In this document: piece after piece, positions 1-64,000 of the stretch | Layout: every line of letters begins with the position of its first letter | Position numbering within the stretch: position 1 is the first letter of the stretch | From: Raillietiella orientalis | Lineage: Eukaryota | Assembly (NCBI GenBank): GCA_036172245.1 | Contig: JAYWIR010000001.1 | Coordinates: 1,550,001-1,614,000 of the forward strand | Reading direction: 5' to 3' | DNA length: 64,000 bases | Made by a program: the position numbers and the translations under genes | The notes under the pieces: generated by a model | What the model was told of the DNA's origin: nothing | What the model saw: the letters and a program-made list of their open reading frames with translations, nothing else | Databases searched by the model: none

Positions 1-1975
1 GCAACTTTCCTACCATCTATATCAGCAGCCTCCGCTGCCTCCAATCCAGTACATTACATCCAAGCAATTTATTGTGGTTAATGGAGACTTTCACGCAGGA
101 CAAAAGTACATGTTTTGGGTATGATGTAAGCTGCACTGTGGAAAAACATCCATTTCCTCATCCAGGTGGTAGCCTGCAATGAGAAATACACAAGTGATGA
201 TTCAGAGCCTGTTGAATTCGCATTTTTCCCTGACGACATCCTGGAGACTATCATTGATTTGAAAATTCATAATGTAACCAACTCAAGTGCTCAAGTCTCA
301 TGGAAGCCAATACTTACTGCCTGGGAGTACTCACTAAAAGTGCAGGCTAAAAACAACTCATTTGAACCTATCCGAGTATTAAGATGGTTAACTCCTGAAG
401 CTCTTGGTATGGATGCCTGGAGGGAGTTTATCGTTTATATTTGTTTTATTTTTAGTGTCTGACTTATCCCCTGCTACGCATTATCTGTTCACTGTTTCTG
501 CCTGGAAGAAAAACTTTCAAGGGCCACCAGCTAGAATTAGTATTACCACCAAAGGTTAGAAAAACATTTTCAGTGCATTCCTCAACTGTCGTTGATAGGA
601 GAAGCAATTCCAGTGCTGTCAATATCACAATTGTCTTTGCGTATGGGAACCACAGTCTGGATCAGTTGGCAGTATCCAGCAGGTGCCTGGTCATTACCGT
701 GGCAGTTTGGTGTATACTATGGGCGAAACAAGAAGGAATTGTTTCAGACAGGTTTCATGCTTTGCCAAACAGGAAAAAACTCTTTAAGACGCGTAATCAG
801 GTGCTCAAAAGTTGACCAATCAGACATCAGTTGTTGTGGATGGTTTGGATGCTTGTGAGGATTACTTGTTTGCTGTCGCTATTGTGGGACCTGCAGGTTA
901 TGGCCAAGGAAGGCTGGTGCATCAAAGAACAGGACAAGATGAACTTGCACCTCCGAAACATCTAAATGCCACCCTCGTATTCTTAGGACCATCTCACAAT
1001 ATTCCTGCCATAAATCTCACTTGGCAGTCATCTTGCCTAAGGAGTGACACAGAAGATTTGGGATATCAGGTAAGAACAAACATGGATGGAATCCTCGGTC
1101 TTATCCGCAGGGAAGATTCGCTTAGAAGAGAAAACTCTGGGATCTGTATCGTGGACTTATCACGCATCCTCAGAAAGCCTCCCATTACAGCATACTTTGA
1201 CAGTGAGGCGTGGAGGTCGTTACTTGATTCAAGTGCGCACGGACGTTAACGGATCGCGCCTGTCTGCCCCAACCCTTTTCAAAGCACCCTCCTTACCTAC
1301 TCCACATCAGCTCTTTGATTTTGTTTCCAATGATGGCTGGTTTCTGTACTGGAAGAAGCACAGTCTGTCTGATGATCTGGCAAATAGGTGTGTTGGGTTT
1401 CCTTTGCTTGCATTTCCGTAATGCTTTCCCCAGCTCCTACATAGTGTGGAAGTCCCGTGATTCGGAGAATTTCAGTTTGGCAGAAAAGTACAATGTAGAA
1501 TCACCTCCCTACAGGATCCCCAATTCTCGTCAGGGAGAGGTGTTTTATTTAGCAGTCTCCCTTGTAGATGTCTATGGACTTCTCTCTCCACTGTCGGAAG
1601 TTATTTCTGTTGTGGAGCCCACAGGTTGTTGTTATGCGAAATACTGCCTATTGCACGTTTCGGTTCAGCAGAGCAAGTTTTTTATTTGACTTCTGCAAAC
1701 CTAGTCAGCATCCTCACACCAATTGTTTTATTGGCCGTCATACTGACGGTGGCCCTGGTTGCCCTACTGCGTAGCCATCGCCGTCTTCAACATCAGGTTT
1801 CATCATTCAACGCGAGCCGGTACAACAGCCAGTTAGGGAGTGCGACACTGTGCACGTCAGAGGACATAGGTATGAGTTTGCCCGTGGAAGTGTACCGACC
1901 TCCCAATGCATTACAGATAACGAGGATGGTGACCACCAGGGTTTCAGTGATGAGCAGCCTCTAGTGGTTGCCTAG
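1..1975 (+). CDS. SORL1: Sortilin-related receptor (SorLA/LR11)-like, 3' part: FN3 repeats, TM helix, cytoplasmic tail. Exons <2-118, 166-406, 456-554, 599-751, 801-1069, 1116-1387, 1434-1624, 1669-1869, 1917-1975
   Basis: GT-AG introns join in a continuous frame. FN3-like segments (e.g. VSDLSPATHYLFTVSAW, VDGLDACEDYLFAVAIV) are followed by a hydrophobic TM (LVSILTPIVLLAVILTVALVALL). The tail RSHRRLQHQVSSFNASRYNSQLGSATL...GFSDEQPLVVA* matches the vertebrate SorLA tail ([25 protein letters not shown]...GFSDDVPMVIA). The 1115 acceptor (AAG) is chosen by phase and is the least certain. Confidence 0.93.
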
Positions 1976-2092
1976 AAGTAAAGGCGAGAGAGCGCGCCTT
2001 TTCGATCAGGGTTTCACATTATTTAACAATCGTCCAAATACACATTCCAGAGTTTGCCCCGTAGTACATGTATTCATTATTTAATCTCAGTA

Positions 2093-2098
2093 AATAAA
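2093..2098 (+). promoter_or_regulatory. Putative polyadenylation signal of the SORL1-like gene
   Basis: AATAAA about 120 nt after the TAG stop at 1973-1975. Confidence 0.6.
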
Positions 2099-3149
2099 AG
2101 GAACTCACTCGCAATCATGATAATTGATGATTGCCTGCGTATGTGATTTGAGGGAACGAACAGGTCTCGCGGTGCGTGGGCGCTTCGCTCTCGGGTGGGT
2201 GGACAGCGACCAAGGTGGATGTGAAGTGGGAGTAAGACATGAGCCGGACCACCACGTGATCGGTTCACCGGCTGGGATCCGCAGGGAAACCTGCGTGGTC
2301 GAGTCGGAGCGAAACTTTGAAAACCGTTTTACCCGTCGGCGTCCAAGTTGGGAATGCAGTCCTTGCCGGAGGAATGACTTTTTCCTCCCCCATTCGGCGG
2401 GAGGTGGTCACCGATTCGGGATCGGAGCCATTTCCGCTCAAGGCGGTTCGCTTCTCGCCGGCGGTCCGTGGTGATGACCAGAGCTAAAAAGATTCGTGCA
2501 CGCGTGGAGATCGTCTGCCAAAATACGCGCCTTCCCCGAAATCCTTGCAGTTGGTTTGTGTGCGGCGGCTTCGGGCAGTTTCCGGAACTGAAGTGTCACG
2601 TCACCCATCATGCTGACTTGGTGACCGTCTGTTTGCCACGGAATGGAGGACGAAAAACGTGTTTCCGAGCACTTTCTTACATGCAGTCGGTGGCGTAACC
2701 ACCGTTGCCCGCGCTCGCCGGGTTCTGGCGCCAGCGCGAGGGTTGTGAGAGGAAAGAAAGGAAAACATCTTATAGGGGGAGTAAAAAATAGTGGTCACTC
2801 TTCCTGATCCTTCATTGCATTCTAGAAAGTGAAAACTTAAAAGCCAAGGCGGTTTTTAACTGAAATAAAAAAATACTGAACGCTGAAAGATTTGGCACGT
2901 AGGAGTCCTCTCTGCGCGAAATCATTGGGGCTTATCTTCGCAGCCCGAGGAAGCAGGCAGCATGAGCTCCCTCAGGTCTCCTCTCATTTCCCCAAAATCA
3001 GTCCCATGCGACTGCATTTCGGTCTTCAATTTTTTCCGCCGCATCCGAGGTTCACTTCTACAAAGTAGGTCGCACTCCGCGAGCTCCATCTATCTGAACA
3101 AAGACTTGGGTGTAGGGACGTTCAGGAAATCACACTGCGCTCGAGGATG

Positions 3150-4000
3150 TTTCGCGGGGTGCTTGGTCTGCCTAGCCAGAAAGCAAACTCAACGTGTTAC
3201 GCACAACATGTGAAACAGATCATTTGCCCTTGAGCGCTCGAGCACGCAAAGCAGACCTGAAGAAGGATTGGGGATACTGATTCCGCGGACCACCCTTTTT
3301 TCGGATTTCCCTCTGCAGCCACGCGCCGTTGTTTCACATTCAAGGTGCCAAAGGGCATTCCCTACGGTCCACGATGTGTGATGTACTCCGTTGTTACACG
3401 GACAGCGGTGTGCAACTTAATGAGGCCGACTGTGGGTCATTATGACTATTTTATTTTTGATGGCCTCCGAGAAGACAAAACGCAAGGAACCGTTATTGTC
3501 GGAGGCGATCTTAAGTATGCTCCATGAGACCCGTTTCACCATTTCGGCGTTCGACCTGATTGCGGAGGAGCGAGTGCCCGTTTTCGTGCAAGGATGGGGT
3601 GGAATGCCGGTAGATGGTTTCGATGCAGCACAGCTCTTCTTGCTTTCGCTTTGTCGACGTCTCATCTGGAGCCGGGTCGGAAGGGAAGATGCCAGGTGGG
3701 GGGCGGGGGGGTGAAAAGGGAGCGTTGCACGTGTTCCTGGATTTCGCTGTCGGCGCAGCTCTTCACAGCGCGACAACCAGCCCAGTGCTGGACTGGCTCC
3801 GACCCAACGCTCGACTGATTCCCAAGTGTGGCAGTGCTACCGTGGTTTCAGCATTCGCTGCTCCACACCCACCTCGTGATATGTAATCGGGAGACCCCAC
3901 AGGCTCTCCAGGTCTCTCTCTGAAAATGGGAGCGAGAAATACTTTCTGGATCTTTATTGACTCGTGAATGCTGGATCCGATTCGTTGCGTGGTTACCACG
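3150..4000 (+). mobile_element. Decayed L1/Tx1-type LINE, AP-endonuclease region
   Basis: Motifs occur in the expected order across frameshifts: GLGIL (3265-3279), CNLMRPT (like NIYAPT) and TVIVGGDLK (3492-3515, like IIGGDFN). Confidence 0.55.
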
Positions 4001-4127
4001 CGTTGCTGGAAGACTGATTCGGAGAAATGTCAATTGGCAGTGGCTTGGGAATGCGGTATTCTCAATTGCTTGTGTTCTCCGTCAGGCCATGCCAAGAAGG
4101 GGCGGGGCGGGTGACCAAAATGTTTTA

Positions 4128-7100
4128 TCACCAGACAGCACACTTCTTTATAGGATTCATTGGTCCATCTATTGGACAGTTGAAGTCAGCAGCAAACTGG
4201 TAATTGTTCGCCGCCGGCAGATGCACACGGAGGCGGCCCAGAGTGTGTCCGTCGGTGAGAGTTATGGTCTTCAGCTTCGCGGGTGTATAGACCGCGCACC
4301 ACATGTTGGCAAAAGCAAGCCAGAACAGTTGCCTCGGGTTGAACTGTGTCAAGCCAGGCAACCGTTGTTCTTCTCCGTGTTCTTTGACCCATTGCAGGTA
4401 TGCGCCGTATGCGAGTTTGACTCCTCCGTTGTCGGCGATGTTTTCGCCAGGCGTTTGTGATGCCTGAAACCAGAAGCGGTTGCAGATTTTTGTTTCGAAA
4501 ACTGATGTTTTCTTGGAGCACAACGAAGAACGCGTGGGAAGGCGCCGATGAGGAAGTGAACACCACCACACGGCACGCAGCAGCAAGAGGAACAAGGATT
4601 CAGGTTTAGCGCGCTCACAGTGAGTGCTGCTCCTTAGGGCCTCGCTTTCGAGTGCTTTCAGCAAAAGGAAGGAAACGTTTCTGCTCTGGACTGGAGATTC
4701 TTGAAAGATCGTCCATGAGGCTGTACCCAAAGTGCTAAATGTGGTACCCCCGTAACCGAAGGTCAAGTAAATTACGTTCCTTTCGCGCAGGTTGCCAAAG
4801 CTTACGGCCTTAGTTCAAATGAGCGTTGTTTCACTTCGACAAGCATTCAAAGGGAGAAATTATCTAAAAAAAACACCCATGTAAAACCTGTGAATAAACA
4901 GGACCTTTAGCTGACATACAGGCGGAACAGAAAATTAGGATACAGATGCTGGCACGCGAAGGCGCTTCTACTGCAAAGTCTCCAAGCGCTATCACGCCGT
5001 GCTTGGGGTCATAGAGGATGGTTCAGAATGGAATCACTGGTCCACACTCTTACCGGTTCACCCTCTACCTGCTGAAGATCAAAAAAATTCTGACATTTGG
5101 CGCCCAAGATCTCATGCGCCGCCAACGGAAGGCAACAACACTCTTTCTCGCTCTTTGGAGCTCACGATTGACTAGGTCAGGGTATTCCTCCCACTTAAAG
5201 GCAGATCACACGAGTCATCCCATACGCCCAAATGCGTGACCGGAATCCCAGTACCTGACTGGGATTCTTCAGGAGGGAAATCAATGGAACAGGAAGAAAG
5301 AACGGTGTGGGAGTAGGCAGAGCTAGAAGACGAGAGCAGCACGAAGTGCCGGATGCGAAAAGCGGCTTGCAGTATCTCAATGCGGCCTGTGGTCCATACC
5401 GTTGTGTTGGACGGATTTCCGTACTGATCCACGAAACACTGAGCACGGCTAATGAACCTGTGGTCAGTGATGGGCTCCCACCAATCCATCAGGTTCCCAG
5501 ATGCGTCAAACTGTCTTCCCTTGGAGGGAGCAGGCGGCAGCTTTGAGACCCACAGTTAGCCGCCTTACTTACTTGGTCGTCGAAGCCGTGAGTTATTTCG
5601 TGCCCGATCACGAAGCCCAGAGAGCCGTAATTCAGATACCTCGGTCTGTTGAGGTCGAAAATGGCCCCCTGAAGAATCCCAGCGGGTATTTCTGCGAGAA
5701 AAGCAATCAGCAAAGAGAAGAGCCAGGGCGGACTCTTTTACGTATGCTGTTTTCCTGGGGGTTGTAAAATGCGTTCACAACCGCAGCGTTTCCATGATCA
5801 ACCCAGTCGTCGGGTAAGATCCTGTGCCTGAATCTCCTCAGTGTCAGCTGCCACCAGAACTTGCCTACGGTTATGCGGTTTTGCCAGTAATCTTTCGACG
5901 TCAGCTCAAGCTTGGGTGGTACAGGCTCTCAAGACCAATTTGTATTCATTTCCCGCCCTTTACCTTGTCATACAAAGAGTCCAGAGCGTCATCGTCAAGA
6001 AGCTTGTCCGGGTAGGCTATGTACTGCTTCATCGCCAATGATTTTTCATTTGCGCGCTTCCTGGAGCACAAGATTTCATTTTTTATTTTTTTTTTTAAAT
6101 GGATAAAAAAGAAAATCTCAAACAGGATGGAAAGAGGAACAAGCAAACAGCGTTCCGACATCCGCGAGCGAGATGATCACTGAGATCTGCCATCCGGCCT
6201 GGGCAGCATGCATGCCGTTTTGTGGGAAAAGTGTGAATCCTGGAGCAGTGACATAATCGGCCATCGCCGCTGCTGCAGCTTGGCAGCGATCGCACGAAGC
6301 GGTCACCTGAGCTGCGCGCCGCCTGCTTCCGGAAGCGAACGCTCGTTTCGCTTCCGGTGGAGCGTCGCGAAGCAAACTGGTCGCGGCGCAAGCGCGAAAT
6401 GTGGGCGGGAGAGGATCAACGACACCAGCTTCATTTCATCTTGCAATCATCTGTCTACCATCGCAGATACCACCATGACCCATCAGTGCTACCATCCATC
6501 AACAATAGCAAAATGACCATGACGACCAACTCTCCGAATATCATTTCCCCTTTCGACCCTTTCACCCATAGTGACTTATCTTACTCACTCCATATCCTAC
6601 ATGACTCTTACCATCAGTACTCGGACTTGTTTTTATCCCAACCACTGGCGAAAATCCCCATGCACAAACCACTCTTTCGAACAAGATTCCCACTGCCCTA
6701 TTTTTGAATCTCATCCTTATTAAGACTCGCTCCACATACTTCCCCATCATCTTTCCAACTCTTTATATCTCTCTCCCTAATCATCTCACCATGAATCTCT
6801 ACTATCTACAGCTCTTCTGCATCATGAATGTCTAACCTCTGTTCTCTACAGCTCTTCTCCACCTACCACAGGACCTTCACGAAGGAACCCCAATCGCCCT
6901 TCGCTCCAGCCTTGGAAACCACAGGGCCAAAGGATGCTTCTTGCCAGCGCAGTCGGAAGTACGCTCCCGAGCTCCTTGACGGCCCAAAACAAAGGTCCTG
7001 TGGTCCACGGACAGCATGCTGTCGAGTTTAAAGATTTATAAATTTGGTTTATGCCCTGCGAATGGGTTGAGAGAGAAGTCAGCCCCGCTGCGCCCGTTGT

Positions 7101-10100
7101 TTATTACCAGGCAAATTCTTTTGGGATAGTTACGAAAGCTCGGGCACTCTTCAGCGAGTTGGTAATCTCGAAAGCCTCCCTCAGCGAGGGTGGCCTTCGA
7201 GATTCGCAGCATCCATGAGATGTAGAAAACCACCAATGGGCGCCTAGCATTTCCTTCCTGCTTTCAGGCGAAATCCTGCACCAAGAGCGGCGATGCAAGG
7301 GAACCCATGAGGTGGACGAGATCCAGACTCCAAGATGGGTCCAGAGGAAGTCCTTGAATAGGCATGCCGCGAGCTTCCTGAGTTATGAGGTACTCGCGAT
7401 GAGTACACTGATCCAGCGGAATCTCTACATCGAGGTTGGTTCCTATTCGATCCGGAAGCGTCCGCGCCCCTCTATTTTTTTTTTCTTTTCCTCAACGAAA
7501 GCAGAGGAAACCAAGAGGGTTAAAAGGGACAGGAGAGTCGGCAAAACCACAGGGGCCAACGAGAGCTCCAGCAGTGTGGGCGGCTCTCCCTTTCCCAAAT
7601 GCGCGCGGCACGCTCGCGGAAATCCTGCGTGAACGGAATTTGAATTTGACCTTAAAGGAGCCGAAACATATGTATGTTGAACTACATATTCAATATGTAG
7701 TTTATTATTTAATATACATAATCAGTATACAAATTTATTTCACCATACGTATTTATAATTATTAAAAACACACATATTATTGATAATATTATTTTAACAC
7801 GCACATATATAAGCATTAATTGACGCGCATATTGTATACCCAATTTATGTTTATTATATGCATTAATATATATTTATGCATATAATAAACACATGTATGA
7901 AATGGACATGTAAGTGTCGAGTTGTAAAAAATAAAAAAATAATGCTCATCATTGAAAAGGGTGGGAAAGAATAAAAAACGCAAACAAATTAAAAAAAACA
8001 AAAAAAGGCAAAAAAGGAAATTTGGCATCTCAGTTTCCTGTCATTTCCAGCACTCCGCAAACGTCTGCAACTGTGACGAACGCGATTTTCGCCATTTCGA
8101 TCGTTTGATAAACATATGTTTATAATTTGACATTTACGTATTCATTTCACATGTACTTACTATATATATAATTATATATGATAAACGCATATATTTTCTA
8201 TAATCCTTAATATATAACTGTGCATATTATTGATTCCATTCATTAAAAATATGTACGTTGAAATAAATTCGTATATGAATATATAGATTAATATACATGA
8301 CAAGCATATATATTTATTTTTTACAATCTTTATAATGTGTATTAATGTATACGTTAATCCATGTATAAATTCCTGCATTCACATGCATAATAAGCCTATG
8401 TATTTTTGAGATCTTTCGGGATTTCGGTAGGCACCGACCAAAGGGATTGTCAGGAAGTTTCCCATCTCTGGAATAGACAGCTGGATACAGAAAGGAAGGA
8501 AAAACCTCCAGGAATTTCACACCACTGGGAAGGATGAGAGATCAAAGGAAGAGTCCCCTTTGGTTTAAGGAATTCCTCTGCTTCCGTTTTCGAGAAGAGC
8601 GAAGTTCACTGCAAGAAGCGGGAAAGTCCCAAGCTGAGGAGTCAAGAAGGAAGGTAAGGAGAATCTGTCTCAGGGCCAGGAAGCAACAGAAAACGGAAAC
8701 AGGAAGGATACAAAAGGTTTCGAGAGCGCCGTCGTGAAAGAAAGGCAGCGCACCTCGAACGAAATACTTCCGGTCGTTGCGCAACACTCTAGAAGTCAAT
8801 GCTGAACTTCCTCCGGGTGGCTCCCGTGCATACCCGTTGGGGGTCTCAGCTGTTGGCGGCGCATTGAGCAAGAGGAGCAACGCGAACCCCGTCCGACTCT
8901 GGAACTTGCCTTGTGACGTCGTCCATCCAATCCGCCTTCTTCAGCATCTGGTTGAACTCCTTGCGGATGTAGCTGACCATCTCGGAAACCTCCTCTTTCG
9001 TGGAATTCTGGAAATGCTTCCTGACGTACAGCGCTGCAGCCACGTGAGTCATGCTGAGGAAAGAGGGCGGGAACGTCTTGTCTCGGGTGCTCGAAGAGGA
9101 GGAACGCCCTGTGGCGTCCGGAGGCGCGCTCACTATTTGCTGCTGACGGACACGCACTCCTTCCAGCGGGGTCTTTCCACCGCCTGCCCCGTGAGCGCCA
9201 TGAAGAACTTCTGGTTCAGGTTGCGGGAGTTCTGGCTGAACATCCTCGCGGAATTCTGCACCGTGCGCCACGCGAAGTAATTGACCAGCAGTCTGCTCCC
9301 CCGCCGGAAGAAGAGCTCCCTCTTGGTAAGGGGGAGCACCGCCTCACCTGTTTTCGGTCCGCGAGAAAATTGAGCTCAGCTTGCTGAAGTACGAAGGCGT
9401 GACGACCACGACTTCCTCCTCCTCGGTGACCTTGTGCTCCGGGTGAAGCTTCCAGTTGATGGCCTGGAGCCACGATATGCCCTTGAAGCGGTCCTGCATC
9501 TCCCTGATCGTCATCTTGTTGTAGATTTGCGAGAGGTTGCGCCGTTGGTCCAGGATCACGTGGATCTGTGCTCCCTCGTTACCATGGCCGAGAGGACCCG
9601 CCCATCCCGTCTCCCGGTCTCACCTTGGCCAGTTCGATCTCGAACTCGAGTACCTGCCGCATCTGCACCTCCGCCCTCTCCTTCTGCGCCCCCAGCAGCA
9701 CCGCGAAGTCGACCATGAACCGGTAGTAGCTGGCAACGCTCTCTTCGGAGAGTCCCCTGACCAGGTACTTCTGCGTCAGTCCGAGGTGCGGCTGGTCGAT
9801 CTGGAAGGAGGCAATTCTTTCCTCAGTGACGGCCGCAACCCCCTCAAGCGACGCAGTCAGCGCCGGAGACCTGGGCATGTGAGGGCACTGGAGACTACGC
9901 GACGGCACCGGTCGTCGCGGTTTCGAATCCCTCCCGGGGAGGTGTCGACGCCCACAAACTGAGGATCAGGCGTGGGTTTCGAGTCACCTCTCCCCTTTCC
10001 CCCGCCTCCCTTGCGCTCCCGCGATGACGCGGATGCGGCGGCGCTAGTGGAAGCCGGGTACCCCCTTCGACCGGCCAGGATTGGAAAAGTTTACCCATCT

Positions 10101-11909
10101 GGGTCCTCCCAGGAACCGAGGAACCCATCGGCTTCCCCCTCCGGCTGTGAGGATGGAGCTGGTTGATACCCCCCTCGGTGTTGAGAAGTGTGCTGCCCCC
10201 TTCGGAGGAGGAAACCAAGAAGCAGTTCCTTTGCTGATGGGTTCCCTCCGGAGAGAAGGAAGAGTGGCTCCCTTAAGGATTCCCTTCGGAGAAAACAAGG
10301 GCGAGGGTTCCCACTTGATGTCCCCCTCCAAAGCGTAAGAGGAACGCGATACTTCCTCCAGGACCTTCCTGGATTCCATAGGGTGGTCCCTCCGGAGTCC
10401 TTCCAGGAATCAAGGACACCTTCGGGTCCTTGATTCCTGCAGTTGTGAAAATGGATCCGTCTCATCCCTCGGGGGAGAAAGGGAGGACCTCCATCATGTT
10501 CCATGGAGCTGGTTGATGACCTCTCGGGGGTCGTATCTCCAGAGTTCCAGAAGCGCGCTGCCCCGTTCGGAGAGAGCCCTCCAGAGAAGGAAACAAAGAG
10601 CTTGCGGGTGCCCTCCGGAGAAGACCCCGAAAGATAAGAGTGGGCAAGAACATGGAGGCGCGCTCGTGACCTGGAGGAAGTCGACGTGTCGGGTATCTTC
10701 CTCGCTTCCTGGAGGCTTCCCGTCAAGTCAGGTGACCCTCATCCTACCCCGCGCGCAGCGCATCAGCTCCAGTTCGAACTTCCCGGGAGGCGTCAGCGGG
10801 AATGGGAGCGAGGCAGTCAGGGCCGGCCGTGTTTGACGACGGCGCACGCCCACCAAGCCGACTCTACGAGTCGTCGCCTCGGGAGTAGAGGTCGGCTCCC
10901 CCTTTCCCCTGTGATCCTCGTCCGTTCTTCATGGGTCGCCTCCTTGCGTTCCGGCCACCTTTGCTTGCTGCAGACCACGGACCAATCCGTGCCACCCCGC
11001 GCACCACGTCGTCCGGGGCTGCTGTCTTCGCCCACCGCCGCGCCTGCGCCGTTACCTCGATGGCCCTCCAGGAAGAGTTCTGGGCGTCGGGCACGATGGA
11101 CAGCTTCCAAAGCAGGTTGTCGCTGAGCCCGAGCTGGTGGAGCTTCTTCAGGACGCCGTGCCACTTGAGCCGCGGCTTCCAGGACTCCTCAAGAACCGGC
11201 CACCCTCCGATCTCTTCCAGCCAGCGCTTCAGTGGGTTTATCCCGTTTCTTTCGATCCTCTCTGGAAGGGGAAGGAGGGTCGTGGAGGGGGAAGGGGAAG
11301 AGGGGGAGGGGCTCGAAGACGGCCCACAGAAGGTCCCCCTCCCGAAGGGCGGGTACTCCTCACCGAGGTCCATGCAGCTCCGATAGAGGTTCTTGTAGTT
11401 GAGCAGGTACCTCCGGTCGGTTTCCCTGGCCGGTTCTTCGAGCATCGCCCGCAGCTGCTGGTCCAGGTCGTTCTCGAGGATGGAGAACTGGTTGATGATG
11501 GCCTTGTCCTCGGGCAGGATGGTGCTGTCGATGAACCCCCCGCAGGCGAAGCTGTACAGGTCCTGGCAGGGGTGCACGGACTGGTCCATGCTCTGCAGCA
11601 AGGAGGCGGCTGGAACGCAAGAGGACGACCAGTAAAGAACGGACGAGGGGGAGGGGGGAGCCAGTCTCCACCCCCGAGGCGGTGACACGGAGGGTCGACT
11701 TGGTGGGCCAACGCGAAGGCCGGGAGTGGCCTGTCACCCTTTCCCGACCACCCTTCTCCTCCCCTCCGATGCCTCTCACCTGATTTCGTGCACGTCTCGG
11801 TGACGCAGATGCCGGAGGTCCCATTGATCCTATCCTTTTGGCATCTCCCAGGGGTAGGAGCGAAGCTGCAAGCCATCGCACAGAGCAGCGGGAGCCACCA
11901 GCGCCACAT
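4128..11909 (-). CDS. Neprilysin-like M13 zinc metallopeptidase, 12 exons: 11909-11780, 11609-11364, 11261-11056, 9800-9624, 9565-9348, 9292-9134, 9053-8910, 6060-5964, 5910-5742, 5691-5573, 5519-5400, 4463-4128 (2121 nt, 706 aa + stop)
   Basis: All exons join in phase. Family motifs are present: C-x4-C then [55 protein letters not shown], the zinc motif HEITH ([16 protein letters not shown]), the third-ligand motif GENIAD, DGH..RLRV, and C-terminal FNCP..PMNP..KCAVW*. Confidence 0.93.
6420..6880. repeat. G-poor, C/A/T-rich low-complexity tract with degenerate tandem units (in neprilysin intron)
   Basis: Strong strand asymmetry, with recurring units such as atgaat.tct...tctacagctcttct at about 6790-6860. 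Confidence 0.5.
6950..7440 (-). mobile_element. Decayed L1/Tx1-type LINE, reverse-transcriptase fragment
   Basis: Minus-strand translations give [14 protein letters not shown] (like NWRPISLL..K.LA) followed by [15 protein letters not shown] (like V.NNG..S..F.L). Confidence 0.5.
7620..8430 (+). mobile_element. AT-rich non-autonomous DNA element (MITE-like), copy A
   Basis: The core at 7915-8130 (gagttgtaaaaa...gtcatttccagcact...tttataatttgacattta) matches 28745-28960. It ends in gatctttcgggatttcgg like copies B and C. Confidence 0.65.
9910..10720 (+). mobile_element. tRNA-B-box-headed SINE-like repeat, copy 1 (in neprilysin intron), with internal duplicated module
   Basis: GGTTTCGAATCC at 9919-9930 and a second B-box-like GGGTTTCGAGTC at 9974-9985. 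The body (gagctggttgat..., gaagcgcgctgc..., ccaggaatcaagga) is shared with the other copies. Confidence 0.65.
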
Positions 11910-13399
11910 CCTTCCTTGGGGCACGCGCGCTGCGGAATGAGCCGGACTTTCTCTTCGGGAGCGATTTTTGCCTTCCGAGAGGCGGGCAGGACTCCTCCTC
12001 TTCCTCCTCCTCCTTCTCTTCCGACCACTTTCTCGCCCGACCCTCCGAAGGAGGAGAAGCGGGTGAGAACCGGCGCTTCCAGTTTTTGTGGGGGAGCGGC
12101 CGGTGACCCGGAGAGGAGAAGACACCACTCCCGCCGGAACACCCTGGTCCGGCTTCCCCTTTCCTCCGCCCCAGGGACCGAAGATCAGTTTCCTCCTGCC
12201 CGAGACCTCCCCGGTCCCGCGGTAACCGGTCCAAGGGGTCCTCGGTTTACCCTTCCCCTCCCGCGTTCGCTCAAACGTTTGGCCTCCTTTCCCATGCTGA
12301 CGTGCTGCCGAACCTTCTTCCTCATCCCTGCCGAGTGGCAGCCGAGGCACAGAGCCAGCGAAACTTCCAGGCGGTGCCTTAGGCCTCGTCCGCCAAGAAG
12401 AGTCCGTGGACGAGGCGACAGGGGGCTTCCCACTGGCCACCCTTTACGAGGAAGGGAGGTGGGAAGGGCGACAGCGTGTCGAAGGGAGCAGACGGACACC
12501 CCTTTCGCCCTCGACCCTCTCCTCACCCCTTTCGGCGTGCCTTTCCTTCTGGAGCGTCGAGGATCCCAGAACGAACGCTGCTTTGCCGTCTCCCAGAAGT
12601 GGCCAACGAAGAGCAGGAAAAAGGGACGTCACCACGGCTACGTTCCGGCAGAGGTAGATGCGAGACCTCTCTCCTGGAGCCTCCTTGCTCCCTTTCCTCC
12701 TCCCATGTGCCGGAGAAGCGACGTGTCTGCAGAGGTTTAAACCCGGTTGTGCCGGGACATTTATTTTGAAACAAGAACAAGACAACCTACAAGGAGGAGG
12801 GGAAGAAGGGTATTCCCTCAAAAAAATAAGAAACCCCCTCCCCTTTCCCCTAAAAGTCCATCAAGGATAACCACCGGCACGCAGGACGGCTTCCAAAAAC
12901 TAGGGAGCAGAGGGAGAGACAATAAATAAATAAAAAAAAGACGGGAGGATGGGGACAGGGGTCTTTGGTATGAGACGTTCCTTAGTTTTCAGAAGCGGGT
13001 GTGGATGGTGACGATCTCCCTGGCGACTTCTTCAGGCAGATGAGGCTACCTTGCTGCTGCCCTCATGAGGGCTGCTGCCATGCTGGTGGTCACTCTTCAC
13101 TGCAAAGTTGACCCCAACACGCGGCGGGCTGTCACTATGGTGCGGATGCAGCAAATGCTTGCGCCCGTCTGAAGAAGCGTCGCAGCGAGTCCAAAGCGGG
13201 GGGATCCTGCGGTCGACGGAGCGCCGGAACGACTCTCCACCACAAGTCCTTGAAGGCACTGCAGTCTAACAGGAGGTACAGGAAGGACTCCATCACCCCG
13301 CACCGGGAACAGTTCGAGGAAGCAACTCCCTCGGAAACCAGATACCTGCTCTAGTTGCACCGGAATCCCCTGTGCAGAATCAGCAGAACGTCCTGTTTC

Positions 13400-15500
13400 C
13401 AGCGTAGCGGGAACACGGAGGTGTCCACGCAAAGGGAAGAGACCGCGAGTTCTTCGGGGGGCACACTGAACAGGTCGCTCCACCAAGAGAGTCCTTTCGC
13501 CCGGGAACGAGGAGTGGCGCCGTCCACCGCCAACTCGCTCACCTTGCAGCCGTCCAAGAGTTTCCCGACTCCTGCGATGGTACAGGAGAACTTTCACCCC
13601 GACGGTTGGCTGCGGAGGTGGCCCCTCTCCCGTTCTCCATCTTTCCGGTCGTCTCGGCAGCATCTCTCCTACAAGGCGCGGTCTTTTGATCGCTCTCATG
13701 GAGAGTAAGACCTCAAATGACCCCCCTCTTCTTGCAAGAGGGGCCGGAGTGAAGTCGGGTGCCATTGCAGGGAACCATTGAAGAAGGCGCGGAGGGCTGG
13801 AATGGTTTCCGGGCTGGAATGTCAAACTTCCCACGAGCCTTGGCAGGTGGGTGGGTGGAGCAAAGATGAAGGCGTTCCATCAAAGAGGAGCGAGGCAGCT
13901 TCCGGGAGCAATCTCGCGTCTGAACCAATCTCACGGAGAGCTAGAACCGCGCCAATCCGAAGGGAGAGGAAGGAATTTGTCGTGGAGTCTGCAGGAGGGT
14001 ATCCTAAGCGCGCCACCTCCATCGTTTCTTGTCCAGGAGTTCCCTAAGACCCACCAATCAGAGCTCCCTTCTTGAGGGACTGCGTAACATGATATGCGGA
14101 AGACATAACTTCAGCTCCTCCGACGAGGATTCGAGAAGAAGGTGGCGATCGTGAGGGAGCAGCTAGGGGCTGCGGGAATCTCGAGAAGTCCCGGAAAGAA
14201 TAGCGCCGCGGGAGCATGGAGCCTTCCAGTATCCCAGCGAGAAGTAGGCAAGTGCAAGTCGACTGGGACTTCTTGGATGCAGAGAGGGAAGGTGACGTGA
14301 CGTGACTTTGGAGAGCTCCAGGGAGCATCCTCATGTCCAGCAGCCAGAGAACGCAAGTCCTGGAGGAGTTTGGAAGCTTCGAGAGGCCATCGCTGCATTG
14401 CCGAACTGCGAGAAAATCCACGGGGAAGAAGGAAGGTGAAAGAGAAAGTCCGCCGATCCAGCATTGGTCCAGACGCCTTCTATTGCATCTGTGGCGTTAA
14501 CCGGAGGATCCTGAAGGGGCCTCGAAGCTTTGAGAGCCACTCCTGAGTTTTTCATCAGGGACTGCTCGGAAGACTCCGGATGAGAAGCCATCAGCTTGGA
14601 AGCAGGATGGGCAACCGCACAGGAAGACTGGCGTGCCGACGGAGTTCTGAGGAACAGTGGCAAGAAGACCTTATACCTGGGGTATTCCATTGCAAGCTAT
14701 GGGAGGTCCCTTGGAGTTTAGCCCACCGAAGTGAAGCGAGAATCGCACCCATGATTCGTGAACGAAGTACTTGAAAGTGTCCTCAGGCATGTGTGGGAGG
14801 ATACGTGGCACGCCCCCGGCTCAAGCGCACCGGCTGATGTCTGGCGTTCCTCGAGAATGCGATCTTTGCCCTTATGAGGGATAGCCACGCCAGAGATCGC
14901 TTCTCTTCCTCCCCTCCCTCTCAAGAACGCGGACCGAAATCTCTTTCGTGGACACGTGGACCCTCGATCCTCACGGACCATCTTCCTGTGATTTCTCGGC
15001 TCGCTGATCCGCGGATGGGACTTGAAATCGTGCTTCGGGTCAAGACCGAGTCATGACCTACCTTTCGTGTGTTCCCGAACCGAAGCGCCCGCAGCCGTGA
15101 CGGCTGGAACCAGTCCGCTCGCGGTCGCCGCAGCTGCTCGGTCGCTTCCGCGGAAACAACCTGATGGGCGAGGGAGAGGGAAGGAGTATACCAGAGTCTC
15201 GGACGCTCCCAAGGTCCCCGCACTACCCGTGGTTGATAATTCGCGGTTTCGGGGAACTTCTGGTGAAGAACGAGCAGTCCCTGGATGAAGACGCCCGGCC
15301 ACTTTGAGCTCTTCGCGCGAGACGATACCTCGAGCGCTGCCGGGGGCACTGGTGCAGTTTACGAACGAAGAGAGTGAAATGAACACTCTTTGCTGATGGG
15401 TGGTCCTTCTGGAGCGCGATCTGCACCAGGGTAGAACTGAGCTTGGCAACGAGTGGGAGGCATTCGCTCTCCATGGTGACGATCGGAAAAAAGACGTTGG
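13400..15500 (+). mobile_element. Decayed L1/Tx1-type LINE (EN, RT and 3' region)
   Basis: DGWLRRWP..SPSF..ARSFDR (EN-like), QVDWDFL at 14258-14275 followed by FGELQ (RT; like DRVDWDFL..GFG), and LENAIFAL..PSQERG (post-RT). Confidence 0.5.
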
Positions 15501-15510
15501 CGATCATGTG

Positions 15511-16030
15511 ACACCGACCGACGCAGGTTCGAATCCCTCTCGGAGAAGAGTCGACGCCAAGAAACGAAGATGTGCGTCGGGGCTTTCGAGTCCCTCCCTC
15601 AGGATGACGCCGTCTGGTCCACAGAATTCGGATGCGGCGGCACTGGTGCGAGCCGGACGCCCCCGGGGACTGGAAGTCAACCCTCCGGGGTCCTTCCAAG
15701 GCATCAAGGAGCCCTTCGGGGTTCTCCGCTTGTGGAAATGCAGACTTTTCCTTCCTTGGCTGGGAACCCTCCGTACCAAAGAGCTGGTTAATAGCCCCCT
15801 CTCCTCGAAGGGCTGCTTCTCCAGAGTGCAAGAAGCGCGCTGCTCCCTTCGGAAAATGCCCTTAAGAGGGGGAAACAAGGAGTGGTCTCCATTGTGGGTT
15901 CACTCCGGAGAGAATGGGGATGAGAGTCCTTTCGGGGTTCCCCTGCGGGTACAATAAGGGCGAGGTTCCCTCTCAAGCGTAAGAGGAACGGACTCCTTGC
16001 TACGGTCTACGCTACGAGTCTTCCTGGATT
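15511..16030 (+). mobile_element. SINE-like repeat, copy 2
   Basis: GGTTCGAATCC at 15526-15536, a second box gctttcgagtcc, and the shared body through agcgtaagaggaacg...ttcctggatt. Confidence 0.65.
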
Positions 16031-16379
16031 GACGCAGCCTGCCCACTCCTTGACTGCTGCTGGGCGCGGGAGCCGCTCCCGAGCTGCCGGAGTGCCTCCT
16101 GCCGGGAGCCACCGATCGACCACCGCGGGGGAGACTCGAAGCCACCTCGCTGCCCAAAAGTCCACCTTCCGCTTCCCGGTGGCGGAGCAAACCGCAGCTT
16201 CCGGATGACATCACCGCACATCTCCTTCCGATGGGATGTCCCGCCTCCTTGCTACTTCAGATGGTCCTCACGTCCCCAAAGGGAGAAGGGCGTCCCCCAG
16301 CGCTTCTGTGGAAGCTGCTTCGACACCCTTTTTTCCTTCCTCGGCGGGTCGGGAGTGGAGGACGCGAGGCCGGAAGCGC

Positions 16380-17600
16380 CTGGGCTCCTCCTCCTCTCCT
16401 CCTCGAGATGGAGTGCCGCATCGTGTGCGCGCCGTGGCCTTCCACCCTTCTTCCCAAAACTCTTCGACATTATTCCAGAGCTCCCGGGTCCATCTCCGGT
16501 CGTCCCAGGAGGGAGACGGGGGAAGTACACGCGTCTTCGAACCTCTCCCTGCATGTCTCCAGGCAGCGGCTGGCAAAGGTCCCTCGCTGTAGCGATCGCT
16601 TCAGGATCTCCCCGGGCTTCTAGAGGTCGTTCTGATCCTTGTAAATGGGTCCTGAGGAGGCAGCCGTCTTCGGCTGCGGTGGCCGTCCACGTCGAGCGGG
16701 AGCGCTTCCTGAAAGTAGGAAGTGGAAACCTCATTCTCGGAAGGCAGGACCCACCGAAAAAGAGGTTTCGGGGGCTGGAGCGAGTAGGCGCGCGCAAGGG
16801 GGATGAGGAGGGGGGAGCGCAAAAAAAGGGAAGAAGAAGAAGAGCGGTGGAAGTTGGAAGAAAAAAAGAGAGAAGAAGGCAAAAAGTGGGGAATTCGCAC
16901 GACGCACCCGGCTGAACCGGGCGGCAGCGCGCAGCCTTTCTAGGCTGCTGCAGGCACTTTCACTCTTTAATCAAATGATCGGTAAACAGCGATGCGGTGG
17001 ATTCTGTGCCAGAAGGCGTGGAGAACGTGAAGAGATTCCACTGCGGGGGAGGAGGAAGGAGGTGACTGCAAAAAAAAAAAAAAAAAAGGGACAAAACAAA
17101 AGGAGGAAGAAATACCCCGGAAGAACCGCAGCGGAAATGCTTGCGACTCGAAGTAGGCGCTTCGGCGCTTTTCAGCCTCCCGTGGAGCAGCTGCTGCGAT
17201 GCCCGCGAAAGCTGCGGCAGGGAAGCCGGTTGCGCCCAGACGAGCGGGCACTGAGGATCGCACACGGCTGCCAGAGTCTCCAGAGATGCATCGTGAAAGG
17301 CAGCGGAGAGGTGGTCCGCCACTCGCGCACCCACTGAATTTACTTGAATGCGCCTCGGGACTCTCCGATGGTTCTCCTGGAGAGCGATCTGTGGTCGTTC
17401 TGGAGAACCGCGAGCAGAGAGCACCACCGACTAGAGAGTCAGCCAGACGAGACGACAAGGGTGGGGGTGGGGAGGCTCGCACGTCCCCTATTGGAATTTC
17501 TTCATCTCCTGAAGAATACAGCGGACGTTGACGCCGGAGTGGCACCGAGCTTGGCAGCGAGTGTGAAATCCGCTCTCCATGGTGACTATCGGGGAAAAAA
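16380..17600 (+). mobile_element. Decayed L1/Tx1-type LINE (EN fragment plus 3' end, internally deleted)
   Basis: RIVCAP..FFPKLFDII..PVVPGG and AVAVHVE..KVGSG are EN-like. At the 3' end, LRIAHG..H..LLEC and LWSFWRT are followed by a short A-run at about 17595-17600. Confidence 0.45.
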
Positions 17601-17648
17601 ACGGAGTCCGAAACCCGCGTGCGCGACAGTGAGGCAGCAGCTCGTGGT

Positions 17649-17745
17649 ACCGACCGACGCGGGTTCGAATCCCTCCCGGGGAAGAGTTGACGCCGAGAAA
17701 TGGGGGGTGCGTCTCAGGTTTCGAGTCCACCCCGCGGGATGACAC
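17649..17745 (+). mobile_element. SINE-like repeat, copy 3 (head only)
   Basis: accgaccgacgcGGGTTCGAATCCctcccggggaagagttgacgcc is nearly identical to the head of copy 2. Confidence 0.65.
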
Positions 17746-18899
17746 CTGCTGGACTATATTCGGGTGCAGCAGCGGACGACATTGGCACCGCTTCTGCGGC
17801 CAGGAAGGAGAGAGCCTTCGAGTGCGCTCTCGCGGTGCAAAAGGAAGCAGCTATGAATACACTGTCTGTTCTGGTTAAGTTAGGTTTGGTTAGGTAGGTG
17901 AGGTGAGATATGGTGAGCCTTCCGCACGTCAGCCACGGGAAACGATCGGCATAGTCGTCTCCAGGATGAATAGTGCATCAGGATGACCTCATCGAGAACA
18001 CAAATAAACGAAGGATCGCATCAGTTCCTTGCATCTCACCCAGGATATAGTGGTCGCGGATCAGATAACTTATTGAGTCTTCTGTTTCCGCTACATATCC
18101 GCTACATATTTATCTATGTTTCTCTCCCTCATCGATCCGGCCTTCGTGTGCCGTGTGGGTTTAGAATGAAGGCTACGCCGACCGCCATTCTCCTCAATCC
18201 CCATTTGACACTCAGAAGCACGTAGGAACTGATGCGCCTTCTGAAGGCAACCACATCACACGTGTCTGCTGCAGACTTTGCCAGCAATGGGGATAATCGA
18301 AAGCACCCACCACGAAGAATCCCAGCAACCGAGGGAGAGCAGTCTCCGTCCAAGTATGCCTTCATAAGTCTCCGTCTCAGTTTGCCCTCATGGGTCTCCC
18401 TGACTTCTCATTCTTCTTGACGCGCTCCTCCTTCCTGGTTCCCTTCTTCTCTGCAGCCCTAGCCCTGCAGCCAGATCTCTTCCGCCTCTCTTTTTTCTTC
18501 TCGAGGCGTCGGGCTACTCCGCTCGATCCGGAGGTGCGCTGAGCTGGACGCCGTTTCTCATCGGCGTGATGACCCCGAGCACTCCGACCGCCGGTCCGCC
18601 AGCTTCGAAGTTCTGGCGCTCGGCACGCGACGTTCAGGTCCACCTGGTCCACCAGACTCCCAGGTGGATAGCAGAGCCAGCTACCTTCCCTCTTCCGTCA
18701 CTCCCTCCCGCAACCAATTCACCGTGAACGTTACGAATCGCTCGACGGGAATGGACTTGCGCCACAGAGCGTGGAAGGTGGCACAAGCTTTCAAAACGTC
18801 ATCCACTCCAGGGCAGGGAGATCCACCGGGGTGAGCAACGAGACCGACCACCATTTACGACCTCCAAACTCCGACTCTCCTCAACGCGGGTGGTCCAAC

Positions 18900-20400
18900 A
18901 GACCCTCGAAGGCTGAAGACGGTCCTTCGGAGTTCAGCTCTTCCTGGGGTACCACTTGGTTCACCGCCGTGACCATCTGTTTCTAAGGTGCTGGCCATTC
19001 TTGGATGGAGTCACACTGCAAGAACGGAGCACTGCTACATTCCCTCCTAAATCTCCAACGTGCGCTGGGAATTCGTCGTCATCATCCTCCCCCTTCCCCT
19101 TCCCCTTCCTCCAGAAGATCTGCCGATGGTAGCCCAGCTGACTGGAACTCAAAGCGGCGGTGGCCGAACCGCCCAAATTTGGCACCGTCCGCACGATCCG
19201 GCTGAAGACCACTTCACTCGGTACACTCGGTGGATTGGCTGTGACGGTGATAGACAGGCCCCATCCGCCCCTTGCGTGCTCAGCACCGGCGACGAGATCT
19301 CTGACGTTTGGCGCGCCGGACAGTATGGGTTTCCTGGATTCCACGCGTCTTCAGGACACCTGAAGAAAGGTGCACGAGCGCTGCAACTAGCTGAGGCAAG
19401 CGCGCCGGGCGAGGTCGGCGTGCGGCAGAAAAAGCGCTGCAAGAATCAGCGAGAAATGGGGAGGGGGGGGGGAGAAAGCGTGGTGCAGGGAGAGATTGCT
19501 CTTCGTCTCTGCATCTCCATAAGCCGAAAGAAAGTACCGCATCCAAGGCTACATGCGACCGAGGGCAATATTCGTCTGGGCACTCTCTGTACCAAGGTTC
19601 CAGGTTTCTTCTGGCTGAACGCTGCTGCGTGGTAGGAGGAGAGAAAATGATCATCCAAAATGACCGTATCGAAGATGACTGTGGGTCTCTCTAAAGACAG
19701 GAGCTGAAGAAGAAGTGAAAGTCCAGTGCGAAAGTGCCGTGAATGGCCGCGTCGCATGTGACGCACCACCTAAAATGAAGGGTGAGGCAGAGCGCACGCG
19801 GCAGGTGGTCGTGCTAGCGGATCCGCGCCAATTGCAGCACACCCGCAGGCGAGATGATGCGCCCCGTGCTGCAGTGCTGCGGGAGGCAGGTCTTCGGACG
19901 GAGGAGCTCGCTCCGCGGCCCTGCCAGATTCCTCTGGCGGGGGTGGGAGATGCGTGGGTAAAAAGGTCGAGGGCAGACGACTGGCTACGTGGCATCTTCG
20001 GACTGCTCCGGCGCCTTCGTGGATGGCGTGAGGAGGTGCGGGAGCTCGTGCAGATACGCTGGGAAGCTTCGACCTCACGCAGGGGGAGCATGGCAAGACC
20101 ACCAAGGCAGACCGTGGCGCATGGCACCCGCAGACCCACGTCCGGTGGAGGGCTTGTCGTCTTGAACTGAAATGTGACTCCACACGCGCTTGAGCTGTGG
20201 CACGTGTCTCCGGTGAGGTGGACCTGCCTGCCGGTAGTGCGCTTGCCGTGGGGGAGGATTCCCAAGGGATGTGCGCTCTGCCGGGATCTCGGAAAGCCTT
20301 CCCGTGCGTGCTTTTGGAATGCGTCGGGCTGCAGGAAAAGTCGCAAACAACCACCCGAGGTCATGTCCGCTTTCTCGAGACTCTTTTAAGGTTCGCCGGT
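18900..20400 (+). mobile_element. Decayed L1/Tx1-type LINE (EN to post-RT)
   Basis: QIWHRPHDPAEDHFTR (EN; like D.WR..HP...FT), GNIRLGTLCTK, CESAVNGRV..TRQ, LRGIFG..RRLRGWR and ALELWHVS..LPWG occur in the expected order. Confidence 0.5.
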
Positions 20401-20494
20401 CCCGCTTCCTGTCTGGCCACCCCCTGCTACGAGCGAGCGGCAATGACCACGATCACCTGCGCTGGAGATGGCGGACTCCGCGCTTGTTCCAAGC

Positions 20495-21000
20495 GTAGCG
20501 GGTTCGGATCCCGTCCAGGGAAGGATCGACTCTGACAAATGGGGGGTGCGGCATGGGTTTCGAGTTCCTTCCTCCCCCCCCCCCCGCAGGACGACGCTGG
20601 TTAGCCTATAGACTTAAGATGCGGCACTAGGGGAAGCCGGATGCCTCGTTCACTGGCTGGGATTGGAAGTTGACCCTTCGGGGTCATTCCAGGAATCAAG
20701 GAGCCCATTTTCTTCGGGTTCCCCTCCGGTTGCGAAAATGGAGCCGTTCCATGGGGCTGGTTGATACCCTTCCTTAGGGCGGCTGCCACTCCAAAGTGCA
20801 AGTGCGCTGCTCCCTTCAGGGTTCTCTTCAGAGGAGTAACACGGAAGAGGTTCTCATGCGGGTTCCCTCCTCCGGAGCCTTCATGGATTCATGGGGTGTT
20901 CCTACGGGGCTGCCCCCTAAACTGAAGAGTTGATACGCGCCCTCGGGTGGCGTGGACGGTGCTTCAGGAGCTTCGTGAGCCTCTAGGCGAACGGTTCCCG
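20495..21000 (+). mobile_element. SINE-like repeat, copy 4
   Basis: GGTTCGGATCC at 20501-20511, second box gggtttcgagtt, and the shared body. The 3' part ggggctgccccctaa..gaagag..ggcgtggacggtgctt matches copies 6 and 7. Confidence 0.65.
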
Positions 21001-21499
21001 AGTACTTAGAGAAAAAAAGGAGATGGAGAAGGGTGTGGCTGCCATCAGAGAGTTGCCTCCGTCTGCCGCAGGGTGCCAGGAGATGACCCGACTGGAAAAG
21101 TGGCTCCAAAGGGCGCCTCGGGACAACTGCGGACTGGCTGGGAACTGGACCGACAATAGCGCCTGTTCTCTTGTTCTCCCTCTTGGAGCGGCGCATTCCC
21201 CGACCGTCTATAAATAGATTCATCTCCAACCGTCCGCAAAATGCAACGAGGTGATAAACAAGTGTTCATGCGCGGTTGTGGGCACGTGGACACGACGACA
21301 CCACTCGCACGGGATTGCGGATGTGCGGGATCGCAAACTTGCTTATGTGAACACGTGGTGCACACACACACTTTGAGGACGGCTCAAGGGCGTGCCCGTG
21401 CCTGCCAGACGTGACTTTTCCTCACCCTGCCCCACCCCGGGGCACGATGCCGAAATATGGATACAGAAGGATATGGAAGGACCTTATGTAACACAGACA

Positions 21500-22480
21500 A
21501 AGTATTTGGAGAGATGCTGAGTGAGGAATTCGTGCAAGGCGGAGAACGCCGGCGAGCTCCTGCTTCAACGGCTGGAACTCAGTCCTTTTTTGTTTATCCT
21601 AGCTGGTCGCCTTCGCGAGCTGCTGGACTGATAGACTGGAGATCTTTCCTGGATGATGCCTCCTGTCTTTCCCTGTCCCACAACGCCTGTTTGCTCGGGA
21701 ACCTGCAGGTCTTCCTTGGTTTTCTTGAGCTCTTCTCGAATGCAACTCAAGCTGCCAGTGTCACTAGAAAAAAAGAACCTCTTCTGTCTTTTTTCTGGTA
21801 ACGTTGGTCACACTTGTCCGGTGACCTCATTGATTTCCATCGCCCTGGAATTCAGTTGCTAATGTGGAGGCAACTCTGGAACGGCAGGCGGAGGAGCGGA
21901 CTTCACATCACCTGACTCTCGACAGTCCTCTTTCACTTTACGTCTTTCTCCGAAGACGCCACATCCCGGGTTCCAGCGGCAGAGCCGAATCTCTGAAGCT
22001 GCAAGCCCCAGGGATTTCTGCAGCGACCAGGAGGTGAACGGCATCGCGAAGATGGCGTCGCCGCGGTCCTCTTACATCCGCTCGGGGAACAGGGAGCAGT
22101 TCAGAAGCGGGAAAGCTCATCACGAGCTCGGAGAAAGGGCGCGGTGCCCGCGACGCTCCCAGAATACCGCTGACTGCTCGCTGCAGGAGACGTTGGAAAG
22201 ACTCGGGAAGACTTCGTGGGAGCAAGGCACCCCTCTTGCTGCAGCGCTGACGCCCCCGCGGTACCCCCCACGGCGGCGACCAGCCTGAAAGTTTGGAGGT
22301 GACCCGCGCGCAAGCGCAGGGATGGAAATGTTTGTTGGGATGTTTGAAGGCACGTCAGCTGGCAGTCGCTTCCACGCCCGAAGGACTTTCCCGATGGGTT
22401 CATCTCCTCGAAATCCCCTCGGAAGACGTGAAGATCCCCAATCCAAACCCCCATCCTTCGCTCTCCTCCTGAAGTGACAG
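21500..22480 (-). mobile_element. Decayed L1/Tx1-type LINE, RT fragment
   Basis: SGKSFGRGSD (like GKSPGPDG), LPESFQR, AEIPGACSFRD (like IPGRSI.D), GGIIQERSP (like GIRQG.PLSP) and ARINKK (like IN..KS). Confidence 0.5.
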
Positions 22481-22654
22481 GGCTTGGCTCATTCAACCCA
22501 TTCAACTCCTGGACAAGGGGAAGTGCGTGACTTCGGGCAATGTCCGGTGCGGTGAAAGGGAATCCTTCCCTCCTCTACTGATGGAGGAGCTGTGTCGGCC
22601 TTCGGGATGTGTGGGAACGTTTTGTAACGGGTCTACAATCCCCAAGGGCACATT

Positions 22655-22775
22655 CAAACCTTATATATAGATCTGGAAGGACATATGAGGCCTTGTACAG
22701 AGAGTTAGGACATGGAAGGACTTCATATGTAGATGTAGAAGGATATGTAAGGACCTTACATATAGATATAGATTT
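22655..22775 (+). repeat. Degenerate minisatellite of about 30-33 bp, about 4 units
   Basis: Units resemble accttatatatagatctggaaggacatatgagg and acttcatatgtagatgtagaaggatatgtaagg. A related unit lies at about 21457-21492. Confidence 0.6.
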
Positions 22776-23759
22776 TGGCAGTTTATATGTAAATATCCTT
22801 TCCCAATAAACGCCAGGGAAACGCATCCGTTCACAGAGTCGGGGCGTACGCTCGGCTTGCACGGTTGGTGCCTTTCATGCGTCGCCCACTCTCAGCGACG
22901 ACACAGGATCGATGCTCTCCCTCCTCCTCCCCCCAAAAGGAATGTGCTTCCTCATGCGGATGGGGCATGTCCTTGTGCAAGGAGGAGCGCTCGAGCCTCA
23001 CCTCCGCGCCTGGGGACGCACGGCGGTCGCACGAAGGGAGCACCGAGCTCTCTTCCGGTGCGACGGCAACAGCCTGCTCGCTTACCCTCCGGGAAAAGGC
23101 GCGTAAGCCGGGCGGAGGCATAGGCGGCCATTGCAGACGCATGGATGCGCTTTCCAGCTGTCTTCTGCAGTGTTAAGTGGGGCGACGGGTCGCGCCCATC
23201 ACGCTCAATGCAAAATCCGACTTGGTCAGCACCGCCGGGTCAGAAATGGTTTCTGTTGTCAGCGAAGATGGATGGAACAACACAACAAAAAAAAGAAAAA
23301 AGGAAAGAAAGAAACCGCATCCATCGGAGGCATCTGGATGGCAGCTCTAAATCATCCATTAAGTACGCCGACGGCGACCCCGTTTTCGAAACCGGGAGCA
23401 AAGCGGAAATCGGGCGACCGAAAAGACCGGCGACCTGCACGAAGCACCCCCCGAACTGGGAACTGAGCTCTTCCGGCACGGAAAAGACTTTCGGTGAGGC
23501 GGCGGCGGCGGCGGCGGGGGGGGGGACAACACTTTCTTCGCGAGGTGCGCGCGCGTGCGAGCAAAATCCCCGCCTTTTGTTCCGAAAGTAGGTGAACCCA
23601 GGCACGTCTCTTGGAAGCCCAGGTGCCACGGCGGAAGAAACTGCAGAGGCTGCGCGGGCGCCCGAACGTGCCGGGCACGCACGTCAGAAAGGCGGCGGCG
23701 GAGGGGGAGAAGGGAGAGCAGCGGGCGGCCGCGCCGCGTTGCCTCGCTTCCCCGAGAGC

Positions 23760-24030
23760 AAGCGGGTCTTCGGGAAGCGCGGTAACCTTGAAACCCGGAC
23801 GGAACTCTCGTCGTCCGGTAGGGAACTCCGGCGAGCGGGTCTTCCTGAGGGACCGGAAAAGGACGGAAAGCGAAAGTTCCAGTCGCAGCCAGCGAGGAAG
23901 TCCCGGCGCCTCTGGCTGGGCGGGGAGGGCGCCCGGATCCGGCGCTGTGTGTGCAGAACACCTTCGTCACGGAGGAACGCCGGAGCAAAGTCCTTCGGGA
24001 AGCCCGGATGCAGCACCCGCGCCCAAGAGG
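23760..24030 (+). mobile_element. Possible Tx1-type ORF1 (gag-like) remnant
   Basis: GNSGERVFL...EVP..LWLGGEGARIRRCVC resembles the G.R.F...P..F.LGG..G.I.Y.GQ..C segment that precedes the zinc knuckles of Tx1 ORF1. It is frameshifted and weak. Confidence 0.3.
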
Positions 24031-24139
24031 GAGCAACCCCTGCCGCACGAAGCGCGAGGCCGCCGCGCGGTTGAGACTTCCAGACTCAACTCCCTGACTT
24101 CCAGACCGCAACCAACTTGCTCCCGGTGCGACGGCAAAC

Positions 24140-25035
24140 GAACAGACGTGGATCCAGGAATTCTGGAAGCTGGGGAACCATCCTTTGAAGCCAGGGAGAC
24201 TCCGGAGGAAGGCGTCCGTTCCTCTCACGCTTGGGAGGGAACCCTTCGCCCTGGTTGTCTCCTCTGAAGAGAACCCCGAGGGAGGCAGCGCGCTTCTTGC
24301 ACTTGGGGGCATCGACCAGCTCCATGATGCAGCTCCATCCTCACAACCGGAGGGGAACCCCGAAGGCGTCCTTGATTCCTGGAAAGATGCCGGAGGGTCA
24401 GCTTCCGATCCCGGCGAGTCGAAGGAGCCATCCGGCTTTCCCCAGCTGCTGCACCCGAAGTCTTGCTGCTCAAATGCACAATTTAACATCGTATTACGGG
24501 GGGAGAGGCTCTCCACGTTCTTCCGGGATTCCTCCTCTGTCCATCTGGGGCGCTCGTACCTCCCCTCAGCCTGTCGCTTCTTCGACTTCCTGTCCTCCGT
24601 CTCGCGAGAGCCGATCACCGGGGTTCACCGGCTGCATCTGGCTGTCGGTCTTCCGTGTGACGTGAGCTGCGTAGATGCCGCTGGAGTACCGGACGCACGA
24701 AGCCACCATCCGGCGTCTCATCTCCTCCGATTGCCTGCCCTCAGGGCAAACTGTTTCCCCTCTCTGCCTAGTTGGAGGGCTGCTTCCTTGTTCTTTTCCT
24801 GTTTGTTCCTCCTAGCTGTGCTGGACGCCTCCTTTCCACCCTCGGACGGGCAGCAGATGGCCAGCACTCTTACCCCTCGATTTCTTTTCTTCAGTACCAG
24901 CCCAACCAGCGTCGTCCTGCGGAAGGGGCGGGGGTGGGGGACGGGAGCGGAAACCCTGCGACGTACCTCCCCCCCCACACTTCCTTCACATGTCGGCGTC
25001 GAGGCTTCCCCAGCTGGGATTCGAACCCGCGACTC
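24140..25035 (-). mobile_element. SINE-like repeat, copy 5 (body at about 24140-24440, head at about 24990-25035, separated by other sequence)
   Basis: The body is the reverse complement of the shared module (ccagctccatg, ccttgattcctggaa). GGGATTCGAACCC lies at 25016-25028. Confidence 0.6.
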
Positions 25036-26591
25036 TTTGAACAAACGCGGAGCCACGAGCTGCGTGCAGCCAACGTGGGCCGCGCGCAGCTCGTCGCACC
25101 GCGGGGGAGAATTGGAGGGCAGCGACGAGCTTCCCGTGTCGAAATCCGGCGGGCAGGGAGACGGGAACCGTAGGACCTGCTTGCCCCTGCACTCGGAGGC
25201 TTTCTGGGGGCAGAATGTGGGCCGGTGGGCAGATGCCATGACTGGAAACTGGGGACGACGCTTTCTCGCCAAAATACTTCCTTTGCTTTCCGACCGGCAC
25301 CACTAATTCTTCATGTCCGTCAGCTCGTCGCAGCGCTGTCCAATAAATGGACGCCGCTGTTTACCAGCGAAGATGGCGCAGAACGGTGGTGGAAGAGGTT
25401 TCCTTCGATCTGTTCATTCCTATAGAGTCGTTCCACGATTTTCTTTTTCCTTTTCCCCCTATCTTTGCGGACCCAGCGTTCCGATCTTCTTGGCTTTTCG
25501 GATCCGCTACGATGCTTGCCCGAATTGGAACAGAGATGCGTTGCCGCGCGGGATCGCATCCAGCTGTCATCCGATCTGGTGCCGATTCGCTGCTCACAGA
25601 AGACGGAGGTGCGTGAAGACACCAAGCAAGCGAGTATGGGGGGGGGGGGTTGCCTGTCGGCAAGAGAAGACGCGTGTCCAACGGGGACTGTGTGATCTTC
25701 GCGCCGGTCGCAGATCTGTGACAAGAAAGAGATGCGGGTCACAACCATTTCGGGTTGCATGGGATGAAGGGTGAATAGCTGCTGGAGAAGCGCGGTCCTT
25801 GGATCCAGGAAATGAACTCAGAGATGCTGCAAAGATATCGCCACGTTAGAGCAGAAACCATTAGAATTAGAATCATTTCACTTTAGTGCTTGCCCGAGTG
25901 GCTTGGGGGGGGGGGGGGGGGGGGGGAAGCTGCTTTTCCCTTGTGGCCAGGAATTCATGCGAGTGATTACGTTACAGAAGGAAAGACAAAAAACACACGA
26001 ATGGGGCATTGCGCAAATTAAATAGCAGCTGGAAATGTCATGAGACCCAATACTGTTCCTCGTTTTTTTTCTGATTCCGTAATCGCGATCAACCAGAGGG
26101 GATCGTCTTTTGGTCAGTTTCACGAAAACGCCATGTGCTACTGCGTACGATCCATCATTTCCGTACCACAGGTTTTGTAATCCTTCCGTACTCGACACGC
26201 TTTTTTCGCATGGCGCCAGCACTGCTTTGGCGAACCTGCGAGCGGATCAATCCAGAAACGTCCGAAAATTGGAGGAACCACGCCGTGGAGCCACACTGCC
26301 CATGCACAGTCGTTCGCCTCGGGGGTTCGCGGGGAAACCTGTGCTAACGTTGACCAGTTGACGGGGTCCCTGAGCGTGTGCCCCCCGGACTGCACGCACG
26401 TTGCGGTCATGCGGCACGCAAGCGTGCACCAGCTCTCGTCACGTCCAAATAACCGACATGTGCTTTGACCGTCAAAATACACAGTGGGATACGATTTCTA
26501 AACTGTTAACAAAGTGTAGCGTGCATCCTCAAGTGGTGCCTCCCTTTTCTTTTCTTTTTTTTTTCTTTCTATGAACTTGAATTCTAAAAAA

Positions 26592-27440
26592 CAAGGGTTC
26601 GGGTCAAACGAGCCATCGAAATCCCGAATGCCGAAATCTCGAGAGATCATGAAAAATCAACATATATGTATATACTTAAGTGAATATATAAACATCGAAT
26701 TGCAAGCATATGTGTTTATGGAACGATCAAAATGCCGTAAACGGAATTTGTCCTTTACTGCGCGCGTTCCGTTTGTTGAGAATCGGAAATGGAGTACCAA
26801 ATTTCTTTCGCGTTTCTTTTCATTTGCTTGCCTTTTTATTTTTCCCCATCACTGCTTTTAATTCTGTGTAATTCGATATTTACAAATTCATTTTATAAAC
26901 GTTAATTAGATATAACATATGTACAATAAACATATGCATTGATTTTTATAATCTTTGATGTGTATATTAATGTATTATTAATTATATTAAAAATACACGT
27001 TGATGAATATTATTTAGTATATACGTTAAAATAAATTTGTATATCAATACATATATAAATATAGATATTTATATATACATAGTAAGCTATATATTTATTT
27101 TTATAACCTTAAGCATCTATATTAATAATATATTAGTGCATGTTGCTAATTATATTAATAGTGGAACATGCATGTTGATAAATATGACTAAACACATATG
27201 TTAAAATAATAGCTATTAATAAATATCTATGTTGAAATAAACTTCTTTATTAATCTATATGTGAATATATGTATCAATAAGCATGTATGGTCATTTTTTG
27301 TAATCTTCACAATGTGTATTTATCTATTTGTTAATCTACATGTAAATATATATGATAAATAAGGAGATTTGTTTTTTTTGCGATCTTTCGAGATTTCGAC
27401 ATTCAGGATTTTGACCACTCGGGATTTCGGCGTTGGCGAC
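26592..27440 (-). mobile_element. AT-rich MITE-like DNA element, copy B
   Basis: It begins caagggttcgggtca...cgaaatcccgaatgccgaaatctcga and ends gatctttcgagatttcg...cgggatttcgg (inverted ATCCCGAA-type repeats). The core is inverted relative to copies A and C. Confidence 0.65.
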
Positions 27441-27449
27441 TTCGTTAGG

Positions 27450-28100
27450 CGCCTCAAAAACAGGATCCGTGGACCAGTTCGATCCACCTTCTCTAAAAGG
27501 AAATTTTCCTGGATGACATCCAACCGGACGGTCGTCTCTCGTGGAAACTAGGGTGATTCGTCACACCTTAATCACCTCGGAACCAGCGTAGGCTCGATTA
27601 TTTTGCAACCCACCAAAAAAGTCTGGGGCAAAGGCGCCTGCGAGCACGCTGGACAGCAGAAGACAGAACTTTCAAACAGGAGAAAGGAATTCTGTCGCTT
27701 CTCTCCCAACTTCCATTCCGCCGCTTCGATTTCAGCTTCAACGTCCGACTCATCTATCCTCCGAGAAATCCTCTTTTCGAGTCGCTCCATGACTTCTTAG
27801 CGTGCGTCCGGTTTTCTCCTGACGAGGCTGCTTCTGAATGGACCTTCAGCTCACGGCAATCGGCTCAGCCCCGTGCACCTTCACTCTCCGAAGAGGTTCC
27901 ATCGACACCGCTGGAGGAACCCGACAAGATCTGCAGTGAAAGCGCACGTCCCCCGCTTAGATGCTGACCTATCGTGGCGACCCCGCTGTCATCAGCAAAT
28001 GGGGGTCGGCTCAGTGCCGATTTCAGAATTCCAACTCGAAAGATTGAGGCTTGCATGCAACAGGCGGACGCTGAGATTTCCCTGCTTCGAAGGCTGGACG
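27450..28100 (-). mobile_element. Decayed L1/Tx1-type LINE fragment (linker and RT start) between MITE copies B and C
   Basis: ERLEKRIS..EAEIEAAEWKL (like L...IT..EI..A), then RLDVIQE..LEKVDR..ILFL (like D.EKAFDRV.W.FL). Confidence 0.4.
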
Positions 28101-28469
28101 GCTGGTGACTGGGAAGCCAGGATTGTACCTCACCCTGTTGCTACTCTTTTCCGCACCCTCTCCTGCAGGCAAAAGAGCGATTCTCGAAGAGAAGGCGCAG
28201 CTCGCTCAGATACGAATGAGGAACAGATAGGGAAGAATGAAAGACGTGAAGCAACGGGAGGAAGCGCACCTCCTTCCACAACGGCGAGGATCGCAGGTCT
28301 CTCTGGTTCGCCTTCAGAAGACGAGGGTCTCCCTCTTCTTCCCTGAGCAAGCTCCTGTTTTGACCGACCAAGCGCCCTCTTTGCCCGAAGAGAGCTGTTT
28401 CTGGGCCGAGCCTCTTCAACGCAACACGAAGCACGGAGCAACAGTGGTTGATGAAGGCGGTGCCCCTCA

Positions 28470-29487
28470 GATATCCCAAACGCTGAAATGCCGAACAATC
28501 CTAAAAAATAAATATACGTGTTCACTGGATACATTGAGATATATTAATCTATATATAGATTAATATATAAATATATTGCAGTTTACTTATTGATTAATAT
28601 TTATTAACATATGTAATGTTAATAAAATCCATAATATGTATTAATATATTATGAATATATATGTTAAAGATTATAAAATAAATATATGTGTTCATTGGAT
28701 ACATTTATATGTATAACAAATACATATTAAATGAATGTAAAAATATCGAGTTATAAAAAGTAAGCAAAATAATGATAATTGAAAATAGTGGAAAAGAATA
28801 AACAAGCAACTGAATTTAAAAAAGCAAAAAAGAAATTGGGCATTTCATGTACATGTCATTTCCAGCATTCAATGAATGAAATTTCCTGAGGAAATGACGA
28901 TTTCCATTCTTCGGGATTTTGATCGTTAGAAGAAAATGTGTTTATAATTCGATATTTATACATTCATTTTATATAAATTTATTATACCTAAAAATATATA
29001 TAATAAACAAATATGTATTTATAATCTTTAATACATAGTGATAATAGATAATAACACATTATTCAAAACATATTAACAAAATATATGCTAATATGAATAA
29101 ATATGTAAGCTAAAATAAATTCATAATATATTATTATTACAGATTATGGACAGTTGCGCGGAGGTAGCCCATAAAAGCTGGCCGACTTTTAAATCCTTTT
29201 TTGTTTCTCTTAATTTTTTTTTTTTTTTTATTTTTCCCAGCATTATGAATTGCCAGCATTATTTTTAATAATTCGCTACCCTACGTATTTCGTTTTCGTA
29301 TCATTTCCAACATCCAGTAAATGGAACCTCCTCGATAAATGATGAACTGCGTTTTCGGGATTTTAATCCTTCGGGATTGTGATCTTCCGGCTTTCAGACG
29401 TTGGGGATTTCGATCTTTCGGGATTTCAGAATTCGGGATTATGTCGTTCGGGAGCGTGTCTTTCGGGGCTATGAACCGAACCCCTTG
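28470..29487 (+). mobile_element. AT-rich MITE-like DNA element, copy C, with sub-terminal tandem TTCGGGATT repeats
   Basis: About 8 imperfect units of roughly 15 bp (TTCGGGATT + spacer) lie at 29350-29470. The terminus tgaaccgaaccccttg is the inverted match of the left end of copy B. Confidence 0.7.
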
Positions 29488-29589
29488 CGAGATTTATAAG
29501 TTAATTAATTTACTAATATGACAGGAATAGATGTGTGAAATTTAGGATTTAATTACGCTTTTGCTGTTGGTAATCATTTTTATATGTGA

Positions 29590-29720
29590 TTTACCGTTGG
29601 TTTGTGTAATGAGATGGCTCCTCGGAGACCATAGCAAACAGATGAAGATCTCAGGCGTCAGGATCACTGACGACAGAATAAGGAGTGTTGTTTACGCTGC
29701 CTGCTTGCTAATGGAATCCC
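29590..29720 (+). mobile_element. Decayed LINE RT catalytic-region fragment
   Basis: ISGVRITDDRIRSVVYAA (29648-29701) resembles L1-clade I.GI.I...IK...YADD with the aspartates lost. Confidence 0.5.
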
Positions 29721-30539
29721 CTCTGAATACCCCTTTCCCTTTCTGAAGCAGGAGGAAAGTAGTCAAGAGGCGGGTGATGCGAAAGTCTGGAATAGGTCAG
29801 GAGATGCAGCGGATCAGGAACGCTCTCGAAAGGGCTCGGAAGGCTACTTGATCAGATCCCGCCTGGAGTCAGGGAAATGCAACTCACCCTCACGAAGCGC
29901 CTCCGGCGGAGTAATGAGTGACCGAAGTGCTCCTGCATCTTTCTCTTTCCTTTCTTTCCGCTTCCCACCTGGTAAGAAGAGCAGAGAAGATTTTGTTCCG
30001 AGCTGCTGGGATTTCCTAATTGGGGATTTTCGTTCCAGGGAAGACCCCGCTCGGTTCCCGTTGGTCCCTTCGCTCTCCCCGCCTACACTCTCTGCCTCCC
30101 GGAGAGTACTCCCGGAAGCTTCCATCGCCACTGTTGACAAAACAACGTACCTTCCGTGGAAACCTTGATTAATTATAGTTGGGTACTGCTGGTATGGTGC
30201 GAAAGCCGATAGCCGACCAATGATTCACAAAGGCCGAAGCGAAATCCTAGGTCTCCTATTCTTGCTATTATGAATAGTATAAATACAATGCACTATTCGT
30301 AATGATTTAAGACCATATCTTCATGCAGTTCTCCTTCCAGTTATAGGCACTCGCTGACATCGTGATAAAATGACTCTTATCGGAAAGGTTCAGCACGATT
30401 ATTCTCCTGTTCGCTAAACTCTATCACAAATATACGCATGCTAATCATACTGAAGCTCCTCTCTACTTCATTCCTTTTCATATTTGTCTTTTGGAAATTA
30501 TAACGATAAATTATGATAACGACTTTCTGTTACCTAAAA

Positions 30540-30676
30540 TCTCAAATTGCAATGAACTGTAAATTCATCAAAAAGAAGGAGGCTGGCGTAAATTCAAAGT
30601 AAAGAATTGCTCAAGAAAATGCAAGATTGCCGAGGCATATTTCACGTGGAAGAAAAAATACGGTGGTCTTTTAGTC
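30540..30676 (+). pseudogene. Decayed bacterial IS3-family OrfA (HTH) transposase-like fragment
   Basis: SQIA....IKKKEAGV / frameshift / KVKNCSRKCKIAEAYFTWKKKYGGLLV parallels IS3-family OrfA EQI..ILK..EAGV.V.E.CRK.GISEAT.Y.WKKKYGGL.V. Confidence 0.55.
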
Positions 30677-31639
30677 TATACAAAAAGTCCACTTTCTGAT
30701 TGTTCTTACGAATGTTGCTTGATAGAAGGAAAGGAAGCATGAATTTGTTAAAAATTAGCTCTAACGAGCAGAAAATTTATGAGGGCAATGAGACCATTAC
30801 ACAGAGTACTTCTTGTATATATTCTTTAATACATACGGTATGCTTCTATTGTATGGATTGTTGCATGCAATTGCAAATTGCTAAAGGGTATCAGTAGAGT
30901 CAATGATTTTTTGTGCAAGGCATATACGGAAATGCTGTTTTCATTTATAGTATGTCTATGCAGTCACACCCATGTATGAAAATTGAAGCTGATTTCTGTG
31001 GCATTCCACTGTAAACCATCAATCCCAAGTACTCTTCATGATAGTACGTTTGCTACTATTAATCATGCCCAAATAATTAGATGCAAGCAGCTATTGCAAC
31101 AGAAATGTACATTCTGGTAATATCTGATCAATCGTTTTGGCTGAGTTTGTTTCAGATGTACTATTATTATTTACATTACCATACTTTTTGCCTCCATTCC
31201 ACTCTAGAATAAGATGAATGCAAAATAAAAGTATCCAGGTTCGCTTCCCCCAAGTTTTCGCTCAGTTACTTGCGACTTTAAAAACCAATAAATTTTTCCA
31301 TTTTCTTCAACCCATTCAATAGAAACGTGATATATCTACGGAATAGATTAATGGAAATAAAATATATATATATATTTCTTTTGTTGGTAAACGGAACGCT
31401 TTTCCATTGCCATCGCATGTATTGATGATTTCCCATTGAATATAGAAAATTTCATCATTATTTATTATTATCATAATTAAGACTGCTTCAGTAAAGCATA
31501 AGATTTGCGATTCTTTGTATTCGGAAACTTTGACAGACCGAAATTGCAAATAATTTTTAATGATGTCAGCATCACTGTGGGTCCACTAAAAGCAAACGTC
31601 ACCCCCAATAGGATCTTCCGTCCCGCTGGTTTGTCAAAA

Positions 31640-32841
31640 ATGTTGGATTCTCTTTTTGTAAGTTTCATAGTATTTTTATGTGCAGTTCATTCGAATTGTA
31701 AGTAAATGTGTGTTTTTAGATTTCCAAGTAATTTTGTCGTGAATTTTCAAAAAATCAACCATTAAAAATTAAGAGTGATGAAATATTCAATGCATTTAAA
31801 GTTGCATGCTGGTATTTGATTAGTTTGTTTTTCAGGTAAATCATGCTTGAACCCCAAGGTAACAGCCAAAACATATGTTACCCCAAATGCAATAATCGTT
31901 GCACAAATTGCATACATTGCAGAAATTAGTGTCCACTGCGAAAATGAAGTGAAGGTATGCTTACTGGTGTGTTCTTGTTGATGTTTTAGAAATTCAGGGA
32001 TCCTATTTATATGGAGAAATAAACAATCAATTGATACCAGCCGTACGCAGTGTGAATGGTGATAAATATCAGCTAACGTGGATCAAGGAAGTTCAAGATG
32101 CTAAAAGAGATGTGCAAATAAAGTTGTATGACGAAGAGGGATACGCAGCATACAAAAAAGTATGTATATATAATTACATAAAAGTAATTGAAGACGTGCA
32201 TTATTATACTGTGGTTATTACGTTTATAATTTAGCCTTAAAAATGGTGTTATTTTGAGTTTAAATGCCATTCCAGAGAGATCTTAAGAGTTTTTGTTCTT
32301 CTATAATTTGGAATAACTTTTCCTGTATCTATGATTCAGTTTGAAAATTTCTATGTCGACTCTGGAAAAAAAAAAAGGATAGAAAATTGTTTCAGTTGCT
32401 GATGCTCTTTACTGGATTTTTTCATTATTGTTGTTTCTCATAGTGAAAGAACTCCAAAGATAATTTTACATTTTCATACTAGCTATTTTTGTGCATGTGT
32501 TTGAGAATTAACTCTCTCTGGTAAAGTGAAAGATTTGGAGGAGATAAAAATTGATTTATGTACTGCATTGTGTACATTGTAGTTCTTCCTTGTTATATCT
32601 GGACAAATCAATGTGTTATACTTTCAGTTTCAAAGATCAGGCAACACAGGACAGGTGTCTCCAGTTCATGTCATCACCATCACCAATCCTGTGAGTCTCA
32701 TGAGTTAATTGCAAGTACCAAACGAATTTATTTCAGTCAATATACAATGGTCCATGGATTAGTTCAGAACTTATAGCACTCATACTGGCATTATTTATAT
32801 GGTACCTGGCATATCGATCTAAGCGCTCCCTGACCTCATAA
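31640..32841 (+). CDS. SSR4: Translocon-associated protein subunit delta (TRAP-delta). Exons 31640-31697, 31836-31954, 31998-32159, 32628-32690, 32737-32841 (168 aa)
   Basis: In-phase GT-AG joins give the signal peptide MLDSLFVSFIVFLCAVHS, then CLNPKVT..Y.T.NA.I....AYIAEISVHC, LYGEIN, KYQLTW, LYDEEGYAAYKK.QR and YNGPWISSELIA + TM, collinear with human SSR4 (CLEPQIT, RYQVSW, FFDEESY..LRKAQR, WNGPWVSTEVLA). Confidence 0.94.
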
Positions 32842-32863
32842 AACTAAAGAAAAATAATAAGCT

Positions 32864-32869
32864 AATAAA
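32864..32869 (+). promoter_or_regulatory. Putative polyadenylation signal of SSR4
   Basis: AATAAA about 22 nt after the TAA stop. Confidence 0.6.
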
Positions 32870-35800
32870 TATGGATGTATTTTCAGTGTCATTCACTAGC
32901 TATGGGAAAATTGATTTCTGAACATCATTTGAATTGCAAGGATTATGGAAATTTTCCATTTTTAATTTTGGATTTCACTTCAGACATGTTACATTTGCCA
33001 GTGTTTTCAAATTTTTAAATGTTGCAAAAATAAGAGTTTCTGTTATCAATCCTTCCAGTACGGGGGAGGAGGGACTTTGCTTCCCTTTTTTTTTTTTTTT
33101 TTTTTCCTTCTTATTCCTCTTTAAAGTTAAAGTTCCTTCATCCTGAGGAGAAAAAAAATTCCATTTTGGAATAATGAAATGTAAAAATAGCCAATTTTCA
33201 TAGGTGCAAGCAACTTTTTTTACATCTAGGTATTTCATCCTAGACTGCACCAGTGAAACCAGAGGTAGTCTTGATTAGAATTATAATTAGTCAATCATGC
33301 CAAGCCTTTTTTTTTGTTCTCTTCAAAATTACTGCCTTATTAGCCTGTATTTTACAGCAAGATGGTAAAGTAAACAGACAGTCACTTTATCTGTTATATT
33401 TCAGTGCCTGATTTTGAATTTTTGGATGCTCATGCATAAAATATTCAAGCTTTGGTGGTTATCAGTTTTTCTCAAAATACTTATCAAAGTATCACAGAGC
33501 TCAATGGACATCACCGAAGTTTTTTTTTTTTTTTGGGGTATGCAAATACTTTTTGTTGATTCTATCTGTGTACGTAGTCTTTGATATGATCTAATGCCCT
33601 TCAGAAGGAAATTCCAAGCAAACGGATGGCTGTTTCATCTTTTTGTGGACAGTTTCTAAAGCCCCCAAACCTTTATCTGATAAGATTTGAACATGTATTC
33701 GAATGGAATCGAAAATACCGAACAACCATGTTGCATTTTTGTAATTCTACACGTTTTCCCTATCGAGTTGAATAACTGCGGGCTGCACTATTATCATCAT
33801 TTGCATTCAAAAAAATCTGTGAAGAGGACTCCAGGCTCATGATTTAACGTGGCGGAGACGTCAGCACGAACAAACCGGACATTAGTAAAGAAGTTATGTA
33901 TGATGCAAGGTTAATGTAACAGTACTACCTAAGTTAAATTACCACCGATCGATCGATACGGCACCCAGAAGTGCCTGCACTGAACCGGCAGGTGAAAATG
34001 TGCTCTTGTTAAGCAGCAGGAGAGCAAATTCTCTTCACCAAGATTGTAGAAACAGCATGAATGTTGCACCCACTCACAGTACACAATTTGGAAAATTGCA
34101 AGCAAACGTTAACTACTCACTTCTGGAAATAAAAATGCTCTGCTGCAGTTTCATTGTGAGCCTGTCTCTCGCATTTTTTCAAAGACGGACTGCTTGTTTC
34201 GCAATATATTTCGTTTTCGAGTATTCCGTATTTATTAGAAAACCGATCCCGGCGACCGGGGTAGGTGGCACGGGCATGATTTACAGGGTTTTGCGTTTTC
34301 GTACAGTACATTCCTCCGTGAAGCTCCAACACCCAGCCCACGTGCTATTGGTTCCGTCGAAATCCCGTCACTCAATGTTCCCATTAGTTTTCTGGTCATT
34401 CTGATGTAATTTCCACCAGTTTGCAAACGTGCCGTGGGATGTTTACACTCTTAATGTTCTGAAGATACGATGCGAAAAGCAATTTCGTAGATCGGCACTA
34501 TTTTTTTTTTTCTCTCTCTCTCGCCTCTCTCGCCATCTCACTTTCGAGCCATGTAAATATGTACACAATTTAAATAAGCCGATATCTTCGGATCCTCAAG
34601 TATTTGAAACGGTCCTGACATCAAAACCAGGAGCTCTGGAAGCAAACGCTTGTCAAAGGTTGTACGTATGAGCCATGTCAACTCTTTGAGCTTGGCTTTC
34701 AGGCACGAAATCCATTCCTAGGCATTACTGGTAGTAAGTCATCTGCACGTTTAATTGAGAGTTGGAGGCAGTCTGTGTAGACACAAAGGGTTTTTCTGGG
34801 ATGAAATTCTTTGATATGTTGTAAAAAACCATGCAAACACCGAAGGACTGCTACGTTCGCCTTCATTGACAATAACCAGTAAATGTAATTTAACGACTGA
34901 TTTGTTCCTTTTTGGTGTTTGCATATCGTTGATTTGATTAGTTAAGAGTAATTAATTTTCTTAATAAAGGGTAATTAAAAATTTTAATCAAGATGCAGTA
35001 TGAAAAGGAATATTAGTGAGCTACAGTATTTAAAATTTGGATGTATGTATGTAATTTTATGCTGAAATAGGATTTAATTGTAAATTTGTTTGAGAAAGGT
35101 AAACTGAATGTAATAATCATTGAATACAAATCGCCCGTCGCTCTGATAGAAGATTAGATAAGTCGTAACATAGTGGATGTACCGGAAGGTGTATCTAGGC
35201 AAGGGGATAATTTACTAATATAAGTAAAGATGGATTTGATGCTGATAATTATTTGAATTGAATTCGCAATCCTTTACGAAGGCATTCCTAAAATCGTCTC
35301 GAGCAGAATGAAGATGATTAGAAACACTTTGCGTGCACAGCACGAACATGCCAGGTCGCGCTGAAATCTGGTTTATGTTGGGTATCTAATCCTTTCGAAA
35401 TAATAAACATGAAACGAACTGCCATTTTTCTCAGCTTTTAAAGTGCAAACTCAAACTAAGATGTCTTCGTTTCCAACTCCCGTTGAAACTCCACCTGCGT
35501 TAACCAATCGATTCAAAACGGTTGTACGGTGATGAGAAATTCTTGAACTTAATGTGCTTCATCGGTCTTTAATCCCTTTAATGTGTTTAATGAGCACGTC
35601 CGACTATATGTACTTCTAATTCGTTTTAACCCAAACGAGAAAATCCAAAGCAGTTACCCCGCATCTTCATGATTATACACAGCAGTGGCTGTGGTTATGA
35701 GAATAAATATGCTAATGAAATACCAACAAATTATTCATATTTGAAATAAGGCAAATTCTTGGAAGTATACCTTTCGAGGCTTGAAAGAGGGACGAGGGTT

Positions 35801-35938
35801 CCCTCTGGCATCGGTCATGCAATATTAAAAATGTATCCAATTACTTTCCATGTATAATCCAAGCATTGGCGTGACTTGCTTGAAAGGCGAAAGCATTTCA
35901 ATTTATAAGACTCGTTGGCACCCTCTTGAAAGTAGCGT

Positions 35939-35962
35939 TGTGTGTGTGTGTGTGTGTGTGTG
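35939..35962. repeat. (TG)n microsatellite
   Basis: Directly visible. Confidence 0.95.
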
Positions 35963-37835
35963 TATCCATTTTCTCTCTCTCCCCCTCTCCTCGCAAGCGA
36001 ATTGGGAGTTCTCCTGCCTAAGAAGGCAGGCCGCAATCCCAAAGCCGTGATGTCTTGCTTACTGTCCACGGTGGGACGACCAGACCCGTTGGTGCAATCC
36101 CGGAGCTTGGGCATGGAGTCGGGGAGATTTCTTCTTCTCTGCGAGGGTGGTTGCGCACCCGTGAGGTTCCTCGCGCTTACTGTGGTTGCAGTTTCCGTTC
36201 CGAGTGATGCCGCAGCGAAATCTGCTGCTGCTCTTCGAGTGCACCACACAGTTGGATGCCTCGGATAGGCATCGGTCGGATGCCTTGTTATTAAGATCAT
36301 GCGTCAATTTATAGCTTCGTGTTTTTGTTGCTACAGTTATCTGAGTGAAGTCGTGGTTTTTTCTCTCCCTCTCTCTCTCTTTCTTGCTCTCTCTCCTTCA
36401 TCATCATCGTTGGATGCGATTATAAGTCATGCAAAGTGTACACCATATCTTCCTCTGACGTCAGCTGAAGATTCAATTTTTTTTTTACTCCAAGAGCAAA
36501 AATTTACAGCGTGTTTTTCGTGCGAGGTTATCATGAAGGAGCTTAGCCTTGTGCGTCCGTCGACGCTCCCGCAGCCTTACCCACTGGCGTGGATAGTTAG
36601 AATTAGAAGCTTTCTAACACGCACTAATTGGCAACTTTGGAAAAAGTCTCCCCGATCCTTATTCGAATCTGAAATCCCATACTTTCATTCCAAAGGTTTT
36701 TTTTCTTTTTGGGGTTAATGACTCCCCCCCCCCCTTTCCTCCCAGGTTTCCTTAAATTTCTCATCTACGCACGGCGATAGGGGGGGGGGGGGATCAATAT
36801 TTTCGGAGAGCTTGTGTTCAGAATTAGGAAATATTCAATCGAAAGAAGGAAAGAAAAAAGACTTGACACAAAGTGAAAGCACTGAATAATGAAGAAATAA
36901 ATTATTTCAAGAAATCATCCGCAGGATACGAAACGCAGAAACACACGCGCGCGCACGCGCGCGCTGACGCACGCACACGCACACGCGCCGAAATCCGTTT
37001 CGTTCGGAGCAATTTTCAATGAATGGAGAGTTCACGAGCGCACCTTTCGAAGACCGCCGCCGCCGTACACCGCGGAGTCACGCCCGGACCCGTGTGTTCC
37101 CGCGCCGCCGCCGCACCGCGGGTGGAGCCGCGAGCGGTGGCGGTGGTCCCTCCTCGGATGCTGCGAGGACCGACGTTTCCAAGCGTCACCGGATACGCTT
37201 TCCGATGCGCGGGATGAGCGGAGTGAGAGCAAGGAGCCTCGGAGGGCTGCGAGTCGGCTGTGTGACCTGGGTCTGCTGGATCGAAGCGGTCGAAGGAATG
37301 CCAGCAGCAGCCTCTCTCTCTCTCTCTCTCTCTCTCCCCCGTGGGATGGTGGCACTTGGCGGTGAACAATCACGTGGAATGTTTACTCGGCTGGAGTAAT
37401 GGTCATAGTAGTAGAGTAATGGCATCGGCAGCAATTACCGTCCTTTCCGCGGTGTGTGTGTGTGCACTGCGGAGCGCGCAAGCAGCAAACACATAGAAGG
37501 AGAACGACAAACATTCGTGTGCGCGTGTTTTAATGAATTGTCGCACGCTGCTCTCGCCGGGGTTTTGATTTCTGCAATTTCCGGGTGATTGGCGGACCCG
37601 GAAAACAAATTCGGGGGTGAAATCGATCGGCAGAGAGGTACTTTTCAAAAAAGTGCGTTTTCCTTTCCTTTTTTTTTTTTTTTCCCCCTGCCGAAAAAGA
37701 AAGAAAGACGTACTTTCGATTTTCGGAATTTCTCCGGATGGAATTTCGCATCTGAAGGATGCCGAGTTCTGTCAGGGCGTATGCCGTTCTGCGTTTCCAT
37801 GTGAACGAAAATTTTCTCTCGTAATGGCGCGCGAT

Positions 37836-37838
<3 letters not shown>

Positions 37839-37906
<68 letters not shown>
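37839..37906. repeat. (AC)34 microsatellite
   Basis: Directly visible perfect repeat. Confidence 0.97.
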
Positions 37907-37909
<3 letters not shown>

Positions 37910-39198
37910 ACGTGTATTTGGTAATTCCAACGGAAGTTGAATGAACAAGAGGAGAGGAGATGAAAAAAGGGAAGAGCTCGAGTGTGCACTCGGAAAGCAC
38001 CTTTTCCCAAAAGAAGAAGAAGGAAGAAGGAGGGGAGTACAAAAATGAAAAGCGACGAACGATCCGAATCATGCAGATGCTAAATCATTTCATCAGCGTT
38101 TCTTCCGGAGTCGATGATGCCAACAGCAATTTGACTCGCACTCCTTTCAGCAAGATGGATCGCAAAGGATTGTTTTAAGGACAGTTCGTTTTTTGGGAGG
38201 GAAGGCACACACTTACAATAATGGCTGAGGCTTTCTGCGGGACACTTCTCTTTAATAAAAGCCAATCGATAAACCATAATCTGCCTATTGTGTTAATGAT
38301 GCATTCACTTGGCTTTCATCAGCGCTTACATTTCCCCAAAGCAAAATTTATTCCGCAGTTTATCTTTCCGTGATTTAATGGTAACCAAATGTTGTGCAAT
38401 CGCTGCTTAAGACTGATAAATCGCCGGACAGCGGCAATCCCGCGCCTTCTCCGAATGCGTCCATTCAATCATCTTGAAAATTCTTCCTCGCAGCATCTCG
38501 TCAGGACCCGTGCTCGCCTGCGAACATCCTGCTTCCGACCGGCGAGAGAACAAACAGCATCTCGCCGGGCTGACGAATTTATTGTGATTAAAAGACCGTT
38601 GTCAGCATCAATCGGCATTCTGCTCCCAATCACAGTTTGTTTGTCTGTTTTGCTCTCTTGCGGATTCATCGCGGGAGCATCGACGGGTGCACGGAAGAGC
38701 GGGGGGGGGGGGAGATCCGAACCCGGCTGCTGCGCAGTTCCTGTTCCCACTCCCGAACGACGGGATCCACGCTACCTGATTCGGGGGGGGAGTCGGCCGG
38801 CGGCTCGTCCCGCGCTTCGGCAAAAGGCAGGCTGCCTGCGCAGAACTCGGCAGCGTAGCTCCCGGCTGAGGACACGCGGAAGGAAGGAAAGCCTTCGACT
38901 CGTCCACGCCTTCTTCCGCATCGGCCGCCGCCCAGCCCCCCTCCCACAGGAACGCGTGCAATTCACACGTCGAGGAGCGTGGGTGGAAAAGGAGGATCCG
39001 AAAGCTGCGGCAGGGGTAACCCCTTCGCCGAGCTGGACCGGCTGATGGCCGCAACGTGGTCCTCCAGCCCCCCTCCTCCTCCTCCTTTCCGATGTACCCT
39101 TCCGTGTCCTCGGAGTGTTTGAAAATCGTAAACACAGGTCTAACGGAACTCGGCTCTGATGCCCTCCATGTGCAAAACGAGTCTTTCGTCGCCGCCGC

Positions 39199-39237
39199 AA
39201 GAAGAAGAAGAAGAAGAAGAAGGAGAAGAAGAAGAAG
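39199..39237. repeat. (GAA)n microsatellite, interrupted
   Basis: Directly visible. Confidence 0.9.
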
Positions 39238-40599
39238 GGAGGGAGGGAAATGTGCTCGGGTCCGCTCTACTTTACGGCGGAAAAGATAAAATAGAATAAG
39301 GCAAAAAAAGAAGAGAAAAAGGGGGGAGAGAGATAAAAAAGAAGAAAAAAAAAAGCAGAAGAACTTACTGAACTGCTTTTAGAAAAATAATGGACATGTG
39401 CGCAACGTATGACGGATAGGAGACAGAAGTTCCCCCCCCCCCCCTTCCCCCCGTCCGTATACCTTCGAGCATACGTAATGAGTACGAGCCCGCGAGGCAA
39501 ACAACGGTTTTTACGACAATGACTACTCGAAATAGTTTCCATTCCCCGTTTCCATGGAAACCCGCCGAATGTTTTGCACACCGGTATTTGCCATCCGCTC
39601 GAGCTCGACGCGTTTTCTTGCGATGAATGCGCTCGGATTCGATTGCCCAAAAACAAAACAAAAAGGAGAGGAGGAAGGAAAAAAGGAAAGAAAGGGAACC
39701 TTTGTGGCGGGTCGCACATGCGGGAGCGAGCGAAGGGGGGAGCTCCCGCGCTGGAAATTTACGGGCCATCCAAAACCCGTGGAAAAAAAAAGGAAGGGAA
39801 AAGAAAAAAAAGAAACAACCGGGCGGGAACTTCCCGGCGCGAGCGCAGCGAGCGGTTTCCACGGTGATTGGACGCTGTCGCGTCTCTCGCGCGCGCGCGT
39901 CGGTGCGCGCTTCGGAAGCGCTTCCTGCGCGGAGAGCGAGAGGGGGAGGACGCCCGGCGATCCCGCGTCCCTCCAGCCCTCCCACGCCCGAGGACAGTTG
40001 ACCTGGAGCTCCCGGGAAGCCACACGGGGGAGTTCCGTGCGCTCGTGAGGACCGGGCAAGGTGTGGGGCGCCGTCCCAAGCCACGCAGGAGGAATGGGGC
40101 AGGCGGGAAAGAGGGGACAAGGCGTGTCCGTCCAGGGCAGCTGCCCCACCACTGCCTCGTCCTCTCCTGGGAGGCGGGGAATGCTGAGCGGCCTCTCGCG
40201 GGGGGCGAGTTGAGTCTACCGCGGCCCCGCCCTACAGGGGAGTGCAGAGGGTCGCATCGCCCGGGAGAGACGGGACGATTAGAATCGCCGCCGCCGCTCT
40301 TCCCGGCGGCGCGAACTTCGCTCGAGCGCTTAAGGGAGGAAGAGGAAGGGAAGACGAGAAGAAGGAAGAGAAGTGGAGGAGGTGGAAGAAGAAGAAAGGA
40401 ATAAGAGGAGGAAATGGGGAGGAGAAGGAGGGCCTCTGCTTCGCTCATCGCTGTCCCCAAGGTCCCGTCCAGACGGGAACTCCCACCGAACGCGGTCACT
40501 CCCAGGTGGGGAGCCGACCCTCTCCGAGAACTGTCCAAGGAGGGGAAATGTTCCCTCAGTTAGATGAAGCAGGTGCCGTGCCGCCGTTTCCGGGAAACC

Positions 40600-43500
40600 A
40601 TGGTGGCACGTGGCGGATGGAAGTAGAAGTAGGAGGGGATGGATGGCCGCTGTGGATGAGACGCACGAAGGAGGTCACGGGTGCACGCTTAGTTTCACGC
40701 GAGAAGGGTTGTTGGGCGCCATCCGTGCCTGCGCCACTCCGCCCGCGCGGCGGATTCCTACATCGGCCACGTGAGGGCACGCGCGCACGCTCGAGGAGCG
40801 GCAGGTCGATCGGTCGGCGGCGGCGAAAGTTCGCCAAGGGCGGAGTTCCGGAACACCCTCTGCCAGACACCTCGTGACCTGTGCTGGGCGCGCATTCGAC
40901 TGGACATTCCCAGAGGGAGTCTCAGAGCCTCGGCATTCGTGTCGCTTCGGAGTTGTCCACGAGGACCACACCACAGCCACAACGACGAACGATATGAAGG
41001 CGAAGGTGGTGCCAAAAATGCCTCCTCCCACGAGGACGACCGACGCTCCAGCAAGTTCGCTGCGTCCTTTCTGGACAAACCGGTGGTTGGCCGCCTCCCG
41101 TCAGGAGCTCTGTCTTCTGGTGACGACGCCATGCCAACCGCAACAACCCCTCCCGTACCATGCCGCTTTCTCGTCCAGTCATGCTCATGCTGAAAGTCTC
41201 ACGAAGACCGCGGGATCGCAGGAATTCTTCTCCATGACGTTTACTGGCATCTCTGCCGCTGGACCGGAGGAATCCACCTGCGCGCCAAAGAGAAAAGCCT
41301 CCTGCGTGCAGGAAGACGCACGCAGTACTCGAGGGCGGAGCTTGGACGCCTCTTCGAGGTGGGGGATCTGAGCCCCACCGTCGTGCACCCTGGCAGGACA
41401 AGCCGTGGTGCGTGGTGGTGGGCAGAATGTTCTCGAGTTTCGCGTGAAGGCGGGCTCTTCGATTCAGGCTCTATGCGGAACCGGCGCAGCAGCGTTCGGC
41501 AGGGTCGCGCGCCGCTCCTAGCACCGCCTGGGGGAAAGGCCACAGGGGCTTTGCCGGAAAGGTGCGGGGCTGTCGGTTGAATCCATGCGGACAGCCCCGA
41601 AATCCCTGTACGCGAGGGAAGAGTGGAAGGAACCCTCTGGTCTTCAGCCCTGAGATCCTTGGCCTGCAGAACGAAAGATCGACCCTGGGGTCAAGGAAAC
41701 ACGAAAAGCGGCGATCCTCTTCTCTTGCCAAGCCGAACGCTGTGCTGCTAGTGCTGGAGCTTGCAAAGAGTCTCTCACGAAGAGCTCCGCAGATTTCGAG
41801 GAACCAGAAACCCTCACCAGGGTCCGAAGAACGAGCGCAGTCAAGTCAGCAACAAAGAATCAGTTTCCTCTTCGATAACGCGGGGCGTCACTTCAACTCG
41901 AGAAGAAGGAAGGAAGAAGGGGGAGGAGGAAGAGAAAGAGGGAAGGTGGAAAAGAAAAAGAGGAGACGGAAGGACGAGGAGGAAGGGAAGAGGAGAAGGA
42001 ACGAAGGAGAAAGAGAAGGAGTGGAGGAAAGACGAAGAAGAGGAGGAAGGAGGAGCGGGGCCTCTGCTTCTCTCATCCCGAGGTGGTGGTGGTCCTCTTT
42101 TCTTCTACTGCTAAGGCGAACTCTGTGCTGCTATCCTGTTGCGCGAAAAGAATTCTCCTGAGGGCATCGGGTCTCCTTCGCCAGTCCCACTGATGCGCAA
42201 GACGCATTAGCAGCTTCGGAGTTTGCAAGAGTTCCTCACAAAGAGCTCCGCAAATTTCGAGGAACAAGAAACCATTACCGGAGTCCAAAGAACAAGCGCA
42301 ATAAGTTAGCAACAAAGAATTAGTTTCCTCGAAGATAATGCGAGGCGTCACTTCAGCTGGATGGCGGAACAGGATAGCACATCTGGGGAGCAGCAAAGTT
42401 TATGCGGACGCTCGGGGCTTCTCTTCTTATGGAGTTACGAAGTTATTTTGCAGAAATGCTGATCGGATTTAGAAGGTGCTTAATGGGATAGGAAGGGCGG
42501 AAAGGTTGAGGAGACGTCCCACGGACTGATAGGTTGAGATAACTATCAAGAAAGATTAAAAAAAAAAGGATTCCAGGGATGAGAATAGAAAATGATAGTG
42601 CCGGCGTAATGGAACTTTGGGAAGTATCAGGAGATGTTTCCAGAACGGGATGCTTTCGTTCAGAGGATTCTCATTAACCGGGAACGGAACCGGGAAAGCA
42701 AAAGGCCGTGATGCGAGTTCAAAGGAAACGAAGTTTGGCGGTCTCCTAAGAGCCCTGCTGCCCCCGGGGGAAAGGCCAAAGCCTTTCCCCCTTCTCGCCC
42801 GTGTTTCTTCGAGCTCTGTGGCGACCATTTGCAACCTTGAGGAGGGCACCTGGAAGAAGGTTGTTCAGGTGTGGCGCAGAGCATGCGATGCGTGTTTGGA
42901 GCTTCCTCGCCTGCTATCTTCTCCAAGGTCGCGGCTGAACCAAGACGTCCTGGCCATCGGAGATCCTCCCGCGTTTTCTGGGGGTGTGAAAGAAGCCCCA
43001 GGTTGTTTTTCCGGGAAACCTCGATGGCAGCCAGCTGCGTGTGCTTTGGTCCCTTCCCGTGCCGTTGCCGCTCGTTCTCGCAGGCTCAGGCGACATCGGG
43101 AGTAATGACTCGGCTCTCGTTTTGAGGCAACGGCTCCGGCTGGGATGCCGAGTGGCTCGGTTCGTCCGCGGGCACCAGCACCCACCTTGGTCCGTGCATA
43201 AGCGGAAGGAATGGGGCTACCACGAAGGGTCGCAGGCGAAGGCGAGAGGGACAAAGATAGTCGTCTCTTCGGCGGCCTGCGGACGGCAGTCCCGACCACG
43301 GCCTGCTGGCTTCGAGGAGCCACCTCACTGCGTCGGAAATGTCCGTCTTCGTCGACCAGTGGATCCGGGAGGGCGTATTCACGAGTTATCCCTCCCTTCG
43401 ACCCGGCAGCAGAAGGAAGGACGGGGCAAAAAGGAATGGGGAAGAAGGGAAAACGAGAAGGAAGGAAGGGAAGGTGCGTCTTTGCCGGCTGTGAGGACCC

Positions 43501-44400
43501 GAAATCCTCCACCCGCCCGTCTTTCGCGCTAGAAGAACTGTTCCTTGAGGATAAGATGGTCTCCGAGTTTGCGCGCTTCCCTCGAAGAGGTCCGCTGCGT
43601 TTCCCAACGCGCGCTTCCAGCTTTCCGAACGCGGAGCAGATGCAGTTTCGGGAAGGGGACCGGTGCATTATTCTGTAGTTCGCAGCGCCATCGGAAGAGG
43701 ATGGCAAACAACAGCTCTTCATCGGGGCTGTCGCGTGACTCGTACGGAACAGGGTCACGACCTCACTTCCAGATCCTCGTAGTCTCTCGTGTGCCTGCGG
43801 TCATTCGGCGTGCCAGGAAAGTTTCAGGCTCCTCTTTGAGTCGGGCCTAAAGCGTCCGTATTTGCCGCCTAGCCGCCCATTATTCTACCATTGGAGCTGG
43901 CTTGAACGCGGAGCCATCGCTCATGATGGCACGTGGAAAAAGGCACAGTCCTGCTCGTGAAGATTCCTCTCTGCCATCCGGAAGGAAGATGGACCCTTTG
44001 TTTTAGCGTCCCTATTGGCTGTTAGCGACCCGTTGTCCTACCGTTCGAGCTTGCGTGAACGTGGAGCCATCGCTCGTGATGGCGCGTGATGGAAACGCAG
44101 TCCTGCGCGTGTAAATTCCTCTCCCCCGTCCGGAAGGAATTCCAATATAAGTCGCAGGAAAAGGCGGGAAGGAACATTCGCAAGTGATGCGTAAACAGCC
44201 CGGAGTATGCGATGCCACTGTGCTGCAGGAGCCGTGGAAGATCGCTTCCGAGAAGGGAGACAGCGAGGAGGCGCCGCGGAAGCTGTCCGTCCCGAGATGA
44301 AACCTCCCCCCCGCTCCTGAGCCCTTGGCATCTCGGCACGCACCGGGACACGGCTGCCGAGCTGCTTCCCGCTTTTCCTGTTTCCCGACGATCTCTCGAT
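40600..44400 (-). mobile_element. Decayed L1/Tx1-type LINE ORF2 (EN, linker, RT) with internal duplications
   Basis: In minus-strand order: GAGGRFH (like GGDFN), FLPDGGEEFTR..SR (EN), LVDEDGHF (linker), TRGFLPLFPRVQG..NRQPRT, QEAF..QVD, HGEEFLR, ETFSM..GMVREG and HQKTELL (RT). Confidence 0.5.
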
Positions 44401-46503
44401 GCAAATGATGTCGTTCTTAAGAGAATTGGAAACCGAATCTTTCCATTCGGTTTGATGAAGAGGGATGCAATGCGGAAGAATTGGGGACATTTGTCATCGA
44501 ACAATCCTTTGCTCCTGCATCTGCTGATTGATCGTCCATTTTTTCAAAATGGATTCGCGTTCCTGATGAGGGATCACTCCCAGCGATTTTTCTTCGCTGG
44601 CATCTCATTAACAAACCACGTGAGACGAAGAAGACGAAGAAGGGAATAAGAATAGAGTGAGGCGAAAGGAACAGTCCATCGGATGGTCCGAATCTGGGCT
44701 TCCTCCAGCACTCACGTGCGTGTCACGCATGTGATCCCGCCGTACAGCGGAAGCGGAGGTCGCGCTGTTCTCCGCCACAGTGGCTTGTCGTTGGATTCCC
44801 CTTTTCGGTCTGCGATTCTCCTGCCAAACGTTGCCACGGAGATGGGCATACCACGTTTGTGCTCCGCAGCTAATTGTGAACGCTGTGATTAGGGTAAAAA
44901 ATGAACGAAGAAAAGCGATTCTGCGGAGACTTCTCCTCTCGCCTCCTCCTCGACCTCACCACCCCGCGCTCTCTCCGTCCAGAACTCAATTTTCGTCTGT
45001 CTTGGGGGCAAAATCCTCCCCAAGTTAAATTAATCCCCGATGTCGCAACCATGAACTTTTGCGGGGGAGGGGGAGAGGGCAGCGACCTCTCCGCGTCGGT
45101 GAGGTGAGCGACCTGCCGCGCGGCGCTGATCGCCCTCGCCGACTTGACATTTCGCACGCGCGCGTTCCGCGGACGTCATCGCGGGGGATGCAGCGGCGAC
45201 GCCCGTGTTCACGCACTCCGGTCGTGGCTTGAGCGTGGTCGGCAGAAGCCACTCGTTCCACATTCCTTCGCAATCTGCATTATCAGCTGGATTTTTCGAG
45301 CAAACGTGTCGCGCGCGCGTGGCACACCTGGATCTTTTTTGAAAGACCCACCTCCGGCCTCCTCCTTCCCCTGCACGTAGGGTTTCGCTCGCTGCTTTCT
45401 GCCCGCGCGAAGCAGATGCGGGAACTCGGATCAGGAAGGGGGGGAATCGTGGGCCCTTCTCAGCATCCGCATGGACAGTGCTGCGTCTTATCCCCAGCAC
45501 ACGAAGAAGAGTCCTCACATGCCGCCGATCGCCAACCGAACGCCCCCGCCGCCGCCAGGTAACGGCCGCACCTCGACCGGAACCCTCTGGTCGCGCGTCT
45601 GCGTGGTAGGGAAGGTCCAGGACGCCGGGACCGAAAAGCGTTCGAGCGGTGGATTTCAAGTTGGGAGGCGGCCGCCTTTCCAGAGGAGGGGAACTTCCGC
45701 ACGCCGTTTCCTCATCCCTGGCTTCCTCCGCGCGTTGTTTGCTTAACAAGCGCTCGCAGCATTCCAATCACAATGACGTCAGACGTCCATGAGCAATCTA
45801 CAACGCTATCCTGGAGATGGGGCTTATAGTGAGCTCCGAATCCTCTGTGGTGGAAACGTAGTTCTGCTCGTGGAGATCGCTCTTGCAGTCCAGAAGGGAG
45901 ATGGACTCTTCGTTCCCGAGTTTCTTCCTCCTCCTCGCACCTTTTCCATTACCCGAAGTCGTATTCAATGCGTTCGAGACGGGGATTGTACATACCGCTT
46001 TACCGAAGGTCCAGATATTCTTTCCCGGACGGCGGATGCCCTCTTGGGCTCTTTGGCTCCGTCGAGGGACGGGTGTCTTCTGGTGGTAGGAGAGACCGCG
46101 TGGTTGTTCCAATCGGCGATGTTCTTCGAATGAAGGAATCTTCTGGAACGATTCGTTCCTGCCTGCTCTCTCATTCCGGGTCTGGTCCGCGTTCCGGAGG
46201 CGCTGGATTGAGGGTTGCCGGAGGAAAGTACGATATCGTCTAGGAGGGTAAGTGGGCGGGTAGGACCGTTCCTTCTAATTTTCTGCGACTTTTCCCCTCT
46301 CCTCTACTGAATCCTCTAGGCAAGACGCGCACCTGGTGAAAATTTCTTAGGACGCGAGCTCGTTCCCGAATGGTCCAGGAGTTCTCCGACGGAAGCGAGC
46401 AGCCTTTTTCTTGTGTGCGCGAAGATGAAGCGTTTGGGGACCTCACGCCTCGTACACTTTTTCTTTCTTTCTTTTTTTTTGGGCGGGGGGGAGGGCAGCG
46501 ATG

Positions 46504-46508
46504 GTGTG

Positions 46509-46539
<31 letters not shown>

Positions 46540-46559
46540 TGTGTGTGTGTGTGTGTGTG
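46504..46559. repeat. (GT)n microsatellite, interrupted
   Basis: Directly visible. Confidence 0.95.
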
Positions 46560-49498
46560 GGAACATGGCGCTGGGAGTCATGTGCTGAGAAATATTTGAA
46601 CTTCCGCCAGGTTACGTGCTCGAGGCTTCGGTGATTAAGAGTGGAGAGGCGCTTTTGAGGAAATATGTAGCCGTGCAATGCAGTTCAGCTGAAGGGAGAG
46701 AGCGAGAGAGAGCGAAAAAAGGAAAAAAAAAATTCCTCGGAGAACATTTTTTTTTTTTTTTTATTTCTGGTGGGCTAAAATAGGCGGGCAGAAAGCCTCG
46801 TGTCCTCCCAATTATTTTGCTCAAATCATGCGGAGAACACGGCGATTTTCGCGACCGACTGAGACCGCGCGCTCCGGACGCATCTGCGGAGGGGCATCGC
46901 AGCGGATGGGTGAGGAGGGGGGGGGCTTTTCTGTCCGGGCACACGCTCGAGGTGGACGCCGCGAAGCACGCTCTCGCATGCTTCGCGGCGCACGCGATGA
47001 CATGCAGAGGGAGCGTCTTTGCCTGTCGTGGCTCGAACCGCCTCGGGGACTGCGAAGGCCGGGAGCGAACGGCAGCGGGCCGTCTTCGTCGGTTGCCAGA
47101 GAGAGCGCTTAAGAAGCGCCTGCCCCCGAATTTCAGCAGCAGGAAGAGGGTGCCGGGAGGCTGGGGGGTGCGGCCATCCTCCGGAACACCGCGGGGAAGA
47201 GGAACCGACGCTGCCCGAGCGAGGCGGTGCTCACCCCGCGCCGCGGAAAGGTTACCGCCGCGGAATCCGCATGCTCCCTGCCAAGCGTGGAGGTAGCCCG
47301 GGGGGTGCTGATGAAGACTATGAAATCCGGGTTATCCGATAACCGTCTTCGCGATCCCATCTGCTGCGGACAGCAGGAGCTTCGCGAGCGCGCGCAAGAG
47401 GGGAAAGGGGAGGCTGTGGACCAGTTTGCGGCCGGAGGGTCCCGCAGGAGGTTTTTTTTTTTTTACCAGGTGTGTGAGCGCGCACTCCTCCCCTGGAGTA
47501 CGGAATCCCCGCTGACGGTTTCGGAGGCAAAGATTTCGTTTCCAAGATAAGAAGCTGCGATTTCTTTTCAGCTCCGTCTCTTCGTGCGTGCGTTGCCGTT
47601 CTCGAGTGGAACACCCAGTTGCATCACACACGTTCACAGTGGATGCCGCGTTCCCACGCGCGAGGGAGGCATGGGGTCTTTTCAGCTCCCTCCCGCCCCC
47701 TTGGAGAAACCAGGGGGTCTTGCTGCCGACCCTGTCCCTCGCGTTTCGGCTTCGGCTAGGACATCGTGCCCTTGCTTTCCGAATGCACGATCTTTCCAGG
47801 AAACACCTCTGCTGATGAGAAGGTCTTTCTTTGGAGGAGGAGGAGGTTATGAATTCTTTTTTCTCTCTTTCTTCCCTTCTTCTCGCTTTCCTCGAGAAGC
47901 TCGGCGGACGTGCACGCTCACCGATGTGATTCAATGCGTGAGATTCTTGGATCGATGTGGAGTCAATCCCGAAGCCTTGAGAGCGATTTACGACAGCGGC
48001 GGTCGCAAGGAGAGCAGCGAACAAGAAGTCGTCCTGCTTCCAGCGTGTTGCGTCGAACAAAGGAAGGACGGAGAAAGGGAAAAGGAGTCCGAGCCCGGCT
48101 TCGCGAGATGCTGCCCCTCACGAGGCGCCGAGAATAATCTTTCTAAAAATCTTTCAAGATGGAGTTCTCCCGAAGAGCATGGAACCAAGGCGCGCGTGCT
48201 GGGCGAAAGGGGACGGGAGATGCCGGAAGCCGATCGCCCCGGATGGCCCTTCCACTTCATCGGAGGACCGGACGCGCTCTTCTGAGGGGCACCGGAGCGT
48301 CAGTCGGTCGTTTCCATCACCTCCGAGGTGAGGGGACGAGATGTCTTCCGGGAGCAGCACGCGCTCGGACGTCGGCGGTCTCGCCCACGCCGCGCAGTAC
48401 GGATGCACCTGGAGCCGTCTCTCTGTTCGACGGGCCTTCCCTGTGAGCGCTCCTCAAAGCAGGCCAAGCGGTCTTCCTCCGACCGTTTCGACGAGGTCCA
48501 GGCCTATTCGGGAGAGGCGGATCGGACGAAGGCGATGCCTTTTTCAATAATGCTTCCCCGAGCAGCAGTCATGCGACGATGCGCCGGACCCCTGGAAAAA
48601 GTCCTTCTCGAAGCTCCACTTGATATCTTCCGCGACCCTTAATGTCTTTCATAACCGAGGAAGAAGACTGTGCTGCTGCTGAATTGGGTTTTTGCAGCAA
48701 CGAGGAACGCAGGATTTCTTATTCGCGCGGAGGAGCGAATACGCCCCGTTGGTTACGGCCGGTCGTCCGTGGGGGTTCTCTGCAAAGGTCTCTTCCCCAG
48801 ATCACAATTCCAGGTTCAGGAAAAGATGTCGGGGGAGGGAGGGAGAAGAAGGAGGAGGAGGAGGAGAAGGAGGAGGAGGAGGAGGAGGGGAAAAAAAAAA
48901 AAAAAACCCAGAAAGCAAGGATACCACTTAGTATTGATGGCGAAAGGATCCGAAATATTTTAGAATGCAAACGCATGAGAGGGCGCAGCAGGCCGATATT
49001 CGCGAGATAAGATAAAAGTCGCAGTCGCTGCGCTGCCTGGCTGGAGCAGTATCAGATGCCTGCGCGGATTCATTCGTACCCTACGAGCTCGCGAAACTTC
49101 ACTCGATGCGCTGCACTCGTTCATCCCGACCAGATAAGTTGATGCCCGAAGACGTATCACGCGACCGATACCATCGTCACCCATGCATCCGCAATATCAA
49201 CAGGGCACGCGGGGGCAGGAGGGAAAAAAAAATTCCGACGCCCTTGCCTGGAGACGCTCGCGGTCGCCAGGCAGCGCCGTCGTCGCCTTGCCACCGCGAT
49301 GAGCCAGCAGCCTCTCTTTTCCGATTTGCTGCCGAGGAAATCGCAGATCGCCATGGCGACGGAAAGCCGCCGCCGACAATGCTCGCGCCTGGGAAGGGAG
49401 AAATCGGTGACGCACGTCGGAGCGGTCTCGCCTGCGCGTCTCAACGTGTGCAGCAAAGAGCGGTTGAATTCGCGAAAATATTTCAAAGAGGCAGGAAG

Positions 49499-49501
<3 letters not shown>

Positions 49502-49534
<33 letters not shown>
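49502..49534. repeat. (AG)n microsatellite
   Basis: Directly visible. Confidence 0.95.
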
Positions 49535-49536
<2 letters not shown>

Positions 49537-50059
49537 CCTCCAAGTCAAAAGATTAATGACAGCAAGACTTGTGCAGCCGAATAATTTAGAAAGTACACCA
49601 CACACACGCACACGCGCGCGCGCGCCATGAAAAAAAAAAAAAAAAAAAGAAAAGAAAAAAAAAGAAAAGAAAAAAAAAAAAAGAGGTGAATCTTTGGAAG
49701 CATCCTTGGAGCCTTCTTGCTTCGAATATTTTAAGGAAGAGTCCTGACGAGCGGGCTCAGTTCCCTGTCACAAAAATCTGAGTCGGATGGAATGCTTCCC
49801 AGCCTTTCGGAAAATAGGGCAACGAAGCTGCGCTCGAATTATTTAAATGATGTGCGATAATAGCTGCAGGCCTCGTGACACTCGGAAACGGAGGAAGGGG
49901 GAGGATGGGTGGCGCTCTGGCGGGCGGGAGCTGCCGCCCGCCTCGCGGAGGAAGAGAGAGAGGTCCGTGCGACTTCGGCGCGACTGTTTCTGTGGCCATA
50001 GGCCAGACGTGGCCTGGCAGGCGCGAGGATCAAGGTCTGCTTCCTGCATCCGAATCCCG

Positions 50060-50700
50060 TGGTTCGCCAGGAACCGTCCGCCTCCTTGGAGGGAGGTGGT
50101 TGCCAAGCTCTTAAGCACCGTCCACGCCGCCACCCGGAGGCGCGTGTGGGCTCTTCAAGTCTTAGGGGGCAGCCCCACAGGGACCACCCTATGGAATCCA
50201 GGACGGCTCCAGAGGAAGGACAGTCCCCCTTACGCCTGGGAGGGGAACCCAGAAGGCATCCCTCGCCCTGGTTGTCTCATTTCTTCTCCGGAGGGAACCC
50301 CCGCAAGGGAACCTCTCCTTGCTCCTTCCACTGGAGAGAACCCCGAAGGGCGCTCCCTGAAGGGAGCACAGCTCCCCTTAAACTCTAGAGATGAAACTTC
50401 CTGAGGATGGTATCAACTAGCTCCATGGTAACCGGTTCCATTTTCGCAGCCTGGAATGACTCCGGAGGATCAACTTCCAGTCCCGGCCAATCAACGGGAT
50501 CATCCGGCTTCCACCAGTGCCGCCCCCGAAGTCCCCAATGCCAACCTGTGCCACCTTGCGGGGGAAATTGGGAACCCACGAAGCACCCCATCATTTCTCG
50601 GAGTCGATTTTTTCCTTGGGCGGGATTCGAACCCGCGACGCTCGGTGCCACGCGTGGACACCCGCAGCCATACGGCCGCCGACGAAGCCACACGGTTTCG
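50060..50700 (-). mobile_element. SINE-like repeat, copy 6 (appears near complete)
   Basis: GGGATTCGAACCC at 50622-50634. The body and 3' part (ctcttcaagtcttagggggcagccccacaggga..accctatggaa) closely match copy 7. Confidence 0.7.
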
Positions 50701-51399
50701 AGGTAACTGTGTGGCTTCTACGGTCCGAATTCCGTGGTTGGCGACCTTCGGAGCAGCCACGTTAGCTGCCTCACGAGAAAGAATCTTCCTTCCGTGAGGG
50801 CGGGAGGAAAGACCATGAAGGCCCCAGCGAAGGAGCTGCTGGATGCTCCTCTCGGCAAGAGCCCGATGGATCCGATACAGCTGGGTTCCCTCCATGTCGT
50901 CGCGCGCCTGCGTGGTCTTTCCATCCCGGATGAACAGGAAAGACGCGCACCCGGCAAACGGCCTGGGAGCCGTCCAGGGTACCGAGGACGAAGCCACGGG
51001 GGACTTGTCTTGAATCCACCCGCTCCTCCCTTCCTTTCAGATGCAGGACTCCTTCGGAAGCTGCTCTCCTCTTCGGCTGCCATGGGCTTGCTTGAGTGGC
51101 TGGCGCCGCGAAGACTGAGGAACGAAGTTGGTCCTTCCTTCTTGCATGGGAACGAGGACGGCTCGTCGATTTGCAATCAGGGATCGCCGGGACGTTTATT
51201 GAAACTTCACAAAATGATAGGACCATTGGCTCTATCAAGTCCTGGTATGGGCATGGCTTGCCGAGCGTTCGGTGCGCAGACCGGGTGGGGGAGTGTCCTC
51301 CGCAGCAGAGGAGATGGGAAAAAAATAAAAATAAAATAAAATATAAATACCTCTGGGGGACACGGGAAGGGAACACAAACTGCTGAGGGTCGTCCTCCG

Positions 51400-54300
51400 C
51401 ATCCTCTCCAGGATGCCGGCAAGTTCTTCTCTCGTATTCTCCAGGTCGGGCCATCTCGTTGCTTTCCGCAAAAACCGTAGGGCGAAGTGGATGGCGTCTC
51501 CCTGCTAGGGATGCAGCCGGAGGCAATGCGTCGCGTGCGATGAGGGGCAGGTCCCAGTGGGTTCCTGTGGTTGCCCCTCACAGGCGGTTCGAAGGGTCGT
51601 CTTCCCACAACGGTCGCGGGCAACGCAGTCCACGAGCAGGTGCGGAGGGTTTTACGTTCCTTACACCTGCTGCAATTCGTGTCCACACGCACCCGGGTCC
51701 AGCGATGTCGGCCCGCCTTCCATGGGAGGTCCCAGTGGCGACAGCAGAAGCGCCGACTCCTACCACTTGGGAAGGAGGTTGCGGGTTGTTCAGGAGCGCT
51801 GGGGGCCACTCGAGATCCTCACGGGGTTATCCTCAGCAGCTCTCCCCAACGCACAAGTTCTTTCAGCTGGAGACTCGGGGTTGCAGCGTCGGTTCGCTGG
51901 CCCGTGGTCCAACCAGTGAGCGTTCTGTTCTTCTGATGAAATCTCGCAGAAGACTTCCTGTTTCGCCGATAGGTTGCTGCTGTCGAGATGCTCCCTCAGG
52001 GGAGGTAACGCCGCGGCAAGGGACGTCCGTTCCACCCACGCACACTTGGGACTGCCGACGTAATGCTCGCGGTGTTCCAATCCCGCGCTCCTTGGTCCCT
52101 GCTGGAGGCCCTCCTCCTTGAACGGAAAGCGATTTCTTGCGCACTGCGCAAAGTCCCACAGATCCCCAAGGAAACCGCCAAACGCCGATCCTCAAACTGT
52201 GAAAGCGAGCTGCTGCCTTCAGCCCTCAAGGGCAATACGCATTCCTTGCACGAGAAGGTACAAGAATCTCAGCACAAGAGTTCGGCGGCCGCTGCTCCGG
52301 CTGCCTTCGTGATCAGGCAAACGGGAAGTTCTCTGGTCGAGCCTTTAATGCTGCCACTGTTCGAGTCGCAGCCTCCCCGTCGAATCTGGGTGATTCTGGC
52401 CTTGGTCAACACGTTCTTTGGTGGGCTCTGATGGTTGCCTTGTAGAGTCAGATGTGGGTCGGGTTTCCCGCCTCACCGGTTCCGGAGTGGCCATCGCCTG
52501 AAGGAAGTTCCGAATTTCTGCCTCGATGGTCGGGCAACAGTCGTCCGTGGCTTTGCCCCAGTGACCCAAGGTGTGTCCCAAAGCAGCTCAGAGGTCCCGA
52601 ATGAAAGGTGGGACTCCGACTTGTCCTGATGGGATAAGCTGGAACTTATCTTTAAGGAGACAGCTGTGAACTGCTGCAGCATGACGTCAAGAACGCTCCA
52701 GGGGCCATACCATTGAGGAAAGACATGAAAAACGTCCATGATGCTTGCTGGTCTTGTGAGCCGTAGCTCAAAGAGCTGCGCGTGAAACACTCGTCCGAAA
52801 CATCAGCACCTCGGCGCACCGTTGTCGTGGAGTGGCTGCTCAGGAGAGTGATGACCGAAAGAAGTCGGTTTCTGTGCCGTTTTGGTAGAGCCACCGCCGA
52901 GCTAACCACAGTGTTAAGGAGTTCATACCTTTTTCTTCTCTTTTCTTTTCATCTCCTTCGGAATCTTGGCAAGAAATCTGAGAGAGCATGAAGAGCACCA
53001 CGAACTTTTTCCTCAGGGCAGTTGTTCTTCTGAGTTCGTCAATTAGCACAGCGCGCGTCTTAGCAACGGCCAGTATTTGCAGTTCCTCGCCGAAGTGTAG
53101 TGGCCGGAAGCAGAACACCATCACCAACAACAACAAAAACAACGACAACAACACAATGTTGGGAGGGAGGAGCACACTGTGGTTGGGGCAAATACTCTGG
53201 TCTCGTCAGAGGCCGGGAAAAGGATGCTGAGCAGCAGCGGCCTACCGATGCGACCGCTCCTGGTGTGAAGTCCGAAGGCCGTGGAGTGTGGCGTAATGAC
53301 CAGCACGACCGTGGCCCGTGGGGTCGGCCCGAACCTTGAATGGCCCCCTCCCTCTTGCTCCTGCCACCGTTTCCCAGGATGGTTGCTGAGAAACACAGAC
53401 GCCGTTTCCCAGGATGCCCTGCCGGCCACCCCTTCCTCAGCCTCTCAGGCGTTGTCGCAGCGGGGGAGCTGCAAGAGCAGAGCCTCCTTATGTGATCTTC
53501 CTGGGATTTCCGCCAGCGCTTCCTGGACCGGCATTTCACCGCCTCAGAGTGCTCTTTGAGTAGCTGCGCGTCTCACATGCCCTCAAGGGGTTCCCTCCAC
53601 CTCGCGGGCGCAGGATCGGCTGCGATTTCGCCCGGGCTATGACCCATCTCAATTCATGGATGCGACCGCGCATTCACAGCGGCTCCTCGAAGGAGCGCCG
53701 CTTCCGACGCAACCCTTTCCTGACGCGAGCCCGCGGGAGCGGGATCCGTGCCCCCCCTCCTTCCCCGTCCCGCCGGAAGTACTGGGAGGAACGCGGTCTC
53801 TCCTGCTACAGGAGGGAAGGAACGGAACCTCAAGTAGTGACGTCACGCACGCACCTCGGGCTGTGCCGGACGACTGCCTTCGGGCCGCCCGTCCTGCGAC
53901 GCGTCCGACGCGCCTTTCCGGCGTCCGCCCGGAAACGTCTGCGGGGCTCAGTGACGGTCGACGGCTCCTCCCAGCCGGGTCGTGAGAGGTCGCTTTGCCC
54001 TTCCGGTACTAGGTCTGGGACTGTTCTACCCACGCTGGTCCGTCCGTCGGGGCTTTTCCGGGCCTCCCGCAATTGGTCTCATATGCGCGCTTGGTATTCC
54101 CCCCCTGACGGGCGACCGTGCTTCTCGCAAGCTGTAGGGTCTCCAGGTCACCGCTCCAGGGCCAAGTCTGCAGAAGGGAGACAACCCCGGACGGAGCGGA
54201 CGGCAAGTCGCCCGTGACCTACGGAGGAGATGCGCCCGACGGAGGGAGGAGGCGAGAAGCAGCTGCGTGTGCCGCCCAGCTGATGAACGTCATGTCCGCG

Positions 54301-55600
54301 GTGTCCCGAGGCGGGGTACGCGGGGTCAGAGGAAGCTGTAGGTGCCGAAACTCCGCTTCGGAAACGGAAGAGGAGAGAGAGAGGGGCGGGAGAGAACGAT
54401 CTTCCTGGCAACTGGGGTCTCCCGTCGTCCGGCGCACTCCCTTTCCTGGAGCTGAAGCCCGCTCGAGTATTGGGTTTGGACCGAGCCGGGTCGACTGCGG
54501 TGAGGCGCCCGGAAGAGTGTCGGTCGGTGCGTGCACGATCCCCGAGGAGGCAAGCTGTGGGTTCCGCGCATGGGTGCGCTTTGTCGCCAAGGGAAACGGC
54601 GTCCTCCCGGGGGGAGGGGTTTCGTCTGAATGGTGAGCAGCGATGACAACCGGCGCTGCTGCCGAACTCTTTTCGCTGGCACTGCCTGGCGCTCCATGCC
54701 AGCTTGGCGAATGAAGGAGAAATCCTTCGTGCTACCTGGGTCGGTCCGAAGCTGCTGCACCAAGCCGACTCCGCGTCGCCATCGCAGAATCCCCCCAGGG
54801 CGATGATCCCGCTGGCGCGGCGAGTGTTCTCGCCCTCGGTTCGGAATCTGGATCCCGTTCCGGACTTTCCCCGTCGGGGGGGTCGAATCCCCGGAGGCGG
54901 GGAAGAGACAATGGTCTCCGGGGGGCTAAGAAGCGTCCGAGCAGCAGCTGTTCCCACCCTGCGGGGCGATCGGCGGGCATCCTTCTCGGTAGGTAATCCG
55001 GGAAGATTCGCTCCATTCAGGGGGGCCGCAGCCGCGCATCGCTCATCCCCTCGGACGGCCGCGCGCCCCTTTTGTGAAGCAGCATCCATGCGTCGAAGAG
55101 GCACAAAGAAATCCCGGGTCGACAAAAACGAAGGCGCGGGGGGGAGGGGGGATTTTTTTCCGAGTGCCTCCGTGACGTACCCACTGCGCACCCGAGTCTG
55201 GTCGGGGGGAAACGTCGGAGCCTCCGCGCTCCCTGCCTCGGTCGTCTCCGAGAGGGGAAAAGCGGTTTCCCAGGACGCGGTGGCCGCAAGAGGGTGGTTG
55301 ATGGCGGTGGGGCGCGAGGCGCCCCAAATTCCTGAACTCGCGCGCGCGCACGCTCCATGTGTCCGCTGCATGCTCTCGGAGGACCTCGGACGCTTCGTGA
55401 GTCGCCAATCAGCGGGGCCGCCGTGGCGACAGCCACCGAGTGGGAGTCTCCTGCAGAAGGAAGGGAGGGGGGGAACCTGCTCTCCCTGGCAGAAGGCGCG
55501 GCTCCCGACTAGCCGAGCCGGGAGGTGTCCCGGACAAGTCGTGTTGCGTTCCCTTGGTTGCTTCCGCGCGTGCCTCAGAGGAAACGTCTCCTAGCTGCTC
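51400..55600 (-). mobile_element. Near full-length but heavily decayed L1/Tx1-type LINE ORF2 (EN-RT-CCHC)
   Basis: Collinear motifs: FLLQET (55442-55462), GIIALGGF (about 54800), PGKAPTDG (54039-54062), EIPGRS (about 53500), HFGEE..VLID, VLMF-(A)DE with a 1-nt deletion (52790-52809), QFTAVSLKI..DKSE, RLEQWQH*RL, WRFPWG..VRKKSL..KEEG, and CSRC..TL.HLLVDC (51625-51674). Confidence 0.7.
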
Positions 55601-57649
55601 TTCCAGGACCCGTTTCCGGGACAGAATGCTGCTGAGGCTGGGAACAGGATGAGGAATTCTCGCGTTGGAAAAAAAAAACTCCTTCCTCCTCCTCCTCCTT
55701 CATTCCTGTGTTTTGTTTTTTTTTTCCTTTAAATTTATTTCCCGCTTCTGTCTGGCTGCTTCTAGCCCGGATTTTGTCTTTTTTTTTTTTTCCTCGGGAG
55801 AGGGAGGGGGTTTCGCCTCTGCGAACCGGAAACAGGAAACAAGGATGTGTGCGTGTGTGCTGCTTGCGTCTCCAAGAGGGCCAGCGCACTGAGGCGTGGC
55901 ACGAGTTCCTGCGGCAGGAAAAAAAGAAAGAAATACGAAAACACTCACACTCACACACACCACACGTAGTGTAGCTTGATCGCCTCCTCCTCTTCCTCCT
56001 CTTCCTTCCAGCATCTTCCTTCTGCGCAGGGATTTTCTCCCTCTCCTTTCATCCCTCATTTTCTCCCTTTTGGCCATCCGCTGCAACGGTCCCTTCGCTT
56101 GTGCGCCTCCTTCCGTGGGACTCGCGGTAGAGAGTCTGCAGGACGTCGCCAAGTCCGTTGCTATGCCAGGCATCCGGCCGGTCAGGCCTCTCCCGGAGAT
56201 GCTTTCTTTGCTTCATCAGCTCCATTGAAGTGCAAAATCTGCCGCTATTGAACTGGTCCTTGGAGATTCTTCTCTGTTGCCGTCTTGCGAACGTGTCACC
56301 ATGTGACCTCTTCTTCTTCCGGACGTCTTCCCTGACCGCACGACTCCTGGCTTCCGTAATTTCCCTTCCTCTGCATTGCGGCTTGAAGCAGCACGCAGAG
56401 GTTCTCCTGAGTGAAGTTCCCTCCTCCTCGTCCTCCTCCTCCTTCCCTCCCCTCCCCCCGCTTAGCTCTTCACGAAAGTCCCCTTCTTTTATAAATAATA
56501 GGACCCATCGAGCCCACTTTAAAAATGGGCACAAGGAATCCCCGTGCTTTGTCTGCTGAATCCCTCCGCGCGCGCAGCGCACGGAAACTCTTTGCGCACA
56601 AAGAATTCCTAAGGACGGGGCGCTGGTTGAGTTATTTTGGGTCCCTGAAGGCGCGTGTGCAGCAGCAGCAACACGCCGCGAGCCTCGGTCGGTGTGGTGG
56701 AAACTGCGCTGAGTTGATCTGCATGCCTCCGTTTTTCGTGTTCTCGATGGCGGAGGGGGATGCAGGACCACCTTTGCTTTTGTTTTTGTTTGAAAAAAGA
56801 ACTCTTCCGAGATTCCTTCGACTGTTGCTTTGAATGTTTGACACGGGGAAGAGCCGCCGACCGAAGTCGCGTCGGAAGCGCTTTCCGAGGAACCGACGGC
56901 GCGCTGCAAGAGTTGGGCGTCGTCTCGAGACCGGAGCCACCACCGTCCGAGCTTGCGAGGGCGCAGCGCGGACGCGGGGCGACTTTCCCACTTACTTGGG
57001 GGAGGCGGGGGCGGTGCGCGCCATGTCATGAAGAAGAAGAAGAGCGGGAAGCCTTCCGCACGTCCGTCCAGAGGGAACAGGACGACGACGGAGCGGGCAC
57101 GCTTTTTCTTCGCGAAGCGCTTTCGGTTTTCCGGACCGCGTTCGCGGCACCTGGAACATCCCGCGTTCCTGTCGCTTCCAGAGCGTGAGACCGATGATGT
57201 GTTGTTCCCAGAGAGGTCCGCTCCCTTCGCGCCATGAACAAACTTTCCTCGTTCCCGGTTTCCAAGACGGGAAGGGAACGCAAACAATCCCAGGAGCGTG
57301 GTGGCTGCACGCGGCACACGTGGCGCGGGATTGCGCAACGCGAGTTCTCGGTTTGCTAATTTTTCCTTTTTTTCTCTCTCTTTTTTTTTTTTTTTTTTCA
57401 CTTGGTGAAAGCGCGCATCTCGCGCCAGCCTCCACCGAAAGACGACTCGCAGCATCCGTATGCTGGGAGCATGTGGCGTTTATCTCCCTTCGAAATCCTT
57501 GAACTCTGAGGAGAAAGAATTCGACGTCTGTGCATATTTCCGATAGATAGGTCGGGCGCTTCCGCTCCGGGCATGGCACCGCCACGTGCGGTTCGGATGC
57601 CTTGACGACCAAGCGTGGCTGCCGGAACTCTTCACGGAACTGGCTTCCA

Positions 57650-58350
57650 TATGACTCTCTCCCTCAGAGCGCTTTGGGGAGGATCGCTTCGGGGAACACG
57701 GAGCCGGCGTGCCGCGCCCTGGTACTCCCCTGGTTGCTGCGCCGCCATGACCTCGAATTCCCGGATGGCGCCGGGCACTCGACGGTGCGAAGCGACGGCC
57801 GGCAGGCGGTTGCAGGTGCGAGCTTTTTAAAAAGCCGGGGGTCGAACATGCACGGAGGATCGAAAGTGTTGTCTTGGGAGCGGTTGCTGTGGGAACCGTG
57901 TCAGCGCCGACTCGCAGACAGCTTCCTTCCGTCCGGAAAGACCGGAGCCAGCGGGCGCAGCAGCGTAACTCACGCGGGTGCCCTCGGTCCAAGAGCGCGG
58001 GGAGTCCGCTTTCTCCTTGGTCCACCCTCACTGGGGATCGCAGGTAAGGTCGCGACCTGGGCGAACGCTCGCGGAGTCGGGCTCGGTGGCTGGAGAAGCC
58101 TTAAGCTCGGATCTCCGCCGGCGGAAGGCACGCCTGCAATTGGCGTTTGCAGCACCCGCCACGCGTTCTTTCTTTCCCGCAACTCCAGGTGCCTACCACT
58201 CGATCCCGTTCCCTCAAACCTTTCCGTCCCTAGGAGAGTGGATGCACGCTCTTTGGCGAGGAAGAGCTCTCACGCCTTCCAGGCAGTTGGGAAGAAACTG
58301 CTGGAAACGGGCAGAGCGGTCGTCCTACGGCTGTAGCCCTCAGGTAGAAC
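57650..58350 (-). mobile_element. Decayed LINE post-RT fragment
   Basis: RHLEL...NAW followed by RVDQGESGLPAL..ARWL (like P..EGG.GLP.L....W). Confidence 0.35.
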
Positions 58351-60699
58351 AGCCTCCGGTCTTTTCATTCTTGACGTGTTCAGCACAGGCCAAAAGCTCC
58401 GTTCATAAATTAGACAAAAAAAAAAAGAAGCCGAAGACACCGTAAAGATGAGAAAGATACTGCTGGCTCTGCAATCCTGACGAATGCTTCACTGACCAAC
58501 AGTTGCTGCTGAAAGAGAAGACATTGTGGAGGAGCGACGCTGAATCCCTTGGAGCTCGCCTTCCTTGCGGTCTTTGGTCGCAGCTGCCGCGTCCCCGTGG
58601 CGACCTGGAATGGAAGTTGGAGGGGGGAGGCCTTCCTCGCGGAGCGAAGGTGCAGAGAAGAAGGAACCCGTCGTCAAGGTGTAGAGAGGCTGGTCGTCGG
58701 AATCACTCTTGAGCCACCATCTGTTGCCGTTTGATTTCAGCGCCAGCCATCGGAAACTCCCGTTCAGAACGGACGGCAGAAGGCGGTCGCCCGCGGTCGT
58801 GCGCTTCTCCTGGTGGCCGACTCCACGGTTCCCTCCATCCTGAGAGTCACCATCTTATTTTTTTTTTATATATTTTTGTTGTTGTTGTTGTTGTTGTGCG
58901 TGTAAGTGCGTCCCCCCCCCCACCTCCTCCGGACCAGTAGGAAGTAAATCTTCTTCTGGCGGCGTTCCTCCCAGGCACCCTTTGGTCCGCGAAGAGGAAC
59001 TCCTCTTTCTCCGCTTCCTTCCGACGATGCTTCCCGCGTGAGGAGGCCCTCCCACGTTTCTCGCGGGACGGAGCTTCCTCCGCGGATCCTCGATCTTTCC
59101 GATTTCCCTCGGCCTCCCCTTCATTTTCCTCCCTCCTCCTCCCCGATCTTCCGTCCCGGAGATGCGCTGCGAGCGTTTTCGTTTTCCCTTCGGCCGAGGG
59201 AGCTGCTCGAAAAGCCAGGCGTTTCGGATTTCGCGACCGCGCCGGAAAAAACAAGAGACCATAAAGTGTGGAGGCGACGCTGGAAACCTCCTGCAGCAGC
59301 AGCATCAGCAGCATCAGCAGCGGAGTCGCTTCTCCTTCCACCATGTGTGCTCCCCCCGGTTCCGCGCTCGCTCCCCTCTTCCCATGGGAGCAGGAGGAGG
59401 AGAGCTCCGGCCAGAGGACCGCGCGCGCGGGTGCTCGGGTCCCTTCTCTTGTTTTGTTCCGCGGGAATCGCCTCTTTTTCCGCCGCGCAACCGAGGCTGC
59501 GCGCGAGCCTCTCCGCGGAGGAGAGGGAGAGGGGAGAGAGGGGCAAGGAAAAGAAAAAAAAAAAGAAAAAAGAAGCCAACGCTGCCAAGAAGAACTCCTT
59601 CGTTCGCTCGCACCCCGCGTGATCGCATCGCTCGCCCCGACAAATGACGGAAAGCGCATCGCTCATGTTCGATGAACTCGGCGGGCTCGCGCGCTCGCTG
59701 CGCCCGGAGCACGCGCATGCGCGCGAAGCGCGATCGCGCGCCGCGAACGGTGGCGCGGATAACCTTCGGCGCCTCGAGACGAACACGCGGAAAAGCGATG
59801 CGTGCGATCTCTCCCACGCAAAACGCGCGCGCGTGCGAACGCAGCAGCAAACAAAACGCGCGCAAAAAATTCTTTTCTTGGAGTTTTCAGCTGCCTCCTG
59901 CGTTCCCTTTCGACAACCGAGCGAGCGTCTTCGACGAGGGAATCTGGAAGAGGGAGGGGGGAGGAGGAACCGCACGAGATTGCAAAAGAGGGGGAAACCC
60001 GACGCATCCATACAGGATTCCCCGCTGCCGGCAGGTGTGCGCGCGCGCGTGCAATCGCGCGCGTTGCGACACGGAACGTGCGCCGCGCGCAAAACGCTCG
60101 CTTTCGCTTCCTCCCCCCCCCTCCCTCCCTCCCTCCCTCCGTCTCCTCCGCCACCGCCGCTCGCTAAGCCGAAAAAAAAAAAAAAAAAAGAAGAAATTCC
60201 TCCCCCATCTTCGCCTCCCCCCCCCCCTCCCCGCTCTTCCTGCTCCGCTGCGCAACTAATCCTCCGCATCCTGCCCTGCGTCCTCGAGTCTCTCGGAATT
60301 CGCCCGGGAAATCCGATTCTCGCTTCTGGTATTTTCATCCTCAGCTTCCGCGCCCGAGCCGCCGAGCGCCTTCTGCCCTGCGGACGAATGAAAGGAGGGG
60401 TCGGTCGCATCGCGGGCCCCTCCTCCTTGCTCGGGACGGGGTATAATTCCCCCCCCCCCCTTTCTCCCCTTCCCTGCGGAAGAAGCAGCAGCAGCGACTG
60501 GCACCTCCTGCGCCTGCGTGCGACCTCGGGGGATTTTTTTCCCCTTCCACGATCCGACCCGTCCAGCCGCCCTCACCGGCGTGGGGCGGGGATGTGCCTG
60601 CCGCTCCCGCGTGATGTGACGTGCCCGACAGAAACGCCCTCTCTTCCCCCTTTCCACTCCCGGTCAAAGGCTGCCTCTCTTCCGTCTCACCCATTGTTT

Positions 60700-61640
60700 T
60701 TGGGTTCGCCAAGTGCTGAAGAACCGTCCGCCTCCTTGGGGGGGAGGTGGTCACGAAGCCCTGAAAGCACCGTCCACGCCATCCTGGGGTACGTGCGACT
60801 CTTCAAGTCTTAGGGGGCAGCCCCACAGGGAACACCCTATGGAACCCAGGACGGCTCAAGAGGAAGGACAGTCTCCCTTGCGCCTGGGAGGGGAACCCAG
60901 AAGGCTCCCCTCGCCCTGGTTGTCTCATTTCTTCTCCAGAGGGAACCCCCGCAAGGGAACCTCTCTCCTACATCCCTCCCTCCTCTGGAGTGAACCCTGA
61001 AGGGACGCTTTCCGATTTTCCTGGTTGCATCAACCAGCTTCATTTTCCCAGCCGGAGGGATTCCTGGAAGGATCCTGGCGGGTCAGCTCCCCATCCCGTT
61101 CCAGTTAACGGTCAACGGGGTCATCCGGTTTCTTCTCCGAAGGGAATCTCTTCCTTCTTCTCTCCGGAGGGACGGATGTAGCCTCCTGCAGGGGGCCACT
61201 CCTCGTTTCTTCCTCAAGGGCAACGCGGAAAGGATCTGTTCCTGGAATTTCTCCTCCGCAAGGAACCACAAGGGAATCACCCCCTGTTTTCGCCTCTGAA
61301 GAGAACCCTGGAGGGAGCAGCGCGCTTCCTGACACTCTGGAGAGGCATCAACCAACCAGCTCCATGGTAACGGCTCTATCCTCACGACCGAAGGGGAAAC
61401 TTCGAAGGGTTCCTCCTTGATTCCCGGAATGACCTCGGAAGGTCAACCTCCAATCCCGACCAGTCCAACGGGGGCGTCCGGCTTTCACCAGTGCCACACC
61501 TGAAGCCCAACGAGACTGATCAGCGCCATCCTGCTGGAGGGACTCGGAACCCACGAAGCACCCCTTCGTTTCTCAAGAGTCGACTTTTTCCTTGCCTAGG
61601 ATTCGAACCCGCGACGTTCGGTGCGCCACGGCGCGGAGAC
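60700..61640 (-). mobile_element. SINE-like repeat, copy 7, with internal duplicated module
   Basis: GGATTCGAACCC at 61599-61610. The module catcaacc.agct.cat...gattcc.ggaa..ggtca..tcc.atccc appears twice (about 61030-61130 and 61345-61490). Confidence 0.7.
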
Positions 61641-61849
61641 CGCGTCCGCCAAAGCGGCGGCTCTTTCTCCACCTCGGAAGGCTTCGAAAGCCCCAGGCTG
61701 CCTTCCGATAGACTCCGAGATCCCACCTCTTCCGCGCGGTGGGGAGGAGGGGGAGGGGAGGGAAGCCAACCTGCTCCAGCCCGCAGGGGCGAAGAGGACG
61801 CAAGCGTCGCGCCTGCGCACCTTTTCCCTCTAGAGGGGGAAACCCGCCG

Positions 61850-63100
61850 AGACGTGGTCATCTCTCCGAATGGCGGTGACCCAGATACGCTCGCACCCTT
61901 GTACCTCGAAGCAGGCGCTTGCGTCGCCGAGAAGCAGCAGCTCTTATCGTCGGTCTGGGATTGCACAGGGCTATCTGCAATCCATCCCCATTTGCTCAAC
62001 GTCCGATTTAACGAACCTCGCTCAGGGTCGCGGCGACGGGAGCTCCTGCCTCGCCTCGGACGGTTCCGCCCCTCGCTCCTGTGTCACGGAGCCTCTCGGA
62101 GCTTCCAGCCCGTGCCAACAGTCCCAGGGCGTTCAACTGACATCGCGTCCGCGCGGCTTGCCCTCCCTGGTTTCTGTGTCACCTGCTTCCCTCCCCCCCT
62201 CTCCCTTGTCGACGTCTTTTCAACGCCCGCAGAACTCTTTTCTGGAACTCCCGGCCGGACGCCTCCACCGCTTAGCTGGTTCGGGGGGGGGGGCCTTCCG
62301 CGCGTCCGTCCGTCGGCGAAAAATTGCGTCGTGCCGTCGGGCACCTGAACGACTGCAAAGCCGGGCATGTGATGACCTCCGGTTTTTCGTCATCAACAAA
62401 GCCTGTCAAGCCGGGCCGACGAAACGGCGGAGAGAGGGAGAGCGAAAGAGGAAGAGGGGGAAGGAGGAAGAGAGGGAAGGGGGGGGGGGGGGAAGAAACA
62501 AACAGTTTGTTCCTTTTGTGCGCCCCTGAATGCTGCAGTCCGTTCCTGACGTGGGCATCTTTTCTTGCAGAGCTGATCATTAATAATGCCTCCGTGTCTC
62601 GATGCTACTGGAAGAAGGCTATCATTATCGTGTTTTGTGTGTTCGCTCTGCTGATCAGCGAAGCCGCTCATCCGGCTCAAGAAGTTCAAGACTGGGAGAA
62701 GGGTTTCAAGAAGCCCCGCACTGGAGGGAATCCGCCACGACCGAGACACGCCACAGCAGGGAAGGGGTGAGGAGGAGTGGTTCGACCACAAACCGAGGAG
62801 TCCAGAGCCACCTTTCCTTCCTGCAAGCTCAAGCGCTCCTTCGTGGACCAACGGGGCTTGCTCTTCCGTCACGCGCGCGCGCGTGCGCGCGCGTTTGGCA
62901 CCCACGTAAGAGGGCGCGCGGTCTCCGCTGCCCACACGGGGTAAGCTAACGGCTACTCGGCTCGCCGGAATCCGGACGGAACGCCGCTAGAGGCTTCGAC
63001 AGGGCGTTGGCATTCGGACGGGGGCTGCGCCGCCTACTCCGGCGGTCTCCGGGACTCTTCCAGGACGTCCCAGAACGCCCTACGCGTGGGAGTGTTCCGA
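61850..63100 (+). mobile_element. Decayed L1/Tx1-type LINE RT fragment
   Basis: ISPNGGDPD..LY..SVW, GRFRPSLLC (62058-62084), VPGRSTDI (62121 onward) and IINN.SVSR..FALLISE..GFKKP. Confidence 0.55.
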
Positions 63101-63399
63101 GGGATCGGAAACCTCCAGTCCGGAAAGCGAAACTGTGGGGTGGAAGGGCGGGGGGGGGGAAGAGAGAGGTTCTCGGTTTAAGACGCAGGGTTGCCAGAAG
63201 AGAAAGCGACCACTTTGTCGCACTTCGAGCAGCACGTTTCTTTCCTTTCTTGTTCCTGCAGAGAGAGATTTTCGAACTGCGCAGTCTCTCTCGCTCTCTT
63301 TTTCCGCCTTTAACGCTGAGGTTCCTCTGCATCTTCTGAAATACAGCTCTGCTGCACGAATGGCATGCAGAGAGATGTGAGGAGGCCACGCCGTTGGGA

Positions 63400-63830
63400 T
63401 TTACGAGCCACTCACAAATACCATCAATCTGAAATAAAGGCCAGATGTGCCGATATAAATTTCCAATAATGAGAAGACAAAGATTGATTGAGGACGTTTT
63501 ATTTTGATGAAGAGTAGGCAACCATCACTCATGATCTTCCTGAGCGAGGCCTGCTGATGCTGCTGGGCGATCCTCCGCGCCGAAAACGCGGAGGAGAGCG
63601 ACTCGTTAAGGCAACCGAGATGCCAAAGACGCATCCGAGGAAAGCGGCTGCGGTGTGCAGAGGGATGCTGCCTGCTGCATGTTTTCCATAGACGGCTCCG
63701 CAGCGACCGATTCCTCGAGGAGAGGCAGAGAGTATAAACAAGGCTGGCGACGGACTTCTGGTGGATTTTTGCCACCATGCTAATCCACATTAGAGAAGGT
63801 CGCTTGGATCAATGGTCAGCAGCAATCCTA
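63400..63830 (-). mobile_element. Decayed LINE RT fragment
   Basis: WISMVAKIHQKSVASLV..SRQHPS, then MSDGCLLFI..SLLEIYIGTSGL (like YADD..LF...LL..Y...SGL.IN). Confidence 0.5.
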
Positions 63831-64000
63831 ATGGACCACCGTCCTTTCTGCGCAGTGAAGAAAAGGAATCGCTCCGTGAAGAGGGTTTTTTTTTTTGTGT
63901 TTTGTATCCCCGGGAGCCATCCTGTTCACAGGAAGCGCGCATCCGCTTCGGCCCTGACGGGAAAGGAGGCAGAGTCCCCTTGTTGTCCTTTTAAAAAAAT

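Follow-up and report, generated by a model that had tools for sequence, protein, structure and literature searches.

A stretch of about 135 bp in the AT-rich part of a eukaryotic contig resembles the helix-turn-helix (HTH) region of OrfA, the first protein of bacterial IS3-family insertion sequences, and the resemblance exceeds chance for the window in which it lies, that is, for the whole 64-kb stretch of DNA analysed here. The explanation that best accounts for this match, to which we attach a rough probability of 0.45, is that the stretch is a genuine fragment of a bacterial IS3 orfA gene, roughly 135 bp in length. The IS3 family is among the commonest bacterial insertion sequences. If the fragment is genuine, IS3 would be added to the few prokaryotic mobile elements found so far in eukaryote chromosomes, and the host, having received bacterial DNA, would merit a genome-wide look.

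The principal rival is a chance look-alike, in which AT-rich and lysine-codon-rich intergenic DNA happens to resemble the 37 most conserved residues of OrfA without any bacterial ancestry. We regard this as a serious contender, somewhat short of even odds, and most of the evidence below bears on the choice between the two.

Organisation of the stretch

The first-pass annotation had read two peptides at 30540-30676 (+), in frames one shift apart, and both are present letter for letter in the sequence and its translated frames (Table 1). After SQIAMNCKFIKKKEAGV, encoded by codons 30540-30590, the frame of 30510..30602 gives NSK and then a stop; the final nine residues of this upstream piece correspond to positions 14-22 of the OrfA profile described below, which comprise the end of helix 1 and the turn preceding the HTH. 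The second frame, that of 30563..30742, gives KVKNCSRKCKIAEAYFTWKKKYGGLLV for codons 30596-30676 (+), and its main piece, VKNCSRKCKIAEAYFTWKKKYGGLLV, aligns but for one absent residue with profile positions 24-50, which take in the W-KKYGG motif and the helices of the HTH. The junction between the two pieces would, if the stretch is a relic, represent a frameshifting indel of net +5 nt. The similarity to OrfA ends at 30676, from where the open frame continues for 21 unrelated residues: the alignment stops at profile position 50, YTKSPLSDCSYECCLIEGKEA does not resemble the half of OrfA that forms the leucine zipper, and no fragment scoring against profile positions 51-88 was found near 30677-30900 in a six-frame profile search. 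Overall, the stretch of ~135 bp represents ~37-45 of the ~88 residues of OrfA, in a broken frame.

Table 1. Coordinates of the OrfA-like stretch, the neighbouring gene and the dispersed repeat, numbered from the first letter of the window
Feature	Position	Strand	Details
Upstream piece	30540..30590	+	frame of 30510..30602; reads SQIAMNCKFIKKKEAGV
Junction	30591..30598	+	8 nt vs one codon in bacterial OrfA; best join 30590 to 30599, X at break
Main piece	30599..30676	+	frame of 30563..30742; reads VKNCSRKCKIAEAYFTWKKKYGGLLV
Remainder of open frame	30677..30742	+	YTKSPLSDCSYECCLIEGKEA, then stop
SSR4/TRAP-delta gene	31641..32841	+	5 exons; Pfam and splice sites by eye
SSR4 exons	31641-31698, 31836-31954, 31998-32159, 32628-32692, 32737-32841	+	exon ends inferred
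TTCGGGATTTCGA-like repeat units	26609-26656, 27374-27444, 28899-28924, 29359-29443, 29996-30031	both

Profile scores and their null distributions

The OrfA profile was built from 123 sequences, namely 120 listed bacterial OrfA proteins together with the OrfA of L002-L004, and was searched against the 2205 stop-to-stop fragments of at least 12 aa in the six frames of the 64-kb window (118,991 aa in all). A single-frame fragment, 30563..30739, scored 25.7 bits (E 1.2e-6 at Z=2205), and the runner-up among the window fragments reached 4.3 bits, 21 bits lower, a separation that speaks against the chance reading. The single-frame alignment spans profile positions 16-50, with a three-residue insertion and a one-residue deletion. 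A 20-Mb null, generated by an order-3 Markov model that had been trained on 26000-36500, yielded 1,080,702 fragments. The three best of these scored 14.9, 13.4 and 12.3 bits, as predicted by the E-values of HMMER, which were checked on this null.

One question then is how much of the score is owed to the WKKKYGG motif, whose degenerate DNA pattern occurs once in the window and in none of 100 shuffles. When TWKKKYGGLLV was kept and the 144 nt upstream were randomised, the median score was 10.9 bits, the 99.9th percentile 18.5 and the maximum 22.7, such that the upstream context contributes ~15 bits on top of the motif. Since none of the 3000 motif-kept replicates reached 25.7 bits, the likeness is more than that of the WKKKYGG motif alone. 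Likewise, seven single OrfA queries from different bacteria all rank the same fragment first, at 17.2-24.1 bits, with any other window fragment scoring at most 6.4 bits, an agreement that again disfavours chance.

These scores are nevertheless biased upward, because it was the fragment itself that led to both the profile and the seven queries, and in our judgement this query-led choice would inflate the significance about 10-fold or more. The profile is one of an OrfA subfamily, which the fragment matches inclusive of the CRK-GIS-W-KKYGG core; the nulls for scores against it topped out at 14.9 bits (Markov), 22.7 bits (motif kept) and 23.6 bits (the join search described below). Allowing ~10-fold for the choice of profile, we estimate that chance would supply roughly 1e-6 to 2e-5 matches of this quality in an AT-rich window of 64 kb, which would amount to ~0.005-0.15 per genome of 0.3-1 Gb. 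This is not below the likely rate of true relics, as far as it can be gauged from a survey in which no IS3 copy was validated in 431 genomes (PMC3673617), and we estimate the two rates to be of the same order. In addition, the motif was known to the reader, and the finding was picked from a very large scan, both of which favour chance.

The shifted upstream frame

The first-pass annotation had proposed that one frameshift separates the two readings. Joining the first frame up to 30590, through an X at the break, to the second frame from 30599 raises the score against the 123-sequence profile to 34.9 bits, and the joined row, FIKKKEAGV-X-VKNCSRKCKIAEA-YFTWKKKYGGLLV, is identical at 20 of the 37 profile positions 14-50. 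The proposed frameshift thus improves the alignment by 9.2 bits over the single frame, but it is not strictly needed, as one frame alone aligns to positions 16-50. Control upstream frames joined in the same manner gave 27.7 and 24.9 bits, gains of +2.0 and -0.8. The KKEAGV that the main piece lacks is found, correctly spaced, in the adjacent shifted frame, an observation that speaks against a chance look-alike.

The join search comprised 108 variants, and simulations subjected to the identical search reached a maximum of 23.6 bits (n=1405 replicates). The same upstream frame was preferred by all seven OrfA queries, with joined scores of 24.0-32.4 bits. For two of the seven, the maxima of the conditional simulations, 24.6 and 25.4 bits, lay near the real joined scores of 25.9 and 27.9; these per-query simulations used 300 of the 1405 replicates, with default filters. 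The relic reading is a slightly better fit to the frame-shifted extension and to the agreement of the seven relatives. Against it stands the fact that the likeness breaks off just where the best-conserved core does, as a chance match would; the match is confined to the columns of highest information, profile positions 14-50, and its abrupt ends on both sides fit chance slightly better.

Curated libraries and database searches

A significant match to HTH_Tnp_1 had been set beforehand as a test of the first-pass proposal, and in this curated library the proposal failed it: the 59-aa frame scored 12.8 bits at E 0.15, where the Pfam cut-off is 24.1 bits. HTH_Tnp_1 is the sole Pfam family reported for the fragment, and the region aligned (24-57 of 75 model positions) is the appropriate one, with one of five fragments matched; yet a spurious GCV_H match on an SSR4 exon, which serves as a yardstick, has the same size (13.2 bits, E 0.083), as expected if the likeness is accidental. 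NCBIfam gave no IS3 model for the fragment, the one match being a spurious LolA1 at E 0.11, and PHROGs gave no match (0 of 2).

Database-wide pairwise searches were at chance level. A tblastn search of 7.3 Gb of plasmids returned 51 records with E-values of 0.8-9, values of 0.8 or worse being what a chance origin would predict; among the best 25 of the 51, the annotation under the match, where present (H29, H30, H31, H37), is IS3 family transposase. At the DNA level, the 87 plasmid records returned by blastn all fall short of 80% coverage of the query, their matches being at most 53 nt long, and no plasmid-borne IS matched the stretch beyond 25-53 nt. An exhaustive phmmer search of 1.84e9 representative proteins found no OrfA at E<=1e-3. 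Its sole match, P0122 (E 1.9e-4), was rejected, being a repeat protein of 1671 aa matched in three stretches and not a transposase. A word-index protein search with the fragment gave no candidates.

Relatives were found by scanning for the peptide pattern, which yielded one among 148 pattern matches in prokaryote genomes, where bacterial chromosomes were covered by the pattern only, and three among 257 in metagenomes. The nearest bacterial relatives found are 38-46% identical over 35-40 residues, and 61.5% over 25 aa. The motif that the first-pass annotation had given for OrfA proves correct, in that OrfA proteins from plasmids, a metagenome-assembled genome and metagenomes read (E/D)(A/T)G..V.E(V/I)CRK.GIS(E/D)ATYY.WKKKYGG(L/M).

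Other IS3 components, donor and composition

In an IS3 element orfB, which encodes the DDE (rve) domain, is reached by -1 frameshifting. With OrfB profiles, the best scores in the window were 6.1-6.3 bits (E about 0.5) and lay elsewhere, none falling within 30100-31900; the OrfB profile had been rebuilt from L003 and L004, its first version having held a probably wrong frame of L002. A Pfam search of 17 further fragments, from both strands of 29671-31705, detected neither DDE nor integrase nor any other domain of a transposase. No terminal inverted repeats (TG...CA), TA..TA ends or flanking direct repeats frame the stretch, and the inverted pairs around it are only short (12-20 nt, 74-92% complementary), as expected in AT-rich DNA. 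A second copy is absent from the 64-kb window by six-frame profile search.

The stretch is equally inconspicuous in composition, with a GC content of 36.5% against 37.0% upstream and 34.9% downstream, and forms no GC island. Searches with blastn of 30170-31750 and 26000-33900 against plasmids gave no match, and in the plasmid and protein searches and the pattern scans no single bacterial lineage proved closer than family-level conservation. The top blastn row overall, from a Rickettsia felis plasmid (E 0.2), had seemed to point to a symbiont but was rejected as a chance match to an unrelated AT-rich stretch outside any IS3 gene; the transposase adjoining it is of another kind.

The first-pass description of the stretch as an IS3 OrfA-like relic is supported in so far as the whole HTH matches the OrfA profile, but not with respect to any other IS3 part, to donor-like DNA or to a compositional island; its suggestions of an old transfer and of an arthropod endosymbiont as the source are conjectural. 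The lack of further IS parts, together with a composition equal to that of the flanks, is what the chance reading would predict.

Genomic context

The neighbouring gene, placed by the first-pass annotation about 1 kb downstream, is indeed SSR4/TRAP-delta, on the same strand, with Pfam TRAP-delta matches on three exon frames (E 9.5e-11, 5.7e-14 and 9e-09). With splice sites placed by eye, it runs from an ATG at 31641 to a stop at 32841 through introns of 137, 43, 468 and 44 nt. As assembled, 30540-30676 lies 965-1101 bp upstream of the ATG, the distance from its end being 965 bp. The assignment to an animal is a putative one, drawn only from TRAP-delta and the short GT-AG introns of this gene. 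The gene is very compact, two of its introns being just 43-44 nt long. A word search of 5.8 billion proteins found no homologue of exon 3 among longer proteins, and the host may therefore come from a poorly sampled lineage; the protein atlas likewise yielded nothing usable.

The AT-rich surroundings noted in the first pass are also borne out, as the stretch lies in a block of 32-42% GC at 26-36.5 kb, between long blocks of 55-65% GC. The window as a whole is a sharp composition mosaic, in which GC-rich blocks at ~9000-26000 and 36500-64000 flank the ~10-kb AT-rich block, and SSR4, inside the latter, is its only recognisable gene. The ten longest open reading frames of the GC-rich flanks (310-483 aa) contain no Pfam domains, and this DNA looks non-coding; no Rfam families or tRNAs were found in the window. 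Long dinucleotide microsatellites, perfect or near-perfect, lie inside the GC-rich blocks, (AC)34 at 37839-37906 and (GT)28 at 46504-46559.

Upstream of the stretch, a dispersed short repeat of TTCGGGATTTCGA-like units occurs in both orientations (Table 1). At 29370-29440 it forms a tandem array, in which a 31-nt unit is present 2.3 times, and the whole may be left over from a repeat family of the host. An inverted repeat at 28673-29025, with 85-nt arms that are 79% complementary and 183 nt apart in very AT-rich DNA, is a MITE-like or foldback structure.

Alternative origins

Whatever the weight given to chance, two further origins have to be considered. The stretch could be a decayed host repeat, derived from a eukaryotic mobile element such as IS3EU or GingerRoot or from another transposon with an IS3-OrfA-like HTH start. 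We consider this improbable. Superfamilies related to IS3 and IS481 do exist in animals (PMC10045372, PMC6839031, in the parts available), and this origin would remove the need for a transfer from bacterium to animal at the site; but in the available parts of the same papers the alignment is limited to the catalytic cores and an HTH of the OrfA type is not described, the N-termini of IS481EU looking TetR-like (PMC10045372) and an HTH going unmentioned in the accessible sections of PMC6839031. The absence of transposase domains from the 17 further local fragments searched with Pfam, the single copy in 64 kb and the lack of TA..TA ends also argue against it.

An assembly artefact, in which a short bacterial read or contaminant was stitched into a eukaryotic contig, is very unlikely indeed: IS contamination of eukaryote assemblies is a known caution (PMC3673617, in the text at hand), but a contaminant would be intact and closely matching, whereas the stretch is frameshifted, ~45% diverged from any OrfA found, of the same composition as its flanks with no sharp junction, and matched by plasmid IS DNA over only 25-53 nt. 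A live bacterial contaminant is similarly disfavoured because of the eukaryotic gene context on the contig and the decayed reading frame.

Should the likeness be accidental after all, it would still serve as a calibration case, a family-specific match of 37 residues with 54% identity, at E ~1e-6 within a window, being undecidable without comparative data.

Proposed origin of the fragment

On the reading that we prefer, the stretch would be what is left, over about 110-135 bp, of the 5' half of an IS3-family orfA gene from a bacterium; dead and no longer coding, it would cover the helix-turn-helix that recognises the ends of the element. Bacterial DNA with an IS3 element would have entered the germ line, and a short piece alone would have been captured or have survived, as commonly happens with insertions from organelles or symbionts. 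Later changes would then have comprised one frameshifting indel, the loss of one codon and about 45% amino-acid replacements. Such a scrap is without function now, as it codes for no transposase and has no ends for mobilisation, and nothing suggests that it regulates SSR4. The wider claim, that an animal germ line received an IS3-family element, by itself or within other bacterial DNA, of which an orfA fragment persists beside a housekeeping gene, is a tentative one, which we place somewhat short of even odds. If it is true, further scraps of the same donor would be expected elsewhere in the genome.

There is precedent for DNA from prokaryotic ISs in the genomes of eukaryotes (PMC3673617, PMC10083226). 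In the former study, 431 eukaryote genomes were screened for every IS family and 80 sequences were validated, each of them IS607 and none IS3, from four phyla that did not include animals, and because only IS607 was validated the prior for an IS3 relic is low. The threshold of that screen (>50 aa, E<=1e-6) would have missed the present stretch. PMC10083226 describes Wolbachia DNA with the IS481-family ISWpi4 in a butterfly chromosome, which shows that such transfers happen.

Comparison with known systems

Among eukaryotic elements, IS3EU and GingerRoot share an IS3/IS481-related ancestry and occur in animals, and in the available text of PMC10045372 and PMC6839031 they are defined by a DDE core, TA..TA termini and 6-bp duplications, of which the stretch has none. 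The documented IS607-like and ISWpi4 insertions (PMC3673617, PMC10083226) exceed 50 aa and often span the full length. Their bacterial relatives are close, and flanking symbiont DNA or a shift in AT/GC content sometimes accompanies them, whereas the present stretch measures ~135 bp and shows neither a close donor nor a distinctive composition. If real, it would nevertheless resemble the IS607-like copies in amoebae, fungi and stramenopiles, in the available account of Gilbert and Cordaux 2013 (PMC3673617), in placing bacterial mobile DNA beside eukaryotic exons, and it would be the same kind of event as the Wolbachia ISWpi4 segment in the butterfly, to judge from the portions of PMC10083226 at hand.

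The closest comparison is with IS3-family OrfA itself (HTH_Tnp_1, PF01527), whose nearest examples come from a Hymenobacter plasmid (L003), a Sulfitobacter plasmid (L005) and an uncultured bacterium (L006), the nearest relatives carrying CRK.GIS.ATYY.WKKKYGG(L/M). In L006 (1-2755), which has the closest OrfA, the IS3 orfB frame is apparently truncated after ~87 aa and is followed directly by an unrelated gene of 545 aa; this copy therefore looks cut short. Unlike IS3-family OrfA, the stretch lies in eukaryotic intergenic DNA, is without leucine zipper, slippery site, OrfB/DDE and terminal repeats, and falls below the Pfam gathering score. Like it, the stretch shares 20 of 37 consensus residues across the turn, the HTH helices and W-KKYGG-L, in the same order and at the same spacing save for two indels.
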